Virus record (IMG/VR): IMGVR_UViG_3300042511_000879
Span: 124,001 to 188,000 of that record
Length of the DNA: 64,000 nucleotides
Strand: one strand, 5' to 3'
Shown here: piece after piece, positions 1-64,000 of the stretch
How the letters are laid out: the number at the start of each line of letters is the position of its first letter
Numbering within the stretch: position 1 is the first letter of the stretch
Program-made: the position numbers and the translations under genes
The notes under the pieces: model-generated
Databases searched by the model: none
Seen by the model: only the letters and a program-made list of their open reading frames with translations
Told to the model about the DNA's origin: nothing

Positions 1-747
1 TTTATTACATTCACCTGACATAATGGTTCCTTTTCTTCCCATTAGGTAATTTGCTGCTGCCGTCATTTCAGCAGAGAAGTATTTGCTTATATCAAATTTA
101 GGTTTTCCAGCAGAATATCCTGTTAGTTTATCGATTCTTGATAGCGTATCACTAATCTCTCTCCAAAATTCAAAGTTACTAACTTTTGATTTTACACCAG
201 CTCTAATCGCTGAATTTCCATTACTATAATCTTTAACTTCAAAAGCATCTTTGTTGTTAATAATAACATCATAGCTCTCTCCACCACCTTGAATTACTGC
301 ACCTTTAATTAACCATGCAATAAGGGCTTCTCCTTTTCCAAGTCCTGTTGGCTTTTGGTCGAATAATTTACCAAGTACTGAATTTCTGTTTGAATACATC
401 GAAACGGTTAAGTCCTTTGGTGCAATTGCTGAATATAAATATTTTGCTAGCTCTACTGACTCTTTTGGATTCAGTGATGCAAAATAATTTAGAATGAAAG
501 TTGTTGGAATTCCATTTGGATAGTTTTTTGCAAACTCTTTATAATCTACAATTTTTCCTTGTGAGTTAATTGCATTAATTAGAGCCATATTTCCATGAAG
601 AGAACCTGGATTATCTACCTCTCCTTGCATACTATCTGCATTAACCTTTTCATTTAATGTTAAATCAAAAGAATTCACTATTGCAGAATCTATTGATGTG
701 TTTAATGCCGCTTCAAAACGGGCTTTAAAATCTCCTACTGTACTCAT
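1..747 (-). CDS. Hypothetical protein, possible PD-(D/E)XK nuclease-like; 3' end runs off the window
   Basis: Hand translation gives an open frame from ATG at 747 to the window edge (MSTVGDFKARFEAALN...GLGKGEALIAWLIKGAVIQGGGESYDVIINNKDAFEVKDY). The GKGE...D...EVK pattern suggests a restriction-endonuclease-like fold. Not in the ORF track because it is truncated. Confidence 0.45.
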   Translation of the reverse strand, partial: MSTVGDFKARFEAALNTSIDSAIVNSFDLTLNEKVNADSMQGEVDNPGSLHGNMALINAINSQGKIVDYKEFAKNYPNGIPTTFILNYFASLNPKESVELAKYLYSAIAPKDLTVSMYSNRNSVLGKLFDQKPTGLGKGEALIAWLIKGAVIQGGGESYDVIINNKDAFEVKDYSNGNSAIRAGVKSKVSNFEFWREISDTLSRIDKLTGYSAGKPKFDISKYFSAEMTAAANYLMGRKGTIMSGECNK

Positions 748-753
748 AATTTT

Positions 754-1305
754 CTAGTGTTTAGCAAGATGTGTCTTGATCGTTGTACCAAGTTCACTCT
801 CTAGTTGTTTTATTAGTTTTATATTGTTTCTATCGTCGTCGAAGAACGTGATATCCGTGTAACCCTGGTCAATAAACCAGCGCATTGCATCCTGTTTTCT
901 TTGTTGTATGTTTCCGGTAAGTCCGTGAACTGGGTCATTAACTGCCCAAATTAGTTTTTTATCGATATGGAATCCTAAGTGAAAGCGGAACCATTCATAT
1001 ATCATCGATTGATTATCTCTAGCAGTAATAACTCCAATCGCAACTCCATTCTTGTAGTTTGTTGTAAGTACCTTAAAGTATTTATCGATTAATCGCCCAG
1101 CTTTCATAATCTCTAAGGATCTGAATTGGTCAAAGTTAACCAAGTGGTTTTGACCCTTCTCGTAAGAGTTAAACTCTTCTGGAGTCAGTTCAAAGGATTT
1201 TCCGGTCTTGGTATCAGTGACTACGATTTTAGCGGGTGTAATTGCTATTGTATCATCAATATCAAAAATAAGGATTTTATCAGTAGTATACTTTTCGTTT
1301 AACAT
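754..1305 (-). CDS. HAD-superfamily phosphatase
   Basis: Motif I FDIDDT, motif II ITAR, motif IV FFDD..N. Confidence 0.75.
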   Translation of the reverse strand: MLNEKYTTDKILIFDIDDTIAITPAKIVVTDTKTGKSFELTPEEFNSYEKGQNHLVNFDQFRSLEIMKAGRLIDKYFKVLTTNYKNGVAIGVITARDNQSMIYEWFRFHLGFHIDKKLIWAVNDPVHGLTGNIQQRKQDAMRWFIDQGYTDITFFDDDRNNIKLIKQLESELGTTIKTHLAKH

Positions 1306-1326
1306 GACATTTGATATTATTTAGTA

Positions 1327-1335
1327 TTATATATC
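1327..1335 (-). promoter_or_regulatory. Putative late promoter GATATATA(A), representative copy
   Basis: The same motif sits shortly upstream of starts at 4658, 23496, 27527, 28865, 29759, 29957, 32252, 37775 and 40819; T4-type TATAAATA at 22574-22587 and 40153. Confidence 0.6.
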
Positions 1336-1350
1336 AAATTTTAGTAATGT

Positions 1351-1581
1351 TTAAGCTTGCAAATCGATATTTGGCTCTTCTAAAAAGTCTTCATTGATAT
1401 TTTCAGCGTATTCATTGATATTTTCAATGTATACTATATTAAAAAAAGATAATCTTTGTTTTAATTCATTTAGTGAATTAAAATACTCTAGATGCGGCTG
1501 ACCTGTTTCTACTACCTGGCCTTCTAAAAGTTCTCCATAATGAAAAACATCGGTTTCGTTGTGCGCTAAAAAATATCTCAT
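1351..1581 (-). CDS. Hypothetical protein
   Basis: 76 aa ORF with 4-nt stop/start overlap with the upstream gene. Confidence 0.6.
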   Translation of the reverse strand: MRYFLAHNETDVFHYGELLEGQVVETGQPHLEYFNSLNELKQRLSFFNIVYIENINEYAENINEDFLEEPNIDLQA

Positions 1582-4373
1582 ATTTGTCCTCCATCTATTA
1601 TTGTCCAGTTATTTGGAGCTGATGTTAATATTGCTCTTTCTGGAGCTGCAGCTGCACTATATTTAGTTGTTCCAAAGCTAATTACTTTATTTGCAAGAAC
1701 TGGTCTAGATGACCAGCCTTCAAGTAAATTATCGTAGTCTGTAGTTGATAATCCTATTCCATCTGCGAAGGTTTCGTTTAATATAGTAGAAGAATTAAAT
1801 GAGGTTACCAATGAAACATTCCAAGAATTAAGATTTTGATTAAAACTAGCAGCGTTATAAAACATAGCAGTCATATCTGTAACTTTAGCAGTATTCCAAT
1901 TTCCAATGTTTTGGTTAAACTGGCTTACAGCGTTTCCTGTCTTATTAAAAAACATATATGACATATTAGTAGCCTCCAAAGTGTCCCATGCATTATATGT
2001 AGAAGCTCCAATAGTAACACTAAATGTTCTTAAATTTTGATTAAATAATGGTTGATTTTTAAACATATTTAAAAACGTTTTTACTTTTGATGTGTTAAAA
2101 TTTCTAATAGAATTAAATGAAGAATTATTAAATACTCCTTGTGCATCAGAATTTAATAAATTTGCATTAAACATACTCGACATATCTGTTACGTTTAGCG
2201 TGTCCCACGCAGTGTATGTAGAAGCTCCAACTGTTACTTGTTTTGTTCCTACGCTTTTATCATAAAGAATTTGTCCTCTAAACATGCTCTGCATTGTAGT
2301 AACTTTTGATGTGTTCCAATTATCTATATTCTGATTAAAAATTCCGGTATTACGATAAACACCAAAGACATTAGACATATTCGTTACATTTAATGTGTCC
2401 CATGCAGTATACGTAACGCCATTAATAGTAGTTACTGTTGTGTTTATATCGCGATTAAATAATGGTTGATTTTGAAACATTGCAGCAAATGTTGTTACTT
2501 TTGATGTATTCCAATTACCAATAGCTGAACTGCCTCCACTATTAAATACCCCGCTAAGTGTATTTGCTGTAGTATATGCATTAAGCATACCAGACATGTT
2601 TGTTACATTTAATGTGTCCCACGCAGTATACGTAACACCATTAATAGTAGATACCCTTGTTCCAATAGGTTGATTAAATGATTGTTGACAATTAAACAAA
2701 CTTGCCATTGTAGTAACCTTTGATGTGTTCCAGTGTTTAATTGAATCGCTTCCACCATTATTAAATGATCCCGCCCGTACTGAGCTATTACTGGTGAAAG
2801 CATTAGATAAACTCGTAACATTTTCAATATTCCATGCGGTATATGTATTACCGCCAACCGTTACTACTTTGGTTCCAACATCTTGATTAAAAAATGCCTG
2901 TCTTTGACAAAAAGCAACAAGTGTTGTAACTTTAGACGTATTCCAGTTTTTAATACTATTTGAGCCTCCATTATTAAATATCCCAAAAGAATCTGCGGTA
3001 TTTAAGAAAGAATTGAACATAAATGACATAGAAGTTACGTTTAACGTGTCCCATGCTGTGTAAGTAACACCATTTACGGTTACTACTTTGGTACCAATAT
3101 CATAATTAAACACTGGATTACCCGAAAACATAGAGTTCATTAATGTTACCTTAGACGTATTCCAATTCTTAATACTGTCTGAACCTCCATTATTAAACTT
3201 GCTAGGAGGTACAGCAACCCCTGTAGCAGCGGCACTTTGGAACATACTACTCATATCAGTTACATTTAAAGTATCCCAGGCAGTATAAGTAACGCCGTTC
3301 ACGGTTACAACTTTAGTTCCGATATCTTGATTAAACGCAGTATTTCTTGCAAACATTGCTGACATATTTGTAACTTTAGAAGTATTCCAGTTACTTATTG
3401 GCTGGTTAAATGACGTATAAGTTCCACCTGGCACCGTTCCATCTGCTCCAAACATAAACCTCATAGAAGTTGCGTTTGACGTGTCCCATTTATTAATATC
3501 GGGACTACCTCCGTTGTTAAACTTAGCAGCGTGTACAAACATTAATTCAAATGTAGTAACATTGGAAGTATTCCAATTACTGATATTGTCATCAAAATTA
3601 ATATTGCCATCAAAGACTGAAAACATGTTTGTAATACTTGATGTATTCCATTCATTAATCCGATTAACTCGTACTAAACGAGTACAAGAGTGAAGCAGTC
3701 GAAAAAAACTCGTCATTCCAGTTGTGTCAAGAACATCTCTTACATTATCCAGCATTAAATTACCACAACCCATAAATATGGCAGTGTTATCTCCTGGTCT
3801 TAAAGGACCCCACCATCCAATTGATAAAATCTTAAGTCTATCTCCAGTATTATTAAATGTCCATCCTGTTACAGTTCCTGCTATATAAACATTATATGTT
3901 CCTGTTGTTGCGTAAGTATGCGTTGTTTGTGCTTGGTCCCAGGTTGTTATTGTATCTGATGTTCCATCGCCCCAATAAACAGTACAATTGTAAGTACCGG
4001 TACTAACTAATGGTAATTTGAATTGTGCTGCAGTACTACTACCAGTCGATATGTTATCAGTTTTGATTACGAAATTAAAAGAATTTCTAATAGTAAAAAA
4101 GTTACTTGTAGATTTAACACTACCCTTGGAGTTGGTTGCTTTAACTACACATCTTAATATTCCATTACTAATGTCCGGAAGTGTGTAAGTGTTTGCAGTA
4201 GCTCCTGATATTGGGCTACCCTCTAAAAACCATTGGTATGTATATGTTGATGTTGGACCGTCAAATACACCATCAGTTACAGATAGCACTGAACCAATCG
4301 ATGTATTTCCACTTACTACCGGAGCGGCAATAAATTGTCCCTGTTTTTTTCTAGATGATATTATACGTCTCAT
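1578..4373 (-). CDS. DUF285/BspA-type leucine-rich-repeat surface or virion protein with N-terminal Ig/PKD-like domains
   Basis: Repeated WNTSKVT.M..MF...FN and WDTLNVT.MS.MF units; N-terminal YTYQW...GAT..TYTL and YWGDGT...HTY..GTY motifs. Confidence 0.8.
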   Translation of the reverse strand: MRRIISSRKKQGQFIAAPVVSGNTSIGSVLSVTDGVFDGPTSTYTYQWFLEGSPISGATANTYTLPDISNGILRCVVKATNSKGSVKSTSNFFTIRNSFNFVIKTDNISTGSSTAAQFKLPLVSTGTYNCTVYWGDGTSDTITTWDQAQTTHTYATTGTYNVYIAGTVTGWTFNNTGDRLKILSIGWWGPLRPGDNTAIFMGCGNLMLDNVRDVLDTTGMTSFFRLLHSCTRLVRVNRINEWNTSSITNMFSVFDGNINFDDNISNWNTSNVTTFELMFVHAAKFNNGGSPDINKWDTSNATSMRFMFGADGTVPGGTYTSFNQPISNWNTSKVTNMSAMFARNTAFNQDIGTKVVTVNGVTYTAWDTLNVTDMSSMFQSAAATGVAVPPSKFNNGGSDSIKNWNTSKVTLMNSMFSGNPVFNYDIGTKVVTVNGVTYTAWDTLNVTSMSFMFNSFLNTADSFGIFNNGGSNSIKNWNTSKVTTLVAFCQRQAFFNQDVGTKVVTVGGNTYTAWNIENVTSLSNAFTSNSSVRAGSFNNGGSDSIKHWNTSKVTTMASLFNCQQSFNQPIGTRVSTINGVTYTAWDTLNVTNMSGMLNAYTTANTLSGVFNSGGSSAIGNWNTSKVTTFAAMFQNQPLFNRDINTTVTTINGVTYTAWDTLNVTNMSNVFGVYRNTGIFNQNIDNWNTSKVTTMQSMFRGQILYDKSVGTKQVTVGASTYTAWDTLNVTDMSSMFNANLLNSDAQGVFNNSSFNSIRNFNTSKVKTFLNMFKNQPLFNQNLRTFSVTIGASTYNAWDTLEATNMSYMFFNKTGNAVSQFNQNIGNWNTAKVTDMTAMFYNAASFNQNLNSWNVSLVTSFNSSTILNETFADGIGLSTTDYDNLLEGWSSRPVLANKVISFGTTKYSAAAAPERAILTSAPNNWTIIDGGQI

Positions 4374-4618
4374 CCAAGTAATGGTGCTAAATAGTCTGCG
4401 ATTGCCGCTTCTGTTGCATATGGTACTGCAGCATCATCTTGAAAATCTGTAAAATTTATTATAGTCAGCGTGGAGATATTAGTAACTCCTGTGTGAATTA
4501 ATGTAACTGATGTTGCAGTAAACTCTAAAATTGAGTAAAGCGCTGCATTTCCATATGTAGTTGTTCCATCTGTTTCTATTCTTAGTTGATTATCAACCTT
4601 CCAAACTTTTGTTGCCAT
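4370..4618 (-). CDS. Hypothetical virion-region protein
   Basis: 82 aa ORF overlapping the next gene; GATATATAA motif upstream at 4658-4666. Confidence 0.6.
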   Translation of the reverse strand: MATKVWKVDNQLRIETDGTTTYGNAALYSILEFTATSVTLIHTGVTNISTLTIINFTDFQDDAAVPYATEAAIADYLAPLLG

Positions 4619-4685
4619 CTTTATTGTTTTAAGTATTTTTATAAAGTATTAATTAACTTATATATCTGTTTAATTCGATGTACGA

Positions 4686-5066
4686 TTATAGTATTATTGC
4701 ATTGCGAGGAGGATCAGGCACGGTCACTGTAATAGAAACTGGATTTTTTAGTGCTTCTATTTGATTTGCAATACTAGTTTCTATTGCTAATACCTTCTCT
4801 TCTCCCATTGCTGCTTTTGTCCAAGCAACTGTTTGCTCACTTGTAAGTTCATTAAAAGGTATAAAATCTGCAACGTTTTCTGTATTTAATATTTGCATTC
4901 CAAAACTAGATGCTGTAATTGGTGTTGTTGAGTAATTTATTCCTCCTATTACATTATAATGTACATTGTGTATTACATTAGTGTAATCTCCTAGCGTCGG
5001 ATATATGTCAACCCTATTGCAATTCCAATTGTAGATAATTTCTGAAATTTCGGTTTGTTCTGGCAT
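4686..5066 (-). CDS. Small tail-fibre-associated protein (DUF7936-like), paralog 1
   Basis: YNW...V.NVHY...FIPFNELT.E....W pattern shared with the adjacent gene. Confidence 0.5.
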   Translation of the reverse strand: MPEQTEISEIIYNWNCNRVDIYPTLGDYTNVIHNVHYNVIGGINYSTTPITASSFGMQILNTENVADFIPFNELTSEQTVAWTKAAMGEEKVLAIETSIANQIEALKNPVSITVTVPDPPRNAIIL

Positions 5067-5076
5067 TTTTGTTTAA

Positions 5077-5460
5077 TTATATATTTGATTCTATTATTGG
5101 AGAACTAAAAAGTGGTCCCATAATTGTGGTAGGACTAATTAATAAAGCTATTTTCCCCTCTAGATTTGTTTTCATCCAATCCAATTTAGATATTTGGGTT
5201 TCTTCTCCTGGTAGAGTTTCTGGTATGGCTCCTAAGATTGATTCTAACCAACCTTCTACATCTGATGTTGTTACATCATTATAAGGAGTAAAGTCTTCAG
5301 GATTTGGTTCTCCTATTGTGGTTACTCCATACATTTCAGATGTTATTCCATTTTCATCTGTAGCACGGTATCTCCAGTGAATATTTTGGATTACGTCCGA
5401 TAATCCGTCTAGGCTTACAGCTCTTTCTACAGCTGGAATTGTCCAATTAAATGTTATCAT
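5077..5460 (-). CDS. Small tail-fibre-associated protein (DUF7936-like), paralog 2
   Basis: FNW...VIQNIHWRY...FTPYNDVT...V.GW pattern. Confidence 0.5.
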   Translation of the reverse strand: MITFNWTIPAVERAVSLDGLSDVIQNIHWRYRATDENGITSEMYGVTTIGEPNPEDFTPYNDVTTSDVEGWLESILGAIPETLPGEETQISKLDWMKTNLEGKIALLISPTTIMGPLFSSPIIESNI

Positions 5461-5478
5461 TTTTATTATTTATTTTTA

Positions 5479-7239
5479 TTAATTAACGTGTGAATATTTG
5501 TAAATGTCTCCATTATAAACGCAGAAGTATACGTCGTATCCGGTTACAGTTGATACAATACAAGTATCTGTCCAATTTCTAGGTGTTAGTCCTAGGGCAG
5601 TAAATTGAGGGCCTTGACCACCACTACCAAAATCTCCAGGTCGGTATTGCCTAATGTCTCCAGTAGTTGTGGAACTTGATTCTCCAGTCCACATGTCGGT
5701 ATTTGGTGCTATACTAAATCTTTTTGAATATGAAAATATGCTCGCATATTCAAACGTTGATGAAGCTGCTGGTTTTACGTACATTCCGGAACTTCCTGCA
5801 CTAACATATATGTCTCCATTAGCTGCAGTGGCCATACCTTCCCAGTTTCTAATAGTCTGTCCTGTTGTTGTAAATGTTGTTGCTCCAGATGGTTGTTTAT
5901 AAATATCTCCACCATATACACTAGCATAAATATCCCCATTTGGTGTTGCTGTTATACCATTCCAGTTTCTAATAGTCTGTCCTGTTGCAGTAAATGTTGT
6001 TGCTCCACTTGCTTGCTTAAGTATATCTCCAGTATATAGTGCATAATACATGTCTCCATTGGGAGCACCTGCGAAACAACCTGCTCCGGGTATAGTCTGT
6101 CCTGTTGCTATAAATGTGCCACTAGCTGCGGATTTTTTATAGATAGCTCCAGTACTAATGGAAGCATATATATCTCCATTAGCCGCGTCTCCAATAGACG
6201 TCCATGTTCTAGAAGTTTGACCTAACGGAGAAAGACTTGGAGTACTCCAACTATTTCCTTGTGATATATAAAATGTAGCCGAAGCTGCGGATTCGTTACC
6301 TGATAAATCAACAGCAGTAACCCACCAAGTAATTGGGGCGCCACCACCAAAACCTCCAAAGAATGTATTGCTAATGCGCATTGCACTTTTTCCAACAAGA
6401 TAAGATCCTATGGTATCATAACGCGTCGGAAGAGAAATATTTCTTGGTCTAGTATATTTTCCTAAAGTAGAAAATAGTATAGGGAATATTTTAGGTACAA
6501 TATGAATTGTCTGTACTGTAAAACTTCCAGATTCCCTAACATATAGGTTATAGTGATGCAACATATCATTGTCAGTTGAAGGATCCCATGTAAAATCAAT
6601 ATACCTCGTAGTACCTCCAATTATAGACTTTGCTCCCGTAAAGTTAGGAGGTGTTGATGGAGCCACATTAGGACTTTCATAAACTGAAGTATAAATTCCT
6701 TGAATTATGCTAGATTCGTCTATATAATATATAAGGGGATTTGTCCCTCCTTGTCGTTGATACCATCCTTGAGAATATGTTTCTTCTACTCCAAACCCAG
6801 AAGCACCTCCAGTATTACTACCATATACTATTGAACCTACTACCGGTGGGTTATCTGTTACCCAAAATGATACAAAAAGCGAATCATTTTGAACTAATGG
6901 ACCGCCGTAATCGGTATGTTTATAAGAAACGTATTTGGCCACGATTGTATCTGCAACCGTAGAATATATCCATGAATTTGTTGGGTCTATATTTATTCCG
7001 TAATATACCAATGGAACTCCACTTGCCCAAGCACTTTTAGGAACTAATTGTAAACTCCCATACGTACTTAAATTACTTGCATTAAGGCTATATTTTGCCT
7101 GCATAGCAGTTTTATCCATACATTGATTAGCCGCAGGAAGTGTTGTAAAATGAGACTGACCCGACAGCAGAGGAATTCCACTCGTCGAGGCATCTAGATA
7201 ACTAACCATTTGATTACTTGCAACATCATTCCATGCCAT
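5479..7239 (-). CDS. Virion protein with FN3-like domain and C-terminal beta-propeller
   Basis: FN3-like P.TP.NF...FTWDPS.D...YNLY...VTAVDLSGNES; about 40-aa repeats TFTATGQTIRNW.G.A..PNGDIY. Confidence 0.65.
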   Translation of the reverse strand: MAWNDVASNQMVSYLDASTSGIPLLSGQSHFTTLPAANQCMDKTAMQAKYSLNASNLSTYGSLQLVPKSAWASGVPLVYYGINIDPTNSWIYSTVADTIVAKYVSYKHTDYGGPLVQNDSLFVSFWVTDNPPVVGSIVYGSNTGGASGFGVEETYSQGWYQRQGGTNPLIYYIDESSIIQGIYTSVYESPNVAPSTPPNFTGAKSIIGGTTRYIDFTWDPSTDNDMLHHYNLYVRESGSFTVQTIHIVPKIFPILFSTLGKYTRPRNISLPTRYDTIGSYLVGKSAMRISNTFFGGFGGGAPITWWVTAVDLSGNESAASATFYISQGNSWSTPSLSPLGQTSRTWTSIGDAANGDIYASISTGAIYKKSAASGTFIATGQTIPGAGCFAGAPNGDMYYALYTGDILKQASGATTFTATGQTIRNWNGITATPNGDIYASVYGGDIYKQPSGATTFTTTGQTIRNWEGMATAANGDIYVSAGSSGMYVKPAASSTFEYASIFSYSKRFSIAPNTDMWTGESSSTTTGDIRQYRPGDFGSGGQGPQFTALGLTPRNWTDTCIVSTVTGYDVYFCVYNGDIYKYSHVN

Positions 7240-9941
7240 TATTTCTCTAATTGTTTTATTCTGTTCTCCAATTCTTGTATCTTTGCAACCAGGACTTCAA
7301 TGTAATTTATTGTAAGCATTCCATCATCACCTTTATTAACCTGGTCAGGATATGTTTCTTGAACTTCTTGTGCAACATATCCTATATGTATCTTAGTATC
7401 TCGTCCATCCTTCCAGGTAAATTTAATAGTATCTCCATCTCTTTCAATAATATCTTTTAACCTAGCATCAGATGTATTAAAGAATCCAGGAGATGTAACA
7501 TTTGTTGAAAAGTACCCTGCTCCAGTTACATTTAGTTTGTATCCATTTGGGTTTGTATTTCCTATACCTACACCTGTCCCATTATCGTAAATTTGACTAT
7601 TTGCTAAACTATATCCATCTGTGTATTTTGATAAATAATTAGCTGTTCCTACTCCTGTAAATGCTACATCTTTAAATGAAGAATATGCTGTTGCAGATCC
7701 CCATGTCTGTTGCCAGATACGCATTCCTATTGCATCTTTTCTGAACATTACTAGGTTATCATTTCCTCCTGAAGAGTCTTGATATGATCTCAGATGTATG
7801 AAATCTGCATAAGGTCCAGTATTATTGTTTGCCCAAGAAGTGAATCCAAACTTAAGTCTGTTTGCTGTTGATTCACTTGGTGAAATTGTCCTATTATCCT
7901 CTCCAGTTAGTAGTCCCGAAGTTGTAGCCGTAGCAGAGTTTCCTGTAATATTAATACCCCAATCTCCTGATGCAACGCTTTTTATAGAAATCATCGCATT
8001 TGTAGGAGATACTGAACGATAATAATTATCTCCTTGTTTAGTAATAAATGAACTAATTGATGTTCCACTTCCTGGATTGCCATCATCAGACATATTTATA
8101 TAGTTACCATTAATATATCCATTACCATCTCTTACAACAATATAATTTCCTAATGTTGATGTAGATGCATGGTAATTATCAACAGTATCTGCATTAGTTG
8201 CATTAGTTGCTGTACCTGTTAAGGCTCCTATAAAGGTTGTTGCGGAAATATCTCCAATAATTTCTGTACTTCTCTTCGCAGGTAAGGGATTTGCTGCCCA
8301 TGCAATTGATGTAAAACTTGGTACAACTGTTGAATACATATCAAATAAAACATATGGAGTACTTGAATTTGAAGCCCATATATATACTCCTACCCAACCT
8401 CCTACTACCTCTATATTACCTATTCTTAAGTAATCCGCAGCTGACGCTACTGCTGCGGATAGTCGCGTTTGTCCTGAATTTATTGAAGTTGCGCCGAGTG
8501 ATGTATAAATACCGAATTCTATTTCAAGAACTCCCATAATAGGTGCCCAGTTCCAATCACCTCCTACTCGGATTCTACCTCCTGCAAAAGCGGCGCCAGC
8601 CGAAGTATTGTATAATCTTACAAACCATCTACCACTTCCGGCATCGTTTCCAATTCCAGGGTAAGGAAGTACTATTCTTCTAAAATAATGGCCTGTATCT
8701 AATTTAATACTTCCATGTAATACAGTTTCAACGGTACTTGAAGTACCTAAAACAATTTGATTATTTTTAGTTGTAATTGCCTGGTATCCTATAGCTACAC
8801 TATTAGTAACATTAGCTAACTGCCCAACAATACCTCCTGCCTCTGAACCAATAAAAGTGTTTTGAGACCCACTTATAATAAGCGAGCCTGATAAATTTCC
8901 AATGGCAGTATTGTTATTTCCTGTAACAATCTTTAAAGATTGATGCCCAATAGCTGTAGTGAAACTACTTCCAGTTGGTGTTTGAGATACTGCTTGATAT
9001 CCGAGTACTGTATTTTGATTTCCCGTGTTATCGAGTAATGTATTTAAACCAATTCCTATATTAGTAGCGGCATTATTACCACCTCTCCATATAGTAATTG
9101 TATTTACTATAATATTATCCGTAAAGTTTTTTAGTCCTGAAAATTGTTGGTTATTTATTGTAATTACTCCTCCAAAAGCGGTTGTAGCTGGTTGCAAGGT
9201 TAAAGTACCACTTATTAATGTAGCACCAGTTGCATTAGATGCCGTTGCTACCGAAGGAATAGGAGCTAGAGTTGATACACTTGGCGCACCTTGTTCTCCC
9301 ATAGGTCCAAAAACACAATTCTTTAGTCCATTTATCGATGATACATTAGCAAAACTAGAATCAAGATACAATGGAGCTCCAATTGCTCTTGGTACAATTC
9401 TTATAGTTACACCATCTTTCAAATATCTTATATTATAACCATCGTATGTAATTGATACTATAGTATCTGTTGTAAATGTAGAAGATGGATTAATGAATAC
9501 ATTACTTTCATAGATATACAAAATGTTTTCATTTATAAACCATGCATAATCAATAGATGTGTATGAAGAATTAAGTGTTGGATCACTATTTAATCCAACC
9601 ATTAAAGCAAGTCCTATAGTAGTTGTTAATTGAGTTGACATATAACATCCTCTAGCATATCCTTCCGCAGAATATACTTGTCCATCCCATTGACCGGCAT
9701 TACCTGCTGCTTTATAAAAAGCATTTGAATTTTCACCGTAAGTAACACCACCGCTAAATAATGGCGTCCAATTTGAAGTACCTCTAAACCCTTGGAAACC
9801 TTGTACTCCTTGGAAACCTTGGAAACCTCGTACTCCTTGGAAACCTTGGAAACCTCGTACTCCTTGATATCCTTGATATCCTTGATATCCTTGATATCCT
9901 TGAAAACCTTGTGTTAATCCGACGTATGGGTAATGTGCCAT
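7239..9941 (-). CDS. Tail fibre/spike with short collagen segment, YadA-like head repeats and C-terminal peptidase S74 intramolecular chaperone
   Basis: GxQ repeats at the N-terminus; NT.LGYQA/TAIG..S repeats; SDARLKDI...GYVAQEV...YPD.V...INY followed by a coiled coil. Confidence 0.8.
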   Translation of the reverse strand: MAHYPYVGLTQGFQGYQGYQGYQGYQGVRGFQGFQGVRGFQGFQGVQGFQGFRGTSNWTPLFSGGVTYGENSNAFYKAAGNAGQWDGQVYSAEGYARGCYMSTQLTTTIGLALMVGLNSDPTLNSSYTSIDYAWFINENILYIYESNVFINPSSTFTTDTIVSITYDGYNIRYLKDGVTIRIVPRAIGAPLYLDSSFANVSSINGLKNCVFGPMGEQGAPSVSTLAPIPSVATASNATGATLISGTLTLQPATTAFGGVITINNQQFSGLKNFTDNIIVNTITIWRGGNNAATNIGIGLNTLLDNTGNQNTVLGYQAVSQTPTGSSFTTAIGHQSLKIVTGNNNTAIGNLSGSLIISGSQNTFIGSEAGGIVGQLANVTNSVAIGYQAITTKNNQIVLGTSSTVETVLHGSIKLDTGHYFRRIVLPYPGIGNDAGSGRWFVRLYNTSAGAAFAGGRIRVGGDWNWAPIMGVLEIEFGIYTSLGATSINSGQTRLSAAVASAADYLRIGNIEVVGGWVGVYIWASNSSTPYVLFDMYSTVVPSFTSIAWAANPLPAKRSTEIIGDISATTFIGALTGTATNATNADTVDNYHASTSTLGNYIVVRDGNGYINGNYINMSDDGNPGSGTSISSFITKQGDNYYRSVSPTNAMISIKSVASGDWGINITGNSATATTSGLLTGEDNRTISPSESTANRLKFGFTSWANNNTGPYADFIHLRSYQDSSGGNDNLVMFRKDAIGMRIWQQTWGSATAYSSFKDVAFTGVGTANYLSKYTDGYSLANSQIYDNGTGVGIGNTNPNGYKLNVTGAGYFSTNVTSPGFFNTSDARLKDIIERDGDTIKFTWKDGRDTKIHIGYVAQEVQETYPDQVNKGDDGMLTINYIEVLVAKIQELENRIKQLEK

Positions 9942-9969
9942 TGTTTATTTTTATTATTTTTAAAAAGAC

Positions 9970-10073
9970 CGGAGGATAGGGAGGGATACGAACATCATTT
10001 TTCCCGAAGGAACAGTTACGAACAACTATGTTCCCAAAGGAACAAGAACGGACTTCTACCTCCCTATCCTCCG
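9970..10073 (-). ncRNA. Candidate structured RNA/DNA element: perfect 15-bp outer inverted repeat enclosing two tandem hairpin repeats
   Basis: CGGAGGATAGGGAGG (9970-9984) pairs with CCTCCCTATCCTCCG (10059-10073). Inside on the minus strand are TGTTCC-TTTG-GGAACA and TTCC-TTCG-GGAA hairpins, each followed by TGTTCGTA. GC-rich for an intergenic space. Confidence 0.5.
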
Positions 10074-10080
10074 ACTTATA

Positions 10081-13000
10081 TTATGGTAAGTGAGTTTCAA
10101 ACATACATTTTAATACAGTTGGCACATGTAGCGGATTAATAAATGCACATGGATTACCATATAATGCACTTGCGGCATAATCTAACATGAAAGGCGCTTT
10201 ATGATGTATAATTTTAATAACTCTACTTAATGGTCCGGAAACAATTTCACCATAATGTAAACCCGTGACAGGATTAATTGGACCTGCATTTCCATCCCAA
10301 GCAACATATCTAAATGCAACATACATAGGAATATAAACTGGAGAATATGCAAATCTAGATGTAGGCAGATTCTTCTGGGAACGCTTATTTGCCGATGGTA
10401 CATAAGTATAATAGTCAGCGTCCTGTCCTGATTGATCACGATACTTTACTAAAAACTCTTGCCATCTTCCTGAAATCATCGGAGCTAAATTTATATATTG
10501 GTTATGACCTGTTACTTCAAAATGATTAGGTCTATCAACTCCTATAAACCCGGTTGTGATATTATTCTGATGATTTCCAGATCGGTTCCAATAGTTATTT
10601 CCCCATGCAGGATATGGAAAACTTCCATTAGGGTACCATGGCGCCGGTACTATATAACCTCCACCTGGACGATAATTTGGTTTCTTATTTTTCTTTCTAT
10701 AAAGAACCATTTCTATATATATATTATCATATACATTAAATACTTCCGATGACAAATCTTGTGTAATTGCGTATGGTGCAGAATCTAATGTTAATACGCT
10801 TCCGGCGGAATTAGTTACCATATTAATGGAATTAATTACTATAGGATCACCTAACTTAATTGATGGCACTGGCAAATTTCCTTTACCAATTGTCCCTTTT
10901 TCTCCCATCGGTCCAAAAACCAAATTTATTAACTTTTTGGTTGATGATACGTAATAAAGACTAGAATCAAGATACAATGGAGCTCCAATTACTCTTGATA
11001 CAGTTCTTTGTACTACTCCATCTTTCCAATATCTTATATTATAACCATCATATGTTATACTTAATACGGTATTTGCGAAAGTTCCTCCATAAGTTATTGC
11101 ATCTCCATTAATATCAACAGTGACACTTCCATTTTCAATTATATAAAGATCACCTGCTGCGCAGTACCAACAATAATCGATACTAGTATAACTACTATTG
11201 GCTGTTGGATCGCTATTTAATCCAACCATAAGTTGTTCACCAGTATTACTTAATTGAGTTGATACATAAGCTCCTCTAGTATATCCTTCTAAAGAATATA
11301 CTTGTCCATCCCATTGAGCATCATTACCTGTTGCTTTATAGAAAGTATTTGAATTTTCTGCATAAGTTACTCCGCCATTGAATAATGGTGTCCAATTTGA
11401 TGAACCTCTAAAACCTTGGAAACCTTGGGCTCCTTGTATTCCCTGAGCACCTTGGAAACCTTGAGCACCTTGTATTCCTTGAGCACCTTGGAAACCTTGA
11501 GCACCTTGGAAACCTTGGGCTCCTCCGAGTGCAATACTACTCCTAAAACCAACAGTCCCATCACTTTCTTTTACAAGAATATCGGTTGTTGTTCCGGCTG
11601 GAACAGTTGTAATTTTAAGTTTTGCTCCTGTTGTAATGTTTTTGTCACCATCCCAAGTAAACGGTTTTTCAATTTCGCTACCTAGTCCTTGATCACCCCA
11701 TCTTGCACTTAAAAGTTTAATTGACGAAATCCGAATTGGAGCCGGAGTTGTAGCTGTAAGTGTTAAACGAGAATATGCATCTCCGCCATACCAATTAACA
11801 TAAAACCACGCAGCGATTGCATTATGATTATTTGTCGAAGTATGTCTTACTATCCAATTTATATTATCTGCAGAAGTTTCATATACAACATTTTTTATTG
11901 GTGCTGTAGCTGTATAAGTTGAACCAATAACTAACCATTCTCCTATTGACCACTCCATTCCTGTCCAATTCCATCTTACAGAAGTTACTGTAACTCCATC
12001 AGCAACTTCGATTGTTTGATTTTCTTTTTGCGCAAATACTTCTTTATTAAGCGTTGCTGCATTATATGTTACATTATTAGATGAAGTTGAAAATGTTGGT
12101 GAAAACCTAGAAAATGCAAATAAGTCATGCCATAAATAAGGTGATATTGGTGTTTGAGCTACTTGTGTCGTATCACTTGTTATTACCTTATTTGTTAATG
12201 TTCCGTTTTGTTTAAAATTATCAATTCCAAGTGCTATAATAGAACCAGCTCCATTAACTAGGTCAGTTCCATTAAATGTTAAATTAGCTTCAGCATTAGC
12301 AGTATTTGTACCACCATCTGAAGTTAAAACTCTATTATCTGATGGGTTTGTTATTGTTGTAAATCCAGGTCCTTGGAAACCTTGAGCGCCTTGGAAACCT
12401 TGGGCTCCTTGGAAACCTTGAGCACCTTGGAAACCTTGGGCTCCTTGTCTACCTTGAGCTCCTTGGAAACCTTGGGCACCTTGGAAACCTTGAGCACCTT
12501 GTATTCCTTGGGCTCCTTGGAAACCTTGAAAACCCTGGGCTCCTTGTATTCCTTGGGCTCCTTGGAAACCTTGGGCTCCTTGTCTACCTTGAGCTCCTTG
12601 GAAACCTTGGGCACCTTGGAAACCTTGGGCTCCTTGTATTCCTTGGGCACCTTGGAAACCTTGGGCACCTTGGAAACCTTGAGCACCTTGTATTCCTTGG
12701 GCACCTTGGAAACCTTGGGCTCCTTGTATTCCTTGGGCTCCTTGTATTCCCTGAGCACCTTGAAATCCTTGGGCACCTTGAAAACCTTGGGCTCCTTGTA
12801 TTCCCTGAGCACCTTGAAAACCTTGAACACCTTGGAAACCTTGGGCTCCTTGTATTCCTTGAGCACCTTGAAAACCTTGGAAACCTTGGGCTCCTTGTAT
12901 TCCCTGAGCACCTTGTATTCCCTGAGCACCTTGAAAACCTTGGGCACCTTGTATTCCTTGAGCACCTTGGAAACCTTGAGCTCCTTGGAAACCTTGAGCA

Positions 13001-16000
13001 CCTTGGAAACCTTGGGCTCCTTGTATTCCTTGGGCTCCTTGTATTCCTTGGGCACCTTGGAAACCTTGTATTCCCTGAGCACCTTGGAAACCTTGGGCTC
13101 CTTGTCTACCTTGGGCACCTTGAAAACCTTGGGCTCCTTGTATTCCTTGGGCTCCTTGGAAACCTTGGGCTCCTTGTATTCCTTGAGCACCTTGAAAACC
13201 TTGGAAACCTTGGGCTCCTTGTGGTCCTTGTTCTCCCATTGGTCCAAAAACAACATTCTTTAAACCATTAGGTGTACCATTAGTATATGATATTGTACGG
13301 AAGAAAGTAGAATCAAAATATAGAGCGTTACCTATTGCCCTTGCAACAGTTCGTTGTAGAATACCATCTTTCCAATATCTTACATTATAACCATCATATG
13401 TTATTTGTAAAATAGTATCTGATGTATATGCACCTAAAGCAACTATTACACCTCCACTTTCATAGATTTCTACACTATTGTATTCAGTGACATACCATGC
13501 ATAATTAATACCTGGAAAACTAGGCGATGCAGAAGGATTATCACTTAAACCAAATAGTATATAATTAAGATTTGATTGTGGTTGAGCCGATACATAACAT
13601 CCTCTAGTATAACCCTCTAATGAATATACTTCAGCATCAAAAATATCATCGTTACCTATTGCTTTATGAAATATATTTGAATTTGCACCATATACTGTGC
13701 CACCATTAAAAACAGGTGTCCAATTTGCTACTCCTCTAATTCCTTGGAAGCCTTGAGCACCTTGGAAACCTTGGGCTCCTTGTATTCCCTGAGCACCTTG
13801 AAAACCTTGGGCTCCTTGTATTCCCTGAGCACCTTGAAAACCTTGGGCTCCTTGTATTCCCTGAGCACCTTGAAAACCTTGGGCTCCTTGTATTCCTTGA
13901 GCTCCTTGAAAACCTTGAGCACCTTGAAAACCTTGGGCACCTTGGAAACCTTGAGCACCTTGTATTCCTTGAGCACCTTGAAAACCTTGTGCTCCTTGTC
14001 TACCTTGTGCTCCTTGTATTCCTTGAGCACCTTGAAAACCTTGAGCACCTTGAAAACCTTGTGCTCCTTGTATTCCTTGAGCACCTTGAAAACCTTGGGC
14101 TCCTTGTATTCCCTGAGCACCTTGGAAGCCTTGAGCACCTTGAAAACCTTGAAAACCTTGGGCACCTTGTATTCCTTGGGCACCTTGAAAACCTTGGGCT
14201 CCTTGTATTCCCTGGGCACCTTGAAAACCTTGGGCTCCTTGTATTCCTTGAGCACCTTGGAAGCCTTGAGCTCCTTGTATTCCTTGAGCACCTTGAAAAC
14301 CTTGGGCTCCTTGTATTCCTTGAGCACCTTGGAAGCCTTGAGCACCTTGAAAACCTTGAAAACCTTGGGCACCTTGTCTACCTTGGGCTCCTTGGAAACC
14401 TTGGGCTCCTTGTATTCCCTGAGCACCTTGAAAACCTTGGGCTCCTTGTATTCCTTGGGCACCTTGGATTCCTTGGGCACCTTGTATTCCTTGAGCACCT
14501 TGTATTCCTTGAGCACCTTGAGCACCTTGGAAACCTTGAGCACCTTGTATTCCTTGGGCACCTTGAGCACCTTGGAAACCTTGAGCACCTTGGAAACCTT
14601 GAGCACCTTGGAAACCTTGTACTCCTTGAGCACCTTGGAAACCTTGGGCACCTTGGAAACCTTGGATTCCTTGGGCACCTTGGATTCCTTGGGCACCTTG
14701 TATTCCTTGAGCACCTTGTATTCCTTGAGCACCTTGTATTCCTTGAGCACCTTGGAAACCTTGGGCACCTTGGAAACCTTGAGCACCTTGGAAACCTTGG
14801 GCACCTTGGATTCCTTGGGCACCTTGTATTCCCTGGGCACCTTGTATTCCCTGGGCACCTTGGAAACCTTGGGCACCTTGGATTCCTTGGGCACCTTGGA
14901 AACCTTGAGCACCTTGTATTCCTTGAGCACCTTGTATTCCTTGAGCACCTTGGATTCCTTGAGCACCTTGTATTCCCTGGGCACCTTGTATTCCTTGGGC
15001 ACCTTGGAAACCTTGAGCACCTTGTATTCCCTGGGCACCTTGTATTCCTTGAGCTCCTTGGATTCCTTGAGCACCTTGGATTCCTTGAGCACCTTGGATT
15101 CCTTGAGCACCTTGGATTCCTTGAGCACCTTGGATTCCCTGAGCACCTTGTATTCCTTGGGCACCTTGTATTCCTTGAGCACCTTGAAAACCTTGTGCTC
15201 CTTGTATTCCTTGAGCACCTTGAAAACCTTGAGCACCTTGAAAACCTTGTGCACCTTGAAAACCTTGAACACCTTGGAAACCTTGGGCTCCTTGTATTCC
15301 TTGAGCACCTTGAAAACCTTGGGCTCCTTGTATTCCTTGAGCACCTTGTATTCCTTGAGCACCTTGGAAACCTTGTACTCCTTGAGTTCCTTCAATACCT
15401 AATGATGTTACAACATAAGAATAGTATTGACTACCTTCTGTATAAAAAGTAACAGGATGATTACCTGAAGATTGATCGACTACATAGACATTAACAATCA
15501 TTCTATCCGTAGGATCAATTTGATATGATGCAGGTATTACTAAATCTACGTAATTTTCAACTGGTATAGTGGATTCAATCCAACCTATAAGTACTTGATT
15601 TGTTGATATTGGCGCTGCTGCGTATGGTGTACCGGTACTATCTGCTAGTTGTATAGTACAGAATGTATCTGTATTAAAACCAGTTGCTCCTTTTAAGAAA
15701 TGTAAATGAAATTTTTGAGGTCCTGGTGGAATAACATTAACTCCTAATCCACTTGCATCAGTAATATATGTTTGAACTAATACTGGAGTTGTTCCAGTAG
15801 TTGTTACTGTAATAGTTTGAACCGATCCAGTGGTTGGTAATGTACCTATTTGTTTATATTCTAAAGGTGTCTGTGTTACTGATTGATTAAAATAGTATAT
15901 CTGTCCGGATGAAACGCCTAATGGACCTTGGTCACCTTGAAAACCTTGAGCTCCTTGTATTCCCTGAGCACCTTGGAAACCTTGGGCACCTTGAAAACCT

Positions 16001-17172
16001 TGGGCACCTTGAAAACCTTGAAATCCTTGGGCTCCTTGTATTCCTTGGGCACCTTGAAAACCTTGGGCACCTTGAAAACCTTGAAATCCTTGGGCACCTT
16101 GAAAACCTTGGGCACCTTGAAAACCTTGAAATCCTTGGGCTCCTTGTATTCCCTGAGCACCTTGGAAACCTTGGGCACCTTGAAAACCTTGGGCACCTTG
16201 AAAACCTTGGGCACCTTGAAAACCTTGAAAACCTTGGGCACCTTGAAAACCTTGAAAACCTTGGGCTCCTTGTATTCCCTGAGCACCTTGGAAACCTTGG
16301 GCTCCTTGTATTCCCTGAGCTCCTTGTATTCCCTGAGCACCTTGTAATCCTTGGGCTCCTTGAAAACCTTGGGCTCCTTGAAAACCTTGTATTCCCTGAG
16401 CACCTTGAAAACCTTGGGCACCTTGTATTCCCTGGGCGCCTTGAAATCCTTGAGCACCTTGTATTCCTTGAGCACCTTGTATTCCCTGAGCACCTTGAAA
16501 ACCTTGGGCACCTTGGAAACCTTGGGCTCCTTGAAAACCTTGAGCACCTTGAAAACCTTGTATTCCTTGGGCTCCTTGTATTCCCTGAGCACCTTGAAAT
16601 CCTTGGGCTCCTTGTATTCCCTGGGCGCCTTGAAATCCTTGAGCACCTTGAAATCCTTGGGCTCCTTGTATTCCCTGAGCACCTTGAAAACCTTGGGCAC
16701 CTTGGAAACCTTGGGCTCCTTGTATTCCCTGGGCACCTTGTATTCCTTGGGCTCCTTGTATTCCCTGAGCACCTTGAAAACCTTGGGCACCTTGGAAACC
16801 TTGGGCTCCTTGTATTCCCTGGGCGCCTTGGAAACCTTGAGCACCTTGAAATCCTTGGGCTCCTTGTATTCCTTGGGCACCTTGAAAACCTTGGGCACCT
16901 TGAAAACCTTGGGCGCCTTGGAAACCTTGAGCACCTTGTCTACCTTGGGCACCTTGTATTCCTTGAGCACCTTGAAATCCTTGAGCACCAGTTCCTTGGA
17001 AGCCTTGAGCACCTTGGAAACCCTGAGGACCATTAGCTGGCCCTTGAGGACCTTGAGGTCCTGTGTCAACAGTTCCACCTAGATTTTTTAGTGAACCATA
17101 TTTGTCATGGACGAATACCGGACCTAGGTCTGTGCTGGAATTTCCATATTTATCTAGTCTTTGTATGTTCAT
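10081..17172 (-). CDS. Giant collagen-like (Gly-X-Gln) fibre protein, 2363 aa
   Basis: Four GAQ/GFQ/GIQ triplet blocks separated by globular domains. Confidence 0.85.
11404..11522 (-). repeat. Collagen block 4 (about 40 aa)
   Basis: Gly-X-Gln periodicity; boundaries approximate. Confidence 0.85.
12368..13235 (-). repeat. Collagen block 3 (about 290 aa)
   Basis: Gly-X-Gln periodicity; boundaries approximate. Confidence 0.9.
13738..15392 (-). repeat. Collagen block 2 (about 550 aa)
   Basis: Uninterrupted Gly-X-Gln periodicity; boundaries approximate. Confidence 0.9.
15921..17063 (-). repeat. Collagen block 1 (9-nt unit tandem repeat)
   Basis: GGTGCTCAA/GGTTTCCAA/GGAATACAA-type units; boundaries approximate. 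Confidence 0.9.
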
Positions 17173-17468
17173 GAAACTTCGGCTGATATGTAGTATGTGG
17201 TATTGGGTTGTGTAGATTCTAGGTGAATATAATCACCTTTTGCAAATTTATATTGAGTAACATCTCTAACTGAATCTCCATCATTTAAGATAAACTTGTA
17301 AAGAAGCGTTTCAATAGCCCCTGCAGCAGTATCAAGTCGGCTAACTGTAAGATTGTAACTCGCGGTTATATTATTGATAACTAGAAGAGAAATTATCATG
17401 CTATCGTAGGCGCAATTTATTTGAGTTCCGCCTGGAATATCAATGGTACCTTGAAATACTAAATTCAT
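17169..17468 (-). CDS. Hypothetical structural protein
   Basis: 99 aa ORF with ATGA overlap with the collagen gene; late-type motif upstream. Confidence 0.6.
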   Translation of the reverse strand: MNLVFQGTIDIPGGTQINCAYDSMIISLLVINNITASYNLTVSRLDTAAGAIETLLYKFILNDGDSVRDVTQYKFAKGDYIHLESTQPNTTYYISAEVS

Positions 17469-17522
17469 AATTTTTTCTTTTTTATTATATATTCGTAAAT
17501 CAGGAGGGACTCCTTATAAGGG

Positions 17523-18134
17523 TTAAGAGTCTATTGAAGATTTAATTTCTTTTTGTAGGGAATCTACTGTGCTTTTATCCTTTTTTAAGGATTTTACAAG
17601 GATTCTTTTAATATCAGAATCTGCCATTTTAATAAGTTTTTCAGTGGACTTCATTCTGGCATCAAGTTTAACAGTACTTACGTATTTTTGAAGAGTTTCA
17701 TTTTCCTGTCCAATAGCATCCATGTTATCAATGATTGCATTTTCTAGTTCGGTTAATGAATCCTCTTTAAGTTGAAATGCTGCACTACCGCTATTAGTAC
17801 TACTGCTACTATAAGAACTTGGACGTGATGTTTCAGAATATGTATATGGGTCCTCTTCTGCTGAAGCTTCAGCTTCAGCTTGAAGTTCCTCAATTTGGTC
17901 TTGTTCAATTTTTAACTTTCCAAGTTCAACTCTAACGTCAACCAATTTATCTGCTAATTGTCGAAGTTTTCTCTTTTTCATTGGATTTAAAAAAATACCC
18001 TTAATCCAATCAAAGAAACCCTCATTTATAAGTTGATTGATTTGTTCTTCATTCAGTTCGCCTTCATGAATTCTATGGATTTCTTGAACCATATCGCTCA
18101 TTTGGTACTCTTCAAATAATTTAACCTTTTTCAT
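17523..18134 (-). CDS. Putative internal head protein with capsid-targeting-like N-terminus
   Basis: Starts MKKVKLFEEY; INE|G site; coiled-coil body. Confidence 0.55.
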   Translation of the reverse strand: MKKVKLFEEYQMSDMVQEIHRIHEGELNEEQINQLINEGFFDWIKGIFLNPMKKRKLRQLADKLVDVRVELGKLKIEQDQIEELQAEAEASAEEDPYTYSETSRPSSYSSSSTNSGSAAFQLKEDSLTELENAIIDNMDAIGQENETLQKYVSTVKLDARMKSTEKLIKMADSDIKRILVKSLKKDKSTVDSLQKEIKSSIDS

Positions 18135-18797
18135 TTAGAATTGTGGAATTGCTCCAATTTTTTTAGCACGTTTTCTCCAAAGATCGACCACTTGTGTTCT
18201 CTCCGGTTGACTTAAACCTTGAGTATCTAAGTATCTATTTAGGGTATTTATCATTATTTCTCCGCGAACTTGAGATTCTAATCGGAGTCCTTCTAGATTT
18301 GCATCAATTTCTTTGGGTAGGATGAGGTAGGTTGATTGAGGTAAGAGCCCTTGGTGTATCAATTCACGTTCCATAGAATCATCACCAGATGGCTTGCCAG
18401 GTATGTAGTTTCCAATGCTCTCACCACCTTGGGTTATATGTTCTACTTCATGTCGGACAACATCAATAAGATGGAAATATAGTTCACTAAAGTATTCAGG
18501 AAGCCAAGCGGCTTCGATACCAAAATCAATAATTATAAATGGCGTTTGAGAGTTGTCATCATTGTCAAAGTCTCGACTATCGGCTCCTGTTGAATCAAAT
18601 GATGTGAATCCTAGGATTGGTTGTCCATTAACACTTCCAAAATAAATTGTAGCATCAATGTCGAATTCGGGTCCATTCGCTTTTACTTGTTTAAATAAGG
18701 TTGAATGGGTTTTGCCTAAATGATAGTCCAAATTCCATTGAGCAAAAATATCATTTGCTAACCTTAAAGACATTCGGTCAAGTGTTTTTTGAGTCAT
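18135..18797 (-). CDS. Zincin-like metallopeptidase
   Basis: HExxH motif (RHEVEH) with a downstream E..A motif. Confidence 0.6.
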   Translation of the reverse strand: MTQKTLDRMSLRLANDIFAQWNLDYHLGKTHSTLFKQVKANGPEFDIDATIYFGSVNGQPILGFTSFDSTGADSRDFDNDDNSQTPFIIIDFGIEAAWLPEYFSELYFHLIDVVRHEVEHITQGGESIGNYIPGKPSGDDSMERELIHQGLLPQSTYLILPKEIDANLEGLRLESQVRGEIMINTLNRYLDTQGLSQPERTQVVDLWRKRAKKIGAIPQF

Positions 18798-18872
18798 ATT
18801 CTTGTTTAATATTATATGAACCCATTCTAAAAAGTTTATCTATATTTTATAAAATTATATACGAAGATATTT

Positions 18873-19931
18873 TTAAAAACCACAGCTCGCACTAGTGTCT
18901 CCAATAACACCTTCTGTTGATATTTCGTATAAGCCACCGTCCCAATAAGTTCCAGACGCAGGATAGGCTTGAGTTTGATTTAATCCAAAATAAAGACCAC
19001 CTCCATTATAAGGAAATGTTAAAAGAGAATTAGTATATACGATATCTCCAGTAGAAAGTGCAGCTAGACTTTTTGCAGCAAAAAGAGGTTCAGTGACTTC
19101 ATACGGAGGAGCGCAGCCTGGGTTAGTTTCAAAAACGTTGTCGGATCCGCCAATGGGAGTCCTATAAAATTGATAAAATGCAGGAACTTCCAGTCGATTA
19201 ACTAATTTAATGTTACCTTGAGGCACTGAATTAACCTTGAATGTTGCACCCGGTGATATACTTAATACATATTGTCCTAATCCAGGAGTTCCAGTTTCTA
19301 CTACAAGGTATGGTGCCGTTCCGGAAATGTTCAATGCAGTGTAAAGAATAGAATCAGTAGGTGGCGATAGATATAAATAATCATAATTATAATCTACAAG
19401 TGCAAGTCGGATATCCGGTTGTGTGTTAAACGCATCAATAGCATTGGCATTTAAAGATATAGCATTCCATCCATCGGTTGGAGCTACTGGAGTTGCAATA
19501 TAATCGGTAGTATTACCGCTCATTGATCCACCTGTGTTGTATCCTGATATTTGGAAGAAATCAGCTGCTGAAATATTTGTGGTAGTTGATGGTTTATCTG
19601 CCTGCACTACCATAATATTATTAGCTAGATCTCCTCCAAAGTGTACCCATAATGTTGCAGAAGTGATTTGAGTTGTAAAGCCACTGTCCATTGTAGAAAA
19701 TGCCATAAAGTATCTACTAATTGCTGCTCGCCAATTGCCGAATGTGAAATTGTTCCAAGAAGCTCCAATGGAGTCTTGTACATCTTGATTAACTCTAGCA
19801 ATAGGAAGGTTACCATATCCATTATCACGGTTAGATAGCCATTGATTTTGGTCAAATTGTTCTCCAAAGGAATCTGAATCTTCAACTAAAATGCTTCCTC
19901 TAGTTGTCGCTGATGTTATATTATATTCCAT
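18873..19931 (-). CDS. Virion structural protein
   Basis: 352 aa, T/S/G/N-rich and beta-rich, adjacent to the collagen gene. Confidence 0.55.
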   Translation of the reverse strand: MEYNITSATTRGSILVEDSDSFGEQFDQNQWLSNRDNGYGNLPIARVNQDVQDSIGASWNNFTFGNWRAAISRYFMAFSTMDSGFTTQITSATLWVHFGGDLANNIMVVQADKPSTTTNISAADFFQISGYNTGGSMSGNTTDYIATPVAPTDGWNAISLNANAIDAFNTQPDIRLALVDYNYDYLYLSPPTDSILYTALNISGTAPYLVVETGTPGLGQYVLSISPGATFKVNSVPQGNIKLVNRLEVPAFYQFYRTPIGGSDNVFETNPGCAPPYEVTEPLFAAKSLAALSTGDIVYTNSLLTFPYNGGGLYFGLNQTQAYPASGTYWDGGLYEISTEGVIGDTSASCGF

Positions 19932-22567
19932 TATTCTAAAATTGATGATATTAGTTCAACCCAAGTTTGATCTGGATTAAAATAGATTGTTGATGTATTA
20001 TCTATATTATGTCCAATAATTCTAACTACATTACCTGAAGCAGTTGGGGCTGTTGCTGTAAATAATCCATCACTGGTAGACATGTATAGGGTTGATCCTG
20101 ATATTGAAGTAGTGTATGATGCTGCATTATATCTAGCATATCCTCTTATTAACATACCAGCTGCTGGATTTGTTCCGAGTGCTATAGCAAGCATTCCTAA
20201 CGAATGCGTAGTTGATGTTGAATTTGTTAATGTCCATGTTAATGATGAATTTAGGTAATATAATGATCCTGGCGTAAATCCTTGAGCACCAGTTCCAAAA
20301 TATGCAATTTCACCAGATGATGCAGGAGCAGCAGCAGGAGGTACATAATTTCCTCCGGTTCCTTGATAGCCTTGATATCCTTGAAAACCTTGAGCACCTT
20401 GGAATCCTTGAGCACCTTGGAAACCTTGAGCACCAGTTCCTTGGGCACCTTGGAAGCCTTGAGCACCTTGGAAGCCTTGAGCACCTTGGAAACCTTGAGC
20501 ACCTTGGAATCCTTGAGCACCAGTTCCTTGAGCACCTTGGAAACCTTGAGCACCAGTTCCTTGAGCACCTTGGAAGCCTTGAGCACCTTGGAATCCTTGA
20601 GCACCTTGGAAACCTTGAGCACCAGTTCCTTGAGCACCTTGGAATCCTTGAGCACCAGTTCCTTGAGCACCTTGGAATCCTTGAGCACCAGTTCCTTGGG
20701 CACCTTGGAATCCTTGGAAACCTCGATCACCTCGATCACCGGCTCTACTAAATGTAACCATTGCTCCTGTTCCTGGTACCATGGTACCAATACCTCCTAT
20801 ATAACTAACAGTTATGTAACCCATATTACTTACGCTAGTAGAAAGTATTTGATAATCTGCGTAATCGGAGGTTCTTCCTAAACGGCTAATTCGTAAATTA
20901 CCTTTAATTGGGTTCGTACTAGTACCCAATGCAGTTACCCAGCTAGTGGAACTTGCACCATCAGCATCAAAATTACTAGTAAAGATAGTTGTTGTAGTTG
21001 CAAATGTAGTGCCATTAAATCCAATACCCCCGGGCGGTGGAGATTGAAAAGTACCATAAAAATTAACAACAAACCTTAAACTATCTCCTCCATAATTTCC
21101 AAAACTTCCTTGTATTCCCTGAAAACCTTGGGCTCCTTGGAATCCTTGATCACCTTGGAAACCTTGGGCTCCTTGTATTCCTTGAGCACCTTGATATCCT
21201 TGATATCCTCGATCTCCAATGTCTCCTGTTCTTTGGAACGTAATATAAGCACGTTGGTCTGGAGGTGCAGTTCCACCAACAGGGCTAGAAATAAATGCAA
21301 TTGGAACGTCGAAATGGTCATTATGTTCAGTATGGTTACCTGTTATATTAAAAAGTGCATAAAGTAGAGGGTCAGTATATGAGGTTATTTTAAACGTACC
21401 TTTAATTTGAGAAGATGAGTCATCAATTGTCTGTAAGAATGATTGGATATCCACTGAGTTATAGTCTAAATATGAAATATACATCATTGTACCAAATTCA
21501 TTGATTCTTACATGTCCTGCAGTCAAATTTGTAGGATCAGTTGTAATATCATCATAATAAAACTCAAACGTTGCTCCACCAAAAGATCCTGGTTCACCTT
21601 GGTCTCCTTGTGTTCCTTGAAATCCTTGTACACCTTGTGCACCTTGAAATCCTTGAAATCCTCGAGGACCTGTTTTTGCATATGATACTATAAGTTCAGT
21701 ACCTACAGGCCAAGTTGTTCCAATAGCAGATACAGTTCCTCCAACGTATGATAATTCAATAGTACTATAAGTTCCAGTGCTTCCACCAGTTATTGTATAG
21801 TCTAAATATTCAGTTGTTCTGCCTGGTTTGGTAATTCTTAAACTTCCTCCAAGTGCAATCATTGAAGTAAACCATGCAGTTGCATTTGCATTATCATCAT
21901 CCGTATTGCTTGCAATAATAGTAAGAGTTGGGCTAGGAAGTGTTGTTGTATTACTAAATGTAATTGCTCCAAATCCCGCAGTAACTCCATTATAACTTCC
22001 TACTAAAAATCTTAAACTATCTCCACCATAATTTCCTACTGATCCTACAGATCCTTGATGTCCTTGTCTACCTTGAAAACCTTGATAACCTTGATAACCT
22101 TGGGCTCCAGGAGTTCCAGGGCTTCCAGGTGTACCTACAGCTGAAGCTCCTTGTGTTCCTTGAAAACCTTGCGTTCCTTGTCGACCTTGAGCACCTTGAA
22201 AACCTTGGAAACCTTGTCTACCTTGAGCTCCTTGTCGACCTTGAAATCCTTGGTCTCCTGTAGTTGTAGCAACTGCAGTAGGTACCCATACCCTGTCGCC
22301 AACGAGTGCTCCAGCTAGGATTAAAGCAGTATCACCCGAGGTTACAATATATAATTTAAGTACCTTTTCAACATCATTATCAATATCGATAGTTCCATCA
22401 TTATTAGTTCCCATTACTCTGAATCCATGAATAACTTGTCCAATTAAGTCCAAGTTGTAATCCATTTCTGGGTGAAATAAGGCTCTTCCAAGTTCTCCTG
22501 GATATAAAGGGTTATATTTACCCAATGGTCCTCGTTCTTCAGAATTTTGTAAATTATCTTGTGGCAT
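19931..22567 (-). CDS. Second collagen-like (Gly-X-Gln) fibre protein, 878 aa
   Basis: GxQ blocks including GAQGTGAQ variants, separated by GGDSLRF/GGATFEF domains; TATAAATA twice upstream (22574-22587). Confidence 0.8.
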   Translation of the reverse strand: MPQDNLQNSEERGPLGKYNPLYPGELGRALFHPEMDYNLDLIGQVIHGFRVMGTNNDGTIDIDNDVEKVLKLYIVTSGDTALILAGALVGDRVWVPTAVATTTGDQGFQGRQGAQGRQGFQGFQGAQGRQGTQGFQGTQGASAVGTPGSPGTPGAQGYQGYQGFQGRQGHQGSVGSVGNYGGDSLRFLVGSYNGVTAGFGAITFSNTTTLPSPTLTIIASNTDDDNANATAWFTSMIALGGSLRITKPGRTTEYLDYTITGGSTGTYSTIELSYVGGTVSAIGTTWPVGTELIVSYAKTGPRGFQGFQGAQGVQGFQGTQGDQGEPGSFGGATFEFYYDDITTDPTNLTAGHVRINEFGTMMYISYLDYNSVDIQSFLQTIDDSSSQIKGTFKITSYTDPLLYALFNITGNHTEHNDHFDVPIAFISSPVGGTAPPDQRAYITFQRTGDIGDRGYQGYQGAQGIQGAQGFQGDQGFQGAQGFQGIQGSFGNYGGDSLRFVVNFYGTFQSPPPGGIGFNGTTFATTTTIFTSNFDADGASSTSWVTALGTSTNPIKGNLRISRLGRTSDYADYQILSTSVSNMGYITVSYIGGIGTMVPGTGAMVTFSRAGDRGDRGFQGFQGAQGTGAQGFQGAQGTGAQGFQGAQGTGAQGFQGAQGFQGAQGFQGAQGTGAQGFQGAQGTGAQGFQGAQGFQGAQGFQGAQGFQGAQGTGAQGFQGAQGFQGAQGFQGYQGYQGTGGNYVPPAAAPASSGEIAYFGTGAQGFTPGSLYYLNSSLTWTLTNSTSTTHSLGMLAIALGTNPAAGMLIRGYARYNAASYTTSISGSTLYMSTSDGLFTATAPTASGNVVRIIGHNIDNTSTIYFNPDQTWVELISSILE

Positions 22568-22572
22568 ACGTT

Positions 22573-23082
22573 TTATTTATATTTATAGTATAGTTTCTTT
22601 AATTTTTCTACAGAATCTTGAAAATAGATTGAAATATATCCGCATTCAATATAGTTATATTGCAGTAAAATATATTCATTAAGTTTAAAACTATCAAAAA
22701 GTTCTTTAACTTCTATCATGTCAATTAAATATCCTTTATTTAGGTTTAAAATTGAAATTTTATTAACATTTGAAGTTTTTGTTACAAATTCTTCTCCTGA
22801 ATTATAGACTAAATTTTTATCTGTATCATTTTTATCAAAACTAAATGATTTTAATTCAAAAAGATTAAGTGACTTACAATCCAGATTTTCAAATCCTGAA
22901 GGACTTGCCCATCGCTCAATAAATGCTATTAGAACATCAATGTTCTCAAATTTAACAGTTTTAGTAATGTTGGTATGATGTTCCCTCATAGAAAAAAGCA
23001 TGTTAAAAACTGGACCTTCATTCTGTTGAATTTGGTCTAAGTATTTTAGGGCAATATTGAGAGATATTCTGTCAAGTATCAT
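22573..23082 (-). CDS. Hypothetical protein
   Basis: 169 aa ORF, tightly packed. Confidence 0.6.
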   Translation of the reverse strand: MILDRISLNIALKYLDQIQQNEGPVFNMLFSMREHHTNITKTVKFENIDVLIAFIERWASPSGFENLDCKSLNLFELKSFSFDKNDTDKNLVYNSGEEFVTKTSNVNKISILNLNKGYLIDMIEVKELFDSFKLNEYILLQYNYIECGYISIYFQDSVEKLKKLYYKYK

Positions 23083-23475
23083 TTATACGAAATATTTTCT
23101 CATTAGAAATGTAACTATTGCTCCACTTGCTGTTAATAAGGCAATAAGTACTTTAACAACTCCATTTTTCCATCTGACAAGAGATTTATGTTCTTCAATT
23201 AATTTATCACGCTCAACCTTCCATTCCTCTTGTTCTTGTCTAAATTCTGAATTCTTTTTATTTTCTACAATCACACCATCAAAGGGATTCAGGAGTTGTT
23301 TTTTCAATCCTCTAATCTCTTCTTTCATTTCATTTTGATTCTCCATCAATTTTTCTAATGTGTTCTCTATTTGAATATAATTAGGGTCTTCAATTCGTCT
23401 TTTGAATGAAGAAAATAAATCATACAGTTCAAGAATCATTTCTTGTGGGCTTTGGTCTTGCTTCATATACAGCAT
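23083..23475 (-). CDS. Coiled-coil protein with C-terminal transmembrane helix (holin/XhlA-like candidate)
   Basis: Heptad-rich body followed by VVKVLIALLTASGAIVTFLMRK. Confidence 0.5.
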   Translation of the reverse strand: MLYMKQDQSPQEMILELYDLFSSFKRRIEDPNYIQIENTLEKLMENQNEMKEEIRGLKKQLLNPFDGVIVENKKNSEFRQEQEEWKVERDKLIEEHKSLVRWKNGVVKVLIALLTASGAIVTFLMRKYFV

Positions 23476-23522
23476 TGGGTCTTTTTAGTCTATAATATAT
23501 ATCAAACTAAAAAGACCCAATG
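23473..23522 (-). promoter_or_regulatory. 17-bp hairpin masking the start codon, with a late promoter motif in the loop
   Basis: CATTGGGTCTTTTTAGT (23473-23489) pairs with ACTAAAAAGACCCAATG (23506-23522); GATATATA at 23496-23503. Confidence 0.7.
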
Positions 23523-23547
23523 TGGGTTTTACTATGTATTTATAGGA

Positions 23548-24018
23548 TTATTTATATAACTTTGCAGTAAAGTTACGGGCTCCTCTTGGAAGATTCTCGC
23601 CGTGAGGTCCTTTTGCTTTATAATCTTGTAGTAATTTAATGGCCTCTTCAGGTGATGTTGCTTCAACTTCCCAATCCCATTCCATTCCATTCGTATCATC
23701 GAAAAATACTGTGTAAATACTTTTCTTTGCTTCATCTATTCCAGAGCCAATTTCAGGAGTTCCATAGTGTGCAATCCATTCTTCTCTAGTCATGTTAGCA
23801 GCTTGAGCCTGCATTCCTAAGAAATCATATTCATGCATAATTGTTTCAGATTCTGTAACTTTATCATAAAGTTCAGTATCTCCATTCCATTTCCAATCAG
23901 CAGCATCAAAATCTTTAAGTTTCTTAGCTTTTTGATATTCTGAAGACGATAAATGGTCAGCATTAAGATTTATAGCACCTTCGCCAATAAACTCTTCGAA
24001 TAATTTTACTTTTTTCAT
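23548..24018 (-). CDS. Capsid-targeting-peptide protein (array gene 7)
   Basis: MKKVKLFEEFIGE|G; internal VTE|S and IDE|A. Confidence 0.65.
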   Translation of the reverse strand: MKKVKLFEEFIGEGAINLNADHLSSSEYQKAKKLKDFDAADWKWNGDTELYDKVTESETIMHEYDFLGMQAQAANMTREEWIAHYGTPEIGSGIDEAKKSIYTVFFDDTNGMEWDWEVEATSPEEAIKLLQDYKAKGPHGENLPRGARNFTAKLYK

Positions 24019-24025
24019 ATCTTTA

Positions 24026-24832
24026 TTAATTTTTTGGCCAGATCATTAGAGTTCCTGGATCGTTCCATTCTAACCACCAACCTGTTTTTTCAACTGTTGT
24101 TCTAAACTGTTTTAGTACTCCATTAGCATATTTTGATGAGTTGCTATAGTAATCAAAAATTGGATTACCTCCAAGTTCTTCTCCATTATCACCTGCGATC
24201 CAAATTCCTTCAGTTTGTCCGTTGAATTCTTCAGAAGTTCGGACAGTTCTAAGTTTGTATTTAGTTTCTAATAGGTTCATCAATTCGTCTCTAGTAGAAT
24301 CTTTTGCCTCATTCATAAATGATTCTGTAAGATTACCATCCTTGTCTATGGCATCTGAATAAAGATATTCTCCTTTGCCATTGTAAGTAACTGTTTTTGC
24401 TACATATTCTTTTGTCTCAGGATTCCAATAATGAGTTTTACCACCAGGTTCTGTCATTTTTTTCAGGACTCCATTTCTAGCATTACTAATTAGTGTTGCA
24501 TTAACCTTTGCAGTTAAGGTGTCGTGATTTGTTAATTTATCTTGGGAGGCTGCTGCTAAGGCTTCATTAGTAACTGATTCATTCCAAACAACCTGTCCTC
24601 CAGCATCTTCAATATGAAACTTGGCTCTTGGAAATTCTTTTTTAAGGGCTTCATATTTTGCAGGGATCAAGTCTTGAATTTTAATATTGTTCGACTGTCC
24701 AACTACTTTATTATACTCAATGGCTACAATCGACCATGGTCCACCATCTCCGGCTCTAACGCCTTTCATCATTTTACCCCAAGAAGTTGTGGCTTCTGCG
24801 ATATATTGTTCAAATAATTTTACTTTTTTCAT
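24026..24832 (-). CDS. Capsid-targeting-peptide protein (array gene 6)
   Basis: MKKVKLFEQYIAE|A; internal WNE|SVTNE|A and LTE|SFMNE|A. Confidence 0.65.
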   Translation of the reverse strand: MKKVKLFEQYIAEATTSWGKMMKGVRAGDGGPWSIVAIEYNKVVGQSNNIKIQDLIPAKYEALKKEFPRAKFHIEDAGGQVVWNESVTNEALAAASQDKLTNHDTLTAKVNATLISNARNGVLKKMTEPGGKTHYWNPETKEYVAKTVTYNGKGEYLYSDAIDKDGNLTESFMNEAKDSTRDELMNLLETKYKLRTVRTSEEFNGQTEGIWIAGDNGEELGGNPIFDYYSNSSKYANGVLKQFRTTVEKTGWWLEWNDPGTLMIWPKN

Positions 24833-25194
24833 AGTGAATAAAAAGGTCCTTTGTTTATTTTTTTAAGATATGTCATTTCAGAGTCAGTCAATTTAGATGC
24901 AATTAACTTTTGCCATTGTCCTCTTTGTTTTGTACGAGGTAGTAATAAAAATTGTTTAATGTCCTCATCACTTTCTAGACGTGAAACAATTTTAGTAACG
25001 GCAGCATCCGATTTCCATTTTTTATATTGGTCTTTCCAAGACGTTGAGTTTTGAAAGTCTTGTCCTGCGTCAGTTCCTAACCACATTGCAAAAATCCATG
25101 GAGAAAACCATGTAAGTCCCCAAGCAACTGGTAAAAGAGTATCTATTAGATTAGCCTCGTTAACAAATTCTTCGTATAGTTTTACATGTTTCAT
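24829..25194 (-). CDS. Capsid-targeting-peptide protein (array gene 5)
   Basis: MKHVKLYEEFVNE|A; start placed at the second ATG (ATGA overlap); hydrophobic segment follows. Confidence 0.65.
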   Translation of the reverse strand: MKHVKLYEEFVNEANLIDTLLPVAWGLTWFSPWIFAMWLGTDAGQDFQNSTSWKDQYKKWKSDAAVTKIVSRLESDEDIKQFLLLPRTKQRGQWQKLIASKLTDSEMTYLKKINKGPFYSL

Positions 25195-25958
25195 TTCCAT
25201 TTTAAGTTTAATTCATCAGTCATTGCATCCATTAAATCATTAAATTTAGACGGATCTTTCATTACTGCTTTTATCTTAGTTTTTATCTCATCATCAGATA
25301 GTTTCAAATTTCTTACCCAACCTTTAGCATCAGCTAGATTCATTGGGTCTTTAAAGAAATCTTTTATATTGGTAGATTCGTTAACTGTAGATTCATGAAC
25401 ACCTGGTCCATTTTCTATTTTCTCTAATGAAACCCAATATACTTTATCATTTCCGTAATTGTCTACAAAACTGGATTCTACGCCTGTCCATCTTTTAATA
25501 AATTTACCTAAACCTGATTGAGGTCCTCCGTATTTATCGTCTTTTACTTTAACCATTAAATATTCCTCATTACTTGAGGGTCTCTTTGATGGGGCCTTAA
25601 ACTCTACAACATTGAATTGTTTTCTGATTAAAGTTTCCAGTTTTTTAATATCGCTATCAATTCCATTATTAGATTCCTTAATTGGAATTTCCGGCATGTA
25701 TTTATATTTTTGGTATTGATTGTTTGAAAGCTCTGTAGCCTTAATGTACTTTTCTAACTGATCGACTGTATTAAATATACGTCCACCTGCATCAATATCA
25801 TAACCTTTGTAGTATTGGTTATATTTGGCAGCAAGTTTTCCACCATTCATTTTCTCCCATTCTTTCTTAAAAAGAATTTGGTCGTTTCCAACAATTTCAT
25901 TTGGAAATACATCCTTACCTTCAGTAATGTACTGCTCGAATAATTTTACTTTTTTCAT
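25191..25958 (-). CDS. Capsid-targeting-peptide protein (array gene 4)
   Basis: MKKVKLFEQYITE|G; internal IKE|S and VHE|STVNE|S. Confidence 0.65.
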   Translation of the reverse strand: MKKVKLFEQYITEGKDVFPNEIVGNDQILFKKEWEKMNGGKLAAKYNQYYKGYDIDAGGRIFNTVDQLEKYIKATELSNNQYQKYKYMPEIPIKESNNGIDSDIKKLETLIRKQFNVVEFKAPSKRPSSNEEYLMVKVKDDKYGGPQSGLGKFIKRWTGVESSFVDNYGNDKVYWVSLEKIENGPGVHESTVNESTNIKDFFKDPMNLADAKGWVRNLKLSDDEIKTKIKAVMKDPSKFNDLMDAMTDELNLKWK

Positions 25959-25967
25959 ACTAATGAA

Positions 25968-26342
25968 TTATACTCGAGAAACCCAAGTATATATGTTTTT
26001 GTTAGGAACTCCTAATAGAGTATCTCGAACTTCCATTCTAATTAAATAATCTTTATCTGTTTTACCATCAATAAACTTACAAGTGATTACATCACCGGTT
26101 TTAGCTTTTGATAGGTCCAAAGATGCAATGTCTCTAACACTGAATCCTGCTGATTCAGGTGATTTACCTTTCTCCCAGAAACTAACTAATGCCTGTGCCG
26201 CTTTAGTTGAATCATTATTTGCTTTTACAGTATTGTTTGAACCAATACTTGGTATGGTAACTTCTTCCCAGTAGGTTGCACCACTCATTTTCTCTTTTTT
26301 TGATTCATTTACAAATCCTTCGAATGTAGATATGTGTTTCAT
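25968..26342 (-). CDS. Capsid-targeting-peptide protein (array gene 3)
   Basis: MKHISTFEGFVNE|S; start reassigned to the internal ATG just after the upstream stop. Confidence 0.6.
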   Translation of the reverse strand: MKHISTFEGFVNESKKEKMSGATYWEEVTIPSIGSNNTVKANNDSTKAAQALVSFWEKGKSPESAGFSVRDIASLDLSKAKTGDVITCKFIDGKTDKDYLIRMEVRDTLLGVPNKNIYTWVSRV

Positions 26343-26343
26343 A

Positions 26344-26814
26344 TTATTGTACTTGTATATTTGTTCTAATTGATAATCCTGAATAACCATTCCAGATTCC
26401 AATGTTAAAGTCTGGTATAATTTTTTCAATTTTCTTTAAATTACCAATATGTATTGCGGTCATTGGTAATTCTATAAACCAAACTCCATAATTTGTAGTT
26501 GCAGTTAATTGATATTTTTTCATACCAATTCCAATAAGACTATCAATTATCTTTTGAACCTCTTCTGGATATACTTCAGACTTTGCCTCGTTTGTAAGAC
26601 TTTCATTTTCATTCCAAATAGTTTGTAACCAAGCCTCTAAACTTTTGAGTTCTTTAACTGACTTTGGTTTGCCATATTCGTCCATAAAAGCCTTTCTGAA
26701 TCCCGTGAAAGAATCTGCCTCTTGAGCCATGATATGAATATCTCCAATACTGGATTCATAAATAAAGGATTGAGACTCTCCTAAGAACTCGTTAAATAGT
26801 TGCATATGTTTCAT
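26344..26814 (-). CDS. Capsid-targeting-peptide protein (array gene 2)
   Basis: MKHMQLFNEFLGE|S; internal IYE|S and ENE|SLTNE|A. Confidence 0.65.
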   Translation of the reverse strand: MKHMQLFNEFLGESQSFIYESSIGDIHIMAQEADSFTGFRKAFMDEYGKPKSVKELKSLEAWLQTIWNENESLTNEAKSEVYPEEVQKIIDSLIGIGMKKYQLTATTNYGVWFIELPMTAIHIGNLKKIEKIIPDFNIGIWNGYSGLSIRTNIQVQ

Positions 26815-26816
26815 GA

Positions 26817-27503
26817 TTATTCTATTGATGTTACATCTTTTTCTAAGTTTTCAGTTGAAAACTCGATAGGTAATGAAACGTAACTCTTTTTAGTATCGCC
26901 ATAAGGGGCTGCAAAAATCTTTCCGGAAGAGATTCCAGAAGTTTTAGTAACTTTCCATGTTTCACCATCTTTAAAGTTTAGAATAGTACCAACTTTAATG
27001 TCTTTAACATTGATTCCTTCGCTAACTTCTGATTCATTAACTTCAAATCCATCTGATTGGATTGCTTTCTTAGCCTTACGCAATTCAACTGCATTTTTGG
27101 CTTTAACCATCATCTCTTCAGAATCTATTCCAGGCTCTGCAATCGCATCAACTCCAGCATCATGTAAAATGTTTTGAACGTATTCTACGTCATCCTCATC
27201 GGTATTGTAATTAAAAGAGAATGAATATTCTTTAGCTTCATTTAAGTTTCTTTCAAAGATTAAACCCGGGTCTTGTAATGCACTACTACCAGAAATATTT
27301 TTGGCAATAGCCATAATAACATCTTCATATCTTTTTTTAGTTAATGATTCGCTATGTTCTGTATTTAATACAGGTGCAATCTGTTTAACTAATTTATCTA
27401 TTAAAGATGTATCAATTTTAGACTTCCTTGAATTAATACTTTTATTAGAAACTGATATCATAGCTTCATTTAAGAATTCTTCGAATAATTGTGTATATTT
27501 CAT
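26817..27503 (-). CDS. Capsid-targeting-peptide protein (array gene 1)
   Basis: MKYTQLFEEFLNE|A; internal LNE|A and VNE|SEVSE|G; GATATATAA upstream at 27527-27535. Confidence 0.65.
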   Translation of the reverse strand: MKYTQLFEEFLNEAMISVSNKSINSRKSKIDTSLIDKLVKQIAPVLNTEHSESLTKKRYEDVIMAIAKNISGSSALQDPGLIFERNLNEAKEYSFSFNYNTDEDDVEYVQNILHDAGVDAIAEPGIDSEEMMVKAKNAVELRKAKKAIQSDGFEVNESEVSEGINVKDIKVGTILNFKDGETWKVTKTSGISSGKIFAAPYGDTKKSYVSLPIEFSTENLEKDVTSIE

Positions 27504-27526
27504 ATTATTAATATATTATATTTTGT

Positions 27527-27982
27527 TTATATATCAAGATTTTCAAGATAGTTTATAATCTCGGTCCAATCCTCAAATCCTGGTTGTCCAAACTGAATCC
27601 ATTCTCCACGGAATTCGGCAGCGCCATTATTTGGACGGTCGTCGATTAAGAAATCACCAATACAAAGGTCTTTACGATGTGAGATAATTAACCTCTTGTG
27701 CGCATATTTACCAAGATTCTTTTGTACCCATCTTCTTTTAGATGAGAAACTTGTTGGATTGCTCCAAGGTGCAGTTGTTAGGAAATAGATGTCAAATTTA
27801 TCCCATAGGTATTTGACTGCTTCAATAGCACCTGGAATAGGTTCTGGTTCTTCAAAAAGTTCTTTGTCAATTGAAGTTAACCTCCCAAGTTTTTCAACGG
27901 CATTGGGTCCATGTCTCTTGATTGCATGACTCTCTAAGTCTACCATTACTCCATCAAGGTCAATATAAAGTATTTTTTTCAT
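27527..27982 (-). CDS. 5'(3')-deoxyribonucleotidase (NT5C, HAD family)
   Basis: IDLDGVM, P.PGAIEA, FLTTAPW.N...K..WV, GDFLIDD motifs. Confidence 0.9.
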   Translation of the reverse strand: MKKILYIDLDGVMVDLESHAIKRHGPNAVEKLGRLTSIDKELFEEPEPIPGAIEAVKYLWDKFDIYFLTTAPWSNPTSFSSKRRWVQKNLGKYAHKRLIISHRKDLCIGDFLIDDRPNNGAAEFRGEWIQFGQPGFEDWTEIINYLENLDI

Positions 27983-27998
27983 AGTGTTTTAATTATAA

Positions 27999-28040
27999 TG
28001 TAAATATAAACAAAAAACCTGACACGGTAAAATGTCAGGT
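27999..28040 (-). promoter_or_regulatory. Early-type promoter cassette 1, with terminator-like hairpin
   Basis: TTTTACCG-N16-TATATTTACA; the upstream box lies in the loop of ACCTGACA/TGTCAGGT followed by a T tract. Confidence 0.75.
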
Positions 28041-28060
28041 TAATTATTTTTGTTAAAGTT

Positions 28061-28303
28061 TTAATATTTATCGTTACGTCTTCTTTCGTCTCTTTTATAC
28101 AATCTTCGAAAAACCATAGATAGCCCAAAGAATGATCCCGCAATACAATACAAAGCGAAATTCGCCCATAGCAAACTTCCAGTCATCCCTATCAGCCAAT
28201 ATTGGACGGCGTCGAACCCCAAAGGGTTGAAAAACAGGGCTAACATCATGCACCATGTCGCCAGGTTTGATTTGGTTATTTTTATTTTTTGTATAAGTTT
28301 CAC
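28061..28303 (-). CDS. Small membrane protein
   Basis: Two hydrophobic segments; preferred over the overlapping 28095-28316 frame. Confidence 0.5.
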   Translation of the reverse strand: MKLIQKIKITKSNLATWCMMLALFFNPLGFDAVQYWLIGMTGSLLWANFALYCIAGSFFGLSMVFRRLYKRDERRRNDKY

Positions 28304-28345
28304 TATCGGGGTCCATAATTATTAATTTAGTTAAAATACTGAATA

Positions 28346-28840
28346 TTAAACGAAATATATTTCTTCGAAGTGAAGAACATCAAGTTTATTATTAACATTA
28401 ATTAATTCTAATGCATTAATTAAGTCAGAATATTCAATAACAGAATCTGTTTGAATTTGTCTAAAACCTTGTAAGAAATCAAAGGTTGCCAAATCAATTG
28501 CAAAAATTGATTGAGAATCTTTCATATATTTATTAAAAAGGTCCAGTTCTAATTGGTAAGCTTTTTCAACAATATCAACTAGACTTGTAAATTTAAAATT
28601 AGGTTCAACCTTTGGTAAGGCAGGAACACAATTCCAATCTACTAAATACTTTTGTAATTTTTGAGCATGTTCTAATTCTGATGCAGTTTCACCAGCAAAG
28701 AAAGCTGTTGCATTTTTGTAGTTTTTATCAGCACACCAGTTGTGAGCAGCGTTGTAAAAATAATGTGCAGTGTACTCATCACCAATTCGGGCATTAAGAG
28801 TATTTACTACCACGTCACTAAGAGTCATTGGATTTACCAT
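28346..28840 (-). CDS. ftnA: Ferritin
   Basis: LN.RI.DEY.A..FY..A..WC; A..FF..E...E..HA..L..YL; F.QIQ..S..E ferroxidase-type pattern. Confidence 0.85.
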   Translation of the reverse strand: MVNPMTLSDVVVNTLNARIGDEYTAHYFYNAAHNWCADKNYKNATAFFAGETASELEHAQKLQKYLVDWNCVPALPKVEPNFKFTSLVDIVEKAYQLELDLFNKYMKDSQSIFAIDLATFDFLQGFRQIQTDSVIEYSDLINALELINVNNKLDVLHFEEIYFV

Positions 28841-28875
28841 AAAATTTATTATATTTTTTATAGGTTATATATCCA

Positions 28876-29445
28876 TTAATTAAAAAGTTTCTTTAGGCTA
28901 CGACTTTCTACAATTTGTTTAACTTTATTAACATACCCAGGGTCTTCTGCATAACTTGCATCCAAATATTGATAGTACTCCGATTCACTTTTAATATTTC
29001 CTAAGTACCTACTCTGATAGAATGCATAATCATAGACACTTTCTCTCCACGAATTATATTCAGCATGGTTAAGATTGGTCCCAATTGATGTGGTTATCCT
29101 GGATTTGGCCTCTCGCATACCAAAGAGATTATTGTTCTCAAGGAAAACTTCGCTCTTCCATTGGCCAGTTTCTATCATCGATTGTGCCATAGGAATCCAT
29201 GGATATCTTACGTTTAAGTCAGCAAGCATAGTAGCCATCTTCTCTTTACTAAATGCATCCTTTTCATTAATGAGGGTGATTCTCTCCTCTGATGTTAAAT
29301 TTTGAATAGAATTACTGAGTCCAATCTGGTACGCGATAAAACTCGCGCTAATAAACATAATTAAAAAGATGGTTCCAATCTTAAAATAAATAGATGTTCT
29401 AATCCTTTTAAATGCTAAAGAATCTTTGCAATAAGTGTAAATCAT
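28876..29445 (-). CDS. GH73 glucosaminidase-family peptidoglycan hydrolase with N-terminal membrane anchor
   Basis: AQSMIETG..KS....NNLFGM; W.ESV.DY; YA.DP.Y..K; hydrophobic segment at about aa 22-42. Confidence 0.85.
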   Translation of the reverse strand: MIYTYCKDSLAFKRIRTSIYFKIGTIFLIMFISASFIAYQIGLSNSIQNLTSEERITLINEKDAFSKEKMATMLADLNVRYPWIPMAQSMIETGQWKSEVFLENNNLFGMREAKSRITTSIGTNLNHAEYNSWRESVYDYAFYQSRYLGNIKSESEYYQYLDASYAEDPGYVNKVKQIVESRSLKKLFN

Positions 29446-29467
29446 AATTTAGTGTTTAATATTAATA

Positions 29468-29501
29468 TGTAAATATAAACAAAAAACCTGACACGGTAAA
29501 A
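29468..29501 (-). promoter_or_regulatory. Early-type promoter cassette 2
   Basis: TTTTACCG-N16-TATATTTACA. Confidence 0.75.
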
Positions 29502-29523
29502 CTTTTATTGAATTATTTTCAAT

Positions 29524-29551
29524 AAAAAAAGCGTACCATAAGATACGCTTT
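29524..29551 (-). terminator. Intrinsic terminator
   Basis: AAAGCGTA-TCTTATGG-TACGCTTT followed by a T tract on the minus strand. Confidence 0.75.
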
Positions 29552-29558
29552 AATTCTT

Positions 29559-29726
29559 TTAACCCGGACCGCCAACTCCAAACATTACCAAGTCTTCCGA
29601 TTCATAGTAATCTAAATCAAAATAATCGCAGTCAAAACGGACTACTTCATTAATTTGATCCTCGTTAATCTTTTCTTTAACCCTTGGAATGTCTATCAAA
29701 GTGGCTTCTGCTTCGATAAACTCCAT
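29559..29726 (-). CDS. Small acidic protein (55 aa), not in the ORF track
   Basis: Hand translation MEFIEAEATLIDIPRVKEK...FGVGGPG*; GATATATAA upstream, terminator downstream. Confidence 0.55.
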   Translation of the reverse strand: MEFIEAEATLIDIPRVKEKINEDQINEVVRFDCDYFDLDYYESEDLVMFGVGGPG

Positions 29727-29758
29727 TGTATTAAGATATTTTAGGTTTTAGTACCAGT

Positions 29759-29953
29759 TTATATATCGCCTTTAATTCGGTCTTCCCAGTAAGATGCATA
29801 ATCTGCAACAGTTCCTTTGAATTGTCGAATTTTTACCAGTCTTGGGTCTTCGCCATCTCCTGGTTCGACTGGATTAATTTCATTATTAGGTTGAATATCC
29901 TCTAAGCCGATTGTTTTGGCCTCGTCAATTGTAAATTCTTTAAATGTTTTCAT
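29759..29953 (-). CDS. Small internal-head-protein-like ORF
   Basis: MKTFKEFTIDE|A, nearly identical to the T4 IPI N-terminus (MKTFKEFT); GATATATAA directly upstream. Confidence 0.6.
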   Translation of the reverse strand: MKTFKEFTIDEAKTIGLEDIQPNNEINPVEPGDGEDPRLVKIRQFKGTVADYASYWEDRIKGDI

Positions 29954-29963
29954 TAATTATATA

Positions 29964-30281
29964 TCACGATATGTAATTTAATAAAATGTAACTTAATTTA
30001 TATCCTACAAAGGCTCCAATCGCTGATGGTATTGGAAACACTATTAGTTTTCCAAAATCTGTAACATATTTAGGTCTATTTAAAATCTTACCCATAAAAG
30101 AATAGTATGTCAAATAACCTAGTATAACTGCAATGTCGGTTTTGGTTGCAATAAATACTACTAAGGTGGCTCCAATAAAAGCAAATATAAAGTTATCTCT
30201 GACCCCTTCCCAAATTTCTTTATTGGTGGCTTCTTTCCACTCCTTAACTATTTTACGGACTTTTGCTTTATGTTCTTTCAT
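29964..30281 (-). CDS. Membrane protein
   Basis: Three hydrophobic segments. Confidence 0.6.
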   Translation of the reverse strand: MKEHKAKVRKIVKEWKEATNKEIWEGVRDNFIFAFIGATLVVFIATKTDIAVILGYLTYYSFMGKILNRPKYVTDFGKLIVFPIPSAIGAFVGYKLSYILLNYIS

Positions 30282-30282
30282 A

Positions 30283-30483
30283 CTATGGATGATAATTGTA
30301 GTTAGTATAATCAGTAGTAGTAGTGGCTTGATAACTTAAATTTATGTTTTCTTCCATTTTTAATATCATACCTACTAAAGTTTCAGGTTGTTCCTTGATT
30401 AGTTTAATTAAAGTTTTTGATGTAATGTTTTCAAAGATTTGAACACCATTGTCAGATTTTGCCTTAAGTTCATATACTACCAT
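30283..30483 (-). CDS. Hypothetical protein
   Basis: 66 aa ORF, tightly packed. Confidence 0.5.
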   Translation of the reverse strand: MVVYELKAKSDNGVQIFENITSKTLIKLIKEQPETLVGMILKMEENINLSYQATTTTDYTNYNYHP

Positions 30484-30486
30484 AAA

Positions 30487-31704
30487 TTAGTTACTTAGTG
30501 GTGCTTTAATTTCTGCGTGTGATTGATAGTTCTCAACAGTAAAATCACCTCTATCATATGTGAATATTCCGCCACCTATTCTCATTTTATTGTTTGGGTT
30601 TATTTTTAACGTCGGTAATGGAAAAGGTTCACTAGTACTGTATGGAATGTTATAAGTTTCAAAATACTCACTCATACCCCCACCAAATGGCATTAATTCA
30701 TCAACTGCTTTATTGTATTGTTCCTCACCCATTTTGTCTTTTAGCATTTCTGCCCTTTCTGGGAATTTTAATTCTCTTCCTATTTGTTTCTTTGCTTGTT
30801 CAATATGATTTGAATAAAGGTGAACATCGCCAAGATTTCCAATTAACTGATCAGGAACCATATTGACCTCTTTTGCCAAGATTTCTAATAGGAGTCCATA
30901 ACTTGTAATGTTGAATGGTAAACCTAAGAATGTATCTACTGAACGTTGATTCCACATTAGGGAGATTGCTCTGGTTGGGATTCCAGTTAAATCATTACCT
31001 TCCATATTTACTGAATCATAACCATATCTTTTCCAATATAAATCTTCTCTTTCACCTTCACTCAACTCTCTTGTATAAACTTGAATTCCATAATGACAAG
31101 GTGGAAGAACCATTTGGTCTAATTCTCCAACATTCCAAGCATTGACCATTAATCGTCTTGAGTCTGGATTTGTTTTAAGATCGTTGATTAGATTTTGGAT
31201 TTGGTCTACCCATACGTTCCCAATAAAGATTTCACCTGTTTCTGAGTTCATGGTAGGTTTTACATCCCATTTTCTCCATTGCTTACCATAAATAGGCCCC
31301 AACTCACCCCACATCTTTCCAAACTCATTATCTGTTTTAATTTTGTTGATGAACTCTTCTTGCGTTAATGATTCTACCTGACCAGTCATTCCCATTGTAA
31401 TTGAATATCTCTTATAACAGTCTCCATCCCAAATATGGCAATTATTATCAACCAAATACTTAATATTTGTATCACCTCGTAAGAACCAAAGAAGTTCTGT
31501 TACGATTGTTTTGAATGGCATCTTTTTAGTTGTAAGTAGTGGAAACCCTTCGGACATTTTGTGTCTTATTTGGCGTCCAAAAACTGAGACCGTTCCTGTA
31601 CCTGTCCTGTCACCTTTAACTACTCCATTGTCTAATATGTCTTGGAGCAGGTTGGTGTATTGCTTGTCTAAAGTATTATTTTTTATCGCATTTATTTTTT
31701 CCAT
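30487..31704 (-). CDS. thyA: Thymidylate synthase
   Basis: DRTGTGT, FPLLTTKK, ELLWFLRG, GPIYGKQWR, PDSRR, LPPCH, QRSVD.FLGLPFN, GDVHLY.NH. Start set at the MEKIN ATG; contains lineage-specific insertions. Confidence 0.95.
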   Translation of the reverse strand: MEKINAIKNNTLDKQYTNLLQDILDNGVVKGDRTGTGTVSVFGRQIRHKMSEGFPLLTTKKMPFKTIVTELLWFLRGDTNIKYLVDNNCHIWDGDCYKRYSITMGMTGQVESLTQEEFINKIKTDNEFGKMWGELGPIYGKQWRKWDVKPTMNSETGEIFIGNVWVDQIQNLINDLKTNPDSRRLMVNAWNVGELDQMVLPPCHYGIQVYTRELSEGEREDLYWKRYGYDSVNMEGNDLTGIPTRAISLMWNQRSVDTFLGLPFNITSYGLLLEILAKEVNMVPDQLIGNLGDVHLYSNHIEQAKKQIGRELKFPERAEMLKDKMGEEQYNKAVDELMPFGGGMSEYFETYNIPYSTSEPFPLPTLKINPNNKMRIGGGIFTYDRGDFTVENYQSHAEIKAPLSN

Positions 31705-32236
31705 GGTCTCTACTAATAACGGTTTTTGTTGTAAATTTTCCACATATACTACATGTAGCACAGTTTTTTTCTTTATTTTTTGGTTTTTTTAGTGACTCTA
31801 TATGTGTATTACTTAAAGGTTTTCCTTTTTTAGTTTTTGAAGTTGATTCACTTCTTTTTTTAATTCTTTCAGGTGAATCTTTTTGTTTACTTCTAGCAAT
31901 ACTTAATTTTTTTCTGTGCTCGTCTGTAAATATAACACCTTTTTTAAAACCTCCAGTATTACCTCCATCTCCTTGCTCAGGTATTAAATTTGCAAATTCT
32001 TTACTATTAACAACATCCCATAATTTTGAATAATACAAACCCATTTGTATTAATTTTTCTTTATCTTCAGTTTCAAATAAAATTGTTGTTTTTATATCAT
32101 TAGATGATATGTTATGTGTTTTTAAATGTCTTTTCCATACGGTGCCACTTCCCTTATATTTATAAGGATCGGTATTTACACATTTTCCTAGATATTTTAA
32201 ACCTAATGGTGATTCTTTTAAATATAATATTATCAT
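31676..32236 (-). CDS. Free-standing GIY-YIG homing endonuclease
   Basis: ILYL...KYLG...Y.GSG..WK.H...E; NUMOD3-like HRKKLS; C-terminal CxxC. Confidence 0.85.
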   Translation of the reverse strand: MIILYLKESPLGLKYLGKCVNTDPYKYKGSGTVWKRHLKTHNISSNDIKTTILFETEDKEKLIQMGLYYSKLWDVVNSKEFANLIPEQGDGGNTGGFKKGVIFTDEHRKKLSIARSKQKDSPERIKKRSESTSKTKKGKPLSNTHIESLKKPKNKEKNCATCSICGKFTTKTVISRDHGKNKCDKK

Positions 32237-32273
32237 GATAAATTGTTTTATTTATATATCACGATAATATTAT
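32224..32273 (-). promoter_or_regulatory. Hairpin masking the endonuclease start codon, with overlapping late promoter
   Basis: ATAATATTATCATGAT (32224-32239) and ATCACGATAATATTAT (32258-32273) pair over 16 bp with one G-U; GATATATAA at 32252-32260. Confidence 0.7.
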
Positions 32274-32285
32274 CTAAATTGTTCA

Positions 32286-32684
32286 TTACAATATGTCTTT
32301 ATATGAATCTGTTTCTTTTAATATTGCGTCAAATGAGATTAAATTATCAACCCTAACTGTATTATCTTCAAGGACATGTCCTATCATCCTAGGTCTAAAT
32401 ACAATATCATCTAATAGAGTTTTTAACTCCTTTCCCCTGGGCGTATCGAGGACTTTGATTTCTGCAAAAAGAGTATCTCCTTCCACTTGAAGGTTTTCGA
32501 CTTGATGCGAAACTCTTTCTAAAGAGGTAAAAGAAGTACTTTCAGGATAACCAAGTTCTCCAAACATTTGAACTCCATTCGAAACTTTCTGTTTAAATTG
32601 AGCAACCATTTGTTCTAAACATTCATCAGTGTACATTCTACCATTAAGATTAACCGTGTTGGATTTTAATACTGATGTTTTCAT
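32286..32684 (-). CDS. T4 gp21-like prohead protease paralog, catalytic residues altered
   Basis: NLNGRMY, GELGYP (gp21 GELNHP), VSH, DTPRG, FRPRMIG (gp21 GVSSRGLG). Confidence 0.7.
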   Translation of the reverse strand: MKTSVLKSNTVNLNGRMYTDECLEQMVAQFKQKVSNGVQMFGELGYPESTSFTSLERVSHQVENLQVEGDTLFAEIKVLDTPRGKELKTLLDDIVFRPRMIGHVLEDNTVRVDNLISFDAILKETDSYKDIL

Positions 32685-33395
32685 TCATTTAACTATTTGA
32701 GTTGGAAGTTCTAATTTAAGAAATTTGTAAAGTGCCTCTTGAGATGGTCTGGCATTCTCATGTTGGTGTGGTATAATCCAAGCCTTTCCGTCATAATTAA
32801 CAATAGGCTTTGGCGTAATCATATACTCTAAAATTCCAACAGCATTTGTAGTAACTACGTCTTGATGCTTTTCATTAACAATTGTAAATCTACCATCCAG
32901 TAAATCATACACTCTGAAAAGGTCACCTTCAAAGTTTAAGAGACTTAAACGAGGACAGTGCGTCGTATGCACATAATTGGCCTTTGATTTATCAAGTTCT
33001 TTGATTTTAGTTGCAACTTTTAATATTGCTGAATTGATATGCTTTTGCTTTTCTTCATACATTTTTACAATATCTTCACGTCTTCCATCATCAAGAAGGG
33101 TTTTAAAAACTAATTTTTCAATCTTGCTAATTAACTTTGATTTGATGCTCATTGGAGCCGATTCTACTGGAAGGAATATCAATTCCTCAATTTCGTATTT
33201 GTCAAATTTAAGTTTGAATTTAACCGAACGTGAGTATTTTTCAATAACTTCTAAATCAACGTTCATATAAACTACAGGGCCAAGTTTAACCCACAACACC
33301 CTTCCACCTTCTTGGGGTTTTGGCAATTGAACCTTTACACTAGAACCAATAACATTGTCTAGCATAAATTCAATATATTTCTTATTTAGTTCCAT
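32685..33395 (-). CDS. Hypothetical protein
   Basis: 236 aa ORF. Confidence 0.6.
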   Translation of the reverse strand: MELNKKYIEFMLDNVIGSSVKVQLPKPQEGGRVLWVKLGPVVYMNVDLEVIEKYSRSVKFKLKFDKYEIEELIFLPVESAPMSIKSKLISKIEKLVFKTLLDDGRREDIVKMYEEKQKHINSAILKVATKIKELDKSKANYVHTTHCPRLSLLNFEGDLFRVYDLLDGRFTIVNEKHQDVVTTNAVGILEYMITPKPIVNYDGKAWIIPHQHENARPSQEALYKFLKLELPTQIVK

Positions 33396-33611
33396 CTAGC
33401 TATTGATTTGCTCGTTGTCAGTCCCTTTGTCAAATCTTCCTAAGAAGTACTTATATGCTTTGTACCCGCAATACGCAAACCATGAAACAATAAAGAATTC
33501 TATTGCAGGACCTGGGTAATTTGTAAATACCCATAGAAAGGCACTAACTATGAACATTAAGACTCCAATAGAGCCAATTGCGGCAAAGATTGCCTTGATT
33601 TTGTTAATCAT
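33396..33611 (-). CDS. Small membrane protein
   Basis: Two hydrophobic segments. Confidence 0.55.
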   Translation of the reverse strand: MINKIKAIFAAIGSIGVLMFIVSAFLWVFTNYPGPAIEFFIVSWFAYCGYKAYKYFLGRFDKGTDNEQINS

Positions 33612-33628
33612 TATATAAAGTTTTAAAA

Positions 33629-33937
33629 TTAAACACTCTCGTTATCGGTAAAATCTTTTAGGTCTTTGATTTCTTGTTGCAATTCAGTTACTCTCCATTC
33701 ATAATCAAAAAGTTCATCTGTAGTAATCTTGCCATGTTTGCATAATTTTCTTGCAGCAGCAAGTTCCTTTTTTGCAGATTGTAGCATTTTATATAGATGA
33801 GAATCTGATTGCTTGTAAGATTCAGTGTCCTTATTAACTTTAATAATTTCAGGAGTCTTTTCTTTATTAATTACATTAAATGAAAATTGTTTGAAGCAAC
33901 TTAAGAATTCTTTGACGGTAGTTTTAATGCTGTCCAT
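33629..33937 (-). CDS. Hypothetical protein
   Basis: 102 aa ORF. Confidence 0.55.
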   Translation of the reverse strand: MDSIKTTVKEFLSCFKQFSFNVINKEKTPEIIKVNKDTESYKQSDSHLYKMLQSAKKELAAARKLCKHGKITTDELFDYEWRVTELQQEIKDLKDFTDNESV

Positions 33938-34006
33938 TCGTTAGATTTATAATTTATATAGGTTTGGTCCTATTTGTTTCATTATATTTATTAACGATTT
34001 AAAAAC

Positions 34007-34033
34007 AAAAAAGACCTTAATTACTTAAGGTCT
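34007..34033 (-). terminator. Intrinsic terminator
   Basis: AGACCTTAA-GTAA-TTAAGGTCT followed by TTTTT on the minus strand. Confidence 0.8.
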
Positions 34034-34059
34034 CCTAAAAATCTAATCCGGTCTGATTC

Positions 34060-34344
34060 TTATATAGAACCAGGCTGTAGTACTGAAATTGCTTTAGCAA
34101 TCATAACTGAATCTCTTACAGTAAGAGCTCCAGAAGATTGTGCCATTTGAGCAGCTTGGATTAATACATTTACTGCACCATTTTGGTCCATACCTTCAAT
34201 TTGATCGAAGATTGGGATGATTTCTTCAACACCAAGTCCATTTGTTGGGTTCTCAGCTTGAGGTCCTTCATTTACTAGAGCTGAATCTGGTCCAAATACT
34301 CTTTCAGATTCTGGATTTTGGTCTAATACACTTTGTTTTTCCAT
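34060..34344 (-). CDS. Hypothetical protein
   Basis: 94 aa ORF. Confidence 0.55.
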   Translation of the reverse strand: MEKQSVLDQNPESERVFGPDSALVNEGPQAENPTNGLGVEEIIPIFDQIEGMDQNGAVNVLIQAAQMAQSSGALTVRDSVMIAKAISVLQPGSI

Positions 34345-34399
34345 TTTGATTTGTTTTGATTTAAAATTATTATATAATATTTTTTAGGTTTGTTTCACC

Positions 34400-35296
34400 C
34401 TATAGTGATTTTAACATTTTAATTAATTCCGGCTGCGGTGACATGTCAGTCTTGTCGCGTCTTGTGTTTGTATGAGTCAACATCCCTTTCACCTTTCCGG
34501 CCCATGCATCTTTATTAAATTCAAATGCTTCATTTGGTGTTTTAGTGGTTAACCATTCAACAAGTCCTTTTTTGATATTAATACCATTACGGTCTTTAAT
34601 GAATAGTATAAGTTCTCTAAGTGCCTCGATTTGAGCCTCTGAATATTTATGGTGATATTGTGAACCTCTAAATTTGAATCCTAAGTCACAAACCTGGTCT
34701 GGATGTACAATTGTTCCAACATAAGTTTTAAATACATTTCCAACCTTTGTTAAAGGTCCAAAGTTACATACTTCAATCCCAACTGAATTATTATGCATAC
34801 TTTGAGAACCATTATCTCCTAAGTGGGCTGCAAATCCTCCATCTGGCATGCATTTTACAATAACACCATCGTATTTTGTACTTTTACCATTAACTGAAGG
34901 TCCTCCAATTAAAAACTCTGTTGCAATTTTACCTCTAGTATCATCATTCCATTGGTCTACTACGGCAATTGGATTTTCTCCTCCGGCAGTATGATGCAGG
35001 AATAAGTACTCAGGTTTATTAGGACCTGCATGGTACTCATCTTTGTCAAGATAATAAATATCGAAGGCATTTAATGTAATTTCACTGTCCAAATGTTTTT
35101 CAAGTTCAGCACCAAAAATTAATTTCTGCGTGGTTGGACCAACGAGTCCATCAATTGCCAATCCATGGCTCCCTTGAAAGTTCTTAACTGCTAAATCTGT
35201 TCCAGGTCCAAAGGTTCCATCAACTTTAACACCTAAGGCTTTTTGTAGCAACTTAACGTCTTCGCCACTATCTCCTCTTTTTAATAAATTTCTCAT
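34400..35296 (-). CDS. Endolysin: peptidoglycan-binding domain plus N-acetylmuramoyl-L-alanine amidase (Amidase_2)
   Basis: LLKRG..GEDVK.LQ..L....DG.FGP.T..AV..FQ..HGL..DG.VGP.T; LHHTAG; H.G; IGIEVCN; HT..R.DK.D. Confidence 0.9.
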   Translation of the reverse strand: MRNLLKRGDSGEDVKLLQKALGVKVDGTFGPGTDLAVKNFQGSHGLAIDGLVGPTTQKLIFGAELEKHLDSEITLNAFDIYYLDKDEYHAGPNKPEYLFLHHTAGGENPIAVVDQWNDDTRGKIATEFLIGGPSVNGKSTKYDGVIVKCMPDGGFAAHLGDNGSQSMHNNSVGIEVCNFGPLTKVGNVFKTYVGTIVHPDQVCDLGFKFRGSQYHHKYSEAQIEALRELILFIKDRNGINIKKGLVEWLTTKTPNEAFEFNKDAWAGKVKGMLTHTNTRRDKTDMSPQPELIKMLKSL

Positions 35297-35718
35297 TCTA
35301 ATATGTTTTTTAAATTATCTATACATTCTTGTACTTGGTTATAAATTGCATCAGGATTCTTATGTTCAAAAATACATCTATAAACTGTTTTATTAGACAT
35401 AAGATGAACTAATTCACATCTCATAATAAACTTTGGTTTTTTAAGTAGAAGTGGCTGTAAGTGAATTACATTCCAAATTTGGCTCTTGGCCTCTCCAATA
35501 AATCCACACTCAGTTACAACATTTGCAGTTAGTAAATACTCGTCACTTGATATTGAAGCAAATTTCTGAAGTTCTTTAATACCATTTGCAATTAAATAAA
35601 GCCTATATGCAGTTTGATAGGTTGAATCAAGAACTGCACGTAATGTTGTTGCATCTATTTTCTTACTAATGTATGGTTTTGGTAGTTTTACTTTTTCAAA
35701 TAGGACTTCAATTAGCAT
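35293..35718 (-). CDS. Hypothetical protein
   Basis: 141 aa ORF overlapping both neighbours. Confidence 0.55.
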   Translation of the reverse strand: MLIEVLFEKVKLPKPYISKKIDATTLRAVLDSTYQTAYRLYLIANGIKELQKFASISSDEYLLTANVVTECGFIGEAKSQIWNVIHLQPLLLKKPKFIMRCELVHLMSNKTVYRCIFEHKNPDAIYNQVQECIDNLKNILE

Positions 35719-36515
35719 ACATTTTTTTCTTTAATAGATACAAAGTTTCTATGCGCGTTGTCATACACTTGCATAACATCAGGTGCGGTTACTGCTCGGG
35801 TTTCTCCAGTTCTAGCTATTAATCCGGATTCATCATTAACAATTATACGATCGATTTCGATAGGAGCACCTACTATTCCGTCGTACACATCTTCAATTAA
35901 ATCCTCTTCATCAATAAAATCTTCAAGAGAAGCCCTTTCCCATTCATCCATCTCTTCTTGTAAGTCATCATAAGATTCTACAACATTTCTCATTGATTCA
36001 ACCTGCTCTTCTACACTAACCTCTTCATGAAGTACTTCTAAGTCTTCAACCTGGGTTGGTGTTGTGACATCCTCTGGTTTAATATAGTCTACCAATGATT
36101 TTATAAACCCAAGTGCTACAAGCGGTAAGATTGCTCCAGAAACACCTGCAAGTAATCTTTTTTGTGCTATAGGTTCCCATTCTACGAGGTTAAATAATTC
36201 TACCCATCCCTGATAATCTTTAATGTTTGTATATGCGTAGTACATATTTCCTTGCATTTGCATTCCAGTGATTAAAATAAATAGACCCCATACTATGGTT
36301 TTATTCATTTTATCTAAGGTAATTAATGCAGCTAGAGATGCAGCAGCTCCTAATTCAAATCCAACTGCTAATGATATTGCTAACCATTCTGGATTTGATA
36401 GCCTAAAAAAGTCAACTACGTGTATTGTTGATATAATACTCACTAATAAATAAAGTGAAACGAATGTTCCAATTATAAATGTGTTAACTGTCTTGCTCTT
36501 TGTTGATTTCATCAT
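35712..36515 (-). CDS. Multi-pass membrane protein with acidic C-terminal tail
   Basis: Four hydrophobic helices in the first 140 aa. Confidence 0.65.
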   Translation of the reverse strand: MMKSTKSKTVNTFIIGTFVSLYLLVSIISTIHVVDFFRLSNPEWLAISLAVGFELGAAASLAALITLDKMNKTIVWGLFILITGMQMQGNMYYAYTNIKDYQGWVELFNLVEWEPIAQKRLLAGVSGAILPLVALGFIKSLVDYIKPEDVTTPTQVEDLEVLHEEVSVEEQVESMRNVVESYDDLQEEMDEWERASLEDFIDEEDLIEDVYDGIVGAPIEIDRIIVNDESGLIARTGETRAVTAPDVMQVYDNAHRNFVSIKEKNVC

Positions 36516-36708
36516 CTTCTTGTTTTTTATAAAAAATCTTATTAACTAAAAGATCCGGATTATCTAAGGTCTCAGCTCGACCGGCACATCCACAATCTTC
36601 ATAACCCAGGGCCTTTGCAATCCTGTCGGCTGCAATGTCGGCTCTAACAAACCTGGCAGCTTTTGACAGGTCAGTTCCGAATCCGTGGGTTTTTTTCTCG
36701 ATAGCCAT
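36484..36708 (-). CDS. Small protein with DCGC motif
   Basis: G.G....DCGC..R...LD pattern seen in phage structural regions. Confidence 0.5.
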   Translation of the reverse strand: MAIEKKTHGFGTDLSKAARFVRADIAADRIAKALGYEDCGCAGRAETLDNPDLLVNKIFYKKQEDDEINKEQDS

Positions 36709-36998
36709 TACTTAGATTTCTGCAATACTTCTATTTCTGCTTCGATTTGATTTTGTCTTTGAACATCCAGAATTTTTCTATCCGTTGCTTGTATCATTCG
36801 CTTCTCAGCGTTTAATCCTTCAATTTTAACATCTTTTGATGTTGGAAGTTGATTGATAATTTCAGTGTTTGCCTTATTAACTTTCTTTAAGGTTGTTACC
36901 TCAGAGTCAATACTACATGATTTAAAATATACAAGTACTAGTAGCACTGCAATAACTTTAAGACCATGTGTTGCAAAAAATTGATTAATTTTGTTCAT
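36708..36998 (-). CDS. Membrane-anchored coiled-coil protein (spanin-like candidate)
   Basis: Hydrophobic N-terminus ending FKSC, then a coiled coil. Confidence 0.45.
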   Translation of the reverse strand: MNKINQFFATHGLKVIAVLLVLVYFKSCSIDSEVTTLKKVNKANTEIINQLPTSKDVKIEGLNAEKRMIQATDRKILDVQRQNQIEAEIEVLQKSK

Positions 36999-37071
36999 AA
37001 TTGTTAATTTTGTTATTTATTATTTATCTCTTTTATTTTTGCAGGAGTTAGGGATTATATTAAGAATCGGT

Positions 37072-37746
37072 CTATTGTTTCTTTTTACAATTGTCAAAAT
37101 GCCATCTAACCATTGCTGCTTTATTGCCAATTCTATTACAATGTATGCATTTTGCAGTTTTCACAATTGATTGACCTTTAATCCAACCTTTAGGTACTTC
37201 ATCAATATTTTTGAATCTCCTATTCTCTTTGGTATTTGGGTCATGATAAACATTTACTCCTGTATTTAATTCTCTTAAATATTCTTTAAACTCTTCAGAG
37301 GGTTTATAATCAAACTCTAATTGTTTTTTCTTGATTTTAGCTTTGGTTTCTTCAGACATTTTATTTCCCTTACAATAAGTATTTCCAAGATGTGCTTGCC
37401 TTAACTTTTCTCTAGTTTCTAATGAATATGGGCCATTCCAATCAAATCCGGAGCTTGTTTGCTTTGATTTATTGTAAAAAGATTCATTTATTCCTACATT
37501 AAATTTAGTATGTAGTTTAATCTCAAGTTGCATTGCTTCTTTTCGTGAATTAAACACAGAGACAATAACATATTTATAATCTTGAGGATTGTTCTTCTGG
37601 TCATTTCTGAATTCTTTGTCTGATGCGCTTGAAAAATACTTGACACCTAAATCTTTACATGGCTCTATATTTGAACTCCTTGTGCCGTAATAATGTTTGT
37701 TGAGTTTTGTGTTGGTAATCCTATACACATAGTGATATTTGTTCAT
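37072..37746 (-). CDS. Free-standing GIY-YIG homing endonuclease
   Basis: HYVYRITN...YYGTR, Y.SS, E..L; NUMOD3-like SLETREKLR/MSEETKAKI; C-terminal CIHC...RWHFDNC; GATATATA at 37775-37782. Confidence 0.85.
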   Translation of the reverse strand: MNKYHYVYRITNTKLNKHYYGTRSSNIEPCKDLGVKYFSSASDKEFRNDQKNNPQDYKYVIVSVFNSRKEAMQLEIKLHTKFNVGINESFYNKSKQTSSGFDWNGPYSLETREKLRQAHLGNTYCKGNKMSEETKAKIKKKQLEFDYKPSEEFKEYLRELNTGVNVYHDPNTKENRRFKNIDEVPKGWIKGQSIVKTAKCIHCNRIGNKAAMVRWHFDNCKKKQ

Positions 37747-37876
37747 AATTTTAAAATATATTTAGTCGTTATAATATATATCTTTATTTTTTATGAAGCT
37801 TAAAAGAAAGGTCCTTGGATATGAACATGAAATAAGAGAACGACCAAATATATCTTTCTACCAAAGACCTTATAAA

Positions 37877-38983
37877 TTATTTGTTATTTATTTCTTTTAT
37901 CTTTTCAGGTGTTAATGCCTTTAAGAATTCAACATATAATCGTATGGCATATTTAACATCGTTCTTGTGACACATTTCTACAGTGGTATGCATGTATCTT
38001 AGTGGAGTTGCCAAGATTGCAGTTGGTGTACCCTCTAAAAAGAAGGACATTGTATCATTACCCATTGAACCGACTGTTAATTGAACTGGAATCTTAGCCT
38101 CTTTTGCAACCTCTCTTAACATTTTGTTAATTTTTCGGTGATTTTGTGCAGTGTACTCTAAACATGGACCTTCTCCACCTTTATTATCTCCATCTTTTGC
38201 TTTATCTATTTTAGGAGTATCAGTTGCATGGCAAACATCATGCACTAGGGCCAAATCAGCTTTAAGTGTTTTTGCAATTAAAGTGGCTCCATGTAATCCT
38301 ACCTCCTCTTGAACTGAATTAACTACATATAAATCATAAGGTAAATATGCATCCTCTTCTACCAGTTTTCTTAGGGCTTCAGCAATAATATAACCACCAA
38401 TCTTGTTGTCTAATGAACGTCCAACATAATAGTTTCCAATCTCTTCTAATTGAGTGTCAAATGTGATTAAGTTTCCAATTTCAACTCCAGCTTTTACAAC
38501 AGCCTCCTTGTCTTTAAGACCCATATCAACCCATAGTTCCTCTGGACTGTAACCCATCGAAGTGTATTCTTTTCGGGTATGAATTGCTGGCCATCCAAAA
38601 AGTCCTCTTAATTTTCTACCATCATGAGTGTGTATCATTACCGTTTTAGAAGGTGCAATCATATTGTCGCTTCCACCATGTCTTTTTACCCGGATCATTC
38701 CATCACTGTCGATGTTTGTAATAATCCATGCAATTTCATCACAATGCGCTTCAATTACAACTTTAGGAGTCCATGGCTCTAAACCTTGTCCAGATTTTGT
38801 TTTTCCGCGGAAGACTGCATAAGCCGTACCATACGCATCAATTTTTACATTTCCATTTACTAATGGTCTAACATAATCCAACCAGATCTTTTGACCCTCT
38901 CCTTCTTGGGCTACTGGAGCGTACGCATTAAGGTAGTTATATAAGAACTCCTTATTTTTCTTCAATTGTTTTGTTTTCTTCAT
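37877..38983 (-). CDS. M42-family metallo-aminopeptidase
   Basis: AHCDEI, LDNKIGG, QEEVGL.GA, DV.HA.D, YMHTTVE metal-ligand motifs. Confidence 0.9.
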   Translation of the reverse strand: MKKTKQLKKNKEFLYNYLNAYAPVAQEGEGQKIWLDYVRPLVNGNVKIDAYGTAYAVFRGKTKSGQGLEPWTPKVVIEAHCDEIAWIITNIDSDGMIRVKRHGGSDNMIAPSKTVMIHTHDGRKLRGLFGWPAIHTRKEYTSMGYSPEELWVDMGLKDKEAVVKAGVEIGNLITFDTQLEEIGNYYVGRSLDNKIGGYIIAEALRKLVEEDAYLPYDLYVVNSVQEEVGLHGATLIAKTLKADLALVHDVCHATDTPKIDKAKDGDNKGGEGPCLEYTAQNHRKINKMLREVAKEAKIPVQLTVGSMGNDTMSFFLEGTPTAILATPLRYMHTTVEMCHKNDVKYAIRLYVEFLKALTPEKIKEINNK

Positions 38984-39716
38984 TATATTGATTTAATCGT
39001 TTCATAAATTCTTTAAAGTAATGTTTTATGTCACTTTGTGTTAGTGTAAATATTTGGGGTTTGTCTTCTAGTTCATTAGCAATCCATACTTCTCCTCCAC
39101 TCGGTACATTTCCAGTACGTTCCCAAAATGCGATTGCATATCCTGCGACTTGAAGGAAATAATCTTCTATCCACTCGTCCCGTTTAGGCTTTCGACTATT
39201 CTTATAGTCTATGATTAAGATTTTGTTTCCAACCATTTCGGAAGCATTATCAAGAGTTCCGGCGTAACCTCGGCCTGACCATATAAATTTCTCAGCGGCA
39301 AGTACCTTAACAACCCTATCAAAAAAATCAGGATGGTGTGTCCAGAACTTCAGAAAGAATTCCCAACCAGCCTTCAACCATGTTTCCCCTAAGGGATCCT
39401 CATTGAACTGGTTGACTTCAATATCCGTCTTTGATATGAATATCAATTGAGATAGTCGTTGATTCGGTGTACCTTGGAGTCCTTTGTATAATTCTAGAAG
39501 ACGGTGCATTATAGTTCCTCGATTCATCGATAGATTTGAGATTCTATCTGCTTCCTCATGTCCAATCTTGTTTCGCCATTCATCAAGTCCACTTTGGTCT
39601 TTTGTATTTCCAAGAATTGTCGTCATACTTGGATAGGTTCCAAGTACAAGTCCATTTGTGGTTACTCTGTAATATCTACGGCCATTGATTTCTACCCGTT
39701 CAATAGATTCTTCCAT
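38952..39716 (-). CDS. PD-(D/E)XK exonuclease (lambda-exo/MGME1-like)
   Basis: YPSMTTIL, RGTIMH..LE, E, YAGTLD, IIDYKNS, Y.LQ..GY; start set at MEESIE (TAATG overlap). Confidence 0.8.
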   Translation of the reverse strand: MEESIERVEINGRRYYRVTTNGLVLGTYPSMTTILGNTKDQSGLDEWRNKIGHEEADRISNLSMNRGTIMHRLLELYKGLQGTPNQRLSQLIFISKTDIEVNQFNEDPLGETWLKAGWEFFLKFWTHHPDFFDRVVKVLAAEKFIWSGRGYAGTLDNASEMVGNKILIIDYKNSRKPKRDEWIEDYFLQVAGYAIAFWERTGNVPSGGEVWIANELEDKPQIFTLTQSDIKHYFKEFMKRLNQYNEENKTIEEK

Positions 39717-40138
39717 TAAAACATGGAAATTATCCAATTGATAAAATATCCAACTCCTGTTAGGATTCCGGCAAATAATAAGTTTCTGACAACGGCAGTC
39801 CATGTAAAGTAATCATTGTCAGGATACAGTACAACAAGATACTGTGCACTTCCTTCAATTTTACTTATTTCAGGGTATGAAAGGTCTGAAAGTCCGTATT
39901 TGATTAGAATATCATTGATAGGTCCCAATTGTTGAAATACTATCGATTGTTGTACCAAGTCTGGTTGACCTAAAAACTCATTTTGAATTTCTACAACACC
40001 ATAGATTCGACCAATCATGTCAACTCTAAGTCCGGCAGCGGTAAGTTCTGGCTCAACGGCCTTAACTGCTTTATAAAATTTTCTTGTAATCCATGCCTCT
40101 TTAAAGAATCGAGGCCAATATAATAGTGCATTTTTCAT
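39716..40138 (-). CDS. Hypothetical protein with C-terminal transmembrane helix
   Basis: 140 aa; TATAAATA upstream at 40153-40160. Confidence 0.6.
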   Translation of the reverse strand: MKNALLYWPRFFKEAWITRKFYKAVKAVEPELTAAGLRVDMIGRIYGVVEIQNEFLGQPDLVQQSIVFQQLGPINDILIKYGLSDLSYPEISKIEGSAQYLVVLYPDNDYFTWTAVVRNLLFAGILTGVGYFINWIISMF

Positions 40139-40189
40139 AGTGCTAATTTTTATATTTATATTCTATATTTTAGATTTGTTTCTAAATTA

Positions 40190-40217
40190 AAAAAGGGACC
40201 CTTTACAGAGTCCCTTT
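40190..40217 (-). terminator. Intrinsic terminator after the RNA cluster
   Basis: AAAGGGAC...GTCCCTTT followed by TTT on the minus strand. Confidence 0.75.
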
Positions 40218-40221
40218 AGTT

Positions 40222-40450
40222 TTGGGTAGGTCAGAGGCCTTCTGCCTACCGAGACCTTGTCGTTGCCACAACAGCAGAGCGTACCAAGACACTTTGTTTT
40301 TAGAAGGTCACCAACATCACCTTCAGTGGTAGCTTTAGGAATACTTATCTATTCCAAGGTTTCGAATTCTTTTATGTCTTGTTCTGAAAGACTCAACGAC
40401 TGTTTCATCGTTACCGCACGCCACTACTTGATACCTCAACGCGAACTGGT
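40222..40450 (-). ncRNA. Candidate multi-stem structured ncRNA between tRNA-Leu and the terminator
   Basis: Minus-strand stems AACGA/TCGTT, GTCTT/AAGAC, GGAATA/TATTCC, GAAGGT/ACCTTC, GTTG/CAAC, long-range GAAACCTTG/CAAGGTCTC, terminal GGTAGG-CAGA/TCTG-CCTACC; no long ORF. Confidence 0.5.
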
Positions 40451-40460
40451 TTTAAGATTG

Positions 40461-40539
40461 TAGGCCGAAAGGGAGTCGAACCCTCACGCATAAGCGTCAC
40501 CGTTTAAGGATGATGTGTCTACCATTCCACCACCGGCCT
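40461..40539 (-). tRNA. trnL: tRNA-Leu(TAA), CCA not encoded
   Basis: Full cloverleaf: AGGCCGG/TCGGCCT, D-arm GTGGAATGGTAGACAC, TCATC-CTTAAAC-GGTGA, variable arm CGC-TTAT-GCG, GAGGG-TTCGACT-CCCTT; followed by A-CAA. Confidence 0.9.
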
Positions 40540-40547
40540 AAATTTAC

Positions 40548-40604
40548 AGGATAACTGTTTGTTTGAATTACAGTCAAAGTTTTTTAGTTTGCTGAACGTA
40601 TCCT
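40548..40604 (-). ncRNA. Armless tRNA-like element (acceptor-like stem plus GTA anticodon arm)
   Basis: AGGATAC-GTTCAGCAAACTAAAAAAC-TTTGA-CTGTAAT-TCAAA-CAAACA-GTTATCCT. Confidence 0.55.
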
Positions 40605-40617
40605 TTAAAATATTGTT

Positions 40618-40794
40618 TTAAGCATTTTTAGCTTCAGAGATATGAGTTCTCACATCTTGAGCCAAAGTCTTAATAGTTTGCATTGCTTTACGAACTCTTG
40701 TTCCAGCAGCGCCATTTTGTTTTTCTTCAAATTTAGCAGCATCTACTCTAATAGAATCAACAGCCTCTACGATTTGATTTAATAAATCTTCCAT
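40618..40794 (-). CDS. Histone H1-like nucleoid protein (Hc1 family, Bacteroidota type), 58 aa, not in the ORF track
   Basis: Hand translation MEDLLNQIVEAVDSIRVDAAKFEEKQNGAAGTRVRKAMQTIKTLAQDVRTHISEAKNA*; N.AAGTR.RK signature; GATATATAA at 40819-40827. Confidence 0.8.
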   Translation of the reverse strand: MEDLLNQIVEAVDSIRVDAAKFEEKQNGAAGTRVRKAMQTIKTLAQDVRTHISEAKNA

Positions 40795-40843
40795 TGTTAT
40801 AGTTTTTAAATTTAGATGTTATATATCCCTTTTAAATAATGTT

Positions 40844-41056
40844 TCAAAAATTAGATGGTTTTCCATCAACTAAGATTGAAATAACCGGCTCATCGCTATT
40901 TGATGTTATGTATTTAACATAGGCCTTTGGGTTCTTAATGTTATCATACACTTTAATTCTGGTTGCATAATGAACCTCAACTACACTTCCACCTGGGATG
41001 GCTGATTGCGGGTTAGTTCGGAATTCTTGTCCGACAAATACTTTATTCTTTTCCAT
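40844..41056 (-). CDS. Hypothetical protein
   Basis: 70 aa ORF, tightly packed. Confidence 0.55.
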   Translation of the reverse strand: MEKNKVFVGQEFRTNPQSAIPGGSVVEVHYATRIKVYDNIKNPKAYVKYITSNSDEPVISILVDGKPSNF

Positions 41057-41285
41057 TTATTACTACTTTTCTAATTCTGTTAAATAATTTTTCAAGGTCT
41101 TCTATAGAATCTACTGACCATTTTTTGGTTTTAAGGACAAAGAAACAATCATTATCTCGGTCAATTCCAAGACTTGAACGGGCTTCGATTTCTAGGAATT
41201 CAAACTCATCAGGGTCAGATATACAATTACCATCTTGTGAGAAACGGAATGATGCCTCTTCTAATATTAATCCTTGTTCTTCCAT
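41043..41285 (-). CDS. Hypothetical protein
   Basis: 80 aa ORF. Confidence 0.55.
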   Translation of the reverse strand: MEEQGLILEEASFRFSQDGNCISDPDEFEFLEIEARSSLGIDRDNDCFFVLKTKKWSVDSIEDLEKLFNRIRKVVINGKE

Positions 41286-41286
41286 G

Positions 41287-41502
41287 TTATTTCTTTTGTT
41301 TTAATTTCATGCTCTTAGGCTCACTAATAATTTTTAGGTATGATGCCTTGTCTTTTAGACACTTTGTACAATAAGGCGCATAATATTCGTCATGATTATC
41401 TTCGACTCCTCGATGCGATTTCCTGGAAACTGTGTAAAGGTCCTTGCTAGGAAAATCATCCAAGCAGTTTGTACATATTGTAAGTGATACTTCTCTTGCC
41501 AT
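41287..41502 (-). CDS. Small zinc-finger-like protein
   Basis: CTNC...CTKC. Confidence 0.55.
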   Translation of the reverse strand: MAREVSLTICTNCLDDFPSKDLYTVSRKSHRGVEDNHDEYYAPYCTKCLKDKASYLKIISEPKSMKLKQKK

Positions 41503-41503
41503 A

Positions 41504-41836
41504 TTATTCGGTATAAAATGATTTAACTTTCTTTACATATCCTTGTTTGTAGCCAACAATAGTTCCTTCATCGTTTTCCTCATAACTCCAAGTAGGAACA
41601 GGTTCGGTGTTGAGATATGAACGTAGGTCTCGATGATGTACCTTTCCATGAATTGCATTATGCGCCGGATGTGACTCAATGAATGCTCCATCCATACGAT
41701 TCCAAAATACTTTAGATTGGTGTGGACTTCCAGTCTCCCAAGGTAACCAAACCTCAACAGTATCTCCATCATAAATCATTTTGCCAAAAGAATCTCTTCC
41801 TATCCAATATGCTTTCTTATAGTGTCTAATTGTCAT
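41504..41836 (-). CDS. YopX-like phage protein
   Basis: G.D..GKMIYDGDTV pattern. Confidence 0.4.
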   Translation of the reverse strand: MTIRHYKKAYWIGRDSFGKMIYDGDTVEVWLPWETGSPHQSKVFWNRMDGAFIESHPAHNAIHGKVHHRDLRSYLNTEPVPTWSYEENDEGTIVGYKQGYVKKVKSFYTE

Positions 41837-41841
41837 CTTAA

Positions 41842-42087
41842 TTATTTTGCATAGTTACGGTCTAAAAGGTCATGCCATGTTAGTACTCCAACCAAATGCG
41901 GAAGTGAATATGAATCAGTGTTCATTTCCCAATTTCCATCAAAATTAGTGAATTGAACCATATAACAGTCCTCTAGAATTGTTATTAAACATTTATCGTT
42001 GGCCCATTTATTAGGACCAACATTCTTAAATGAGTTTCTCTCTAAGAAACGTTCCGCGTAAGGATTAACAATCTCTTCCATTTTCAT
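41842..42087 (-). CDS. Hypothetical protein
   Basis: 81 aa ORF. Confidence 0.5.
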   Translation of the reverse strand: MKMEEIVNPYAERFLERNSFKNVGPNKWANDKCLITILEDCYMVQFTNFDGNWEMNTDSYSLPHLVGVLTWHDLLDRNYAK

Positions 42088-43354
42088 ATATTGCTTTTAC
42101 GGTTGGAAATCTTAAAGATATTCCGCCATTTTGATTTTTTGTCTCTTCGAAGTACTGAACTGTTATTTGTTTTCCAAGAATTTCGTTAGGATTCTCGAAG
42201 TAGAATCTTTTTTGTTCGTGAGAGAACCCACTACCAACTTGAACTCTATAACCTTTATGCTCAATTACAACATTTCGCATCATCATCTCTGCAACCTCTT
42301 TACCATCTACGATAACTCTATTGACTGCATATTCGATGTCAACTACAACATATTCTGCATCGTAGAATTGTTTTACCTTAAGTACATCGTTACTACGTTT
42401 TCCTTGGTAAGGAGCATCTTTACGTAACATTAGTCCTTCCCATCCATTTTCTTTTGCCTGAACTACATGATACGTTAGCATTCTCTCATCTAATAAGATA
42501 GTCTGGGGTAGGTAGTCAATTTTGGTAAATTCTCTTTGAAAGAAAAGGTTATCCAATTGAACATTTCGGATTCCAAAGGTTGTAGTACCTTCTTTGTTAA
42601 TGAATTCCTCCATGGTTAAAAGGTCAAACATATAAAAGAATGGATTTTCAATTGTATGGTCTTTACGTTTGATTTCTTTAATGATACCTTGGAAGTTTTC
42701 ATTTCCATTAGCATCCAATATACAGATTTCTCCATCAATAACCATATTCTTTAGGCCTAATGAGATAATCTCAGCGTCCAGGTTCTTAAGAGTCATAAAC
42801 TCATTTCCAGCTCTAGAGAAATATGTAGGTTCTCCATCTTCATTAATGATACAAATACATCTACATCCGTCCAATTTACGACTTACAAACCAAATATCAT
42901 CAAAGTCTACCTTCTTTGCCGTTTTCTCATCGTAAGAATTAGCCAATGCAACATCGAATGTAGGAATCAACCCTGGAATCACTTTGTTAATCATAGATGT
43001 TGTCGAACGGGTCTTAAGGTTTCTATCAATTATATTAAAAATCAACTCCTCGTAATCCCTATTTGCTTCGATGAACCCATTAACACAACTAATTGCAGTA
43101 TGTCCGGTAATGTTACGGTCATTCAAATCATCAAGCAATTGTGATAGGTTCGGATAGTTTTGTTTTACCAAGTTAGAATTCTTTTTGCAATTCTCTGAGG
43201 AGACACCATACTGTTTAAAAGTATTATAGGTGTAATTAAGAGCAAGAAGTACTGAATCGTTTTTGGCATACTTTTTAAGTACGTTTAATTTGTCAGTATT
43301 AGAGTTAGTTTGATTCGACTCAGTAACGAAATCTTGAATGTCTTGTAAGTTCAT
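42065..43354 (-). CDS. lig: ATP-dependent DNA ligase
   Basis: KLDGCR (motif I), FSRAG, IDGEI, FDLL, EGLMLR, KVK, VGSGF, SLRFP; start at MNLQDIQ after the promoter cassette. Confidence 0.95.
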   Translation of the reverse strand: MNLQDIQDFVTESNQTNSNTDKLNVLKKYAKNDSVLLALNYTYNTFKQYGVSSENCKKNSNLVKQNYPNLSQLLDDLNDRNITGHTAISCVNGFIEANRDYEELIFNIIDRNLKTRSTTSMINKVIPGLIPTFDVALANSYDEKTAKKVDFDDIWFVSRKLDGCRCICIINEDGEPTYFSRAGNEFMTLKNLDAEIISLGLKNMVIDGEICILDANGNENFQGIIKEIKRKDHTIENPFFYMFDLLTMEEFINKEGTTTFGIRNVQLDNLFFQREFTKIDYLPQTILLDERMLTYHVVQAKENGWEGLMLRKDAPYQGKRSNDVLKVKQFYDAEYVVVDIEYAVNRVIVDGKEVAEMMMRNVVIEHKGYRVQVGSGFSHEQKRFYFENPNEILGKQITVQYFEETKNQNGGISLRFPTVKAIYENGRDC

Positions 43355-43372
43355 ATTTGTTTTAATTAGATA

Positions 43373-43406
43373 TGTAAATATAATCAATATATTTCAATCG
43401 GTAAAA
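43373..43406 (-). promoter_or_regulatory. Early-type promoter cassette 3
   Basis: TTTTACCG-N16-TATATTTACA upstream of the ligase. Confidence 0.75.
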
Positions 43407-43435
43407 CTTTTTGATAAAAAGTTATTAACAATTTG

Positions 43436-43501
43436 TAGTCAGGACAGGAATCGAACCTGCAACGCGAAACTTAATTCGTCTTAGCCTACTTTCACCTGAC
43501 T
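43436..43501 (-). ncRNA. tRNA-like element A (degenerate D and anticodon arms)
   Basis: Acceptor AGTCAGG/CCTGACT and T-arm GCAGG-TTCGATT-CCTGT intact; 66 nt. Confidence 0.6.
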
Positions 43502-43559
43502 TCCGTTCTAATGGAGGCATCGCACCTCAAAGACTGTTCATAAACTAGTTTAATTAGCG

Positions 43560-43645
43560 TAGTCAGGACAGGATTCGAACCTGTATGAGTTTCTTTCACC
43601 TCCACTCCATATAGAGTTGCGTCTCTCCAATTCCGCCACCTGACC
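43560..43645 (-). ncRNA. tRNA-like element B (class II-like, aberrant anticodon loop)
   Basis: GGTCAGG/CCTGACT, D-arm GCGGAATTGGAGAGACGC, ACTC-TATATG-GAGT, variable arm, ACAGG-TTCGAAT-CCTGT. Confidence 0.65.
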
Positions 43646-43806
43646 TTTTGCAATTATGGTTGATTAGACCTCATGAAGTTTATTGCCCTCCAAGCCCAGT
43701 TTCCGTAACGGCGCAACTGAATTTCAAAACCCGCTCTTGCCTCACGCCCAAGAGTATGTCGGTACGTTTTATAGATACGCACATCATCTGAGTAATCAAC
43801 TCATTG

Positions 43807-43924
43807 TGGTCAGTGTAGGATTCGAACCTACAAGTAATGGAAGTTCCTCAACCTCTCCTCTATGTTCAGTGACTTTGCGTCCTGCCCTTTGTTTTATACT
43901 TTGGTGCCATTTCTCCACCTGACT
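43807..43924 (-). ncRNA. tRNA-like element C with a long central insertion
   Basis: GTCAG/CTGAC acceptor and TGTAGG-TTCGAAT-CCTACA T-arm; about 118 nt. Confidence 0.55.
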
Positions 43925-44081
43925 CCTTCGCTAATGTTAAAAACTGATCCAATCCTCCTAAAAATCATTAACTTGCTACTTACTCTATAATAGGCTCGCC
44001 CGTCCCGTTTTAAATATAAGTTTACCTGAAACTTCAGTGAGTTGTTGATTGACCACTCCCACCTACTCAAGTAGTTTTTAG

Positions 44082-44142
44082 TAGAGAGGGAAGATTCGAA
44101 CTTCCTGTGTTGGCACTGCCCACTTTAACCAGACCTCTCCTA
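44082..44142 (-). ncRNA. tRNA-like element D (shortened)
   Basis: GGAGAG/CTCTCT acceptor and GGAAG-TTCGAAT-CTTCC T-arm; only about 28 nt between them. Confidence 0.5.
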
Positions 44143-44167
44143 GCTCTGCAGAGCCGTTTTATTTTTG

Positions 44168-44251
44168 AAATCGGTAAGGGATTCGAACCCCTATCCGGAC
44201 TTACCGTCCATGTTAACCCTAGCAGGAATACTCCTGTTACACCAACCGATT
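44168..44251 (-). ncRNA. tRNA-like element E (hairpin inserted in D-loop, 5-nt anticodon loop)
   Basis: AATCGGT/ACCGATT perfect acceptor; GTGT/ACAT D-stem with CAGGA-GTAT-TCCTG insert; GGAC-GGTAA-GTCC; AGGGG-TTCGAAT-CCCTT. Confidence 0.6.
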
Positions 44252-44473
44252 AATTTACCAACCTTGGTCTTTCTTATTAACTAACAGGATTTCTCACATT
44301 AGAAGAACAAGAGCAGGGTTACTGATTGAGTGCAATGGGCGACGTCTTCCTACTGTTAACCCTTGTTCGGAAATTATGCGCTCTACCTCTCAATTAACAG
44401 CGAGCATTGGTAAATCTAAAGAACCTGACCTGACCTTCCAGATAGTACATGTCACAATTAATTTGGCGCCGTG

Positions 44474-44689
44474 TTATGTAGCAGGTTCTTCATTATCCAT
44501 GGATTCAATTAACTCATCATACTTGCCTGAGTGATAATCTTCTACCATTTGTTGAATTCTTAAATCTCTTGATTCAACACCTTTTCTTAGTTTTTCAAGC
44601 TGTTCCGGTGTTGGATTGTTATTTACTGTATAGATAACACCAATATCATCTAATTTATCAGTAATTTCCTTAGCATCAAACTTTTTCAT
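44474..44689 (-). CDS. Hypothetical protein
   Basis: 71 aa ORF. Confidence 0.5.
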   Translation of the reverse strand: MKKFDAKEITDKLDDIGVIYTVNNNPTPEQLEKLRKGVESRDLRIQQMVEDYHSGKYDELIESMDNEEPAT

Positions 44690-44701
44690 ATCTCTTTTCT
44701 A

Positions 44702-45283
44702 TTATATCATTACATCAACAAATTGTTTCTTCCAATCTAACCAAGGTTCAGAGGTTACTCCGAAGTGAGTTAAATATTTCCAATGCATAAACAATTTGCG
44801 TTCATTCCAATCTTTATAATTCTTAATCAAGGCATCCTGTCTGTCCAATTCTTGTTTATATGCTTCTGATTTTTTTGCAAGAGCCGTAAAACTGCTATCA
44901 AGTTTTGCAAGACGTTTTACCACTTTCTCGGTTGGAAGACCCTGTACTGCTAGAGTTACTATCAATTCCTTCAAGTTAACAATTTTATCCACCATTGAAT
45001 TAAGGGTCGGAACTGTTGCATTATAAGAGGTCTTTGCAGATTCTCTTGACCTTTGAAACCCTTCAAAGTTTCTTTGTAATTCTCCGTCTTCAATGTCTTC
45101 GTTTATCAGGGCTTCTGGGTCGATTCCATAGAATTGATCGAATTGTTCTCCTCCAGGAAGAGGTGCCTTTGATGCATGTTCAGCAACTTCTATTGATTTG
45201 GCTGCTGAAAGAACTGCAACGTAACAATTAGCTCTTTGAGTTTCTAAAAGCTCTTTGACTTGTTTTTCTGTGAATAGTTTCAT
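44702..45283 (-). CDS. Coiled-coil hypothetical protein
   Basis: 193 aa ORF. Confidence 0.55.
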   Translation of the reverse strand: MKLFTEKQVKELLETQRANCYVAVLSAAKSIEVAEHASKAPLPGGEQFDQFYGIDPEALINEDIEDGELQRNFEGFQRSRESAKTSYNATVPTLNSMVDKIVNLKELIVTLAVQGLPTEKVVKRLAKLDSSFTALAKKSEAYKQELDRQDALIKNYKDWNERKLFMHWKYLTHFGVTSEPWLDWKKQFVDVMI

Positions 45284-45284
45284 A

Positions 45285-45620
45285 TTATTTTCTTAAATAT
45301 TTTCGGAAATTTGTAGTTGCTCTAACGATTATATCGATTCTGCTCTCAGGGTTCATTTCCATAATACGTTCAACACAATCATAAAATTTACCAGGAGTGT
45401 ATGTTGATTCTCTTTTGACCTTTCTAGTTTTGTTCAATTGATATATTGTACTTTGTCCATATCCACGATAACTTAAACCAGAATATTTACGGCGGACATA
45501 TCCACTTTCATAACTTAAATAATCACACCCAGTAATTGGGTCATGAAAACATTGAGTTCCATTATTTGCCTGTCTTTCGGTTGTTAATTCAATTAGCCCG
45601 ATTGCTGATGTTTTTGTCAT
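45285..45620 (-). CDS. Hypothetical protein
   Basis: 111 aa ORF. Confidence 0.55.
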   Translation of the reverse strand: MTKTSAIGLIELTTERQANNGTQCFHDPITGCDYLSYESGYVRRKYSGLSYRGYGQSTIYQLNKTRKVKRESTYTPGKFYDCVERIMEMNPESRIDIIVRATTNFRKYLRK

Positions 45621-45626
45621 GATATA

Positions 45627-45929
45627 TTATTTTAAGTTAAAAAATCTTTTAAATCTGTTTTGGATTGAATAGTACTCTGGTGTTTCTGTTTCAATAACGA
45701 ATCTTCTTTTTTTCTTATCTGATAAATTATCAAAATCCATCCAGTTACTAATCATATCAGCCATTTCGCATATACCAGCGCTCTTAGCTCTTATTGTAAG
45801 TAATTTGTAGAAGTCTTCAGGACTTGTTTTTGTATAATCCACTAGTGTAGAAATCTTAGGTTCTTTAGCAACATAAGGTTTTTGATTTCTTAATAATTGT
45901 GAAGCGGCAATTGCAGAATATGGAAACAT
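45627..45929 (-). CDS. Hypothetical protein
   Basis: First gene after a promoter cassette. Confidence 0.55.
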   Translation of the reverse strand: MFPYSAIAASQLLRNQKPYVAKEPKISTLVDYTKTSPEDFYKLLTIRAKSAGICEMADMISNWMDFDNLSDKKKRRFVIETETPEYYSIQNRFKRFFNLK

Positions 45930-45954
45930 AATAGTTCTTTGTTTTAATTAGATA

Positions 45955-46013
45955 TGTAAATATAATCAATAGTTTTGAATCCGGAAACTATTTTGTGTTA
46001 AATTTATGTTAAA
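45955..46013 (-). promoter_or_regulatory. Early-type promoter cassette 4
   Basis: TTTAACATAAATTTAAC box, TTTCCGG, TATATTTACA. Confidence 0.75.
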
Positions 46014-46444
46014 ATTTCACAATATGTTTCGTAGTCAATATTCTTAGAAGTGTGCGAAATCTTTTTCATAGTTCGGGCTCTTTCCAAGATTCGTGCAACA
46101 ATTAATTGATCAGCCTCTTGGTCTTCCGGCCAGTCATTGTATAACCATTTGAACTCCTTTATTTCGTCTAACTGCCATTCAATTGTGGCATTCATCCCTC
46201 GATTAATCAGTTCACTTCTAAGAGCATTAAACCTGAGATGGATATACAACAATTTGTCATAAAAGAATGTAACGTGTCCACTTCCAAGTGTAAAAGATTG
46301 TTGAATATTACCTAACATCGACTTTCCCTCTTTCCTGGCCCTTTTAATTGCAAGAGCATTAGTCCTCAGGATTTCTCGATACTCTGCAACAAGGTGCTGG
46401 TCGCATAATTTTATCGGTCGGATATGTGCATTAATTCGTGTCAT
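46004..46444 (-). CDS. denV: Pyrimidine-dimer DNA glycosylase (T4 endonuclease V family)
   Basis: MTRIN...L.DQHL.AEYRE; F.LG.GHV.FFYDKL.Y...R...L..E...RG. Confidence 0.9.
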   Translation of the reverse strand: MTRINAHIRPIKLCDQHLVAEYREILRTNALAIKRARKEGKSMLGNIQQSFTLGSGHVTFFYDKLLYIHLRFNALRSELINRGMNATIEWQLDEIKEFKWLYNDWPEDQEADQLIVARILERARTMKKISHTSKNIDYETYCEILT

Positions 46445-46445
46445 A

Positions 46446-46682
46446 TTAATCTCCTGAATCTACAGTATGAATTACAGTGTAGGTCTGGTCTTCAATAAGG
46501 ACATCAAACCCATACTCATTATAACATCTGCCTAAGTTTCTTTGAGTTCCCGAACCAGGTACTTTGAATTCTTGCAGGGCTCGATAATCTTCACCCGTTT
46601 GTTTGTTCCATCCATTTGCGGTGCCTAAATTAATTACACCATCTTTTGCCTGTTTTACTAATTGTAGTTGTTGGTAGTTCAT
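46446..46682 (-). CDS. Hypothetical protein
   Basis: First gene after a promoter cassette. Confidence 0.55.
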   Translation of the reverse strand: MNYQQLQLVKQAKDGVINLGTANGWNKQTGEDYRALQEFKVPGSGTQRNLGRCYNEYGFDVLIEDQTYTVIHTVDSGD

Positions 46683-46702
46683 ATTTTTGGTTTTAATTAT
46701 AG

Positions 46703-46761
46703 TGTAAATATAAACAAAAAACCCCAGACTAAAAAATCTGGAGTGTTAAAATTATGTTAAA
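46703..46761 (-). promoter_or_regulatory. Early-type promoter cassette 5, with hairpin
   Basis: TTTAACATAATTTTAAC box; CTCCAGA/TCTGGGG stem; TATATTTACA. Confidence 0.75.
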
Positions 46762-46767
46762 GTTTTG

Positions 46768-46932
46768 TTAACCTAAAAATTCTTCGTCTTCATCGAAATC
46801 AAGAAGATTATCCGTCTTAGTCTCTTTTTTAATCTCATTTCCATTATCATCTAAATGAGGAGCCCTATGTAATTCGTATGCTACATATATACCTACAATT
46901 ACAAAATAAATTATAACTGCTAGTCCCACCAT
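46768..46932 (-). CDS. Small single-pass membrane protein (54 aa), not in the ORF track
   Basis: Hand translation MVGLAVIIYFVIVGIYVAYELHRAPHLDD...EEFLG*. Confidence 0.5.
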   Translation of the reverse strand: MVGLAVIIYFVIVGIYVAYELHRAPHLDDNGNEIKKETKTDNLLDFDEDEEFLG

Positions 46933-47555
46933 CGTTCGATATTTTGTTCCATTAATTTGAATAACAATTTTCTTGCTCGGTCATGATTAATGTGTCCGAT
47001 GTTCATTGCAATTATTTGTTTGTCCTCTTCGCGACCCTTTCTACCAAAAACTCCTTCTCCGTTTAGAACCTTTTTATAAATCAGTGGATATTTCTTAAAG
47101 TAGTCATCAAAGTTCTCTTCTAATAATTTGGACTCCCAAGAAGATAGGGTTGGTTTGTCCGGAACAGGTTCAAACCAATGTTTTGTTTTGTGATAGTCGG
47201 AGTACTCAGAACTATAAAACTCGTCTTGAACCAGTCCCATTAACTTAACGCATAATCTCATAGTACGGGCATCCTCTTGGGCTCTGGTATGTAAATCTCT
47301 ACGACCAATGTAATCAGCCTGTGCTGAAATTTTATGTTTCATTATCTCAAAGATATAGTGAGAATCCCAGTGACGGTCCTTCCAAATAATAGGCAACCAA
47401 TACCAAACGCTTTTTATTCCTCGTTTAAATGTTGTATGCATATACCTACCATCATGATTCCACCAAATCGGAATGTATCGAAGTTTTTTTACAATCCAAG
47501 GTTTTTTGGCTCTTTCATCTGCCCATTGGTCAAAAATGTCTAATTCTGGTTCCAT
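46920..47555 (-). CDS. Conserved phage hypothetical protein
   Basis: W.PIIWKDR.WD..Y pattern and WWD C-terminus. Confidence 0.6.
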   Translation of the reverse strand: MEPELDIFDQWADERAKKPWIVKKLRYIPIWWNHDGRYMHTTFKRGIKSVWYWLPIIWKDRHWDSHYIFEIMKHKISAQADYIGRRDLHTRAQEDARTMRLCVKLMGLVQDEFYSSEYSDYHKTKHWFEPVPDKPTLSSWESKLLEENFDDYFKKYPLIYKKVLNGEGVFGRKGREEDKQIIAMNIGHINHDRARKLLFKLMEQNIERWWD

Positions 47556-47559
47556 ATCT

Positions 47560-47994
47560 TTATATTAATTTTAGTGCTTCAAATAATCCTTCCTCAAGGG
47601 CATCTTCCCATTTTCGGTGAAGTCCCCAATCAACTCCATTTGGAAGATTCTGCCAATCCCATTCCTCAGCTGCTAAATTCATTGGATTGCCAATAAATCT
47701 ACTAATCATGTAGCAAAATTTAGGAGCGGAGGTCTGGTCAATATCTACGTCTACATAGATTTGATGTACTTTTCGCAACCATTTTTGCAATAAGGCCTGA
47801 GTCGGCGCAGAATATCTTAAAGAATCATAATCAATATGGTCATCTTCATAATCAAATGGAGACTCGTTAACAATATCGTAATAATTGCCAAATTCTCCTT
47901 TTAAATCATAAGCATTATTAACAGGTACATTAAATCCCTTTTCTTTAGATAATTGGGCTACTTCGAATGTTATATATTGTTCTTCCATTACCAA
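47560..47994 (-). CDS. Conserved phage hypothetical protein
   Basis: FE.A.L.KEKGF...SAPTQ.LLQKWLR..H pattern. Confidence 0.6.
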   Translation of the reverse strand: MVMEEQYITFEVAQLSKEKGFNVPVNNAYDLKGEFGNYYDIVNESPFDYEDDHIDYDSLRYSAPTQALLQKWLRKVHQIYVDVDIDQTSAPKFCYMISRFIGNPMNLAAEEWDWQNLPNGVDWGLHRKWEDALEEGLFEALKLI

Positions 47995-48182
47995 TCCTCT
48001 TCGTGACTTATATCTAATGTTGTTCCAGTTTTATGGCTCTTAACCACTACTCCCATACCCATTCCATACGGGGTGAATGTATAATCATAGTGACCGTACT
48101 CTCCAAAGAGTTCTTTAATCTTTGCTTGCCATTCTTGGAGTTCCGCCTCCTGTCTTTCGGTTAATGTAAAACTTCTTGTCAT
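47988..48182 (-). CDS. Hypothetical protein
   Basis: 64 aa ORF with overlaps. Confidence 0.5.
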   Translation of the reverse strand: MTRSFTLTERQEAELQEWQAKIKELFGEYGHYDYTFTPYGMGMGVVVKSHKTGTTLDISHEEDW

Positions 48183-48859
48183 AGCTCATAACACGTTCTA
48201 AGTAACATTACTACATCCATTGCATCTTCGACTGCATTGTGAGTTACCACACCATCGATTCCTGCACGTTTTTTACATTCGTCCAATCCTGGAACGCTCT
48301 CATCGTTAATCCAATCAACAAATAGGATTCCTGGGTCCAATACTCTACTACGAATTGAAAAGACTTGTTTCCATCTTGGAAGTTTCTCTAAGAATTTCTT
48401 GTCAAATCCTGCAAAGTTTTTACCAGCACATGTCAAGTAGGTTTTTACCATATTTGAACCTAAAATTGGATATGGAATACCATCGACTATTTTCATTTGT
48501 TTATTTAAAAAGTTAGGGTCTAAATCAACCAAACCATTTCTATAACAAAATTGATATAGTGCCTCTACTACCTCATCTTCATGATAAAACTTGGCTCCAA
48601 ATGATTCCTCAACCAGTTTCTTTTCATCTTCGGTACGGGCTTCAGAATAGTCCTTCATCGCCTGAATTAAATCCTTGTTTAAATTTAAGGCAAAGATACT
48701 ACCATAAACACTTTCGCGTTTTATAACCGCGTGGAATTTTGGTAGGTCTTCGAATGGAAGTTGATTTAAAGTGTCTTCAATCACTGCTCCTATTGAAAGG
48801 ATTTGATTAAATTCAGAGTCTAATCCTGTAGTTTCGATATCGATGGAAATGTACTTCAT
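48179..48859 (-). CDS. DEDDh 3'-5' exonuclease (DnaQ/oligoribonuclease-like)
   Basis: IDIETTG, G.NF.GFD, H.A..DA. Confidence 0.85.
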   Translation of the reverse strand: MKYISIDIETTGLDSEFNQILSIGAVIEDTLNQLPFEDLPKFHAVIKRESVYGSIFALNLNKDLIQAMKDYSEARTEDEKKLVEESFGAKFYHEDEVVEALYQFCYRNGLVDLDPNFLNKQMKIVDGIPYPILGSNMVKTYLTCAGKNFAGFDKKFLEKLPRWKQVFSIRSRVLDPGILFVDWINDESVPGLDECKKRAGIDGVVTHNAVEDAMDVVMLLRTCYEL

Positions 48860-49071
48860 AATCCTTTTTCTTTTTTATATATTTCTAATAGTTTTTTATA
48901 AGAATAGTTAGGAGATTTATTTACCTCATTAAATATACACCATTCTGCAAACTCAATAGCAAATTCACCTGCTAGCCTTTCATGTTCAATAGCAACTTCC
49001 TCTACAGTACCTTCATAATGCTCTTCAACATCATTAATAAACCATTGTTGGAATCTTTCGTTTAGTGTCAT
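48856..49071 (-). CDS. Hypothetical protein
   Basis: 71 aa ORF. Confidence 0.5.
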   Translation of the reverse strand: MTLNERFQQWFINDVEEHYEGTVEEVAIEHERLAGEFAIEFAEWCIFNEVNKSPNYSYKKLLEIYKKEKGL

Positions 49072-49080
49072 AATTATATC

Positions 49081-49443
49081 TTAAATTCGTGAAAAGTTTA
49101 CAAATTCTGTCGCCTTTCTGGCATCATTGAATATCTTTAAGGCACTTTTCATGCTTACTTTTCTACCTGTTCTGGTAGTTAATAGTTCGAATCCTGACTC
49201 TTCGAATCGGTCATCAACTCCCCAAAATAAATAATAGTTCGATACCTTTTGGCCAGTCTTCTTATTATAAGAAGTCTTGTAGGTTGTTTTTTCAAACCTA
49301 CCCCATTTTGGTGAAACGTATGGTCTTTGTGTTGATGCTCCAAGCGCAATTACACTTGGAAGTTCTTTGCCATCTTCTAATCGCTGGAAGCTCATTAAGA
49401 TTTCTACCGTTTTAAGGTCTTTATGTACTATGAAATTTCCCAT
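49081..49443 (-). CDS. Hypothetical protein
   Basis: 120 aa ORF. Confidence 0.55.
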   Translation of the reverse strand: MGNFIVHKDLKTVEILMSFQRLEDGKELPSVIALGASTQRPYVSPKWGRFEKTTYKTSYNKKTGQKVSNYYLFWGVDDRFEESGFELLTTRTGRKVSMKSALKIFNDARKATEFVNFSRI

Positions 49444-49444
49444 C

Positions 49445-49666
49445 TTATTCCTCTAGTTTTACAAATTCATATGTACCCTTAATCAAACTGTTTAGGGCAA
49501 TTCCTTGCGATTCGGCGTTCGCAAATTCTTGATAGACCCCTGCAGGTACCTCAATATATCTGTAAGTCGCATGGCCAAAAACCACATAAAGGTTTTTACT
49601 CTCATACTCGTATGTCGATGCTTTAATCGTGGACGAATCATAAATGTTTGTTTGTGTTTTAATCAT
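49445..49666 (-). CDS. KTSC-domain protein
   Basis: SS.I....Y......L.V.F....Y.Y..VP..VY..F..A.S.G...N..IK. Confidence 0.85.
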   Translation of the reverse strand: MIKTQTNIYDSSTIKASTYEYESKNLYVVFGHATYRYIEVPAGVYQEFANAESQGIALNSLIKGTYEFVKLEE

Positions 49667-49853
49667 TTTCTTGTTCTTTTGCTACTAAATTTCTATGTTT
49701 TTCAGTAAGTGTCACTACTAATTCTTTGTAGGTGTCGACCGCGTCGTTTGCATTAACTGTTTTAGCTCTGATCAAGTCTAATGTCTTAGCATCTTTAATC
49801 ATGATTGTGTCTACACTTAATTCTACCAAAATACTTCCAATTACTGTTTTCAT
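49659..49853 (-). CDS. Hypothetical protein
   Basis: First gene after a promoter cassette. Confidence 0.5.
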   Translation of the reverse strand: MKTVIGSILVELSVDTIMIKDAKTLDLIRAKTVNANDAVDTYKELVVTLTEKHRNLVAKEQEND

Positions 49854-49887
49854 GTGATTTGTTTTTAAATTGTTGTTTTAATTATAA

Positions 49888-49946
49888 TGTAAATATAATC
49901 AATATGTATGATTCCGGAAAATCAGGAGTGTTAAAATTATGTTAAA
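49888..49946 (-). promoter_or_regulatory. Early-type promoter cassette 6
   Basis: TTTAACATAATTTTAAC box; TTTTCCGG-N16-TATATTTACA. Confidence 0.75.
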
Positions 49947-50532
49947 GTTTATTGAGTGGATATTCATTGTTCTCGCATTCGTCCCGTTCAGGGTGCCACT
50001 GAACTGCCCAAATCCTCTTCTCTAAGTCTTGAAATCCTTCAACAGTACCATCAGTAGCCCTGTGGGTAATCTCAAAGTTCAATGGAACCCAACGACAGTG
50101 CTGGTGGTGACGTGAATTAACGGTCTTTGAATCTCCATCAATATCATATATTTGATGAAACTGGGATAGTCTAAATGAATGATCGTCATCGTCGTCAAAT
50201 GTATCATTGAGATGATTTTCAGTAAGATGTTCGGATATATTTTCAACCTCTCCGCCAAAGTAAACATTTAAGAGTTGCATTCCTCGACAAATTCCAATAA
50301 TTGGTTGGCCATTTTCAAGGGCACTAGTAATCCATTCGGTTTCTCTAGCATCTCTTTTAGGACTTTTACCAATATCTCCACCTCCGCAAAGTATTAATGG
50401 AGCATCGATGTTTTTACATTCGGTTCCTAAGAAATATGGTTTAAAACCATTTTCAATTAACCATTCGCGGTACATCTGCTTTTCAAGTTCTCCATATGGC
50501 GGAGCCACTAATACTTTAGGTGTTTTAATCAT
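49942..50532 (-). CDS. Class I glutamine amidotransferase / peptidase C26 (PuuD-like)
   Basis: GG.DI, GICRGMQ.LNV..GG, VNS.HHQ, DG.VE, VQWHPE. Confidence 0.85.
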   Translation of the reverse strand: MIKTPKVLVAPPYGELEKQMYREWLIENGFKPYFLGTECKNIDAPLILCGGGDIGKSPKRDARETEWITSALENGQPIIGICRGMQLLNVYFGGEVENISEHLTENHLNDTFDDDDDHSFRLSQFHQIYDIDGDSKTVNSRHHQHCRWVPLNFEITHRATDGTVEGFQDLEKRIWAVQWHPERDECENNEYPLNKL

Positions 50533-50936
50533 TAAAATGTGTTATTATAAACCTGTCGGCCTTCAGCATGTTCATCACATAGGGTTGCAAGCCAACTTCC
50601 ACCTCTGAGTTCTCCTAGTTCTCCGCACTTTTCACAAGTAATATATGAGGCATCTTCAGCCAAACGGATTCGACTGTAAACATCTTCACTAACTCCATTT
50701 GTATAGAATCGTAGTCCTCCAAACTTTTCTTTAACTTGACAAATCTGTTTGTCCCATCCAAGTTCAATAAGGTCTACTATAAGTCTCTTTAAGATTCCTA
50801 GCCAACCATTATCTACGGCAAAGTAACCTCTAGCAGTAATGGGATCCCGTCCAGTGTAGTAACCATTTTCAAGTCCTCCGATGCCTTTTAAAAAAGCCTC
50901 AAAGTCCTCATCGGTCATATAGTTATTGTTCTTCAT
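50532..50936 (-). CDS. Conserved phage protein with zinc-ribbon C-terminus
   Basis: GW..I...QVKEKFGGLRFY...CE.CG...W..TLC..H. Confidence 0.65.
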   Translation of the reverse strand: MKNNNYMTDEDFEAFLKGIGGLENGYYTGRDPITARGYFAVDNGWLGILKRLIVDLIELGWDKQICQVKEKFGGLRFYTNGVSEDVYSRIRLAEDASYITCEKCGELGELRGGSWLATLCDEHAEGRQVYNNTF

Positions 50937-51307
50937 TATTTTATTTGGCTATAAAGTTTGGTTAATATTGTCTCTTTTTTACCACGGATTACCTCTTCAA
51001 GGTCTGTTCGCTGTTTCGATACTTCCTCTCTGATTCTTTTAACAGCTCTTTCCGTTACTTTTGCATTCAGATTTAATGGATAGATTTGTTTTGTGTTAAC
51101 AATTTCTGCCTTTTCGGCATCGATAATTAGGTCAAGGTGAAGCGATGGTACTTGGATATAAAATTTTGCCACATCCGGATCTTTAAGAGGTGTTTCAGCC
51201 TTAGGGTGATACAACAACTTTAGAATATTTCGGTAACCTCTTAAGTCTTCCGAAGATAATTCTTGTCTAAATTTTTTAGCAAATTTAATCTTAGTTCTTC
51301 TAAACAT
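50936..51307 (-). CDS. Hypothetical protein
   Basis: 123 aa ORF. Confidence 0.55.
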   Translation of the reverse strand: MFRRTKIKFAKKFRQELSSEDLRGYRNILKLLYHPKAETPLKDPDVAKFYIQVPSLHLDLIIDAEKAEIVNTKQIYPLNLNAKVTERAVKRIREEVSKQRTDLEEVIRGKKETILTKLYSQIK

Positions 51308-51313
51308 AACCTT

Positions 51314-51889
51314 TTATTTTAAAAATTGTAAAATCTTTTCTTTAACACCTTGCTGTTTAATTCCTTCTGCCATTTTTGGAGTATTAACAAAGTTAGATAG
51401 TCCCCATACTTGTTCCTTTCCATGAGAATCCGCTTCTCCTAATTCTAAGTCATCAACGCAAACCCAATTGGTAATTTCTGGATGATCGGTTAGATATTGT
51501 CGAACTTCGATAGAACGCTGCTGTTCGTACATTGTTCTTCGGGTCCATTCAAATTCATCTGGTTTATCACAACCAATATATCTTTTAGTGAATGCGATAG
51601 GTTTCTTTAAGATTCCCTGTGATTCGTAGTATTCTCCAATTTCCTCTAAGTTTGCATGTAACCTCCAGTCGGAACTTACTACTATTTCGGCACAAGTCTC
51701 TTCCAAGATTTGGTTTAATACCTTAATTGCTTTTTTATCAAAGTTGTCAAATCGTATGTCAACCGGAGCTATAGTATCGCTAGTCGCTTCAGGATTAAGT
51801 TTTTTGTACTTAGCCCATTTCTTTGAACGACCTCCCCAGTTATTATCTAGGCATATTACTCCGTCATTGTCTAAAAATATTACTTTCAT
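51314..51889 (-). CDS. HAD phosphatase of the 'Swiss Army Knife RNA repair-like' type
   Basis: VIFLDNDGVI, IVVSSDWR, WVCVDD, EGI. Confidence 0.75.
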   Translation of the reverse strand: MKVIFLDNDGVICLDNNWGGRSKKWAKYKKLNPEATSDTIAPVDIRFDNFDKKAIKVLNQILEETCAEIVVSSDWRLHANLEEIGEYYESQGILKKPIAFTKRYIGCDKPDEFEWTRRTMYEQQRSIEVRQYLTDHPEITNWVCVDDLELGEADSHGKEQVWGLSNFVNTPKMAEGIKQQGVKEKILQFLK

Positions 51890-51890
51890 C

Positions 51891-52115
51891 CTAGTTTCTA
51901 ATTAATTCTATTTTTGTATTCTTGTAGTGCTCTACTAGTTTATCTTTAAGATGTCTTTTAACTTCCCAACTTAAATCTGTTTGGGTTGAAAGCCATTTAT
52001 GGTACAAATCTATTAAATTTCTGGAACGAATTATCTGTTGCATTGTAGTGCATGAATTAATCGTTTTAACTATCCATTCCTCGATTTCCATTGGTGTATT
52101 TCCTTCTGCTGCCAT
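51891..52115 (-). CDS. Hypothetical protein
   Basis: 74 aa ORF. Confidence 0.5.
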   Translation of the reverse strand: MAAEGNTPMEIEEWIVKTINSCTTMQQIIRSRNLIDLYHKWLSTQTDLSWEVKRHLKDKLVEHYKNTKIELIRN

Positions 52116-52116
52116 A

Positions 52117-52323
52117 CTATAATTTTGTTAGTGGTACCCATTGTCCGTCTTTAAACTTATGTGGGATTCCGTTAATAGTTCTGAATTGTGAATGAGGGTC
52201 TACATTGATTTCCTCTTTCTTGAGTTTTCCAAGTACGTTTTCAAAGTCCTCTTGGGATGTCCTCCGTCTTACCGTACTTGGGTCAACTTTCTTCTTTCTA
52301 CGAGGTCCATTATAATATGCCAT
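52117..52323 (-). CDS. Small basic protein
   Basis: Start reassigned to MAYYNGPRRKKK. Confidence 0.5.
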   Translation of the reverse strand: MAYYNGPRRKKKVDPSTVRRRTSQEDFENVLGKLKKEEINVDPHSQFRTINGIPHKFKDGQWVPLTKL

Positions 52324-52325
52324 AG

Positions 52326-52730
52326 TTATACAGTATGTTCGATTCTTACACGGATGCAATTCTGAGGCAATCTATGAATATGTCTATAGTTATTAATATA
52401 ACCCATCATATTTGCACTACCAACTGCATTTGCAGAGTGTATTACAACATCAACAACATTAGCTCCATCCAACCATTGATTGACCAACCATTTAGTGCAA
52501 TCCATTCCAGTCTTTTCTGTAATATTATCATAGTTCAATTCGTAATTGTGGTACACATTTTTATGCCATTCGGCCATTGCAGTGTCTCCTAGGTCATGGT
52601 CTAATGAAATCAAGTCAATATTTTCAAGTCCAATTTCGGTAACTTTTTCTACAAATTCATCGTAACTTCTAACAACAACCCAGTCTTTTTCAACCGGTGT
52701 TCTTACGTCATCTAAATATACTCTAATCAT
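52326..52730 (-). CDS. Cyclic-phosphate-processing receiver domain protein
   Basis: YLDDVRTP, VRSYDEF, ISLDHDLG, TG.D, IHSAN.VG..NM. Confidence 0.75.
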   Translation of the reverse strand: MIRVYLDDVRTPVEKDWVVVRSYDEFVEKVTEIGLENIDLISLDHDLGDTAMAEWHKNVYHNYELNYDNITEKTGMDCTKWLVNQWLDGANVVDVVIHSANAVGSANMMGYINNYRHIHRLPQNCIRVRIEHTV

Positions 52731-52753
52731 TTTGCGTTTGTTTTAATTTGATA

Positions 52754-52812
52754 TGTAAATATAATCAATAAGTTTGAATCGGGAAAACTTTAACTGTTAA
52801 AATTATGTTAAA
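52754..52812 (-). promoter_or_regulatory. Early-type promoter cassette 7
   Basis: TTTAACATAATTTTAAC box; TTTTCCCG-N16-TATATTTACA. Confidence 0.75.
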
Positions 52813-54043
52813 GTTTTAATTTTGTAAGTATTCCTAAACCGTGAGATTCTTCATAATTATAGAAATTAAGATTGTATTTAATACTTAAATCTTCGCATGC
52901 CTTATACACTTCTGGAAAGGACAAGGTATCATGAAAAACGGTAATTTCTGCATGTTGAACACACCATTCCCCGCACTTGTAAGTATCTTCGTATGTGTGT
53001 ATAATATCAACATGAGCCATATTATATACTTCAGGATTATCTTTAATATAATCCTCGTATGAACTTCTAATAAGATTTATATTTGTAAATTCCGCAAGAT
53101 TTGATTTAGTAGCCTCAAGCATATCTTCTCTTAATCCAGCGTGTATGTCTCCAACGAAGGTATCGACCCCGTCTACTGTATTAAAGTAATTTGCAAAGGC
53201 AGATGTTGAATATCCAAATTCAACGCCGAATTCGATCGCTTTTTCTGTTTTTATACCTGATCTTTTTATTAAATCTTGCAAGATTGTTGGTATATTTCCC
53301 CAAGCTGTTGGTTGTTGGGTTGCCAACTTTGGCCATTCTCTAGTTTGAGGAGTAAAAATAGTGTGCATACTTTTGTTTTTTATATATTTATTAATAGTTG
53401 TTTCAATTAGCGGAGGATATACCGATCCACATTCGAATGTAGATTCAAAGTTTGCTTCTACGGAACCTATCCAAAATTCTTCTAGGTATATATTGGTAGT
53501 ATCGATTAAAAAATCAGCATTTAAGTTTCTTAAATGCTTATGGGTTGCCCACCAATAATTTCCACTAAAATGTGGATCATACCCTTCGTCATGTCGTCTG
53601 TAATTAGGGCCAATAGCGTCATATCCATCGTCTAGCATTTGGATATTAGGTAGCCAGTCGCAAAATGTAACCCAGTCACATGAATTTCTCCAATCATCTT
53701 GAAATATTTCGCGGGTAGTAACGCCCTTTGAATGAAAATAGCAATAATATCCTTCAACTTCATCTGCCATTTTTTTAAGATTTAGCAGTGTTATTTTAGA
53801 TTCTCGATAATCACTTGGATATTGTGATTTATCAATTTCAATGACAGTTGGAATTATCTTTTTATAGTCTTTAACAATATCTAAAAGCCATTGAATTCTG
53901 TCTCCATGTGGCGATGCTATATGCAATTGTATTGAATCGCATGCATCGTATAAACCACCTAAAAATAACTTAGTCAATTGGTCTTGGATTATACTTTTGT
54001 AATTACCATCTAGATATGTGTGATAAAAAACAATTTTTTTCAT
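52808..54043 (-). CDS. Two-domain protein: glycosyltransferase-like (YFHSKG) plus class I SAM-dependent methyltransferase
   Basis: N-half YCYFHSKG...HFSGNYWWA...E.WIG; C-half IEFGVEFGYS, VDTF, HVDIIHTYE, FHDT. Confidence 0.6.
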   Translation of the reverse strand: MKKIVFYHTYLDGNYKSIIQDQLTKLFLGGLYDACDSIQLHIASPHGDRIQWLLDIVKDYKKIIPTVIEIDKSQYPSDYRESKITLLNLKKMADEVEGYYCYFHSKGVTTREIFQDDWRNSCDWVTFCDWLPNIQMLDDGYDAIGPNYRRHDEGYDPHFSGNYWWATHKHLRNLNADFLIDTTNIYLEEFWIGSVEANFESTFECGSVYPPLIETTINKYIKNKSMHTIFTPQTREWPKLATQQPTAWGNIPTILQDLIKRSGIKTEKAIEFGVEFGYSTSAFANYFNTVDGVDTFVGDIHAGLREDMLEATKSNLAEFTNINLIRSSYEDYIKDNPEVYNMAHVDIIHTYEDTYKCGEWCVQHAEITVFHDTLSFPEVYKACEDLSIKYNLNFYNYEESHGLGILTKLKL

Positions 54044-54327
54044 TTCTTTAAATCTTTTAAATAGTTAACAAGTTCTTGTAGTTTGTCGGCATCTTTTGGA
54101 TTAAATATAAATTCATCGAATGCTCCGTAGTTGCATTGTCTTCCAAAAATGTATTTTAATCCGTACTTAACTCGTTCCAAAAATGGTCTTTTAGTTAAAT
54201 GTATATGAAAGTAACATGTTGGATATCTGTGTCCTTCAACCTCATCCTCATCATATAAGATAATAAGTTGATGGTCAGTCGAGTGACATGCACATATTAA
54301 AATTTCTTTGTCTTCAAGTTGTTTCAT
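54040..54327 (-). CDS. Conserved phage hypothetical protein
   Basis: C.C....H...ERVKYG.KYIFG....YGAFDE. Confidence 0.55.
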   Translation of the reverse strand: MKQLEDKEILICACHSTDHQLIILYDEDEVEGHRYPTCYFHIHLTKRPFLERVKYGLKYIFGRQCNYGAFDEFIFNPKDADKLQELVNYLKDLKK

Positions 54328-54346
54328 AAGTATTATATTTAAAAAA

Positions 54347-54601
54347 CTAGTTTTGTTTATAAACTCTTTTGTAAGCTCCGTAAATCCAACTATAGATTAT
54401 CATGATTGCACAGAAAGAATCTAAGATCGCTATAATCCATTTTACAAAGTCTGGTGTTGGGAATGTATCTGGACCTAACAATATTAATACACCAAACCCG
54501 GTAAATACCCAAACTAATCCTAGAAAACCGGCAACTATTCCTGCGATAAACGTAACTGTCGGTCCAACCAATTCCCAAATAAATTCTAAAAACTTTTTCA
54601 T
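54347..54601 (-). CDS. Small membrane protein
   Basis: Two hydrophobic segments. Confidence 0.55.
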   Translation of the reverse strand: MKKFLEFIWELVGPTVTFIAGIVAGFLGLVWVFTGFGVLILLGPDTFPTPDFVKWIIAILDSFCAIMIIYSWIYGAYKRVYKQN

Positions 54602-54603
54602 AA

Positions 54604-55344
54604 TTATATTTTTTCAAAAGTTGGTTTCAGCCACATCCCATTTTTAAAGATTAAATCTAAGAATCCTGGAATATCTTGGTCAACGTCAGCAAGTAGTCTA
54701 AAACTTCTTGGAGTATCATGTTTCATCATTTTTATGATTTCCTCTCTGATTCTCTCTCCACTTACAGTTTGTTCTAGTTTCTGTAAAATGTTTGGTTGCT
54801 TCATCGCATTCCAAATATCAGCGTGCATTTGAAAATCTTTAGTGATAGTAAATCTTAGTGCTCTTAGCAAACGAAGTGGGTCATCCATTAGGGTAGCGCT
54901 AGCGTGCATCGGAGTTCTTAAAATTCCAGCCTTTAAGTCCTCTACTCCACCGAATAGGTCAATAAGATTACCATCAACATCTTCTGCAAGGGCGTTTAGG
55001 GTAAAATCTCTACGAATTAAATCGTCTTCCAATGTTCCAAGTTCTAGGATAGGTCTACGGGTTCCTTCAACATATCCAACCTCTTTACGGGCCATTACAA
55101 AATCTGCAACCAGTCCGGCGAACTGATGGTCTTTTGGAAACTTAGCACGAATCGTAAAACAATCTGGAGTACTTAAGAAGATTTCAAAACCTTGGTCCGT
55201 CATCCAGTTTGTCATGATTTGAAAACCATCCTCAACCGTAAAACCTTTAGTATCTTCCAACACGAAAGTGAAATCTATATCTTTAGAGTCCAATCCAAGG
55301 AATTTATCTCGAATACATCCTCCAACACGGTAAATCTTTGCCAT
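54604..55344 (-). CDS. cca: tRNA nucleotidyltransferase (CCA-adding, class II), short form
   Basis: VGGCIRD, KDIDF, ARKE, EDDLIRRDFTLNAL, D.FGG..DL, DDPLR.LRA.RF, ER..EE..K. Confidence 0.85.
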   Translation of the reverse strand: MAKIYRVGGCIRDKFLGLDSKDIDFTFVLEDTKGFTVEDGFQIMTNWMTDQGFEIFLSTPDCFTIRAKFPKDHQFAGLVADFVMARKEVGYVEGTRRPILELGTLEDDLIRRDFTLNALAEDVDGNLIDLFGGVEDLKAGILRTPMHASATLMDDPLRLLRALRFTITKDFQMHADIWNAMKQPNILQKLEQTVSGERIREEIIKMMKHDTPRSFRLLADVDQDIPGFLDLIFKNGMWLKPTFEKI

Positions 55345-55366
55345 AATTTGTTTGTTTTAATTATAA

Positions 55367-55425
55367 TGTAAATATAAACAAAAAACTCCAGACCGTAAAA
55401 TCTGGAGTGTTAAAATTATGTTAAA
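55367..55425 (-). promoter_or_regulatory. Early-type promoter cassette 8, with terminator hairpin
   Basis: Box; ACTCCAGA-TTTTACGG-TCTGGAGT-TTTTT; TATATTTACA. Confidence 0.8.
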
Positions 55426-55888
55426 GTTTTTGATTAATCTTTGTGGTTAGTGCGCCAATCGCATCGTCTAGATTTTCAAAGATTGGAATGTTATATCGAG
55501 TACATACAATGTCGACATTTCCTTTTCGCCAAAACCCTTTAGGACAACATACGATAATATTATCTCTGACATGTAAACCTAATTCTAGGAGACTAATTGG
55601 ACTCTTAGTTTCTGGAGAGAAGTACATGAAGATTATATCTGCATTTTCAAGACTATTCATTTCCCAGTTTACTTGTTGGTTAAATTGAGGATTTGATTGT
55701 TCTTGAGTCCAGCTAGCATCCCAATCATCACGTCTTGGATTGTAAAGTGTTACATTGGTATTAATGTAATTGTTCTCGATTCTCTTTTGCCAATCTTCTG
55801 CCTTTCCCATTTCTATAGAACCGGCTAAAAATACTGAACATTTATTTTCTTGGTTTTGGTACCTGCTATTTGGTTTAATTACTTGCAT
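55421..55888 (-). CDS. Nucleoside 2-deoxyribosyltransferase-like protein
   Basis: VFLAGSI, YNPRR.DW, QV.WE...L..AD.I, SPISLLELG. Confidence 0.85.
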   Translation of the reverse strand: MQVIKPNSRYQNQENKCSVFLAGSIEMGKAEDWQKRIENNYINTNVTLYNPRRDDWDASWTQEQSNPQFNQQVNWEMNSLENADIIFMYFSPETKSPISLLELGLHVRDNIIVCCPKGFWRKGNVDIVCTRYNIPIFENLDDAIGALTTKINQKL

Positions 55889-55890
55889 AC

Positions 55891-56604
55891 TTATATTATT
55901 TTAATTGCGTTGTGTTTTTTAATTTTAAATGATTGTCGAAGTTTTTCCTCTTCTTCATTATAATGGTAACCCCATCCCAGTTTTATGTTATCTTCCGATA
56001 GTCTTGAACGGAATAGACGGTATCGATTAACCATATAGTCCTCTCCAATATATTTATAATGCAGTAGGTTATATTGATTTAATGAATATGTAACATCACC
56101 CCGAGGGGCTGCCTCATGGCATCCTGGATAGAAATTGATTTCAGAGATTTTGCTTTTATCAAATGCAATACTTTTATTATAATAATGAGTATACTCACCA
56201 TATTGTAAGGTATCAATGCTAATATCTGCTGGGTCTTCGGACATATTAACCATATTCCAACCGGTAAATTTTATTATTGATGTTCCCAGTCCAGATTCAT
56301 ATTCTAATTGTTCTCTAGTAATGAGACCAAGTTCATCAGCATCACAGACAATATTCCAGTCGGTTTTTGAATCTTTCCAGCAATTGTTTTTAATTTCTAG
56401 ATTTTTTCTATCAGAAAAATTATCTCCAGTGTCGTATTGAATAACCTCACAATTAAATTCTTTTGCAATTTCTACAGTTCTGTCCGTTGATTGGTTATTG
56501 TATACAACAATTCGGCAGTCCGGAAATGATGCTCTATAATGTTTAATAAAAAACGGTAGCATAAGTTCTTCATTATATGCTACCGTGTAAATTGTTATTT
56601 GCAT
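55891..56604 (-). CDS. Glycosyltransferase family 2-like protein
   Basis: YNEE..LPFFI.HY, .YNN.STD.T, W.IVCDADE, LLHYKY. Confidence 0.75.
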   Translation of the reverse strand: MQITIYTVAYNEELMLPFFIKHYRASFPDCRIVVYNNQSTDRTVEIAKEFNCEVIQYDTGDNFSDRKNLEIKNNCWKDSKTDWNIVCDADELGLITREQLEYESGLGTSIIKFTGWNMVNMSEDPADISIDTLQYGEYTHYYNKSIAFDKSKISEINFYPGCHEAAPRGDVTYSLNQYNLLHYKYIGEDYMVNRYRLFRSRLSEDNIKLGWGYHYNEEEEKLRQSFKIKKHNAIKII

Positions 56605-56870
56605 TCGTGTATTGGATTTTTACAATTTCCTTTATGTGAACCCCATCGAGAACTTCCCGAACCTGCAACTATATACTCGCAACCTTCAAGAGTATAAACT
56701 CTATAGCGTTGATCGTAATATTTTGAAGTACTATCTAATTCGTAACGACTAGCACTAGTATTTTGATGTGGGTCTTTATAATTATCTGGTTTGCAACTAG
56801 TAACCATAAAGATTACTAGTGCAGCCAAAATTACTATTATTAAAGGTACTGGTGAGTACTGTCTATTCAT
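56595..56870 (-). CDS. Lipoprotein
   Basis: Signal peptide with lipobox VTSC. Confidence 0.6.
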   Translation of the reverse strand: MNRQYSPVPLIIVILAALVIFMVTSCKPDNYKDPHQNTSASRYELDSTSKYYDQRYRVYTLEGCEYIVAGSGSSRWGSHKGNCKNPIHECK

Positions 56871-58399
56871 TATAGATTAGTTAAACGTTTTCTAATTTCT
56901 GTAAGAGTTGTTTGGTTTTCAAATTGACCATTCAAATAGATAGTTTTTAACAATCCAGACTTTTCATCTTCCCAAGTACATTGGTCTTCTAGTATGTAGA
57001 AATTATCTTCTACAGCTCCAGCAACTCTTAATAAACCTTTTGCAGATTTTTTAACTCCATCATCAGTGATTGGGTCTTTAAAGATTTCTCTTCCAACTCC
57101 ATCAACTTCTACATAGGTGGCTTTCATTGCAAAACCAAAAGTATCTCTAGTGTTATATTGGTATGTAAAACTTCCAACACCTAATACAATGTTTGTACTT
57201 GCAAAACCTTTTGCCTCTAATCTTGTGAAGATTTGTTCAGCACGGTCTAATGTAATACTGTCTCCGTAGATTGCTCCAATATGAGGGTCTAATACTTTAT
57301 AACCTTGGTCGTTAATAGTTCCACCGAATACATCCCAAAGTAATTCAATAACACCTTTTACTTCTGGTTTGTTTAAATATTCATCAGTAGGATTAACTTC
57401 TGCTACTCCACCTAAGTAAGCAACTACGTCATTATCGCTATGAACATTTGTTTTGATTATATTAGCACCGCAAATAATATCTACAGGGTCTCCTGAGTCA
57501 GGACGAATAACTAATTTACCATCTCTTGCAAGGATTTCCTCTTTTAAGGTAACGATATGTTCAGTACAAACTTTCCATAAGTCCCATGTGTCAGAAACTA
57601 CTGAAAGAATTCCTGTTGGATATGTCTCCAATAATCTACGGAAGGTTCCAATCTCATCATCTTTACTTCCAGCACACATTACTGAGTGCTCTGTTGCATT
57701 TACCGAACCAGATACAAATCCAGTTTCATTGTAATATTTACGGGCTCCAAAGATTGCAGGTAAACTATCTGAACCAGAGAAACTTGTTAAGTGTCCTAAT
57801 CCTGAAGAGATTGTAGCATCTATAGAGTCCATACCTCTCATTGAGAAATCATGGGCTTGCCAATCTACGAACCAACCTTTTTCGGCATCAGTTTTTAATT
57901 GCCATTCTGTAAATAATTTACGGTAAGCATGGGAAATAGTTGCACTTGTCATTGGTTTCCATAACAAGTTAGAAATAACTGTCTCCAAGTAATTGGTAAT
58001 CCAATAGAAATCTGGATGTGTGTTGTAAATTGTCAAGACAGGTACTCTCATTGGTACTGTAGCTCCTTCCTCAATCGATTTAACTGCGATTGGTAGGTAA
58101 CCCAAATCATGTAGGGCTTCAAAGTGGCTAACATCGTAGTCAGTATTTAAGTACATTGACAATTCGTTTTTCATTTCGCCACAAACTTTGTCTTTTGGTT
58201 TGCTAAAGAAATCTTTGTCAAAAGCCTCGTGGATTTGTTTCATTACCATTTGTTGGCCGAAACTTACTAGTTGGTTGCAACCTTTAGGAGCATATTTATT
58301 ACTACGAGGAGTAAAGTTCGAATAGACCAACGTAGTCCCTTTTGGATATTGTTGGTGATGTCCTGTTTTGTAACCGTCTGTTAAAAATAATGGGTTCAT
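56870..58399 (-). CDS. nadV: Nicotinamide phosphoribosyltransferase-like (NAMPT/NadV; possible Namat)
   Basis: TDGYK..H..QYP, LE, HDFS.RG, GSD, ATEHSV, SVVSDTWD, IRPDSGDP, IYGDSIT, GVGS, RDT.GFA.KAT, KDP.TD...K.SAKG. Confidence 0.9.
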   Translation of the reverse strand: MNPLFLTDGYKTGHHQQYPKGTTLVYSNFTPRSNKYAPKGCNQLVSFGQQMVMKQIHEAFDKDFFSKPKDKVCGEMKNELSMYLNTDYDVSHFEALHDLGYLPIAVKSIEEGATVPMRVPVLTIYNTHPDFYWITNYLETVISNLLWKPMTSATISHAYRKLFTEWQLKTDAEKGWFVDWQAHDFSMRGMDSIDATISSGLGHLTSFSGSDSLPAIFGARKYYNETGFVSGSVNATEHSVMCAGSKDDEIGTFRRLLETYPTGILSVVSDTWDLWKVCTEHIVTLKEEILARDGKLVIRPDSGDPVDIICGANIIKTNVHSDNDVVAYLGGVAEVNPTDEYLNKPEVKGVIELLWDVFGGTINDQGYKVLDPHIGAIYGDSITLDRAEQIFTRLEAKGFASTNIVLGVGSFTYQYNTRDTFGFAMKATYVEVDGVGREIFKDPITDDGVKKSAKGLLRVAGAVEDNFYILEDQCTWEDEKSGLLKTIYLNGQFENQTTLTEIRKRLTNL

Positions 58400-58403
58400 A
58401 GTA

Positions 58404-58649
58404 TTAATATTTAGATATTGTTCTTAAATAAATTGCTTGTTGTCTAATTCCATACTCTCGGGTAAGTAAGCGGTCTGCATAATCATCACGCATAACAACC
58501 ATAACATTATTAGACATTTCAGTTGCATCATGAAAACTATCTCTTCCTAGTATCATTCCTAAAGAATCTGCAAAGGATAGAATTAAATCTGCTAATTGTT
58601 TTGCATTTTTACATTGATTAACTGCTTCCCATTTTTGTAATTCTGTCAT
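58404..58649 (-). CDS. Hypothetical protein
   Basis: First gene after a promoter cassette. Confidence 0.5.
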   Translation of the reverse strand: MTELQKWEAVNQCKNAKQLADLILSFADSLGMILGRDSFHDATEMSNNVMVVMRDDYADRLLTREYGIRQQAIYLRTISKY

Positions 58650-58671
58650 AGTGTATCTGTTTTAATTATAA

Positions 58672-58730
58672 TGTAAATATAATCAATAGTTTTAAATCGG
58701 TAAAATTGGGAGTGTTAAAATTATGTTAAA
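58672..58730 (-). promoter_or_regulatory. Early-type promoter cassette 9
   Basis: Box; TTTTACCG-N16-TATATTTACA. Confidence 0.75.
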
Positions 58731-58920
58731 TTTCTTCAGGGTCTGGTAAACCTTCTACAATTGTAAACATAATTGGAAATGCCCATGCAAGCCTATTGGT
58801 TGCTCCATAATCTCCAGTCCAAAAGCAATAAGAACTATGTTCAATTGTCATTTCTCGGCATTCAATTTTTTGTATGGTAGTATTACCATCGTGCTTGTGT
58901 ATTACTTTATAATTTCTCAT
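58726..58920 (-). CDS. Hypothetical protein
   Basis: 64 aa ORF. Confidence 0.5.
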   Translation of the reverse strand: MRNYKVIHKHDGNTTIQKIECREMTIEHSSYCFWTGDYGATNRLAWAFPIMFTIVEGLPDPEEI

Positions 58921-59555
58921 GGTTTATAAATTACAACTGACACTTGCATGTCCCTTAATTCTGTTTGAATAATGTTTTTAATCCTGTTCCAATCTCCACC
59001 AGCCAGTCCGGCTCCAATTTTTGGAAGTCCAATACGTTTACCTGCAAAAGTCTTATTGATTTTACGTAGACAAAGCGCAAGTGCCTCATAATCAATTGGC
59101 TTGGCAACACCATCTTTATGGTTAGCACCATAATTGTACTGTGTGTATGAATTCACAACTATAATATCTTTAACACCTGGTTGACCTGATGACTTTGAGT
59201 TCATTGGAACTGCAACTCCGGGTTCTGTAACCGATGGATGCTTAAACCATAGATATTGGTGTTGATAATCAATAGTACCAAGTTTATTAATGTCTCCACG
59301 ATTTTTGGTTTTTACCAAATGCTCGTAACCCTCGTCGTCATACTCAATATATTGAGTTAGTTCCATTTCAAATTCATCGCATCCAAACGCATCTGCCATT
59401 TGAGGCGCTATTCCGGCGCCCATAGTACAAAAACAATTACACCCATGGGTGATTACATCAAATGTACCCTGTTTTGCCAAACGGATTAGGTCACCTTGGA
59501 TTTCTTGATAGTTTGTTCCCATCGCTGATACTATTTGTTCGTTCAAATATCCCAT
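58917..59555 (-). CDS. Macro domain protein (ADP-ribose binding/hydrolase)
   Basis: GDL, HGCNCF..MGAGIA, N.YTQ, DY.AL..CL, IGLPKIGAGLAGGDW. Confidence 0.85.
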   Translation of the reverse strand: MGYLNEQIVSAMGTNYQEIQGDLIRLAKQGTFDVITHGCNCFCTMGAGIAPQMADAFGCDEFEMELTQYIEYDDEGYEHLVKTKNRGDINKLGTIDYQHQYLWFKHPSVTEPGVAVPMNSKSSGQPGVKDIIVVNSYTQYNYGANHKDGVAKPIDYEALALCLRKINKTFAGKRIGLPKIGAGLAGGDWNRIKNIIQTELRDMQVSVVIYKP

Positions 59556-60058
59556 TATGCAAATCTAAATTGTTTAAGGAAATCTCTTAGGAATATGATT
59601 TGGTCTGCTTCCTCTTCAGTTTCGGCAAAATTCATCTTCCATTCATAAAATTGTTTTTCAAGACTTCTACCTCCTAGTTTTTCTTCTATAGCATCTCCTT
59701 CATAATCTGGCCAAGCAACTTTATCATATACTCTATCATCAACTAAGAAAACTACGGCAGTTAATTGGTCTCCCAAATCTGGTTCGTGGAATTCTCCAAT
59801 ACGGATGCATTGGTCATATAATGTAAAATAATGATTGTTAAGAGTTCCTTTGATAAAAGCCGTATTGTTAGTAGTACCTCCATTTAGAATTATAAAGGTC
59901 TTGTCTCTTCGGGCCCATGTCTGGTACTCTGGAGTCTCTGAGAATTCAAGTCCGTATTCAACAACAGCATGACCGAACTGGATGCCTTGCTGAATTGGAC
60001 TAATATTGTAAGGAACTAGTCCGTACATTCTAAATTCTCTATTGTCTCTATTGTTCAT
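59555..60058 (-). CDS. Peptidyl-tRNA hydrolase 2-like protein
   Basis: MY.LV...IS.IQ..IQ.GHA..EY...F.EPD.....TAV. Confidence 0.5.
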   Translation of the reverse strand: MNNRDNREFRMYGLVPYNISPIQQGIQFGHAVVEYGLEFSETPEYQTWARRDKTFIILNGGTTNNTAFIKGTLNNHYFTLYDQCIRIGEFHEPDLGDQLTAVVFLVDDRVYDKVAWPDYEGDAIEEKLGGRSLEKQFYEWKMNFAETEEEADQIIFLRDFLKQFRFA

Positions 60059-60242
60059 CAGTTGCTTTCTTAATTTCTTCAGTTAATATCCTTTCTAGTT
60101 CGGTAGTTGCATCAATTCCAAGATGCTGAAAGAATTCTGATTCTACTACTTCTACCGTTTGTAGTTCATATTTAGAGCCTAAAATTGGGTCCTGAACTAA
60201 TACTAATTGCTCTACAAATATTGTTTTTGGTTTTTTTGACAT
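60048..60242 (-). CDS. Hypothetical protein
   Basis: 64 aa ORF. Confidence 0.45.
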   Translation of the reverse strand: MSKKPKTIFVEQLVLVQDPILGSKYELQTVEVVESEFFQHLGIDATTELERILTEEIKKATDEQ

Positions 60243-60243
60243 G

Positions 60244-61116
60244 TTATATTACGTTAAATTGTGTTGTGTTTGTTTTTTGTTCATATTCATTATCTGCAAC
60301 ATTTCTATGAGAATTTGTAGTATAAATGCCTTCGAAGTATTTGTTTAATTCTCCAAATCCGGTGCTAAAAATACCATGAGTTACTACTAGATAAACTTTA
60401 GCAGTTGGTCTGCTTCCTTTGATTGCTTTTGCAAGTTCAATAAAGGTTCTACCACCATCGCAGATATCATCAATGATAACATATTTTAAGTCATCGTGTT
60501 GATTCAATGTAGGAATCTCAGTTCTTAGAATATTTCCACTTCGCATATCACGGACCTTAGTTGCGGTAATAATATTTTCAATTCCAAACTTCTTTGCAAC
60601 ATCATAGATTTTTTTGTAGGCTCCAGCATCTGGACTTACTAAACAAATTCTGTCTTGGGCACCAATCTTATTATCAATCTTTGATAGTGCATGTTTTGCA
60701 AGTGTGTGATTATCTACCTTCTCGTAGTTATTCAAACATGCTTCTAAAACATCTGAATGAGGGTCTAATGTAATTACTGTTACAAAGTTTAAGGAATTGA
60801 TAATTGGGCAAATAACTTGCTTTAAGTAATTAACTCCGCCTTCAACAAATTTACGGTCTGAACGGGCTCCTATAAAATAAGGAACATAAAGTGCAATTTC
60901 TCTGGTTGGTTTAATATTACGAACGGCTGCAGTTGCGCAAATAATCAGTTCTAAGTCTTTAAAGGTATTTAAACGTGAATTGATTTTCACAGCGTCTTCG
61001 TATCTTAATAAGTCTTTCCAATCCGTAAGGTCTACTGTTTGCTGACCGTCAGGAAATTGACTAATTTTGTATTTAATCTGTGATTTTTCTGGGTTAACCA
61101 AGTCTAATATTATCAT
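60244..61116 (-). CDS. prs: Ribose-phosphate pyrophosphokinase-like (Prs; possible Adps)
   Basis: F.DG.Q, VPY..GARSDR, LDPHS, SPDAGA..K, K.RD, IIDDICDGG.TF, VTHG.FS. Confidence 0.85.
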   Translation of the reverse strand: MIILDLVNPEKSQIKYKISQFPDGQQTVDLTDWKDLLRYEDAVKINSRLNTFKDLELIICATAAVRNIKPTREIALYVPYFIGARSDRKFVEGGVNYLKQVICPIINSLNFVTVITLDPHSDVLEACLNNYEKVDNHTLAKHALSKIDNKIGAQDRICLVSPDAGAYKKIYDVAKKFGIENIITATKVRDMRSGNILRTEIPTLNQHDDLKYVIIDDICDGGRTFIELAKAIKGSRPTAKVYLVVTHGIFSTGFGELNKYFEGIYTTNSHRNVADNEYEQKTNTTQFNVI

Positions 61117-61139
61117 CTGATATGTTGTTTTTAATTATA

Positions 61140-61173
61140 TGTAAATATAAACAAAAGTTTTTAATCGGTAAAA
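61140..61173 (-). promoter_or_regulatory. Early-type promoter cassette 10
   Basis: TTTTACCG-N16-TATATTTACA upstream of the prs-like gene. Confidence 0.75.
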
Positions 61174-61190
61174 CTTTAATCAATTTATTT

Positions 61191-61559
61191 TTAAAACTTA
61201 TTAACAATTATTCTGGCAGCAACTCGGGTTCCTGTTATAGTTTCATCAATTGACCATTCGAATAGGTCGCTCTTCATAATTTGGTCGCAAATTTCACGTT
61301 TCATTCCATACTTAACAGAATCAAGTGCGAATCCGGGTCTCATTGCCTCTCCAGCTCCATATGTTTTGTCATATTGATTCATGTATTTTTCGGATTGGAT
61401 AACAACTGGTTTGCCATGTCGAATATCATATACGATATTAGTATTTTTAGACTCTTTAATAATCTTACGGCTAAACATACTATAGATTGCTCCAAGAGGT
61501 CCGGTTAACAAAAAGGTTTTTAGGTCAACTTCACGATTTAATAGTTCTTTAATCTTCAT
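61191..61559 (-). CDS. Hypothetical protein
   Basis: 122 aa ORF. Confidence 0.55.
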   Translation of the reverse strand: MKIKELLNREVDLKTFLLTGPLGAIYSMFSRKIIKESKNTNIVYDIRHGKPVVIQSEKYMNQYDKTYGAGEAMRPGFALDSVKYGMKREICDQIMKSDLFEWSIDETITGTRVAARIIVNKF

Positions 61560-62023
61560 TAGCTACGGTATCTTAATTCATTTTGACGGTAAACGCTCAA
61601 CACTGAACCCTGCCCGTGCGTGATTGCGAATTGGTACCCATAAAAATCATAAACCATTGAAGAGAAGTTCTCGGTTAGACCATCGATTGGGTCTATTTCA
61701 ACACCTTCTTTTGATGCAATTTCCCACATTAAATTCATAAGGTGTAGGGGTCTTTCAGCGTATGTTGAGTAGTGTCTTGCATCATATTTCTCCTGCTTCA
61801 CTAAAATGTCCAACATTAAATAATCAAAGGTAGAATCGTCACAAACACCATACATTTCTAATAACCTCTTGGCTCTTGCCTGTTCGATAGCGTCCCGTTG
61901 GGCAAGTTTATTAAAATAGTCTTCCATCGATTTTTGTCCTTCTGGACTCTTCATATATTCTAATCCTTGCTTAAGTGTTTCGTTTGCGTTCATATTTTTA
62001 TATTTTAAATAGGTGACATGCAT
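61559..62023 (-). CDS. Hypothetical protein (start may be at MNANE, 61993)
   Basis: ORF with HGQG motif. Confidence 0.55.
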   Translation of the reverse strand: MHVTYLKYKNMNANETLKQGLEYMKSPEGQKSMEDYFNKLAQRDAIEQARAKRLLEMYGVCDDSTFDYLMLDILVKQEKYDARHYSTYAERPLHLMNLMWEIASKEGVEIDPIDGLTENFSSMVYDFYGYQFAITHGQGSVLSVYRQNELRYRS

Positions 62024-62234
62024 TAACAGAACGTCTTCTTGTTTCTGTACTAAATGATTCAGTTATCTTTCCCCAAAGACCTCTACGTTCTTGCACATTG
62101 TTCAATGTTACTTTAAGTTCATTTACCCTTTCGACAGTTCCTACAACTATAGTAACATGTCCGCTACTTTGTTGTGAATATCCGTATCTTTGTCCAATTT
62201 CAATTGGATTTCCTAGTGCGTCTGTTGCTTCCAT
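61998..62234 (-). CDS. Hypothetical protein
   Basis: D..G.PI..G..Y pattern of small phage SH3-like proteins. Confidence 0.5.
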   Translation of the reverse strand: MEATDALGNPIEIGQRYGYSQQSSGHVTIVVGTVERVNELKVTLNNVQERRGLWGKITESFSTETRRRSVNACHLFKI

Positions 62235-62236
62235 GT

Positions 62237-62530
62237 TTAAATTTTAAATCGTTTCATTAACTTTAGTTTGTCAATTTCAGCACCCATTGCTTCTAATGAT
62301 TTTGTATCATAGATAACCTCATTAGTTTTTGAGTCCATCATTACTCTATCATATTCTCCAGTTTCTTTACTTCTTGTAACAAAACAATAGATATTTTTTA
62401 GGGCATCTTTAAAAATACCATTATCGGTTTGGGCGTAATTGGTGGTTGTTTTATCATGGAACCATTCATGTGTTCCAGACTCAAAATATAAGCCATCGAT
62501 TTCTAAGAATTGGTTTCTACTATTCATCAT
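62237..62530 (-). CDS. Hypothetical protein
   Basis: 97 aa ORF. Confidence 0.55.
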   Translation of the reverse strand: MMNSRNQFLEIDGLYFESGTHEWFHDKTTTNYAQTDNGIFKDALKNIYCFVTRSKETGEYDRVMMDSKTNEVIYDTKSLEAMGAEIDKLKLMKRFKI

Positions 62531-62663
62531 CGTCAGATTTTGAAGACCATTGTGGAGTAAATATTAGTGCCCATAACGGCAATCCTGAACTTGTAAAATA
62601 ACATGCACCTCCGATTAAACCAAAGAATGCTATGTATATAAGTGCTATTGAAATGTATTTCAT
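62520..62663 (-). CDS. Small membrane protein (47 aa), not in the ORF track
   Basis: Hand translation MKYISIALIYIAFFGLIGGACYFTSSGLPLWALIFTPQWSSKSDDDE*. Confidence 0.5.
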   Translation of the reverse strand: MKYISIALIYIAFFGLIGGACYFTSSGLPLWALIFTPQWSSKSDDDE

Positions 62664-62667
62664 AATT

Positions 62668-63204
62668 TTATTTGTTATGGTTCCAATCTATTTTAGGACA
62701 ATATTTATTATACGATGCTTTAACAAAACTTACAATAATCGAATCTTGTTCTTCTACAATAGGATTCCAAATTCGGTAGCCGTGTTCATCATATTTAATG
62801 TTTCGGTTTTTCCATAGTTTTGTTAAATAGTTATAAGCAGTAGCAATTCCAATTCCAAAAGAAAGTACCCATCCCATTCCTCCGATTACAATTGAATGAT
62901 AATATAAGGTGTCTTTAACAGGTTCTACAAAGAGTAAACCAACCCATGATACCATACATATTAGAATAAATAAAATAAACCACGCAATAAATCCTAGACC
63001 TGCACGTTCTCCAGTCGAATGCGTTTGGCTTCTATCTAGTCTCTCCATAATAATTACAGGAAGGGATAGAATCGAATATGGTAGGATAAACGTCCACATT
63101 AGGACAAGTTTCCAGAAGTATGGACATAAGGATTCTGGCATTCTAGAAGTTCCATAGAACCATCTGTACAATTGTGCTGTGTTTGAATTGATGTTTAATT
63201 TCAT
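62668..63204 (-). CDS. Membrane protein
   Basis: Three hydrophobic segments; LCPYFWKLV and K.CP.I.W motifs. Confidence 0.6.
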   Translation of the reverse strand: MKLNINSNTAQLYRWFYGTSRMPESLCPYFWKLVLMWTFILPYSILSLPVIIMERLDRSQTHSTGERAGLGFIAWFILFILICMVSWVGLLFVEPVKDTLYYHSIVIGGMGWVLSFGIGIATAYNYLTKLWKNRNIKYDEHGYRIWNPIVEEQDSIIVSFVKASYNKYCPKIDWNHNK

Positions 63205-63208
63205 AGTT

Positions 63209-63619
63209 TTATTTGTTAATGATTACGTGAAAGTTTTTGTCTGAACTTAGGATTAAGTCATCTACATAAGTTTGAGCCTCATTATTCGAGTCGAATGTTT
63301 TTCCAAAAGATTGTTTGTAACCTAGTCGGATTTCAACATGAGATTTATTGTAAATCCTTTTGTTGGTTTCATCAATTCGATATGATGAATAACCTTCAAA
63401 ATATGATGTTTTAGTTCTATCCCACTGCCATTTTTCATTTCCTGCACAATCTTTGTATTCGTTCCAACCTGCTGGAATTGCCTTATTAGTACCAATTGGA
63501 ATTCCTAAGAACATCTTAGGTGTTGCAGGAATCTCTGGATACCATCGGTAAGCCGTTTCTCTTTCTAGTGTTAAAGTAATTGATTCTACTTTGTCTAATT
63601 CAAAATAATGTTTTTGCAT
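63209..63619 (-). CDS. Hypothetical protein
   Basis: 136 aa ORF. Confidence 0.55.
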   Translation of the reverse strand: MQKHYFELDKVESITLTLERETAYRWYPEIPATPKMFLGIPIGTNKAIPAGWNEYKDCAGNEKWQWDRTKTSYFEGYSSYRIDETNKRIYNKSHVEIRLGYKQSFGKTFDSNNEAQTYVDDLILSSDKNFHVIINK

Positions 63620-63620
63620 C

Positions 63621-63866
63621 TTAATAGGTATTAGTTATTTGTGTTGTTAGTATATGTGTGTCTCTTTCTTGCGACCCGATTCCTAATGATATTGATTTTC
63701 CATAAGCCATTGCTTTAATCTGATCATCTTTTTCATCAAAGATAAATCTGACAAATCCGGCTCCAGTTGCTATTTCGTTGTGTCCAACCATATCTTTATG
63801 TTGGATAGCTGCTGAGAATATGATGGCACATCCATCAACAATTACGTATTTTGCGGCGCTTAACAT
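63621..63866 (-). CDS. Conserved phage hypothetical protein
   Basis: KY.IV....I.F.....H......GAGF...YG.S.SL. Confidence 0.55.
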   Translation of the reverse strand: MLSAAKYVIVDGCAIIFSAAIQHKDMVGHNEIATGAGFVRFIFDEKDDQIKAMAYGKSISLGIGSQERDTHILTTQITNTY

Positions 63867-64000
63867 TACTTTACTTCTATAATGTTAGGGTATGAACTCA
63901 AAAAACCGATACGGTAACCCGATGTTTTGAAGGTATACGTAGAATCTTGTCTCAGTTTACCATACTCGTCGCTTGAATAAAAATTACCGCGGAAAAGGTC
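63866..64000 (-). CDS. 3' end of a gene starting beyond the window
   Basis: Open frame DLFRGNFYSSDEYGKL...GYRIGFLSSYPNIIEVK*. Confidence 0.55.
   Translation of the reverse strand, partial: DLFRGNFYSSDEYGKLRQDSTYTFKTSGYRIGFLSSYPNIIEVK

What the first reader, a model, noticed from the sequence alone, without database searches (positions are those of the whole stretch)
9970..10073. GC-rich palindromic element with two internal tandem hairpin repeats between the two fibre genes
Seen: a perfect 15-bp terminal inverted repeat encloses two ~30-nt direct repeats (plus strand TACGAACA-N6-TTCCC(G/A)AAGGAACA). On the minus strand these form C(UUUG)G and C(UUCG)G tetraloop hairpins, each followed by UGUUCGUA, and a T-tract follows the outer stem. 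This is too elaborate for a simple terminator. Inference: a two-site protein-binding RNA regulating fibre stoichiometry, a miniature inverted-repeat mobile element, or a recombination site for fibre-gene exchange.
Basis: partly seen in the sequence, partly recalled or inferred. Interest (0 to 1): 0.6.

Follow-up and report, generated by a model that had tools for sequence, protein, structure and literature searches.

The report
Conserved three-way-junction RNA between phage fibre genes
The hairpin-rich element between the two tail-fibre genes of this lake-water jumbo phage belongs to an apparently undescribed family of structured RNAs that always follows one particular fibre-tip domain, so it is more than a plain terminator and is not a mobile element.

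Summary
A perfect 15-bp inverted repeat (9970-9984 / 10059-10073) encloses two 28-30-nt direct repeats. On the gene (minus) strand these form C(UUUG)G and C(UUCG)G hairpins, and a U5 tract follows the outer stem.

The element is single-copy in the 234-kb phage genome. It is the most stable of 78 intergenic folds, and the only one with a long interior.

Homologues of the last ~270 aa of the upstream fibre protein (28-96% identity, 35-64% GC phages) are each followed by a long-stemmed, multi-hairpin structure. In 15 cases it is the same RNA architecture:
- a long outer stem;
- two hairpins, mostly with UUCG/UACG loops;
- three single-stranded junction strands, each carrying GUYCRU.

Helices covary: 28 of 30 pairs show double changes, and 78-84% of cells pair against 55-57% in shuffles. 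RNAalifold finds the same three helices. Rfam has no match. There is one copy per genome, always 0-27 nt after the stop codon and usually 16-31 nt before the next ATG. The U-tract is present in only about half of the members.

The MITE and recombination-site readings are rejected. The most likely function is a cis-acting intercistronic RNA (3'-end protector or partial terminator plus a factor-binding platform). That function is inferred, not shown.

The parts
10084..10899 (-). Last 272 codons of the 2363-aa collagen-like fibre gene. This is a beta-sandwich C-terminal domain ending ..ETHLP*, and the RNA element always follows it.
   Evidence: Homologues at 28-96% identity are all followed by the element or a variant of it. 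The AF2 model is all-beta with no specific PDB match.
10081..10083 (-). Stop codon (UAA) of the upstream fibre gene, 3 nt before the extended outer stem.
10059..10077 (-). 5' strand of the outer stem P1. It has 15 perfect pairs (10073-10059) plus 4 extension pairs.
   Evidence: It covaries in relatives.
10045..10058 (-). Junction strand J1, carrying GUCCGU at 10053-10048.
10029..10044 (-). Hairpin P2: UGUUCC-UUUG-GGAACA.
   Evidence: It covaries in relatives.
10015..10028 (-). Junction strand J2, carrying GUUCGU at 10023-10018.
9999..10014 (-). Hairpin P3: UGUUCC-UUCG-GGAAAA, with one G.A mismatch. The natural variant L093/X14 has a perfect stem and a UUUG loop.
9985..9998 (-). Junction strand J3, carrying GUUCGU at 9993-9988.
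9965..9984 (-). 3' strand of the outer stem P1. It is perfect over 9984-9970, then has a G.U pair, a bulge and 3 pairs that reach into the U-tract.
9962..9966 (-). U5 tract after the stem. It is U4 in the natural variant. In relatives it is weak in some and absent in L100, L103, L108 and L109.
9939..9961 (-). A-rich, Shine-Dalgarno-less leader and the ATG (9941-9939) of the 900-aa fibre gene. Neither of the phage's two recurrent promoter-like motifs is present here.

Best explanation
SHOWN. The element is the window's copy of a conserved, single-copy, structured RNA on the gene (minus) strand. It is a three-way junction. A long outer stem P1 closes two short hairpins, P2 and P3, which mostly carry UNCG-type tetraloops. 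The three single-stranded junction strands each carry the same hexamer, GUYCRU. It sits in the intercistronic gap directly after the stop codon of a particular fibre C-terminal domain and about 20-30 nt before the next start codon. It keeps this place in phages from 35% to 64% GC.

INFERRED (mechanism). The two fibre genes are probably co-transcribed, because no promoter-like motif lies between the element and the ATG. The very stable junction would then act in cis on the polycistronic late mRNA. It would serve as a barrier to 3'-to-5' decay and, where a U-tract follows as in this window, as a leaky terminator. The message for the upstream giant fibre and that for the downstream fibre and accessory genes would so end up at different levels. 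The three exposed GUYCRU strands are too conserved for a mere spacer and most likely bind a protein or another multimeric factor that modulates this.

Family:
- Homologues of the upstream domain were found by protein search and fetched with flanks. Each has a 104-123-nt stem-loop in the same place.
- A sequence-only MAFFT alignment of 13 members supports all three helices. 78.5% of cells pair against 56.7% in shuffles (0/500). 28 of 30 pairs show changes on both sides. Slid controls give 40-53%.
- RNAalifold finds the same helices independently.
- A model-based alignment of 15 members gives 84.2% paired, with 27 of 28 pairs changed on both sides.

Junction motif:
- Over 39 instances the hexamer reads G37 U38 Y37 C37 R35 U31 of 39.

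RNA and strand:
- 15 of 26 hairpin loops are UUCG or UACG.
- G.U cells number 31 against 16 A.C cells.

Copy number and context:
- There is one hit in the window's own genome and one each in four other phage records, including a complete 83-kb genome.
- There is no hit in 53 other fibre loci that lack the domain.
- An independent DNA-pattern scan recovered one further member (L196, 64% GC), again behind a distant homologue of the same domain.

Natural variant:
- L093 / runs X12 and X14 keep both arms unchanged. The G.A mismatch in P3 is repaired, while 9 of 74 interior positions change.

Co-transcription:
- The phage's promoter-like motifs are absent from 9942-9969.

Not a standard terminator:
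- The phage's other terminators are simple hairpins with 3-8-nt loops and U6-U8 tails.
- The U-tract is missing in several family members.
Against: - No RNA data exist. None of the 20 runs that hold the stretch is on record as RNA, so transcription through the element, 3' ends and processing are all unobserved.
- In this window the stem is followed by U5, so simple termination cannot be excluded for this member.
- No binding partner is identified, and the GUYCRU strands could instead form tertiary contacts within the junction.
- Covariation cannot by itself distinguish RNA from single-stranded or cruciform DNA. The strand and RNA arguments (UNCG loops, a 2:1 excess of G.U over A.C) are moderate, not decisive.
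- Four distant homologues (L110, L113, L114, L115) have a long stem with a different interior that the model does not match.
- The late-promoter motif is my own inference from k-mer enrichment.
Confidence: 0.5

Rival explanations
1. Plain intrinsic terminator of the giant fibre gene. Its loop happens to have been expanded by a 30-nt tandem duplication, and the interior has no function of its own.
For: - A 15-19-bp GC-rich stem is followed by U5, directly after a stop codon, on the coding strand only.
- The interior is a 2.2-copy tandem repeat, and one lineage has homogenised the copies.
- This phage does use hairpin-plus-U-tract terminators.
Against: - The interior architecture and the GUYCRU motif are conserved, with covarying hairpins, in phages sharing only 28-45% protein identity.
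- The U-tract is absent or weak in about half of the members and only U4 in the natural variant.
- No promoter-like motif lies between the element and the next ATG 23-28 nt away. Efficient termination would therefore silence the 900-aa fibre gene and the genes after it.
Confidence: 0.12
2. A processing site or released small RNA. The 19-28-bp outer duplex is cut by RNase III or a similar enzyme. This separates the two cistrons and may free a stable ~100-nt junction RNA that acts in trans, for example as a decoy that sequesters a host RNA-binding protein or defence nuclease through its three GUYCRU strands.
For: - Long, nearly perfect outer duplexes of 15-28 bp occur in all members.
- The core is extremely stable, with UNCG loops.
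- The single-stranded motifs are conserved more strongly than the neighbouring protein.
- Intercistronic RNase III sites are well known in T7-like phages (my own knowledge).
Against: - There is no RNA evidence.
- A trans-acting RNA would not obviously need to stay behind one particular protein domain, yet the linkage is strict.
Confidence: 0.15
3. A 5'-leader element of the downstream gene. The junction sits at a fixed short distance before the next ATG and helps Shine-Dalgarno-less initiation, re-initiation after termination, or 5'-end protection of the downstream message.
For: - The distance from the stem base to the next ATG is 16-31 nt in 11 of the 12 members in which it could be measured.
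- Only 9 of 240 genes in this phage have a Shine-Dalgarno-like tetramer.
- The stop codon lies 0-27 nt before the stem, so a terminating ribosome would touch or open its base.
Against: - The downstream genes belong to at least four unrelated families: fibre-like M[AG]HYP proteins, a glycosyltransferase and others. The upstream domain is constant.
- In L109 the next ATG is 120 nt away.
Confidence: 0.1
4. A DNA-level element: a miniature mobile element, an invertible switch, an exchange site for fibre cassettes, or an operator array.
For: - It has perfect 15-bp terminal inverted repeats and a possible 3-bp GAC flank on each side.
- GAACA half-sites are spaced at multiples of 10 bp.
- The fibre genes around it are mosaic. 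The variant contig has a joint at 10876, and the genes flanking the domain and the element differ between the window and L093.
Against: - There is a single copy per genome, at one syntenic site.
- The inner unit has no copies in 185,579 species genomes.
- An arms-only metagenome scan gave 18 hits, none with this interior.
- The orientation is the same in all contigs and no strand-switch joints were seen.
- The two palindromes within one element differ in sequence and covary, and they favour RNA-specific UNCG loops. This does not fit one dimeric DNA-binding protein.
Confidence: 0.04

Closest known systems
Rho-independent (intrinsic) terminators
   Same: A GC-rich stem directly after a stop codon, followed in this window by a U-tract on the coding strand only.
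   Different: The 'loop' is a conserved 74-nt two-hairpin junction instead of 3-8 nt. The U-tract is not conserved across the family. The next gene starts 16-31 nt later without a recognisable promoter.
C(UUCG)G hairpins in T4 intercistronic regions (Tuerk et al. 1988, recalled from memory) and REP/BIME-type intercistronic stabilisers such as malE-malF in E. coli (recalled from memory)
   Same: Extra-stable UNCG hairpins placed between cistrons of a phage or operon mRNA. Their accepted role is protection of the upstream message and differential expression within an operon.
   Different: Those are single hairpins, or repeated elements dispersed in many copies. This one is a single-copy, composite three-way junction with three conserved single-stranded motifs, tied to one protein domain.
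T7-type intercistronic RNase III processing sites (recalled from memory)
   Same: A long duplex between late or structural cistrons of a phage polycistronic RNA.
   Different: T7 sites are single irregular hairpins with an internal loop. They have no enclosed hairpins or repeated motif. Cleavage was not tested here.
Type III antitoxin RNAs (ToxI and phage pseudo-ToxI; recalled from memory)
   Same: Short tandem RNA repeats (30 nt, 2.2 copies here), with copy homogenisation between phage lineages. ToxI forms a three-fold assembly with its partner protein.
   Different: There is no ToxN/AbiQ/CptN-like gene next to it. The repeats are locked inside a long outer stem. The position is fixed behind a fibre domain.
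Rfam release 15 families
   Same: None.
   Different: Nothing came near a gathering score in the window at E up to 10 (best mir-483, 24 bits against 60). There were no hits at gathering thresholds in 16 related loci.

Membership tests
Intrinsic terminator | GC-rich stem on the transcribed strand directly downstream of a gene | tested here: met
   The stem has 15 perfect pairs (67% GC), extended to 19, and starts 3 nt after the stop codon.
Intrinsic terminator | Short hairpin loop (about 3-8 nt) | tested here: not met
   The stem encloses a 74-nt interior with two further hairpins. The consensus scan did not call the outer stem and picked up only the inner hairpin at 10044-10029. The phage's other terminators have loops of 3-8 nt.
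Intrinsic terminator | U-tract immediately after the stem, conserved with the structure | tested here: inconclusive
   The window has U5 after a G.U pair and a bulge, and the natural variant has U4. The tract is present in L098, L099 and L102, weak in L095, and absent in L100, L103, L108 and L109.
Intrinsic terminator | Transcripts end there | not testable with these tools
   No RNA run holds the sequence.
Miniature inverted-repeat transposable element | Terminal inverted repeats | tested here: met
   The arms are 15 bp and perfect.
Miniature inverted-repeat transposable element | Multiple dispersed copies in a genome or in host genomes | tested here: not met
   There is one copy in the 234-kb genome by BLAST, by k-mer and by covariance model. 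There is one copy in each of four other phage records. The inner unit gave 0 hits in 185,579 species genomes.
Miniature inverted-repeat transposable element | Target-site duplication and presence/absence polymorphism | tested here: not met
   Only a 3-bp GAC appears on both flanks, which is within chance. The structure is present at the same site in every relative examined, down to 28% protein identity.
Invertible DNA switch (inverton) | Both orientations of the segment between the inverted repeats occur in a population | tested here: not met
   The orientation is the same in three IMG/VR contigs and in L093. Contigs of four runs show no strand-change joint at 9985 or 10058. Contigs can hide minority forms.
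Type III toxin-antitoxin antitoxin RNA | Tandem repeats directly upstream of a ToxN/AbiQ/CptN-type endoribonuclease gene | tested here: not met
   The downstream gene is a 900-aa fibre protein with collagen repeats and a Peptidase_S74 chaperone domain. In relatives the downstream genes are fibre-like proteins or a glycosyltransferase.
Diversity-generating retroelement target (variable region, homing signal, hairpin) | A template repeat elsewhere that matches the 3' end of the fibre gene | tested here: not met
   A sensitive blastn of 9700-10700 against the whole genome found only collagen-repeat matches. Nothing matched 10081-10700.
RNase III processing site | About two turns of nearly perfect double-stranded RNA | tested here: met
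   The window has 19 pairs, and relatives have up to about 28.
RNase III processing site | Cleavage within the duplex | not testable with these tools
   No RNA data are available.
Any Rfam 15 family | Score at or above the family's gathering threshold | tested here: not met
   

The most novel reading that the evidence does not exclude
The RNA is a three-fold pseudo-symmetric platform: three helices and three identical GUYCRU strands. It may be recognised by the homotrimeric fibre-tip domain encoded immediately upstream. The newly made trimer could then feed back on its own operon mRNA, or chains released at the stop codon could be gathered in cis for trimer nucleation. This would explain why the RNA stays linked to that one domain across very distant phages while the downstream genes change.
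Probability: 0.1. Interest if true: 0.85.

Novelty: new variant of a known kind. Interest (0 to 1): 0.62.

Why it matters
Structured RNAs of uncultivated phages are poorly charted. This one is conserved more deeply than the protein next to it, has an unusual three-fold repeated junction, and sits at the point where two tail-fibre genes must be expressed in a fixed ratio.

If it sets that ratio, or if it binds the fibre protein, it would be a new post-transcriptional device for virion assembly in hosts that do not use Shine-Dalgarno initiation. It would also be a compact, very stable RNA module of possible use in synthetic operons. At the least it is a candidate new RNA family with clear covariation, ready for curation and for simple bench tests.

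Tried and rejected
1. Copies in the phage's own genome. BLAST, k-mers, an inverted-repeat scan and the covariance model found none beyond the element itself.
2. IMG/VR scans with the arm and with the inner unit. Only three contigs of the same phage came back, all 100% identical, so they gave no covariation.
3. Protein-anchored search with the whole C-terminal part and with the 900-aa protein. It returned only the same three contigs or unrelated fibre mosaics.
4. Fibre loci sharing the NWTP..FGPMGE domain. None has the element.
5. Arms-only metagenome scan. It gave 18 hits, none with this interior. Six of them form an unrelated inverted-repeat family.
6. Species-genome scans. The inner unit gave 0 hits and the protein domain found no prophage relatives.
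7. GenBank phages. There was no DNA match and no protein match, so no cultured relative and no host are known.
8. Diversity-generating-retroelement reading. No template repeat exists.
9. Small hairpins within the junction strands that would present GUYCR in a loop. These are possible in L098, L102 and L111 but not consistent across the family.
10. Translational bypass from the last Pro codon to the Pro codon of MAHYP. The codons do not match in relatives (by eye).
11. Pairing of GUYCRU with hairpin loops or with 16S rRNA. It is not consistent across members (by eye).
12. Fold of the upstream domain. Foldseek found nothing, and VIA-align gave only generic beta-sandwich matches at Z about 5.
13. 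A 30-nt, five-copy tandem array with GGAAGUUCAUCC in hairpin loops (L141, L151, L159, L192). It scores 31-32 bits with the model but has no outer stem and no domain nearby, so I treat it as unrelated.
14. Literature searches found no description of such a motif.
15. Complex prediction was not used, because it cannot take RNA.

Full report
WHAT IS THERE

The window is part of a 234-kb IMG/VR virus record. It is about 35% GC. 235 of 240 long ORFs lie on the minus strand, and almost none has a Shine-Dalgarno site. Runs that hold the stretch are lake-water and freshwater metagenomes, plus one industrial-waste study.

The finding lies in a 139-nt gap on the minus strand. Upstream is the stop codon (10081-10083) of a 2363-aa fibre protein built of collagen-like blocks. 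Downstream is the ATG (9941) of a 900-aa fibre protein with a short collagen stretch and a Peptidase_S74 chaperone end.

- The 15-bp arms are perfect and unique in the window.
- The two 28-nt direct repeats match the stated pattern, with no matches expected by chance.
- On the minus strand they give UGUUCC-UUUG-GGAACA and UGUUCC-UUCG-GGAAAA hairpins, each followed by UGUUCGUA.
- The outer stem extends to 19 pairs and runs into U5.
- The fold is -51.7 kcal/mol, z = -6.3.

IS IT SPECIAL IN THIS GENOME?

Yes. It is the only GC-rich perfect inverted repeat with a long spacer in 234 kb. It is the most stable of 78 minus-strand intergenic regions. The phage's other strong intergenic hairpins are textbook terminators with an A-tract, a 10-17-bp stem, a 3-8-nt loop and U6-U8. 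There is no second copy by BLAST, by k-mer or, later, by covariance model. Rfam gives nothing.

FIRST ROUND OF RELATIVES: NOTHING USEFUL

IMG/VR holds three more contigs of the same phage, identical over 240 nt. Fibre loci sharing other domains of these proteins have no such element.

An arms-only scan of metagenomes gave 18 hits, none with this interior. The inner unit is absent from 185,579 species genomes. No template repeat of a diversity-generating retroelement exists.

A NATURAL VARIANT

Contigs of runs X12 and X14 carry a variant. The JGI contig L093 holds the same sequence.
- Both arms are unchanged.
- Nine interior positions differ (9995, 9997, 9998, 10000, 10006, 10015-10017, 10027).
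- The U-tract is one base shorter.

The changes make the two 30-nt units almost identical. They repair the G.A mismatch of the second hairpin and turn its loop from UUCG to UUUG. The fold energy is unchanged at -52.7 kcal/mol. The two-unit design is therefore kept while the units are homogenised.

The genes flanking the domain and the element differ. The domain is called as a separate 246-aa gene in L093, and the next gene is 593 aa instead of 900 aa with the same N-terminus. The variant contig also has a joint at 10876. The fibre genes are therefore mosaic around a constant core of C-terminal domain plus element.

THE DECISIVE STEP

I searched with the last 272 residues of the giant fibre protein alone (window 10084-10899). 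This gave eight proteins at 32-96% identity. An alignment of them gave nine more IMG/VR loci at 28-39%.

In every locus fetched, the homologous gene is followed by an intergenic stem-loop of 98-123 nt. In 13 of them, and in L094 once the covariance model was used, the anatomy is the same as in the window:
- a long outer stem whose sequence differs from phage to phage;
- two short hairpins whose stems differ between phages and between the two hairpins of one element;
- three single-stranded linkers of about 10-14 nt that all carry the same hexamer.

A DNA-pattern scan that used no protein information recovered one more member, L196 (59 bits, 64% GC). The ORF upstream of it proved to be a distant homologue of the same domain.

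Four of the most distant homologues (L110, L113, L114, L115) have a long stem with a different multi-hairpin interior.

STATISTICS

A MAFFT alignment of 13 trimmed members, made without any structural information, supports the three helices:
- 78.5% of cells pair, against 56.7 +/- 1.9% in shuffles (0 of 500 reach it).
- 28 of 30 pairs show changes on both sides.
- Sliding the 3' partner by 1-3 columns drops pairing to 40-53%.

RNAalifold predicts the same three helices on its own. Aligned to the model, 15 members give 84.2% paired and 27 of 28 pairs with double changes. That alignment leans towards the model, as the tool warns.

Across 39 junction strands the hexamer reads G 37, U 38, Y 37, C 37, R 35, U 31, that is GUYCRU. 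In the window these are GUCCGU (10053-10048), GUUCGU (10023-10018) and GUUCGU (9993-9988).

RNA OR DNA, AND WHICH STRAND?

- 15 of 26 hairpin loops are UUCG or UACG and four more are UUUG. UNCG loops stabilise RNA hairpins specifically (established knowledge). On the other strand they would read CGAA or CGUA.
- G.U cells outnumber A.C cells 31 to 16. A structure read from the gene strand predicts this.
- The two palindromes of one element differ in sequence. This argues against a single dimeric DNA-binding protein.

These arguments favour an RNA on the gene strand. They are moderate in strength.

CONTEXT RULES

- There is one copy per genome, including a complete 83-kb genome with terminal repeats.
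- The stop codon lies 0-27 nt before the stem base and overlaps it in L095. The next ATG is 16-31 nt after the stem in 11 of the 12 members in which it could be measured, and 120 nt after it in L109.
- The upstream domain is constant. The downstream genes are not. They include fibre-like proteins starting M[AG][HNS][YH]P, a glycosyltransferase in L098, L099 and L102, and others.
- The U-tract is present in the window, L093, L098, L099 and L102. It is weak in L095 and absent in L100, L103, L108 and L109.

IS THE DOWNSTREAM GENE CO-TRANSCRIBED?

Two motifs are strongly enriched before start codons in this phage:
- A long TTG(W)TTATATTTACAT motif has about 30 copies, 24-34 nt before ATGs. It often comes straight after a terminator, and none lies in the structural module.
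- A (G)ATATATAA(T) motif occurs in the structural region.

Neither occurs in the 23-28 nt between the element and ATG 9941. I infer that the 900-aa gene and the genes after it are transcribed through the element, from a promoter near 17500. This is an inference from motif enrichment, not a mapped start site. If it is right, an efficient terminator here would be self-defeating.

HOW IT MOST LIKELY WORKS

Shown:
- It is a conserved, single-copy, three-way-junction structure with three exposed GUYCRU strands.
- It is fixed between the stop codon of a fibre-tip domain and the next start codon.
- That it is an RNA read from the gene strand is supported by moderate evidence (see the section above).

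Inferred:
- It acts in cis on a polycistronic late mRNA as a very stable barrier to 3'-to-5' decay.
- Where a U-tract follows, it also acts as a leaky terminator.
- The upstream and downstream fibre messages so end up at different levels.
- The conserved single strands bind a factor that tunes this.

I put about 0.5 on this class of mechanism. The rivals are:
- a processing site or released small RNA (0.15);
- a plain terminator with an accidental interior (0.12);
- a leader element for the downstream gene (0.10);
- any DNA-level element (0.04).

The most novel reading not excluded is that the three-fold RNA is bound by the trimeric domain encoded just upstream (about 0.1). The domain has many invariant Arg, Tyr, Phe and Trp residues. 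These would suit sugar binding equally well. Its predicted fold is an uninformative beta-sandwich.

COMPARISON WITH KNOWN SYSTEMS

- It works most like intercistronic stabiliser and terminator hairpins, such as T4 C(UUCG)G hairpins and REP-type elements. I recall these from memory.
- It shares the long duplex of T7 RNase III sites.
- It fails the loop criterion of an intrinsic terminator and only inconsistently meets the U-tract criterion.
- It fails the copy-number and polymorphism criteria of a miniature mobile element.
- It has no toxin gene for a type III antitoxin.
- It shows no second orientation for an invertible switch.
- It matches no Rfam family, and three literature searches found no description.

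I therefore class it as a new variant of a known kind: a new structured-RNA family among phage intercistronic elements. Its function is still to be shown.

LIMITS

- No RNA reads exist for this phage.
- The single read-laying run used assembled contigs, which hide minority forms.
- Public collections were reached only through protein anchors and exact patterns, not by a full covariance-model search. The family's true size and its contexts are therefore lower bounds.

Noticed in passing
window 28006, 29475, 43380, 45962, 52761, 55374, 58679, 61147 (minus strand); about 30 copies genome-wide: A long, highly conserved promoter-like motif, TTG(W)TTATATTTACAT(W)..AATTAAAAC, lies 24-34 nt before start codons. 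It often comes immediately after a hairpin-plus-U-tract terminator. It is absent from the structural module (window 1-27000). It may be an early or middle promoter class of this jumbo phage.
   Followed up: partly
window 1340, 4650, 17495, 18830 (minus strand, upstream of genes in the structural region): A second enriched upstream motif, (G)ATATATAA(T), was seen 27 times against 2.8 expected for TATATAA. It resembles T4-type late promoters and is a candidate late promoter.
   Followed up: partly
whole genome (G000): Only 9 of 240 long ORFs have a Shine-Dalgarno-like tetramer upstream, and 235 of 240 ORFs are on one strand. This points to a Bacteroidota-like host that does not use Shine-Dalgarno initiation. 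No cultured relative or prophage relative was found.
   Followed up: partly
window 10081-17172 and 7239-9941: The 2363-aa fibre protein has five collagen-like G-X-Y blocks. It shares a ~160-aa NWTP..FGPMGE domain with the 900-aa protein: two copies in the large protein and one in the small one, 53-69% identical. Contigs from other lakes show length variation in the short collagen block at 9790-9912 and a different join at 10876. The fibres are therefore mosaic and repeat-variable in nature.
   Followed up: partly
L075, L078, L082, L084, L090, L092 (metagenome contigs): An unrelated family of ~100-nt inverted-repeat elements shares arms of the type GGGAGGATAGGGAGGAT and an interior rich in ATACGCGTACGCG. 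It turned up only because its arms coincide with the window's arm sequence.
   Followed up: no
L151:5550-5710, L141:6460-6620, L159, L192: A tandem array of at least five 30-nt units. Each unit is a hairpin that presents GGAAGUUCAUCC in its loop. It has the same hexamer and the same 30-nt period as the element, but no outer stem and no fibre domain nearby. Its relation to the family is unknown.
   Followed up: partly
window 23471-23557: A 20-bp nearly perfect hairpin (CAUUGGGUCUUUUUAGU...ACUAAAAAGACCCAAUG). Its 3' arm contains the ATG of the next gene, which suggests a structure that occludes that start codon.
   Followed up: no
L110, L113, L114, L115: The most distant homologues of the fibre C-terminal domain are also followed by long-stemmed multi-hairpin structures, but with other junction motifs (for example GAGCAUACA repeated in L115). 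These may be sister families that co-vary with the protein.
   Followed up: partly

What the first reader, a model, noticed from the sequence alone, without database searches (positions are those of the whole stretch)
10081..17172. 2363-aa proline-poor Gly-X-Gln collagen with about 1260 triplet-region residues
Seen: four blocks of about 380, 550, 290 and 40 aa in which Y is almost always Gln and X alternates Ala with Phe/Ile (occasionally Arg, Val or Leu), with almost no Pro. The blocks are separated by globular domains. Established: collagen triple helices rise about 0.29 nm per residue, and bacterial/phage collagens usually rely on Pro or charged pairs. Inference: a total helix length near 360 nm, longer than vertebrate type I collagen, stabilised by an unusual Gln/aromatic code. 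It may be an extremely long capsid or tail filament for host capture in dilute water, and a possible biomaterial. The 9-nt DNA repeats should allow rapid length change.
Basis: partly seen in the sequence, partly recalled or inferred. Interest (0 to 1): 0.65.

Follow-up and report, generated by a model that had tools for sequence, protein, structure and literature searches.

The report
Giant glutamine-collagen fibre of lake phage
A roughly 234-kb phage from lake water encodes a 2363-residue fibre protein in which 1278 residues are collagen-type Gly-X-Gln triplets with almost no proline or charge. It is real and unusually pure, but it belongs to a wider, undescribed group of very long collagen-like phage fibres, some of them longer.

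Summary
ORF 10081..17172 (-) encodes 2363 aa with 426 Gly-X-Y triplets in runs of 5+119, 186, 98, 14 and 4. Y is Gln in 412 of 426. X alternates Ala with Phe/Ile. There are six Pro and no KGE/KGD.

The gene and 22 kb around it are base-identical in three further IMG/VR contigs, and all 101-mers in the gene are unique, so an assembly artefact is unlikely.

The window comes from a ~234-kb phage of lake metagenomes with a T4-type baseplate wedge protein. Its portal is nearest to uncultured 462-735-kb phages. The gene lies among other fibre genes that also use Gly-X-Gln.

The five globular parts are shuffled modules. Two have a SPRY/ConA-like lectin fold (pLDDT 90.5). The C-terminal one (pLDDT 94.5) is always C-terminal in 147 protein clusters and has no known fold relative.

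The most likely reading is a trimeric "beads on a collagen rope" virion fibre of about 365 nm summed helix, with a longest single helix of about 160 nm. Triple-helix formation was not shown.

It is not unique. Gly-X-Gln arrays are common in metagenomic phage fibres. A fibre with the same domain plan uses Gly-Thr/Ser-Ser instead, and such relatives reach more than 700 triplets.

I rate it a new variant of a known kind, of moderate interest.

The parts
10081..17172 (-). Whole coding sequence, 2363 aa, 241.9 kDa, pI 5.8 (protein P0001)
   Evidence: DNA identical in three other IMG/VR contigs
17032..17172 (-). N-terminal 47 residues before the first triplet run; presumed attachment end
   Evidence: only a weak PHROG tail-fibre match to residues 23-60 (E 1.7e-4); a short NI..LDK motif resembles the N-termini of three baseplate-side fibres; inference
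15910..17031 (-). Array 1, residues 48-421: 5 + 119 Gly-X-Gln triplets with one Gly-Thr-Gly break at residues 63-64
15400..15909 (-). Globular domain D1, residues 422-591; no family. 33-79% identical copies occur in 30 metagenome loci, mostly flanked by Gly-Thr/Ser-Ser arrays
13726..15399 (-). Array 2, residues 592-1149: 186 uninterrupted triplets (about 160 nm), 36-nt higher-order DNA period
13246..13725 (-). Globular domain D2, residues 1150-1309: 51-52% identical to D4, so assigned the same SPRY/ConA-like fold by homology (only D4 was folded). Entered through the junction G-I-R-G-..-NWTP and left through FGPMGE
   Evidence: (phrog_19691, 1.4e-19)
12364..13245 (-). Array 3, residues 1310-1603: 98 triplets (about 84 nm)
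   Evidence: (PF01391, 174.7 bits)
11524..12363 (-). Globular domain D3, residues 1604-1883; no family. Homologues in P0005, P0020 and P0050
   Evidence: the F5/8-type-C lead was not borne out
11398..11523 (-). Array 4, residues 1884-1925: 14 triplets
10915..11397 (-). Globular domain D4, residues 1926-2086: SPRY/ConA-like lectin beta-sandwich (model pLDDT 90.5)
10879..10914 (-). Four-triplet mini-run, residues 2087-2098, linking D4 to D5
10084..10878 (-). C-terminal domain D5, residues 2099-2363: beta-rich, model pLDDT 94.5, C-terminal in all 147 related clusters found, no known fold relative. Presumed distal tip and/or trimerisation nucleus
17169..17468 (-). 99-aa ORF whose stop overlaps the fibre gene's start (ATGA); possibly translationally coupled; no family
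9965..10077 (-). Compound hairpin followed by a T run just after the stop codon; terminator-like
   Evidence: -51.7 kcal/mol, z = -7.3
7239..9941 (-). Neighbouring fibre gene (900 aa): 15 Gly-X-Gln/Arg triplets, a copy of the SPRY-like domain, and a C-terminal Peptidase_S74 chaperone domain
19931..22567 (-). Neighbouring collagen-like tail-fibre gene (878 aa): 89 triplets, Y = Gln in 64

Best explanation
The gene encodes a structural fibre of a ~234-kb lake-water phage that has a T4-type baseplate. Three copies of the 242-kDa chain most likely assemble in parallel into a 'beads on a rope' filament. It would have four main collagen-type triple helices of about 102, 160, 84 and 12 nm made of (Gly-Ala-Gln-Gly-Phe/Ile-Gln)n, joined by trimeric globular nodes. 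The short N-terminus would anchor it to the virion, and the conserved C-terminal domain D5 would form the far tip. In this picture the helices are an uncharged, amide-rich spacer that sets the reach. The two SPRY/ConA-like nodes and the tip would do the binding, probably to surface polysaccharide or protein of a Bacteroidota host. The nodes would also fix the register and nucleate folding of helices that have no proline and no salt bridges. The fibre would enlarge the capture radius of a slowly diffusing large virion and make the first reversible contact. Shown: the sequence anatomy, the reproducibility of the assembly, the phage and fibre-cluster context, the folds of D4 and D5, the modularity of the domains, and purifying constraint on Gly and Gln. 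Inferred: trimer and triple-helix formation, orientation, point of attachment, ligand and host.
For: Collagen signature: 426 triplets, with PF01391 at 174.7 bits. Constraint: none of the 417 Gly positions in the four main arrays is replaced although three Gly codons are in use (GGT 243, GGA 165, GGC 10). Gln is kept at 408 of 417 Y positions with both codons used. Windows of 54 nt are only 70-80% identical, so the arrays are not fresh copies. Gly periodicity is kept while X/Y composition is replaced wholesale in a relative with the same domain plan (L026: D1 75%, D4-D5 44% identical, arrays Gly-Thr/Ser-Ser). GAQ/GFQ/GIQ stretches are also embedded in ordinary mixed collagen sequence (GPQ, GEP, GDK) in another phage's fibre. 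Virion context: neighbours match tail-fibre and tail-spike PHROGs and Peptidase_S74. The SPRY-like module occurs in Cellulophaga phage phi13:1 gp015, annotated as structural from MS/MS. A stand-alone D5 protein lies in a phage cluster beside collagen-repeat proteins. Phage identity: portal, head protease and gp6-like baseplate wedge, with the portal nearest to 462-735-kb uncultured phages, Lak phages and phage PAU. Conserved junction motifs lead into and out of the SPRY-like node in three proteins. Assembly: four identical contigs and unique 101-mers. Habitat: lake or fresh water, partial or fuller matches in runs filed under 18 studies. From established knowledge: phage collagen-like side-tail proteins are trimers with globular ends (PMC3368898); Ala at X and Gln at Y are among the more favourable non-imino residues in host-guest peptides (Persikov et al. 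2000, from memory).
Against: No experiment or model here shows a trimer or a triple helix; the one complex prediction gave no verdict. Phe and Ile at X are poor triple-helix formers in host-guest data (from memory), and there are neither imino acids nor Lys-Glu/Asp pairs, the usual stabilisers (PMC11923368). The gene lies about 150 kb along the record from the baseplate module, so attachment to the tail is not established. The protein lacks the Peptidase_S74 chaperone that its neighbour and most long relatives carry. The N-terminal anchor is only 47 residues with weak similarity to other fibres. The host is inferred only from distant kinship to Flavobacterium and Cellulophaga phages and to huge phages.
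Confidence: 0.7

Rival explanations
1. Same molecule, different place: a head, neck or whisker fibre, or capsid decoration, rather than a baseplate fibre. It would act as a tether or environmental sensor instead of the primary receptor-binding fibre.
For: The gene lies in a fibre cluster (G000 26-47 kb) far from the baseplate module at 193-216 kb. That module has its own three fibres, which share an N-terminal motif the giant protein only vaguely resembles. Precedents from knowledge: the collagen-like capsid binder gp12 of SPP1 (cited in PMC11923368), T4 whiskers, and head-fibre-like appendages on Tenacibaculum jumbo phage PTm1 (from memory).
Against: Neighbours match tail-fibre and tail-spike families and carry an S74 chaperone domain typical of tail fibres. 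T4 also keeps its long-tail-fibre genes apart from its baseplate genes (knowledge). There is no similarity to known decoration proteins.
Confidence: 0.3
2. The Gly-X-Gln arrays do not form collagen triple helices. They would instead be disordered, Gln-rich low-complexity linkers acting as an entropic brush or gel former, or would pack as polyglycine-II/PPII bundles like those of snow-flea antifreeze protein or the phage S16 gp38 adhesin.
For: There is no imino acid and no salt bridge. Phe/Ile at X are weak helix formers (from memory). Strict periodicity could partly be inherited from tandem duplication. The complex prediction gave no support (not evidence either way).
Against: Gly and Gln are conserved across units that have diverged 20-30% in DNA. 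Gly periodicity survives a complete change of X/Y chemistry in a relative with the same domain plan. The same triplets are interleaved with classical collagen triplets elsewhere. Runs of 98-186 perfect triplets contain no turn motifs for antiparallel PPII bundles. The arrays enter and leave globular nodes through conserved junctions. Pfam Collagen scores far above its threshold.
Confidence: 0.12
3. The array lengths are an assembly artefact: repeat collapse or expansion in short-read metagenome assembly.
For: 2284 of 7062 31-mers and 596 of 7042 51-mers in the gene are non-unique.
Against: All 101-mers are unique and the longest exact repeat is 95 nt. The 7092-nt gene and 22.4 kb around it are identical in three further IMG/VR contigs of 117-236 kb from other samples, with different contig start points. 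The frame stays open through all arrays and rejoins every globular domain in frame.
Confidence: 0.04

Closest known systems
Long metagenomic phage fibre proteins with Collagen (PF01391) plus a C-terminal Peptidase_S74 chaperone (PF13884), 1300-3600 aa
   Same: Many Gly-X-Y runs with Gln dominant at Y and hydrophobic X (Ile, Val, Phe, Leu), interspersed globular modules, and phage contigs. The window's own neighbour P0003 is of this type.
   Different: Their runs are short (typically 25-56 triplets, in 17-25 runs) and contain some Pro and Thr. This protein has runs of 119, 186 and 98 triplets, 97% Gln at Y, and a different C-terminal domain instead of S74.
Gly-Thr/Ser-Ser array fibres of other freshwater phages (loci L026, L030, L048/L049; I found no description of them in the literature searched)
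   Same: They share domain D1 (33-79% identity). L026 has the same order of parts, down to the 15-triplet run, the SPRY-like node, the GPMGE linker and the D5 tip. Their arrays are equally uncharged and proline-poor and are as long or longer (626-629 and at least 704 triplets).
   Different: X/Y chemistry is Thr/Ser-Ser, which could be O-glycosylated; one such gene lies beside glycosyltransferase genes. Here it is Ala/Phe/Ile-Gln, which offers no such hydroxyl groups.
E. coli O157 prophage collagen-like side-tail proteins (EPclA/B; PMC3368898)
   Same: Phage fibre proteins in which a collagen stalk joins globular ends. They have been shown experimentally to be trimers with a dumbbell shape.
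   Different: Their stalks are short (molecule about 55-62 nm), with 48% Pro at X, many charged residues and no Phe. Their PfN/PfC domains are absent here.
Bacterial collagens Scl2 (Streptococcus) and BclA (Bacillus); recombinant Gln-rich Clostridium perfringens collagen (Xu et al. 2010, from memory; the paper is not held)
   Same: Hydroxyproline-free triple helices that depend on a flanking trimerisation domain. Polar Thr/Gln at Y are thought to build hydration networks (PMC8968730).
   Different: They rely on charged pairs, Pro at X or glycosylated Thr, and span tens of triplets. Here there is essentially no charge, Pro or Thr, and there are hundreds of triplets.
Vertebrate fibrillar collagen type I
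   Same: Long Gly-X-Y helices. phmmer aligns residues 1310-1603 to the alpha chains at E 1e-110 to 1e-125 through the repeat alone.
   Different: Type I has one uninterrupted helix of 338 triplets rich in Pro/Hyp and Lys-Glu/Asp pairs (knowledge; PMC11923368). Here four main shorter helices are separated by nodes. The similarity is compositional, not homology.

Membership tests
Collagen triple-helix repeat proteins (Pfam PF01391) | Gly at every third residue over long uninterrupted runs | tested here: met
   Runs of 119, 186, 98 and 14 triplets without interruption
Collagen triple-helix repeat proteins (Pfam PF01391) | Score above the Pfam gathering threshold | tested here: met
   174.7 bits against 27.2 on residues 1310-1603; about 30 of the 39 matches in the genome fall in this gene's frame
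Collagen triple-helix repeat proteins (Pfam PF01391) | Three chains actually form a right-handed triple helix (CD band, cooperative melt, protease resistance) | not testable with these tools
   Complex prediction of three copies of residues 1860-2110 gave no verdict. No solved structure of a Gly-X-Gln array was found by sequence
Collagen triple-helix repeat proteins (Pfam PF01391) | Usual stabilisers: imino acids, Lys-Glu/Asp pairs or glycosylated Thr | tested here: not met
   6 Pro, 3 Thr and 0 KGE/KGD in 1278 residues. This is a usual property rather than a strict requirement
Phage tail fibres with a C-terminal intramolecular chaperone (Peptidase_S74, PF13884) | S74 domain at the C-terminus | tested here: not met
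   No Pfam match in residues 2099-2363. The neighbour P0003 has it at 25 bits against a cut-off of 22
Phage virion fibre proteins in general | Encoded in a phage genome among fibre or tail genes | tested here: met
   Portal, protease and baseplate wedge are in the same record. The flanking genes match tail-fibre PHROGs
Phage virion fibre proteins in general | Presence in purified virions | not testable with these tools
   Indirect only: the homologous module occurs in phi13:1 gp015, whose 'structural protein' annotation is based on MS/MS
SPRY/B30.2 - ConA-like lectin/glucanase fold (domains D2 and D4) | Two-sheet bent beta-sandwich matching solved SPRY or L-type lectin domains | tested here: met
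   D4 model pLDDT 90.5. Foldseek E 7.5e-7 and up, prob 1.00, TM by query 0.62-0.71 to TRIM, RanBPM and HERC1 SPRY domains, and about 0.55-0.60 to the lectins Emp46p and VIP36. D2 was not folded; it is 51-52% identical to D4
SPRY/B30.2 - ConA-like lectin/glucanase fold (domains D2 and D4) | Sequence-level membership of a Pfam SPRY or lectin family | tested here: not met
   No Pfam match at E <= 0.1 apart from a sub-threshold beta-sandwich hit. This is fold resemblance only
E. coli prophage collagen-like proteins (EPclA type) | PfN (PF08400) and PfC (PF06820) end domains | tested here: not met
   No such Pfam matches in any globular part

The most novel reading that the evidence does not exclude
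(Gly-Ala-Gln-Gly-Phe/Ile-Gln)n is a self-sufficient collagen code that has not been characterised. It would be a triple helix up to 186 triplets long, held together without imino acids, salt bridges or glycosylation, by Gln amide and hydration ladders and by regularly spaced hydrophobic X residues, with trimeric globular nodes setting the register. Freshwater large phages would use it interchangeably with a second uncharged code (Gly-Thr/Ser-Ser) on the same fibre scaffold, building capture filaments 0.4-0.6 micrometres long.
Probability: 0.4. Interest if true: 0.7.

Novelty: new variant of a known kind. Interest (0 to 1): 0.55.

Why it matters
Collagen-like stalks in phage fibres are well known. 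Current accounts of how non-animal collagens fold and stay folded invoke proline at X, Lys-Glu/Asp salt bridges (recently proposed as a general folding code, PMC11923368) or polar/glycosylated Thr. This protein has 1278 collagen-signature residues that use none of these, yet Gly and Gln are under clear purifying constraint. A sister fibre built to the same domain plan replaces the whole X/Y chemistry with Thr/Ser-Ser.

That gives two natural, directly comparable test cases. One question is what the minimum requirements are for a long triple helix. The other is whether interspersed trimeric nodes can replace local stabilisers. A simple three-triplet vocabulary (GAQ/GFQ/GIQ) would also be an attractive, hydroxylation-free design for recombinant collagen materials.

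For phage ecology, it points to a group of very long filaments (hundreds of nanometres) on large freshwater phages. That bears on how slowly diffusing giant virions find rare hosts. If the arrays turn out not to be triple-helical, it would be an equally useful counter-example to reading Gly-X-Y periodicity as collagen.

Tried and rejected
- **Complex prediction.** Three copies of residues 1860-2110 scored 0.22 against a mark of 0.32. The tool's verdict was 'no answer', so this is not used as evidence either way.
- **Laying reads.** There is therefore no read-level check of length.
- **Families for the globular domains.** Pfam and PHROGs found nothing for D1, D3 or D5.
- **D3 as a discoidin domain.** The Atlas lead to F5/8-type-C scored only 0.84, which is weak. 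The family found nothing in the genome even at E <= 1. Rejected.
- **Fold of D5.** There was no match at E <= 0.001 in PDB or BFVD by Foldseek. ESM-Atlas TM-scores were at most 0.27. VIA-align's best was Z 8.4 over 85 residues, an FN3/Ig-like core within the range the tool calls common. No fold was assigned.
- **Transglutaminase.** A phage transglutaminase that could cross-link the Gln-rich rod was sought; none is present.
- **Close relatives through neighbouring genes.** Two IMG/VR scans with neighbours returned only the same phage. tblastn of D5 against isolate phages found nothing.
- **Terminal repeat.** The first 30 bases recur near the end of the record, but the 1276-nt overlap has 407 mismatches. 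It is not a repeat.
- **The 99-aa upstream ORF.** No family and no homologue in related loci.
- **Literature.** No paper held contains 'Gly-X-Gln' together with phage collagen. Searches on jumbo or huge phages plus collagen found no description of such fibres. Xu et al. 2010 is not held and is cited from memory only.
- **Relation between the two codes.** By reading the repeat units in other frames and on the other strand by hand (no tool run), I found no frame-shift or strand relation between the Gly-X-Gln and Gly-Thr-Ser DNA.


Full report
**1.

Window 10081..17172 on the minus strand is one open frame of 2363 codons with an ATG start. A run-finder gives six Gly-X-Y runs: residues 48-62, 65-421, 592-1149, 1310-1603, 1884-1925 and 2087-2098. 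They hold 5, 119, 186, 98, 14 and 4 triplets, 426 in all, or 1278 residues.

- Y is Gln in 412 triplets.
- X is Ala 193, Phe 120, Ile 86, then Arg, Val and Pro at 6 each.
- GAQ, GFQ and GIQ account for 396 of 426 triplets.
- The arrays contain D1, E3, K2 and R8, and no KGE or KGD.
- X alternates: of 413 neighbouring X pairs, 379 are Ala/non-Ala and only 2 are Ala/Ala. The true unit is the hexapeptide Gly-Ala-Gln-Gly-Phe/Ile-Gln.
- Array 2 also has a 36-nt (12-residue) higher-order DNA period.

Pfam Collagen scores 174.7 bits on one array against a cut-off of 27.2. The other long ORFs listed inside the arrays, on both strands, are by-products of stop-free repeat DNA. The real frame is the one that runs through five globular domains that have homologues.

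**2. Is the array length an assembly artefact?**

Probably not. The 417 triplets of the four main arrays use 36 different 9-mers. The longest exact repeat is 95 nt. Every 101-mer in the gene is unique, although 596 51-mers and 2284 31-mers are not. Windows of 54 nt are on average only 70-80% identical to one another, with weak decay over distance.

Three further IMG/VR contigs from other samples (236, 234 and 117 kb, with different start points) carry the 7092-nt gene and the whole 22.4-kb overlap without a single difference.

A long-read check therefore remains the decisive test. The identity of the four assemblies also means that no length variation was seen for this gene.

**3. Where it sits**

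The window is bases 24942-88941 of a 234,467-bp IMG/VR virus record, estimated by CheckV to be 77% complete. In that record 215 of 228 ORFs lie on one strand.

- The record encodes a portal, a head maturation protease and a gp6-like baseplate wedge protein.
- The portal is closest to uncultured phages of 462-735 kb (58% identity to LR756500), then to Prevotella Lak phages and Sphingomonas phage PAU.
- The only nucleotide-level match to isolates is a thymidylate synthase gene of Flavobacterium phages, at 82-84%.
- Runs filed under 18 studies hold at least part of the stretch, almost all labelled lake-water or freshwater metagenomes; 9 runs hold half of its sampled words or more.

A Bacteroidota host is therefore a reasonable but unproven guess.

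The giant gene lies in a cluster of fibre-like genes:

- Downstream is a 900-aa protein with 15 Gly-X-Gln/Arg triplets, a copy of the giant protein's repeated globular domain, tail-spike and tail-fibre PHROG matches, and a C-terminal Peptidase_S74 chaperone domain.
- Upstream, after three small unknown genes and a 99-aa ORF, is an 878-aa collagen-like tail-fibre protein with 89 triplets, Gln at Y in 64 of them.

Eight genes of the phage contain Gly-X-Y runs. Three short-collagen fibres lie beside the baseplate genes, about 150 kb away along the record, and share an N-terminal motif that the giant protein only faintly resembles.

The 99-aa ORF overlaps the start codon (ATGA). A strong compound hairpin followed by a T run comes after the stop codon (-51.7 kcal/mol, z = -7.3).

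**4. The globular parts are shuffled modules**

- **D2 (1150-1309) and D4 (1926-2086).** They are 51-52% identical paralogues. The same domain occurs in the neighbouring gene, one to four times per protein in six large metagenomic proteins with few or no collagen triplets, and, at 28% identity, in Cellulophaga phage phi13:1 gp015. That protein's 'structural protein' label is annotated as based on MS/MS. An AlphaFold2 model of D4 built from 16 sequences has pLDDT 90.5. It matches SPRY/B30.2 domains at TM by query 0.62-0.71 and L-type lectin domains at about 0.55-0.60, with Foldseek E from 7.5e-7 and prob 1.00. This is a ConA-like binding fold. The domain is entered through a conserved junction (Gly-Ile/Phe-Arg-Gly-x-x-Asn-Trp-Thr-Pro) and left through Phe-Gly-Pro-Met-Gly-Glu in all three copies in this phage and in L026. 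That is what one would expect of a node inserted into a continuing trimeric rod.
- **D5 (2099-2363).** A full HMMER search of 1.84 billion representative proteins found 147 clusters. The domain is at the C-terminal end in all of them. Most are stand-alone proteins of 250-310 aa, and only 8 carry collagen. One stand-alone copy lies in a phage gene cluster next to collagen-repeat proteins. The model from 45 sequences has pLDDT 94.5 but no convincing structural relative in PDB, BFVD or the ESM Atlas. The best result is an FN3/Ig-like core at Z 8.4 over 85 residues.
- **D1 and D3.** Neither has a family. The weak discoidin lead for D3 failed.

**5. Relatives change the picture**

*Gly-X-Gln is common.* A word-based search with the C-terminal third, restricted to proteins of 1300-4135 aa, returned 68 proteins. 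Most carry Collagen plus Peptidase_S74 domains. Most are Gly-X-Gln-rich with hydrophobic X (Ile, Val, Phe, Leu) and 200-320 triplets in many short runs. One (P0004, 3351 aa) has 499 triplets and no Pro. That search favours proteins sharing Gly-X-Gln words, so it shows the code is common, not how common.

*The pure alternating form is rare.* The exact 18-residue pattern [18 protein letters not shown] occurs in IMG/VR only in this phage and in seven contigs from seven other samples; the three examined are near-identical (up to 50 kb, apparently one phage). There it is embedded in ordinary mixed collagen sequence containing GPQ, GEP and GDK.

*Most relatives of D1 use a different code.* A metagenome scan with D1 found 30 loci at 33-79% identity. 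Nearly all flank the domain with Gly-Thr/Ser-Ser arrays:

- 626-629 triplets in 2744-2750-aa proteins (L048, L049);
- at least 704 triplets, in two uninterrupted runs of 353 and 351, in a gene that runs off the end of a 271-kb contig (L030).

*L026 follows the same domain plan.* Its order of parts is the same: array, D1 (75%), array, domain, array, domain, 15 triplets, SPRY-like node, GPMGE linker, D5 (44%). Its two middle domains are not homologous to D2 and D3, and its arrays are Gly-Thr/Ser-Ser.

So the Gly periodicity and the nodes are conserved while the X/Y chemistry is interchangeable between two uncharged, proline-poor codes.

*Small length differences do occur.* Between L048 and L049 the flanking globular segments are 99-100% identical, while three arrays differ by 1-3 triplets (94 vs 93, 84 vs 85, 125 vs 122). 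This is the only direct hint of in-frame length change, and it is small. Assembly noise cannot be excluded.

**6. What it most likely is and how it works**

The best reading is a homotrimeric virion fibre. A 47-residue anchor is followed by four main collagen-type helices of about 102, 160, 84 and 12 nm (0.286 nm per residue). Trimeric nodes lie between them, and the fibre ends in the D5 tip. The summed helix is about 365 nm, and the chain mass is 241.9 kDa.

The case for a real triple helix is indirect but has several independent lines:

- None of the 417 Gly positions in the four main arrays is replaced, although three Gly codons are in use. Gln is kept at 408 of 417 Y positions. The DNA units have diverged by 20-30%.
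- Gly periodicity is retained when X and Y are replaced wholesale.
- The same triplets are mixed with classical collagen triplets elsewhere.
- The junctions into the nodes are conserved.

From host-guest peptide data (Persikov et al. 2000, from memory), Ala at X and Gln at Y are among the better non-imino residues, while Phe and Ile at X are poor. Cold lake water also lowers the stability that is needed.

I infer that the nodes supply registration and nucleation, which such a slippery, repetitive and clamp-free helix would otherwise lack. I also infer that the rod is an electrically neutral spacer, and that the SPRY-like nodes and the tip do the binding. A flexible filament of this contour length would extend the capture radius of a large, slowly diffusing virion. 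None of this was shown here. The single complex prediction returned no verdict.

**7. Rivals**

- **Same molecule, different place (head, neck or whisker).** This cannot be excluded, because the cluster is far from the baseplate genes. Probability about 0.3.
- **Arrays that are disordered or PPII-bundled rather than triple-helical.** About 0.12. The constraint pattern and the lack of turn motifs argue against it.
- **Assembly artefact.** About 0.04.

**8. Comparison with what is known, and novelty**

It works like the known collagen-like phage fibre proteins: the trimeric, dumbbell-shaped E. coli prophage EPcl proteins (PMC3368898) and the S74-capped fibres. It meets the sequence definition of the collagen repeat family.

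It is not a member of the EPcl or S74-capped architectures, since both defining domains were tested and are absent. It also departs from the published composition baselines:

- Viral collagens have Gln at 13% of Y positions and Pro at 22% of X positions.
- Phe is absent from EPcl collagens (PMC3368898).
- KGD makes up 13% of viral triplets (PMC11923368).

In the papers I could search, I found no description of Gly-X-Gln arrays of this purity, or of the Gly-Thr/Ser-Ser giants. I therefore rate it a new variant of a known kind.

Interest is moderate, at 0.55. The protein is real and striking, and it offers a clean natural experiment on collagen folding codes. However, it is neither the longest of its kind nor alone in its chemistry, and its key property, the triple helix, is still unshown.

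Noticed in passing
L030:6194-13681, L048, L049, L026:9074-14578 (metagenome loci): Freshwater phage proteins sharing domain D1 carry enormous Gly-Thr/Ser-Ser arrays: at least 704 triplets in two runs of 353 and 351 on a 271-kb contig, and 626-629 triplets in 2744-2750-aa proteins. L026 follows the window protein's domain plan with this other code. I found no description of such arrays in the papers searched.
   Followed up: partly
L048 vs L049: Two near-identical genes from different samples (flanking globular segments 99-100% identical) differ by 1-3 triplets in three arrays. This is either small in-frame length polymorphism or assembly noise.
   Followed up: partly
L022:18256-25919 (NCBI assembly contig carrying P0005): A 1972-aa Gly-Thr-Ser fibre protein sharing domain D3 lies 2.3 kb from a block of at least four glycosyltransferase genes and a methyltransferase gene (three small genes between), which hints that the Thr/Ser arrays are glycosylated.
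   Followed up: no
window 19931-22567 (-), residues about 620-715 of the 878-aa protein: This collagen-like fibre has six regularly spaced one-residue-short interruptions (Gln-Gly-Thr-Gly-Ala-Gln, starting at residues 624, 635, 646, 669, 680 and 709). They form a periodic Gly-X-Gly break pattern inside Gly-X-Gln arrays.
   Followed up: no
window 1578-4373 (-): A 931-aa protein with ten DUF285 repeat matches (PF03382, 395 bits, a BspA-like leucine-rich-repeat type) at the edge of the fibre cluster. It is a possible further adhesin.
   Followed up: no
window 4686-5066 (-) and 5077-5460 (-): Two tandem small paralogues, both DUF7936 (PF25590, 65 and 87 bits), lie between fibre-cluster genes.
   Followed up: no
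window 17169-17468 (-): A 99-aa ORF ends in ATGA, overlapping the giant gene's start codon. It has no family and no homologue in related loci. It may be a coupled chaperone or adaptor.
   Followed up: partly
window 9965-10077 (-): A 113-nt compound hairpin (an outer stem of about 19 pairs enclosing an inner stem-loop) followed by a T run lies directly after the giant gene's stop codon. Energy is -51.7 kcal/mol with z = -7.3 against shuffles.
   Followed up: partly
window about 31062-31677: The only nucleotide-level match to isolate phages is a thymidylate synthase region, 82-84% identical to Flavobacterium phage vB_FspM_immuto. This is far closer than the rest of the genome and may reflect gene exchange or a shared host lineage.
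   Followed up: no
G000:C1:142007-143596 (outside the window; L010:12007-13596): The portal protein is 58% identical to that of a 462-kb uncultured phage and 34-37% identical to 634-735-kb uncultured phages, Lak phages and phage PAU. This places the 234-kb phage near the huge-phage lineages.
   Followed up: partly
G000:C1:193717-200407 (outside the window; L013): Three fibre genes next to the baseplate module share a conserved N-terminal motif (..NIKLDK.NYNFDQL..) followed by 12-13 mixed-composition collagen triplets. A 605-aa protein with 40 triplets lies about 5 kb from the portal gene (G000 148378-150195).
   Followed up: no
PDB 8zxl / 9ius: The best solved-structure sequence match to the arrays is a 780-residue 'spindlefibril/axialfibril' chain made of Gly-Ala-Pro, Gly-Ser-Gln and Gly-Leu-Gln triplets. 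It is a solved Gln-containing collagen-like fibril of unknown source that may be worth comparing.
   Followed up: no

What the first reader, a model, noticed from the sequence alone, without database searches (positions are those of the whole stretch)
23548..27503. Array of seven capsid-targeting-peptide genes that look like protease-processed polyproteins of unrelated small cargo domains
Seen: seven tandem genes share only an N-terminal 13-mer, MK(K/H/Y)(V/I/M/T)xx(F/Y)x(E/Q/G)(F/Y)xxE followed by A/S/G, and are otherwise unrelated. Five of them carry further, often doubled, linkers of the same type (WNE|SVTNE|A, LTE|SFMNE|A, VHE|STVNE|S, ENE|SLTNE|A, VNE|SEVSE|G, LNE|A, IDE|A) that divide them into roughly 40-100 aa modules, about 15 in total. 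The array follows a late-type GATATATAA motif. Established: T4 internal proteins carry a capsid-targeting sequence (IPII/III MKTYQEFIAE; IPI MKTFKEFT...), the gp21 prohead protease cuts after (L/I)xE, and injected IPI* blocks the GmrSD restriction enzyme. Inference: this is an expanded, shuffled cassette of packaged and injected effectors (possibly anti-defence) released from polyproteins by the prohead protease. That would make the linkers a sequence handle for mining new injected inhibitors.
Basis: partly seen in the sequence, partly recalled or inferred. Interest (0 to 1): 0.85.

Follow-up and report, generated by a model that had tools for sequence, protein, structure and literature searches.

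The report
Phage head-cargo polyprotein gene array
Seven neighbouring genes of an uncultured 234-kb T4-like phage each begin with the short tag that phage T4 uses to load proteins into its head, and five of them join two or three unrelated small domains through what look like cutting sites of the phage's own head protease, so the phage probably packs about sixteen different small proteins: a known trick in a new, modular form, not yet shown by experiment.

Summary
Seven tightly packed minus-strand genes (27503-23548) start with one 13-residue leader, found nowhere else in the window, and are otherwise unrelated. Five carry internal linkers. The doubled form, E-S-x-x-[NTS]-E before A/S/G, occurs 5 times in these 1,210 residues and never in 15,974 residues of other window proteins.

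The leader has the spacing of T4's capsid-targeting sequence. The same 234-kb contig encodes a T4-type portal, an intact S77 (gp21-type) protease-scaffold fusion, and a Gp23 capsid protein that begins with M-A-N-L-I-N-E before A. That is the same [ILV]-x-E before a small residue that ends every leader and linker.

Linkers are remnants of the leader. Deletions and insertions between relatives break exactly inside them. In 150 remote homologues, 83 of 99 internal module starts follow E directly, against a 2.4% background. In AlphaFold models of two of the genes the doubled linkers lie in low-confidence stretches; all three modules fold separately in g6, two of three in g4.

Most likely these are capsid-targeted polyproteins cut into about 16 small packaged proteins. 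Packaging, cleavage, injection and any anti-defence role are untested. I rate it a new variant of the T4 internal-protein system.

The parts
27527..27535 (-). GATATATAA promoter-like motif 23 nt upstream of g1; a sigma-70-like match (27537-27510) overlaps it
   Evidence: The same motif lies about 25-35 nt upstream of this phage's S77 protease gene, the 369-aa and 253-aa head-region genes and the 110-aa leader gene; the portal has AATATATAA. In the window it occurs 8 times on the coding strand and once on the other. A function as a late promoter is inferred.
26817..27503 (-). g1, 228 aa: leader plus 3 modules
   Evidence: Module 1 is absent from relatives, where module 2 follows the leader directly.
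27237..27263 (-). g1 linker 1: a 9-residue remnant of the leader ending N-L-N-E, followed by A
   Evidence: It aligns with residues 5-13 of the leaders of stand-alone genes in L017, L005, L006 and L020. The DNA junction of the L017 deletion lies here. Coordinates checked.
27018..27035 (-). g1 linker 2: doubled linker E-S-E-V-S-E, followed by G
   Evidence: Relatives insert or replace modules at this point (L005 231-aa protein, L006 214-aa protein).
26344..26814 (-). g2, 156 aa: leader plus 2 modules
   Evidence: Module 1 recurs in 20 fetched loci in other contexts.
26587..26604 (-). g2 doubled linker E-S-L-T-N-E, followed by A
   Evidence: In L017, module 2 is deleted with one breakpoint at 26601, inside this linker.
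25968..26342 (-). g3, 124 aa: leader plus 1 module
   Evidence: In L017 the whole gene, leader and Met included, is fused in frame behind g1-like and g2-like modules in a 340-aa ORF.
25191..25958 (-). g4, 255 aa: leader plus 3 modules
   Evidence: AlphaFold: module 2 is confident (pLDDT 73-88) and module 3 moderate. Low-confidence segments are 76-98 and 189-205, and module 1 is poorly modelled.
   Evidence: In L005 the same two modules lie in different proteins, each bounded by a doubled linker.
25377..25394 (-). g4 doubled linker E-S-T-V-N-E, followed by S
   Evidence: Module 3 is a stand-alone 74-aa gene with its own leader in L005, and the linker aligns with that leader.
24829..25194 (-). 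g5, 121 aa: leader plus 1 module with a 23-residue hydrophobic run
   Evidence: Its homologue is an internal module of a 457-aa polyprotein in L011.
24026..24832 (-). g6, 268 aa: leader plus 3 modules
   Evidence: AlphaFold mean pLDDT 80.8, pTM 0.42: three separately folded domains.
24563..24580 (-). g6 linker 1: doubled linker E-S-V-T-N-E, followed by A
   Evidence: pLDDT is below 50 for residues 88-94. The L006 deletion junction is at 24561. Coordinates checked.
24308..24325 (-). g6 linker 2: doubled linker E-S-F-M-N-E, followed by A
   Evidence: pLDDT dips to 68 for residues 171-180. The other L006 junction is at 24325, with a 20-nt overlap. In L005 the g4 module 2 is inserted here. The linker aligns with the leader of the stand-alone gene in L020.
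23548..24018 (-). g7, 156 aa: leader plus 3 modules
   Evidence: Modules 2 and 3 occur separately in other loci.
   Evidence: In L020, L005 and L006, module 2 follows the leader directly, and the site aligns with the end of that leader.
23731..23739 (-). g7 single site I-D-E, followed by A: border of modules 2 and 3
   Evidence: The two modules are found apart in L007, L008, L011, L079, L132 and in L064.
23507..23527 (-). Terminator-like hairpin plus T-run, 20 nt after the g7 stop

Best explanation
The array is a single transcription unit, from the promoter-like motif at 27535 to the hairpin at 23527, of seven capsid-cargo genes in an uncultured T4-like phage of about 234 kb, probably infecting Bacteroidota.

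Proposed mechanism:
1. Each product starts with a 13-residue capsid-targeting sequence. Its two aromatic positions, three residues apart, dock the chain on the prohead core.
2. The following [ILV]-x-E before A/S/G is cut by the phage's gp21-type (S77) prohead protease.
3. In five of the seven genes, two or three unrelated small domains hang on one leader. They are joined by 6-9-residue linkers that are worn-down copies of the second half of the leader.
4. The protease cuts at the linkers too, so one targeting tag loads several cargoes in fixed proportion and releases about 16 proteins of 40-111 aa inside the head. T4 IPI* is 76 aa.
5. The leader- and linker-coding DNA also serves as short homology, by which modules are deleted, inserted, fused and split between related phages.

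Shown here:
- the motifs and their statistics;
- descent of the linkers from the leader;
- separate folding of the modules in g6 and partly in g4;
- recombination breakpoints inside the linkers;
- an intact protease, portal and capsid gene on the same contig;
- the same site at the start of the capsid protein.

Inferred: docking, cleavage, retention in the head, injection, late expression. The role of the cargo in the host is unknown. Counter-defence is proposed only by analogy with T4 Ip1-3.
For: 1. Leader. It is found only at these seven N-termini in the window. Read against the T4 record, it has the same layout as the IPII/IPIII leaders: aromatic, two residues, aromatic, I, x, E, then A. 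In T4, residues 4 and 7 carry targeting and residues 8 and 10 carry processing (PMC9026906). The fetched loci hold 147 distinct leader-coding 42-mers with synonymous variation, so selection acts on the peptide.

2. Protease and head genes. The same 234,066-bp contig carries Portal_T4, a 640-aa Peptidase_S77 fusion and Gp23. The catalytic His and Ser of the fusion align with T4 gp21 His85 and Ser140.

3. Same site in the capsid protein. It starts M-A-N-L-I-N-E followed by A, then P-I-I-E followed by S. 54 of 66 distinct capsid proteins of the clade start this way. Asn at P2 dominates in leaders (96 of 147) and in linkers (21 of 32).

4. Linker enrichment: doubled linkers 5 versus 0, shuffle mean 0.03.

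5. Linkers align with the leaders of stand-alone genes in relatives. L017 holds an in-frame fusion with a complete internal leader.

6. Wide module shuffling. A scan of 1.84 billion protein representatives with g6 gave 517 hits. Matched stretches end at the module borders, and the modules sit at any position in proteins of 87-876 aa. 83 of 99 internal module starts are exactly E followed by A/S/G, against 2.4% per position.

7. DNA breakpoints lie within the leader- and linker-coding stretches.

8. AlphaFold of g6: three confident domains. The only low-confidence parts are the leader and the two linkers, and pTM is 0.42. In g4 the doubled linker also has low confidence.

9. In relatives, a leader-bearing homologue of g6 module 3 sits between the portal and protease genes.

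10. The promoter-like motif is shared with the head genes.

11. The 480 residues of the fusion that follow its protease domain, taken here as scaffold-like, hold 23 E-[ASG] sites against 13.4 expected from composition.
Against: - There are no protein-level data: the phage is uncultured and no virion proteome exists.
- The first half of each doubled linker has a poor P3 residue (W, L, V or E), so only the second site matches the consensus well.
- Breakpoints inside the linkers mean that recombination alone could help keep their DNA similar.
- Only 28 of 191 distinct leader-bearing proteins in the fetched loci carry a doubled linker, so polyproteins are a minority form.
- g4 module 1 was not confidently modelled.
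- The modules are a mix of acidic and basic.
- No module has a known family or fold, so 'effector' has no direct support.
- This phage's own 116-aa protein between portal and protease has a leader-like start but no E-[ASG] at the expected place.
- The promoter reading rests on a shared motif only.
Confidence: 0.65

Rival explanations
1. The proteins are packaged, leader-tagged multidomain proteins that stay intact. The linkers are only flexible spacers and recombination joints left over from gene fusion, and only the N-terminal leader is cut.
For: Breakpoints of deletions and insertions lie inside the linker-coding DNA. The linkers are demonstrably remnants of leaders, so their sequence could be historical. 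The first half-site has weak P3 residues.
Against: A relic under no selection should decay. Instead, Glu at P1 and a small residue at P1' hold at 83 of 99 internal module starts across homologues as low as 30-40% identical, with synonymous codon changes. What is kept is the processing half of the leader, while the two aromatic targeting positions are mostly lost. The kept pattern equals the start of the capsid protein.
Confidence: 0.15
2. The modules are cut out as proposed, but they are head-core, scaffold or DNA-condensing components that act inside the capsid. They are not injected proteins that act on the host.
For: In relatives, a homologue of g6 module 3 sits between the portal and protease genes, the place of the T4 core genes 67 and 68, and carries an acidic tail. 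g6 modules 1 and 3 are widespread. T4 also has leader-less core proteins cut by gp21 (PMC5694885).
Against: The array is highly variable between genomes whose flanking genes are 95-99% identical. Several modules have few or no homologues. Essential core parts would be conserved and single-copy. The array lies outside the head gene cluster, about 100 kb away on the contig. All three T4 internal proteins turned out to be injected restriction inhibitors (PMC12373910).
Confidence: 0.2
3. The shared N-terminus is not a capsid tag at all. It could be a translation-start or regulatory element, or another kind of sorting leader, and the resemblance to T4 is chance.
For: Three of the genes share 24 identical bases at the start. 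A paralogue family in a 246-kb contig has the same first 11 residues but no cut site.
Against: The peptide is conserved through synonymous and conservative changes in 147 distinct coding versions. It has no hydrophobic core like a secretion signal. Its ending recurs inside proteins, where translation start is irrelevant. It travels with T4-type head genes in many contigs. The key positions match those mapped in T4 (PMC9026906).
Confidence: 0.05

Closest known systems
T4 and T-even internal proteins (Ip1, Ip2, Ip3 and the variable ip loci) with their capsid-targeting sequence
   Same: Unrelated small proteins share only a short N-terminal leader with two aromatic positions and an [IL]-x-E cut site before a small residue. 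They are clustered in variable hotspots. The genome has a gp21-family protease, a T4-type portal and a Gp23 capsid protein (PMC3012670, PMC9026906, PMC12373910).
   Different: The leader is 13 rather than 10 residues. The host is probably Bacteroidota. The protease is fused to a long, probably scaffold-like, C-terminal region. No module is homologous to any T4 Ip. Most importantly, several cargo domains are chained behind one leader through leader-derived linkers. The T4 literature read here does not describe this: 'polyprotein' occurs 0 times in PMC12373910, and no listed paper holding 'prohead protease' also holds 'polyprotein'.
T4 Alt and the multi-site processing of gp21 substrates
   Same: One chain is cut by the prohead protease at more than one x-x-E site. 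Alt is cut at I-T-E-6 and L-T-E-619 (PMC5694885).
   Different: In Alt and gp22 the extra cuts remove propeptides or destroy scaffold. Here each piece between cuts is a separately folded, separately exchangeable domain.
Inner-body and ejection proteins of phiKZ, 201phi2-1 and SPN3US, processed by the S80 prohead protease
   Same: Jumbo phages pack many proteins and cut them after Glu in a three-residue motif. Redundant neighbouring sites occur in propeptides. A diverged protease paralogue exists (SPN3US gp117), as one does here at 32286-32684 (PMC5694885, PMC9026906).
   Different: A different protease family (S80 versus S77) and motif (S/A-x-E). No common short leader and no chains of unrelated cargo domains were described in the passages read.
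Polyproteins of RNA viruses and retroviruses
   Same: One translation product holds several functional units separated by sites for a virus-encoded protease.
   Different: Unrelated proteases and biology. Here the purpose would be co-loading of cargo into a DNA phage head, and cutting would happen inside the prohead.
Cassette shuffling in T4-type genomes (mobile regulatory cassettes, PMC2839356)
   Same: Short conserved sequences at gene borders mediate insertion, deletion and replacement of accessory genes between close relatives.
   Different: There the repeats are intergenic regulatory elements (title and abstract only). Here they are coding sequences for the leader and linkers, so exchange happens in frame and within genes.

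Membership tests
T4-type capsid-targeted internal proteins | Short N-terminal leader with two aromatic targeting positions three residues apart, followed by [ILV]-x-E and a small residue | tested here: met
   All seven genes have it. The layout matches the IPII/IPIII leaders read from NC_000866. The roles of the positions come from PMC9026906.
T4-type capsid-targeted internal proteins | A gp21-family (Peptidase_S77) prohead protease with catalytic residues in the same genome | tested here: met
   L242:12691-14613 on the same 234,066-bp contig. Pfam PF03420. His and Ser align with T4 His85 and Ser140. The S77-like ORF inside the window (32286-32684) is not the working enzyme, because both catalytic residues are replaced.
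T4-type capsid-targeted internal proteins | T4-type head module: Portal_T4 and a Gp23 capsid protein with a protease site | tested here: met
   The capsid protein begins with L-I-N-E followed by A, and 54 of 66 clade members do the same. Cleavage there is inferred.
T4-type capsid-targeted internal proteins | Mature parts mutually unrelated and variable between related phages | tested here: met
T4-type capsid-targeted internal proteins | Sequence homology of the mature parts to T4 Ip1, Ip2 or Ip3 | tested here: not met
   No PHROG or Pfam hit. No phmmer hit at E<=10 against the T4 proteins. The T4 proteins are themselves mutually unrelated (PMC12373910), so this bears on homology, not on mode of action.
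T4-type capsid-targeted internal proteins | Late expression together with the head genes | tested here: inconclusive
   GATATATAA-type motif shared with the protease, portal and other head-region genes. There are no transcript data.
T4-type capsid-targeted internal proteins | Physical presence in the capsid, removal of the leader, and injection with the DNA | not testable with these tools
   Uncultured phage, no proteome. No cultured phage in INPHARED matches the array.
Protease-processed polyprotein | Several independently folding units in one reading frame | tested here: met
   g6: three confident domains, pTM 0.42. g4: modules 2 and 3 are separate, module 1 is unresolved. The modules also exist as stand-alone genes in relatives.
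Protease-processed polyprotein | Recognition sites of the virus's own protease at the junctions between units | tested here: met
   Met at the sequence level only. The junctions carry the same [VILTM]-[N/x]-E before A/S/G as the leaders and the capsid protein start.
Protease-processed polyprotein | Release of the units by cleavage | not testable with these tools
   Needs mass spectrometry or an in vitro protease assay.
Anti-defence (counter-restriction) proteins | Similarity to a known inhibitor, or measured inhibition of a host defence system | tested here: not met
   No family or fold match: Pfam, PHROGs, PDB and BFVD Foldseek. Activity was not tested.

The most novel reading that the evidence does not exclude
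The leader-plus-linker grammar is a general plug-and-play cargo-loading system of a very large, almost wholly uncultured clade of T4-like phages. The clade is marked by at least 472 capsid-related viral contigs and at least 517 protein clusters that carry g6 modules alone. In this reading, one targeting tag loads strings of independently evolving small proteins, the head protease sets them free, they are injected with the DNA, and each disarms a different host defence. The linker would then be a sequence handle that delimits thousands of unknown injected inhibitor domains in metagenomes.
Probability: 0.3. Interest if true: 0.85.

Novelty: new variant of a known kind. Interest (0 to 1): 0.7.

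Why it matters
T4's injected internal proteins were only recently shown to be specific restriction inhibitors (PMC12373910), and finding more of them depends on recognising the leader.

Here the same loading principle appears in an abundant environmental phage lineage, probably of Bacteroidota, with an extra layer: cargo domains are chained, and the joints are both probable protease sites and recombination points. If cleavage is confirmed, three things follow:
- It is a new way for a DNA phage to pack many proteins in fixed proportion with one tag.
- It shows in-frame domain shuffling in action between near-identical genomes.
- It gives a simple rule, a leader at the start and E-S-x-x-N-E before A/S/G inside, for cutting unannotated metagenomic proteins into candidate injected effectors for structure prediction and defence-system screens.

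It could also guide the design of multi-cargo loading in engineered T4 capsids.

Tried and rejected
- DNA search of the array against 50,697 phage records found no match. tblastn of g6 against the same records found none. So no cultured model was identified.
- Pfam and PHROG scans of all seven proteins gave nothing significant. Foldseek of the g6 model found nothing in PDB at E<=0.001 and only one uncharacterised viral protein in BFVD.
- I first took the S77-like ORF in the window (32286-32684) for the working protease. The alignment showed both catalytic residues replaced, so I rejected it.
- A search of viral contigs with an alignment of clade capsid proteins returned 80 loci, none from this phage. 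A capsid contig from the same metagenome (L191) proved to belong to another phage. The head module was finally reached through synteny with L131 and L140 and two look-ups.
- I first assigned the extra leader gene left of the window to a 391-aa ORF. It is the 194-aa gene after it. No leader ORF was recovered from L122.
- Tenacibaculum phage PTm1, the nearest cultured capsid relative with an annotated record, has the protease-scaffold fusion but no M-A-N-L-I-N-E start. I did not scan it for arrays.
- One codon analysis used a wrong spacing and caught a different protein family. It was redone.

Full report
THE SEQUENCE

The window is AT-rich (about 33-36% G+C) and nearly all long ORFs are on the minus strand. 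Between 27503 and 23548 lie seven tightly packed genes. Spacers are 1-9 nt, and two junctions are ATGA overlaps.

Two starts differ from the mechanical ORF list. g3 begins at the inner ATG at 26342 and g5 at 25194. With these starts, all seven products begin with one 13-residue leader followed by A, S or G. A loose pattern for the leader hits these seven N-termini and nothing else in six frames of the 64 kb.

Splitting the proteins at the leader and at the internal sites gives 16 modules of 40-111 residues. None resembles another.

A GATATATAA motif lies 23 nt before g1, and a hairpin with a T-run lies 20 nt after g7. The seven genes therefore look like one transcription unit.

ARE THE INTERNAL LINKERS MORE THAN CHANCE?

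Yes. The doubled form, E-S-x-x-[NTSG]-E before A/S/G, occurs five times in the 1,210 non-leader residues and never in 15,974 residues of the other window proteins. Shuffling the same proteins gives 0.03 on average. N-E-[ASG] occurs 8 times against 8 in the thirteen-fold larger background.

Two single sites were added: I-K-E|S in g4 and V-T-E|S in g7.

WHAT GENOME IS THIS?

The window is identical to parts of three IMG/VR contigs of 234-236 kb and one of 117 kb. It encodes tail fibres, a ThyA-like enzyme, DNA ligase, NAMPT and lysis enzymes. A small protein with a type-IX-secretion sorting domain just beyond the window points to a Bacteroidota host.

The window has no head genes apart from a 132-aa Peptidase_S77-like ORF (32286-32684). 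In that ORF the catalytic His and Ser of T4 gp21 are replaced by Tyr and by Phe/Arg. The same replacements occur in a 45%-identical ORF of a 735-kb megaphage. It is an inactive paralogue, not the working enzyme.

The real head module was reached by synteny. On the same 234,066-bp contig lie:
- a Portal_T4 protein;
- a 116-aa acidic protein;
- a 640-aa Peptidase_S77 fusion, with a long C-terminal region taken here to be scaffold-like, whose His and Ser align with T4 gp21;
- a Gp23-family capsid protein.

The capsid protein starts M-A-N-L-I-N-E followed by A, and a few residues later has P-I-I-E followed by S. 54 of 66 distinct capsid proteins of this clade start in the same way. The nearest cultured capsid proteins are only 34-38% identical: Lak megaphages, Sphingomonas phage PAU and Tenacibaculum phage PTm1.

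THE LEADER COMPARED WITH T4

I read the T4 record rather than relying on memory. The IPII and IPIII leaders have an aromatic residue, two residues, an aromatic residue, then I-A-E before A. The leader here has the same layout, three residues longer at the front.

In T4 the two aromatic positions (4 and 7) carry targeting, and positions 8 and 10 carry processing (PMC9026906). T4 internal proteins share nothing but the leader, sit in variable loci, and are injected inhibitors of distinct GmrSD restriction enzymes (PMC3012670, PMC12373910).

Many lie beside T4-type portal, protease and capsid genes. The fetched loci hold 147 distinct coding versions with synonymous and conservative changes, so the peptide itself is under selection.

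This genome has at least two more leader genes outside the window: one of 194 aa just to the left, and one of 110 aa between the ribonucleotide reductase and DNA polymerase genes.

THE LINKERS ARE WORN-DOWN LEADERS AND MARK EXCHANGE POINTS

Related contigs carry different arrays between the same flanking genes. Modules that are internal here are stand-alone leader genes elsewhere:
- g4 module 3 is a 74-aa gene in L005;
- g6 modules 1 and 3 are 84-aa and 106-aa genes in L020;
- g1 module 2 and g7 module 2 follow the leader directly in several relatives.

In these alignments the internal linker lines up with the last 8-9 residues of the leader. In L017 a whole gene, with its Met and full leader, is fused in frame behind two other modules. 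The doubled look of the linkers simply reflects the two Glu residues of the leader.

What the linkers keep is the processing half ([VILTM]-[N]-E before a small residue). The aromatic targeting positions are mostly lost.

At the DNA level, the differences between the window and its relatives begin and end inside leader- or linker-coding stretches:
- L017 lacks g1 module 1 (junction 27464/27245) and g2 module 2 (26601/26348);
- L006 lacks g6 module 2 (24561/24325, with 20 shared bases);
- L005 has g4 module 2 inserted into g6 at linker 2.

Genes flanking these arrays are up to 95-99% identical, so the turnover is recent.

THE SAME PICTURE AT LARGE SCALE

An exhaustive HMMER scan of 1.84 billion representative proteins with g6 found 517 proteins at E<=0.001 and 240 at E<=1e-10. 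The matched stretch ends at the module borders (about 1-90, 84-180 and 165-268). The modules sit at the start, middle or end of proteins of 87 to 876 residues.

Among the best 150, 83 of 99 internal module starts are exactly a Glu followed by A/S/G. That pair occupies 2.4% of positions in the same proteins. All homologues are unnamed and without Pfam domains.

Doubled linkers occur in 28 of 191 distinct leader proteins in the fetched loci. One protein of 831 residues carries four strict doubled linkers.

STRUCTURE

With a 97-sequence alignment, AlphaFold gives g6 a mean pLDDT of 80.8 but a pTM of only 0.42. There are three confident domains. Confidence is low only for the leader (1-16) and linker 1 (88-94), with a dip at linker 2 (171-180).

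For g4 the model is weaker (mean 57.8). Module 2 is confident, and the doubled linker region (189-205) and the stretch around the I-K-E site (76-98) are low. Module 1 is unresolved.

Foldseek found no solved structure at E<=0.001 and one uncharacterised viral protein.

INTERPRETATION

The simplest account is that these are capsid-targeted proteins of the T4 kind, extended into polyproteins. One leader docks the chain on the prohead core. The S77 protease then removes the leader and cuts the leader-derived linkers, leaving about 16 small proteins in the head. T4 IPI* has 76 residues (PMC3012670).

The agreement of three independent site classes supports this: leader ends, linkers and the capsid protein start, all with Asn favoured at P2. 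So does the modest excess of E-[ASG] in the 480 residues of the fusion that follow its protease domain (23 against 13.4 expected). The shared upstream motif suggests expression with the head genes.

Everything after 'the sites are there' is inference. No experiment shows packaging, cleavage or injection.

WHAT REMAINS OPEN

- The first half-site of each doubled linker fits the consensus poorly.
- Recombination at the linkers could by itself favour their similarity.
- Polyproteins are a minority among leader proteins.
- At least g6 module 3 may be a head-core component, because in relatives it lies between portal and protease.
- The cargo function is unknown. Counter-defence is a reasonable guess from T4, and from the array's rapid turnover, but no more.

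COMPARISON AND NOVELTY

Arrays of unrelated proteins that share only a capsid-targeting leader are known in T-even phages. Multi-site processing by prohead proteases is known for Alt, gp22 and the phiKZ/SPN3US head proteins (PMC5694885, PMC9026906).

Four things appear not to be described in the papers searched:
- chaining of unrelated cargo domains behind one leader;
- linkers that descend from the leader itself;
- in-frame exchange of modules at those linkers;
- the setting in a large environmental clade with a protease-scaffold fusion.

I therefore rate it a new variant of a known kind, of good interest, pending a cleavage or proteomics test.

Noticed in passing
window 32286-32684 (-), with 32685-33395 (-) upstream: A 132-aa Peptidase_S77 (gp21-like) paralogue in which the catalytic His is Tyr and the catalytic Ser is replaced. 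The same substitutions are kept in a 45%-identical ORF of a 735-kb megaphage (LR756501). It starts directly after the stop of a 236-aa orphan ORF in the same frame. It may be a conserved inactive protease relative. SPN3US also has a diverged protease paralogue, gp117 (PMC5694885).
   Followed up: partly
window 31676-32236 (-) and 30487-31761 (-): A homing-endonuclease-like gene (PHROG_314) sits between the inactive protease paralogue and an unusually long ThyA-like ORF (424 aa, GTG start, two matched stretches), and overlaps the start of that ORF. This may be a mobile-element insertion, or a hydroxymethylase-type enzyme rather than a plain thymidylate synthase.
   Followed up: no
window 37877-38983 (-): A phage-encoded M42 glutamyl aminopeptidase (Pfam E 6.6e-69). 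This is curious in a phage whose head protease cuts after Glu. No link was tested.
   Followed up: no
window 19931-22567 (-) and 10081-17172 (-): Just downstream of the array lie an 878-aa protein with long collagen-like G-x-Q/G-F-Q repeats and a 2,363-aa ORF with long shadow ORFs in other frames. They are probably fibre or decoration proteins.
   Followed up: no
L035:223-606 (about 9 kb right of the window on the same contig): A 127-aa protein with a type-IX-secretion C-terminal sorting domain (Por_Secre_tail). It is the best clue here that the host is a member of the Bacteroidota.
   Followed up: no
window 24829-25194 (-), g5: The single module of g5 starts with a 23-residue hydrophobic run, which is unusual for a packaged soluble protein. 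Its homologue is an internal module of a 457-aa polyprotein in L011.
   Followed up: partly
L096:408-2209 and L129:2217-8302: A 246-kb contig carries five or more paralogues that start with the same first 11 leader residues but continue with S-E-E-E and have no E-[ASG] cut site. They lie next to its protease-scaffold and capsid genes. They may be an uncleaved variant of the tag.
   Followed up: no
L242:12270-12620: This phage's own 116-aa acidic protein between portal and protease has a leader-like start but lacks the cut site at the expected position. Its counterpart in L191 has a canonical one.
   Followed up: no
L033:11918-12502 and L240:4108-4440: Two further leader-bearing genes of the same genome lie outside the array: one of 194 aa about 1.2 kb left of the window, and one of 110 aa between the ribonucleotide reductase and DNA polymerase genes. 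The 110-aa protein is homologous to the first module of an 831-aa polyprotein in L009.
   Followed up: partly
window 23470-23545: Besides the terminator hairpin, the spacer after g7 holds a longer inverted repeat (about 16 nt arms) that reaches into the start of the next gene, and two TATAAATA matches.
   Followed up: no
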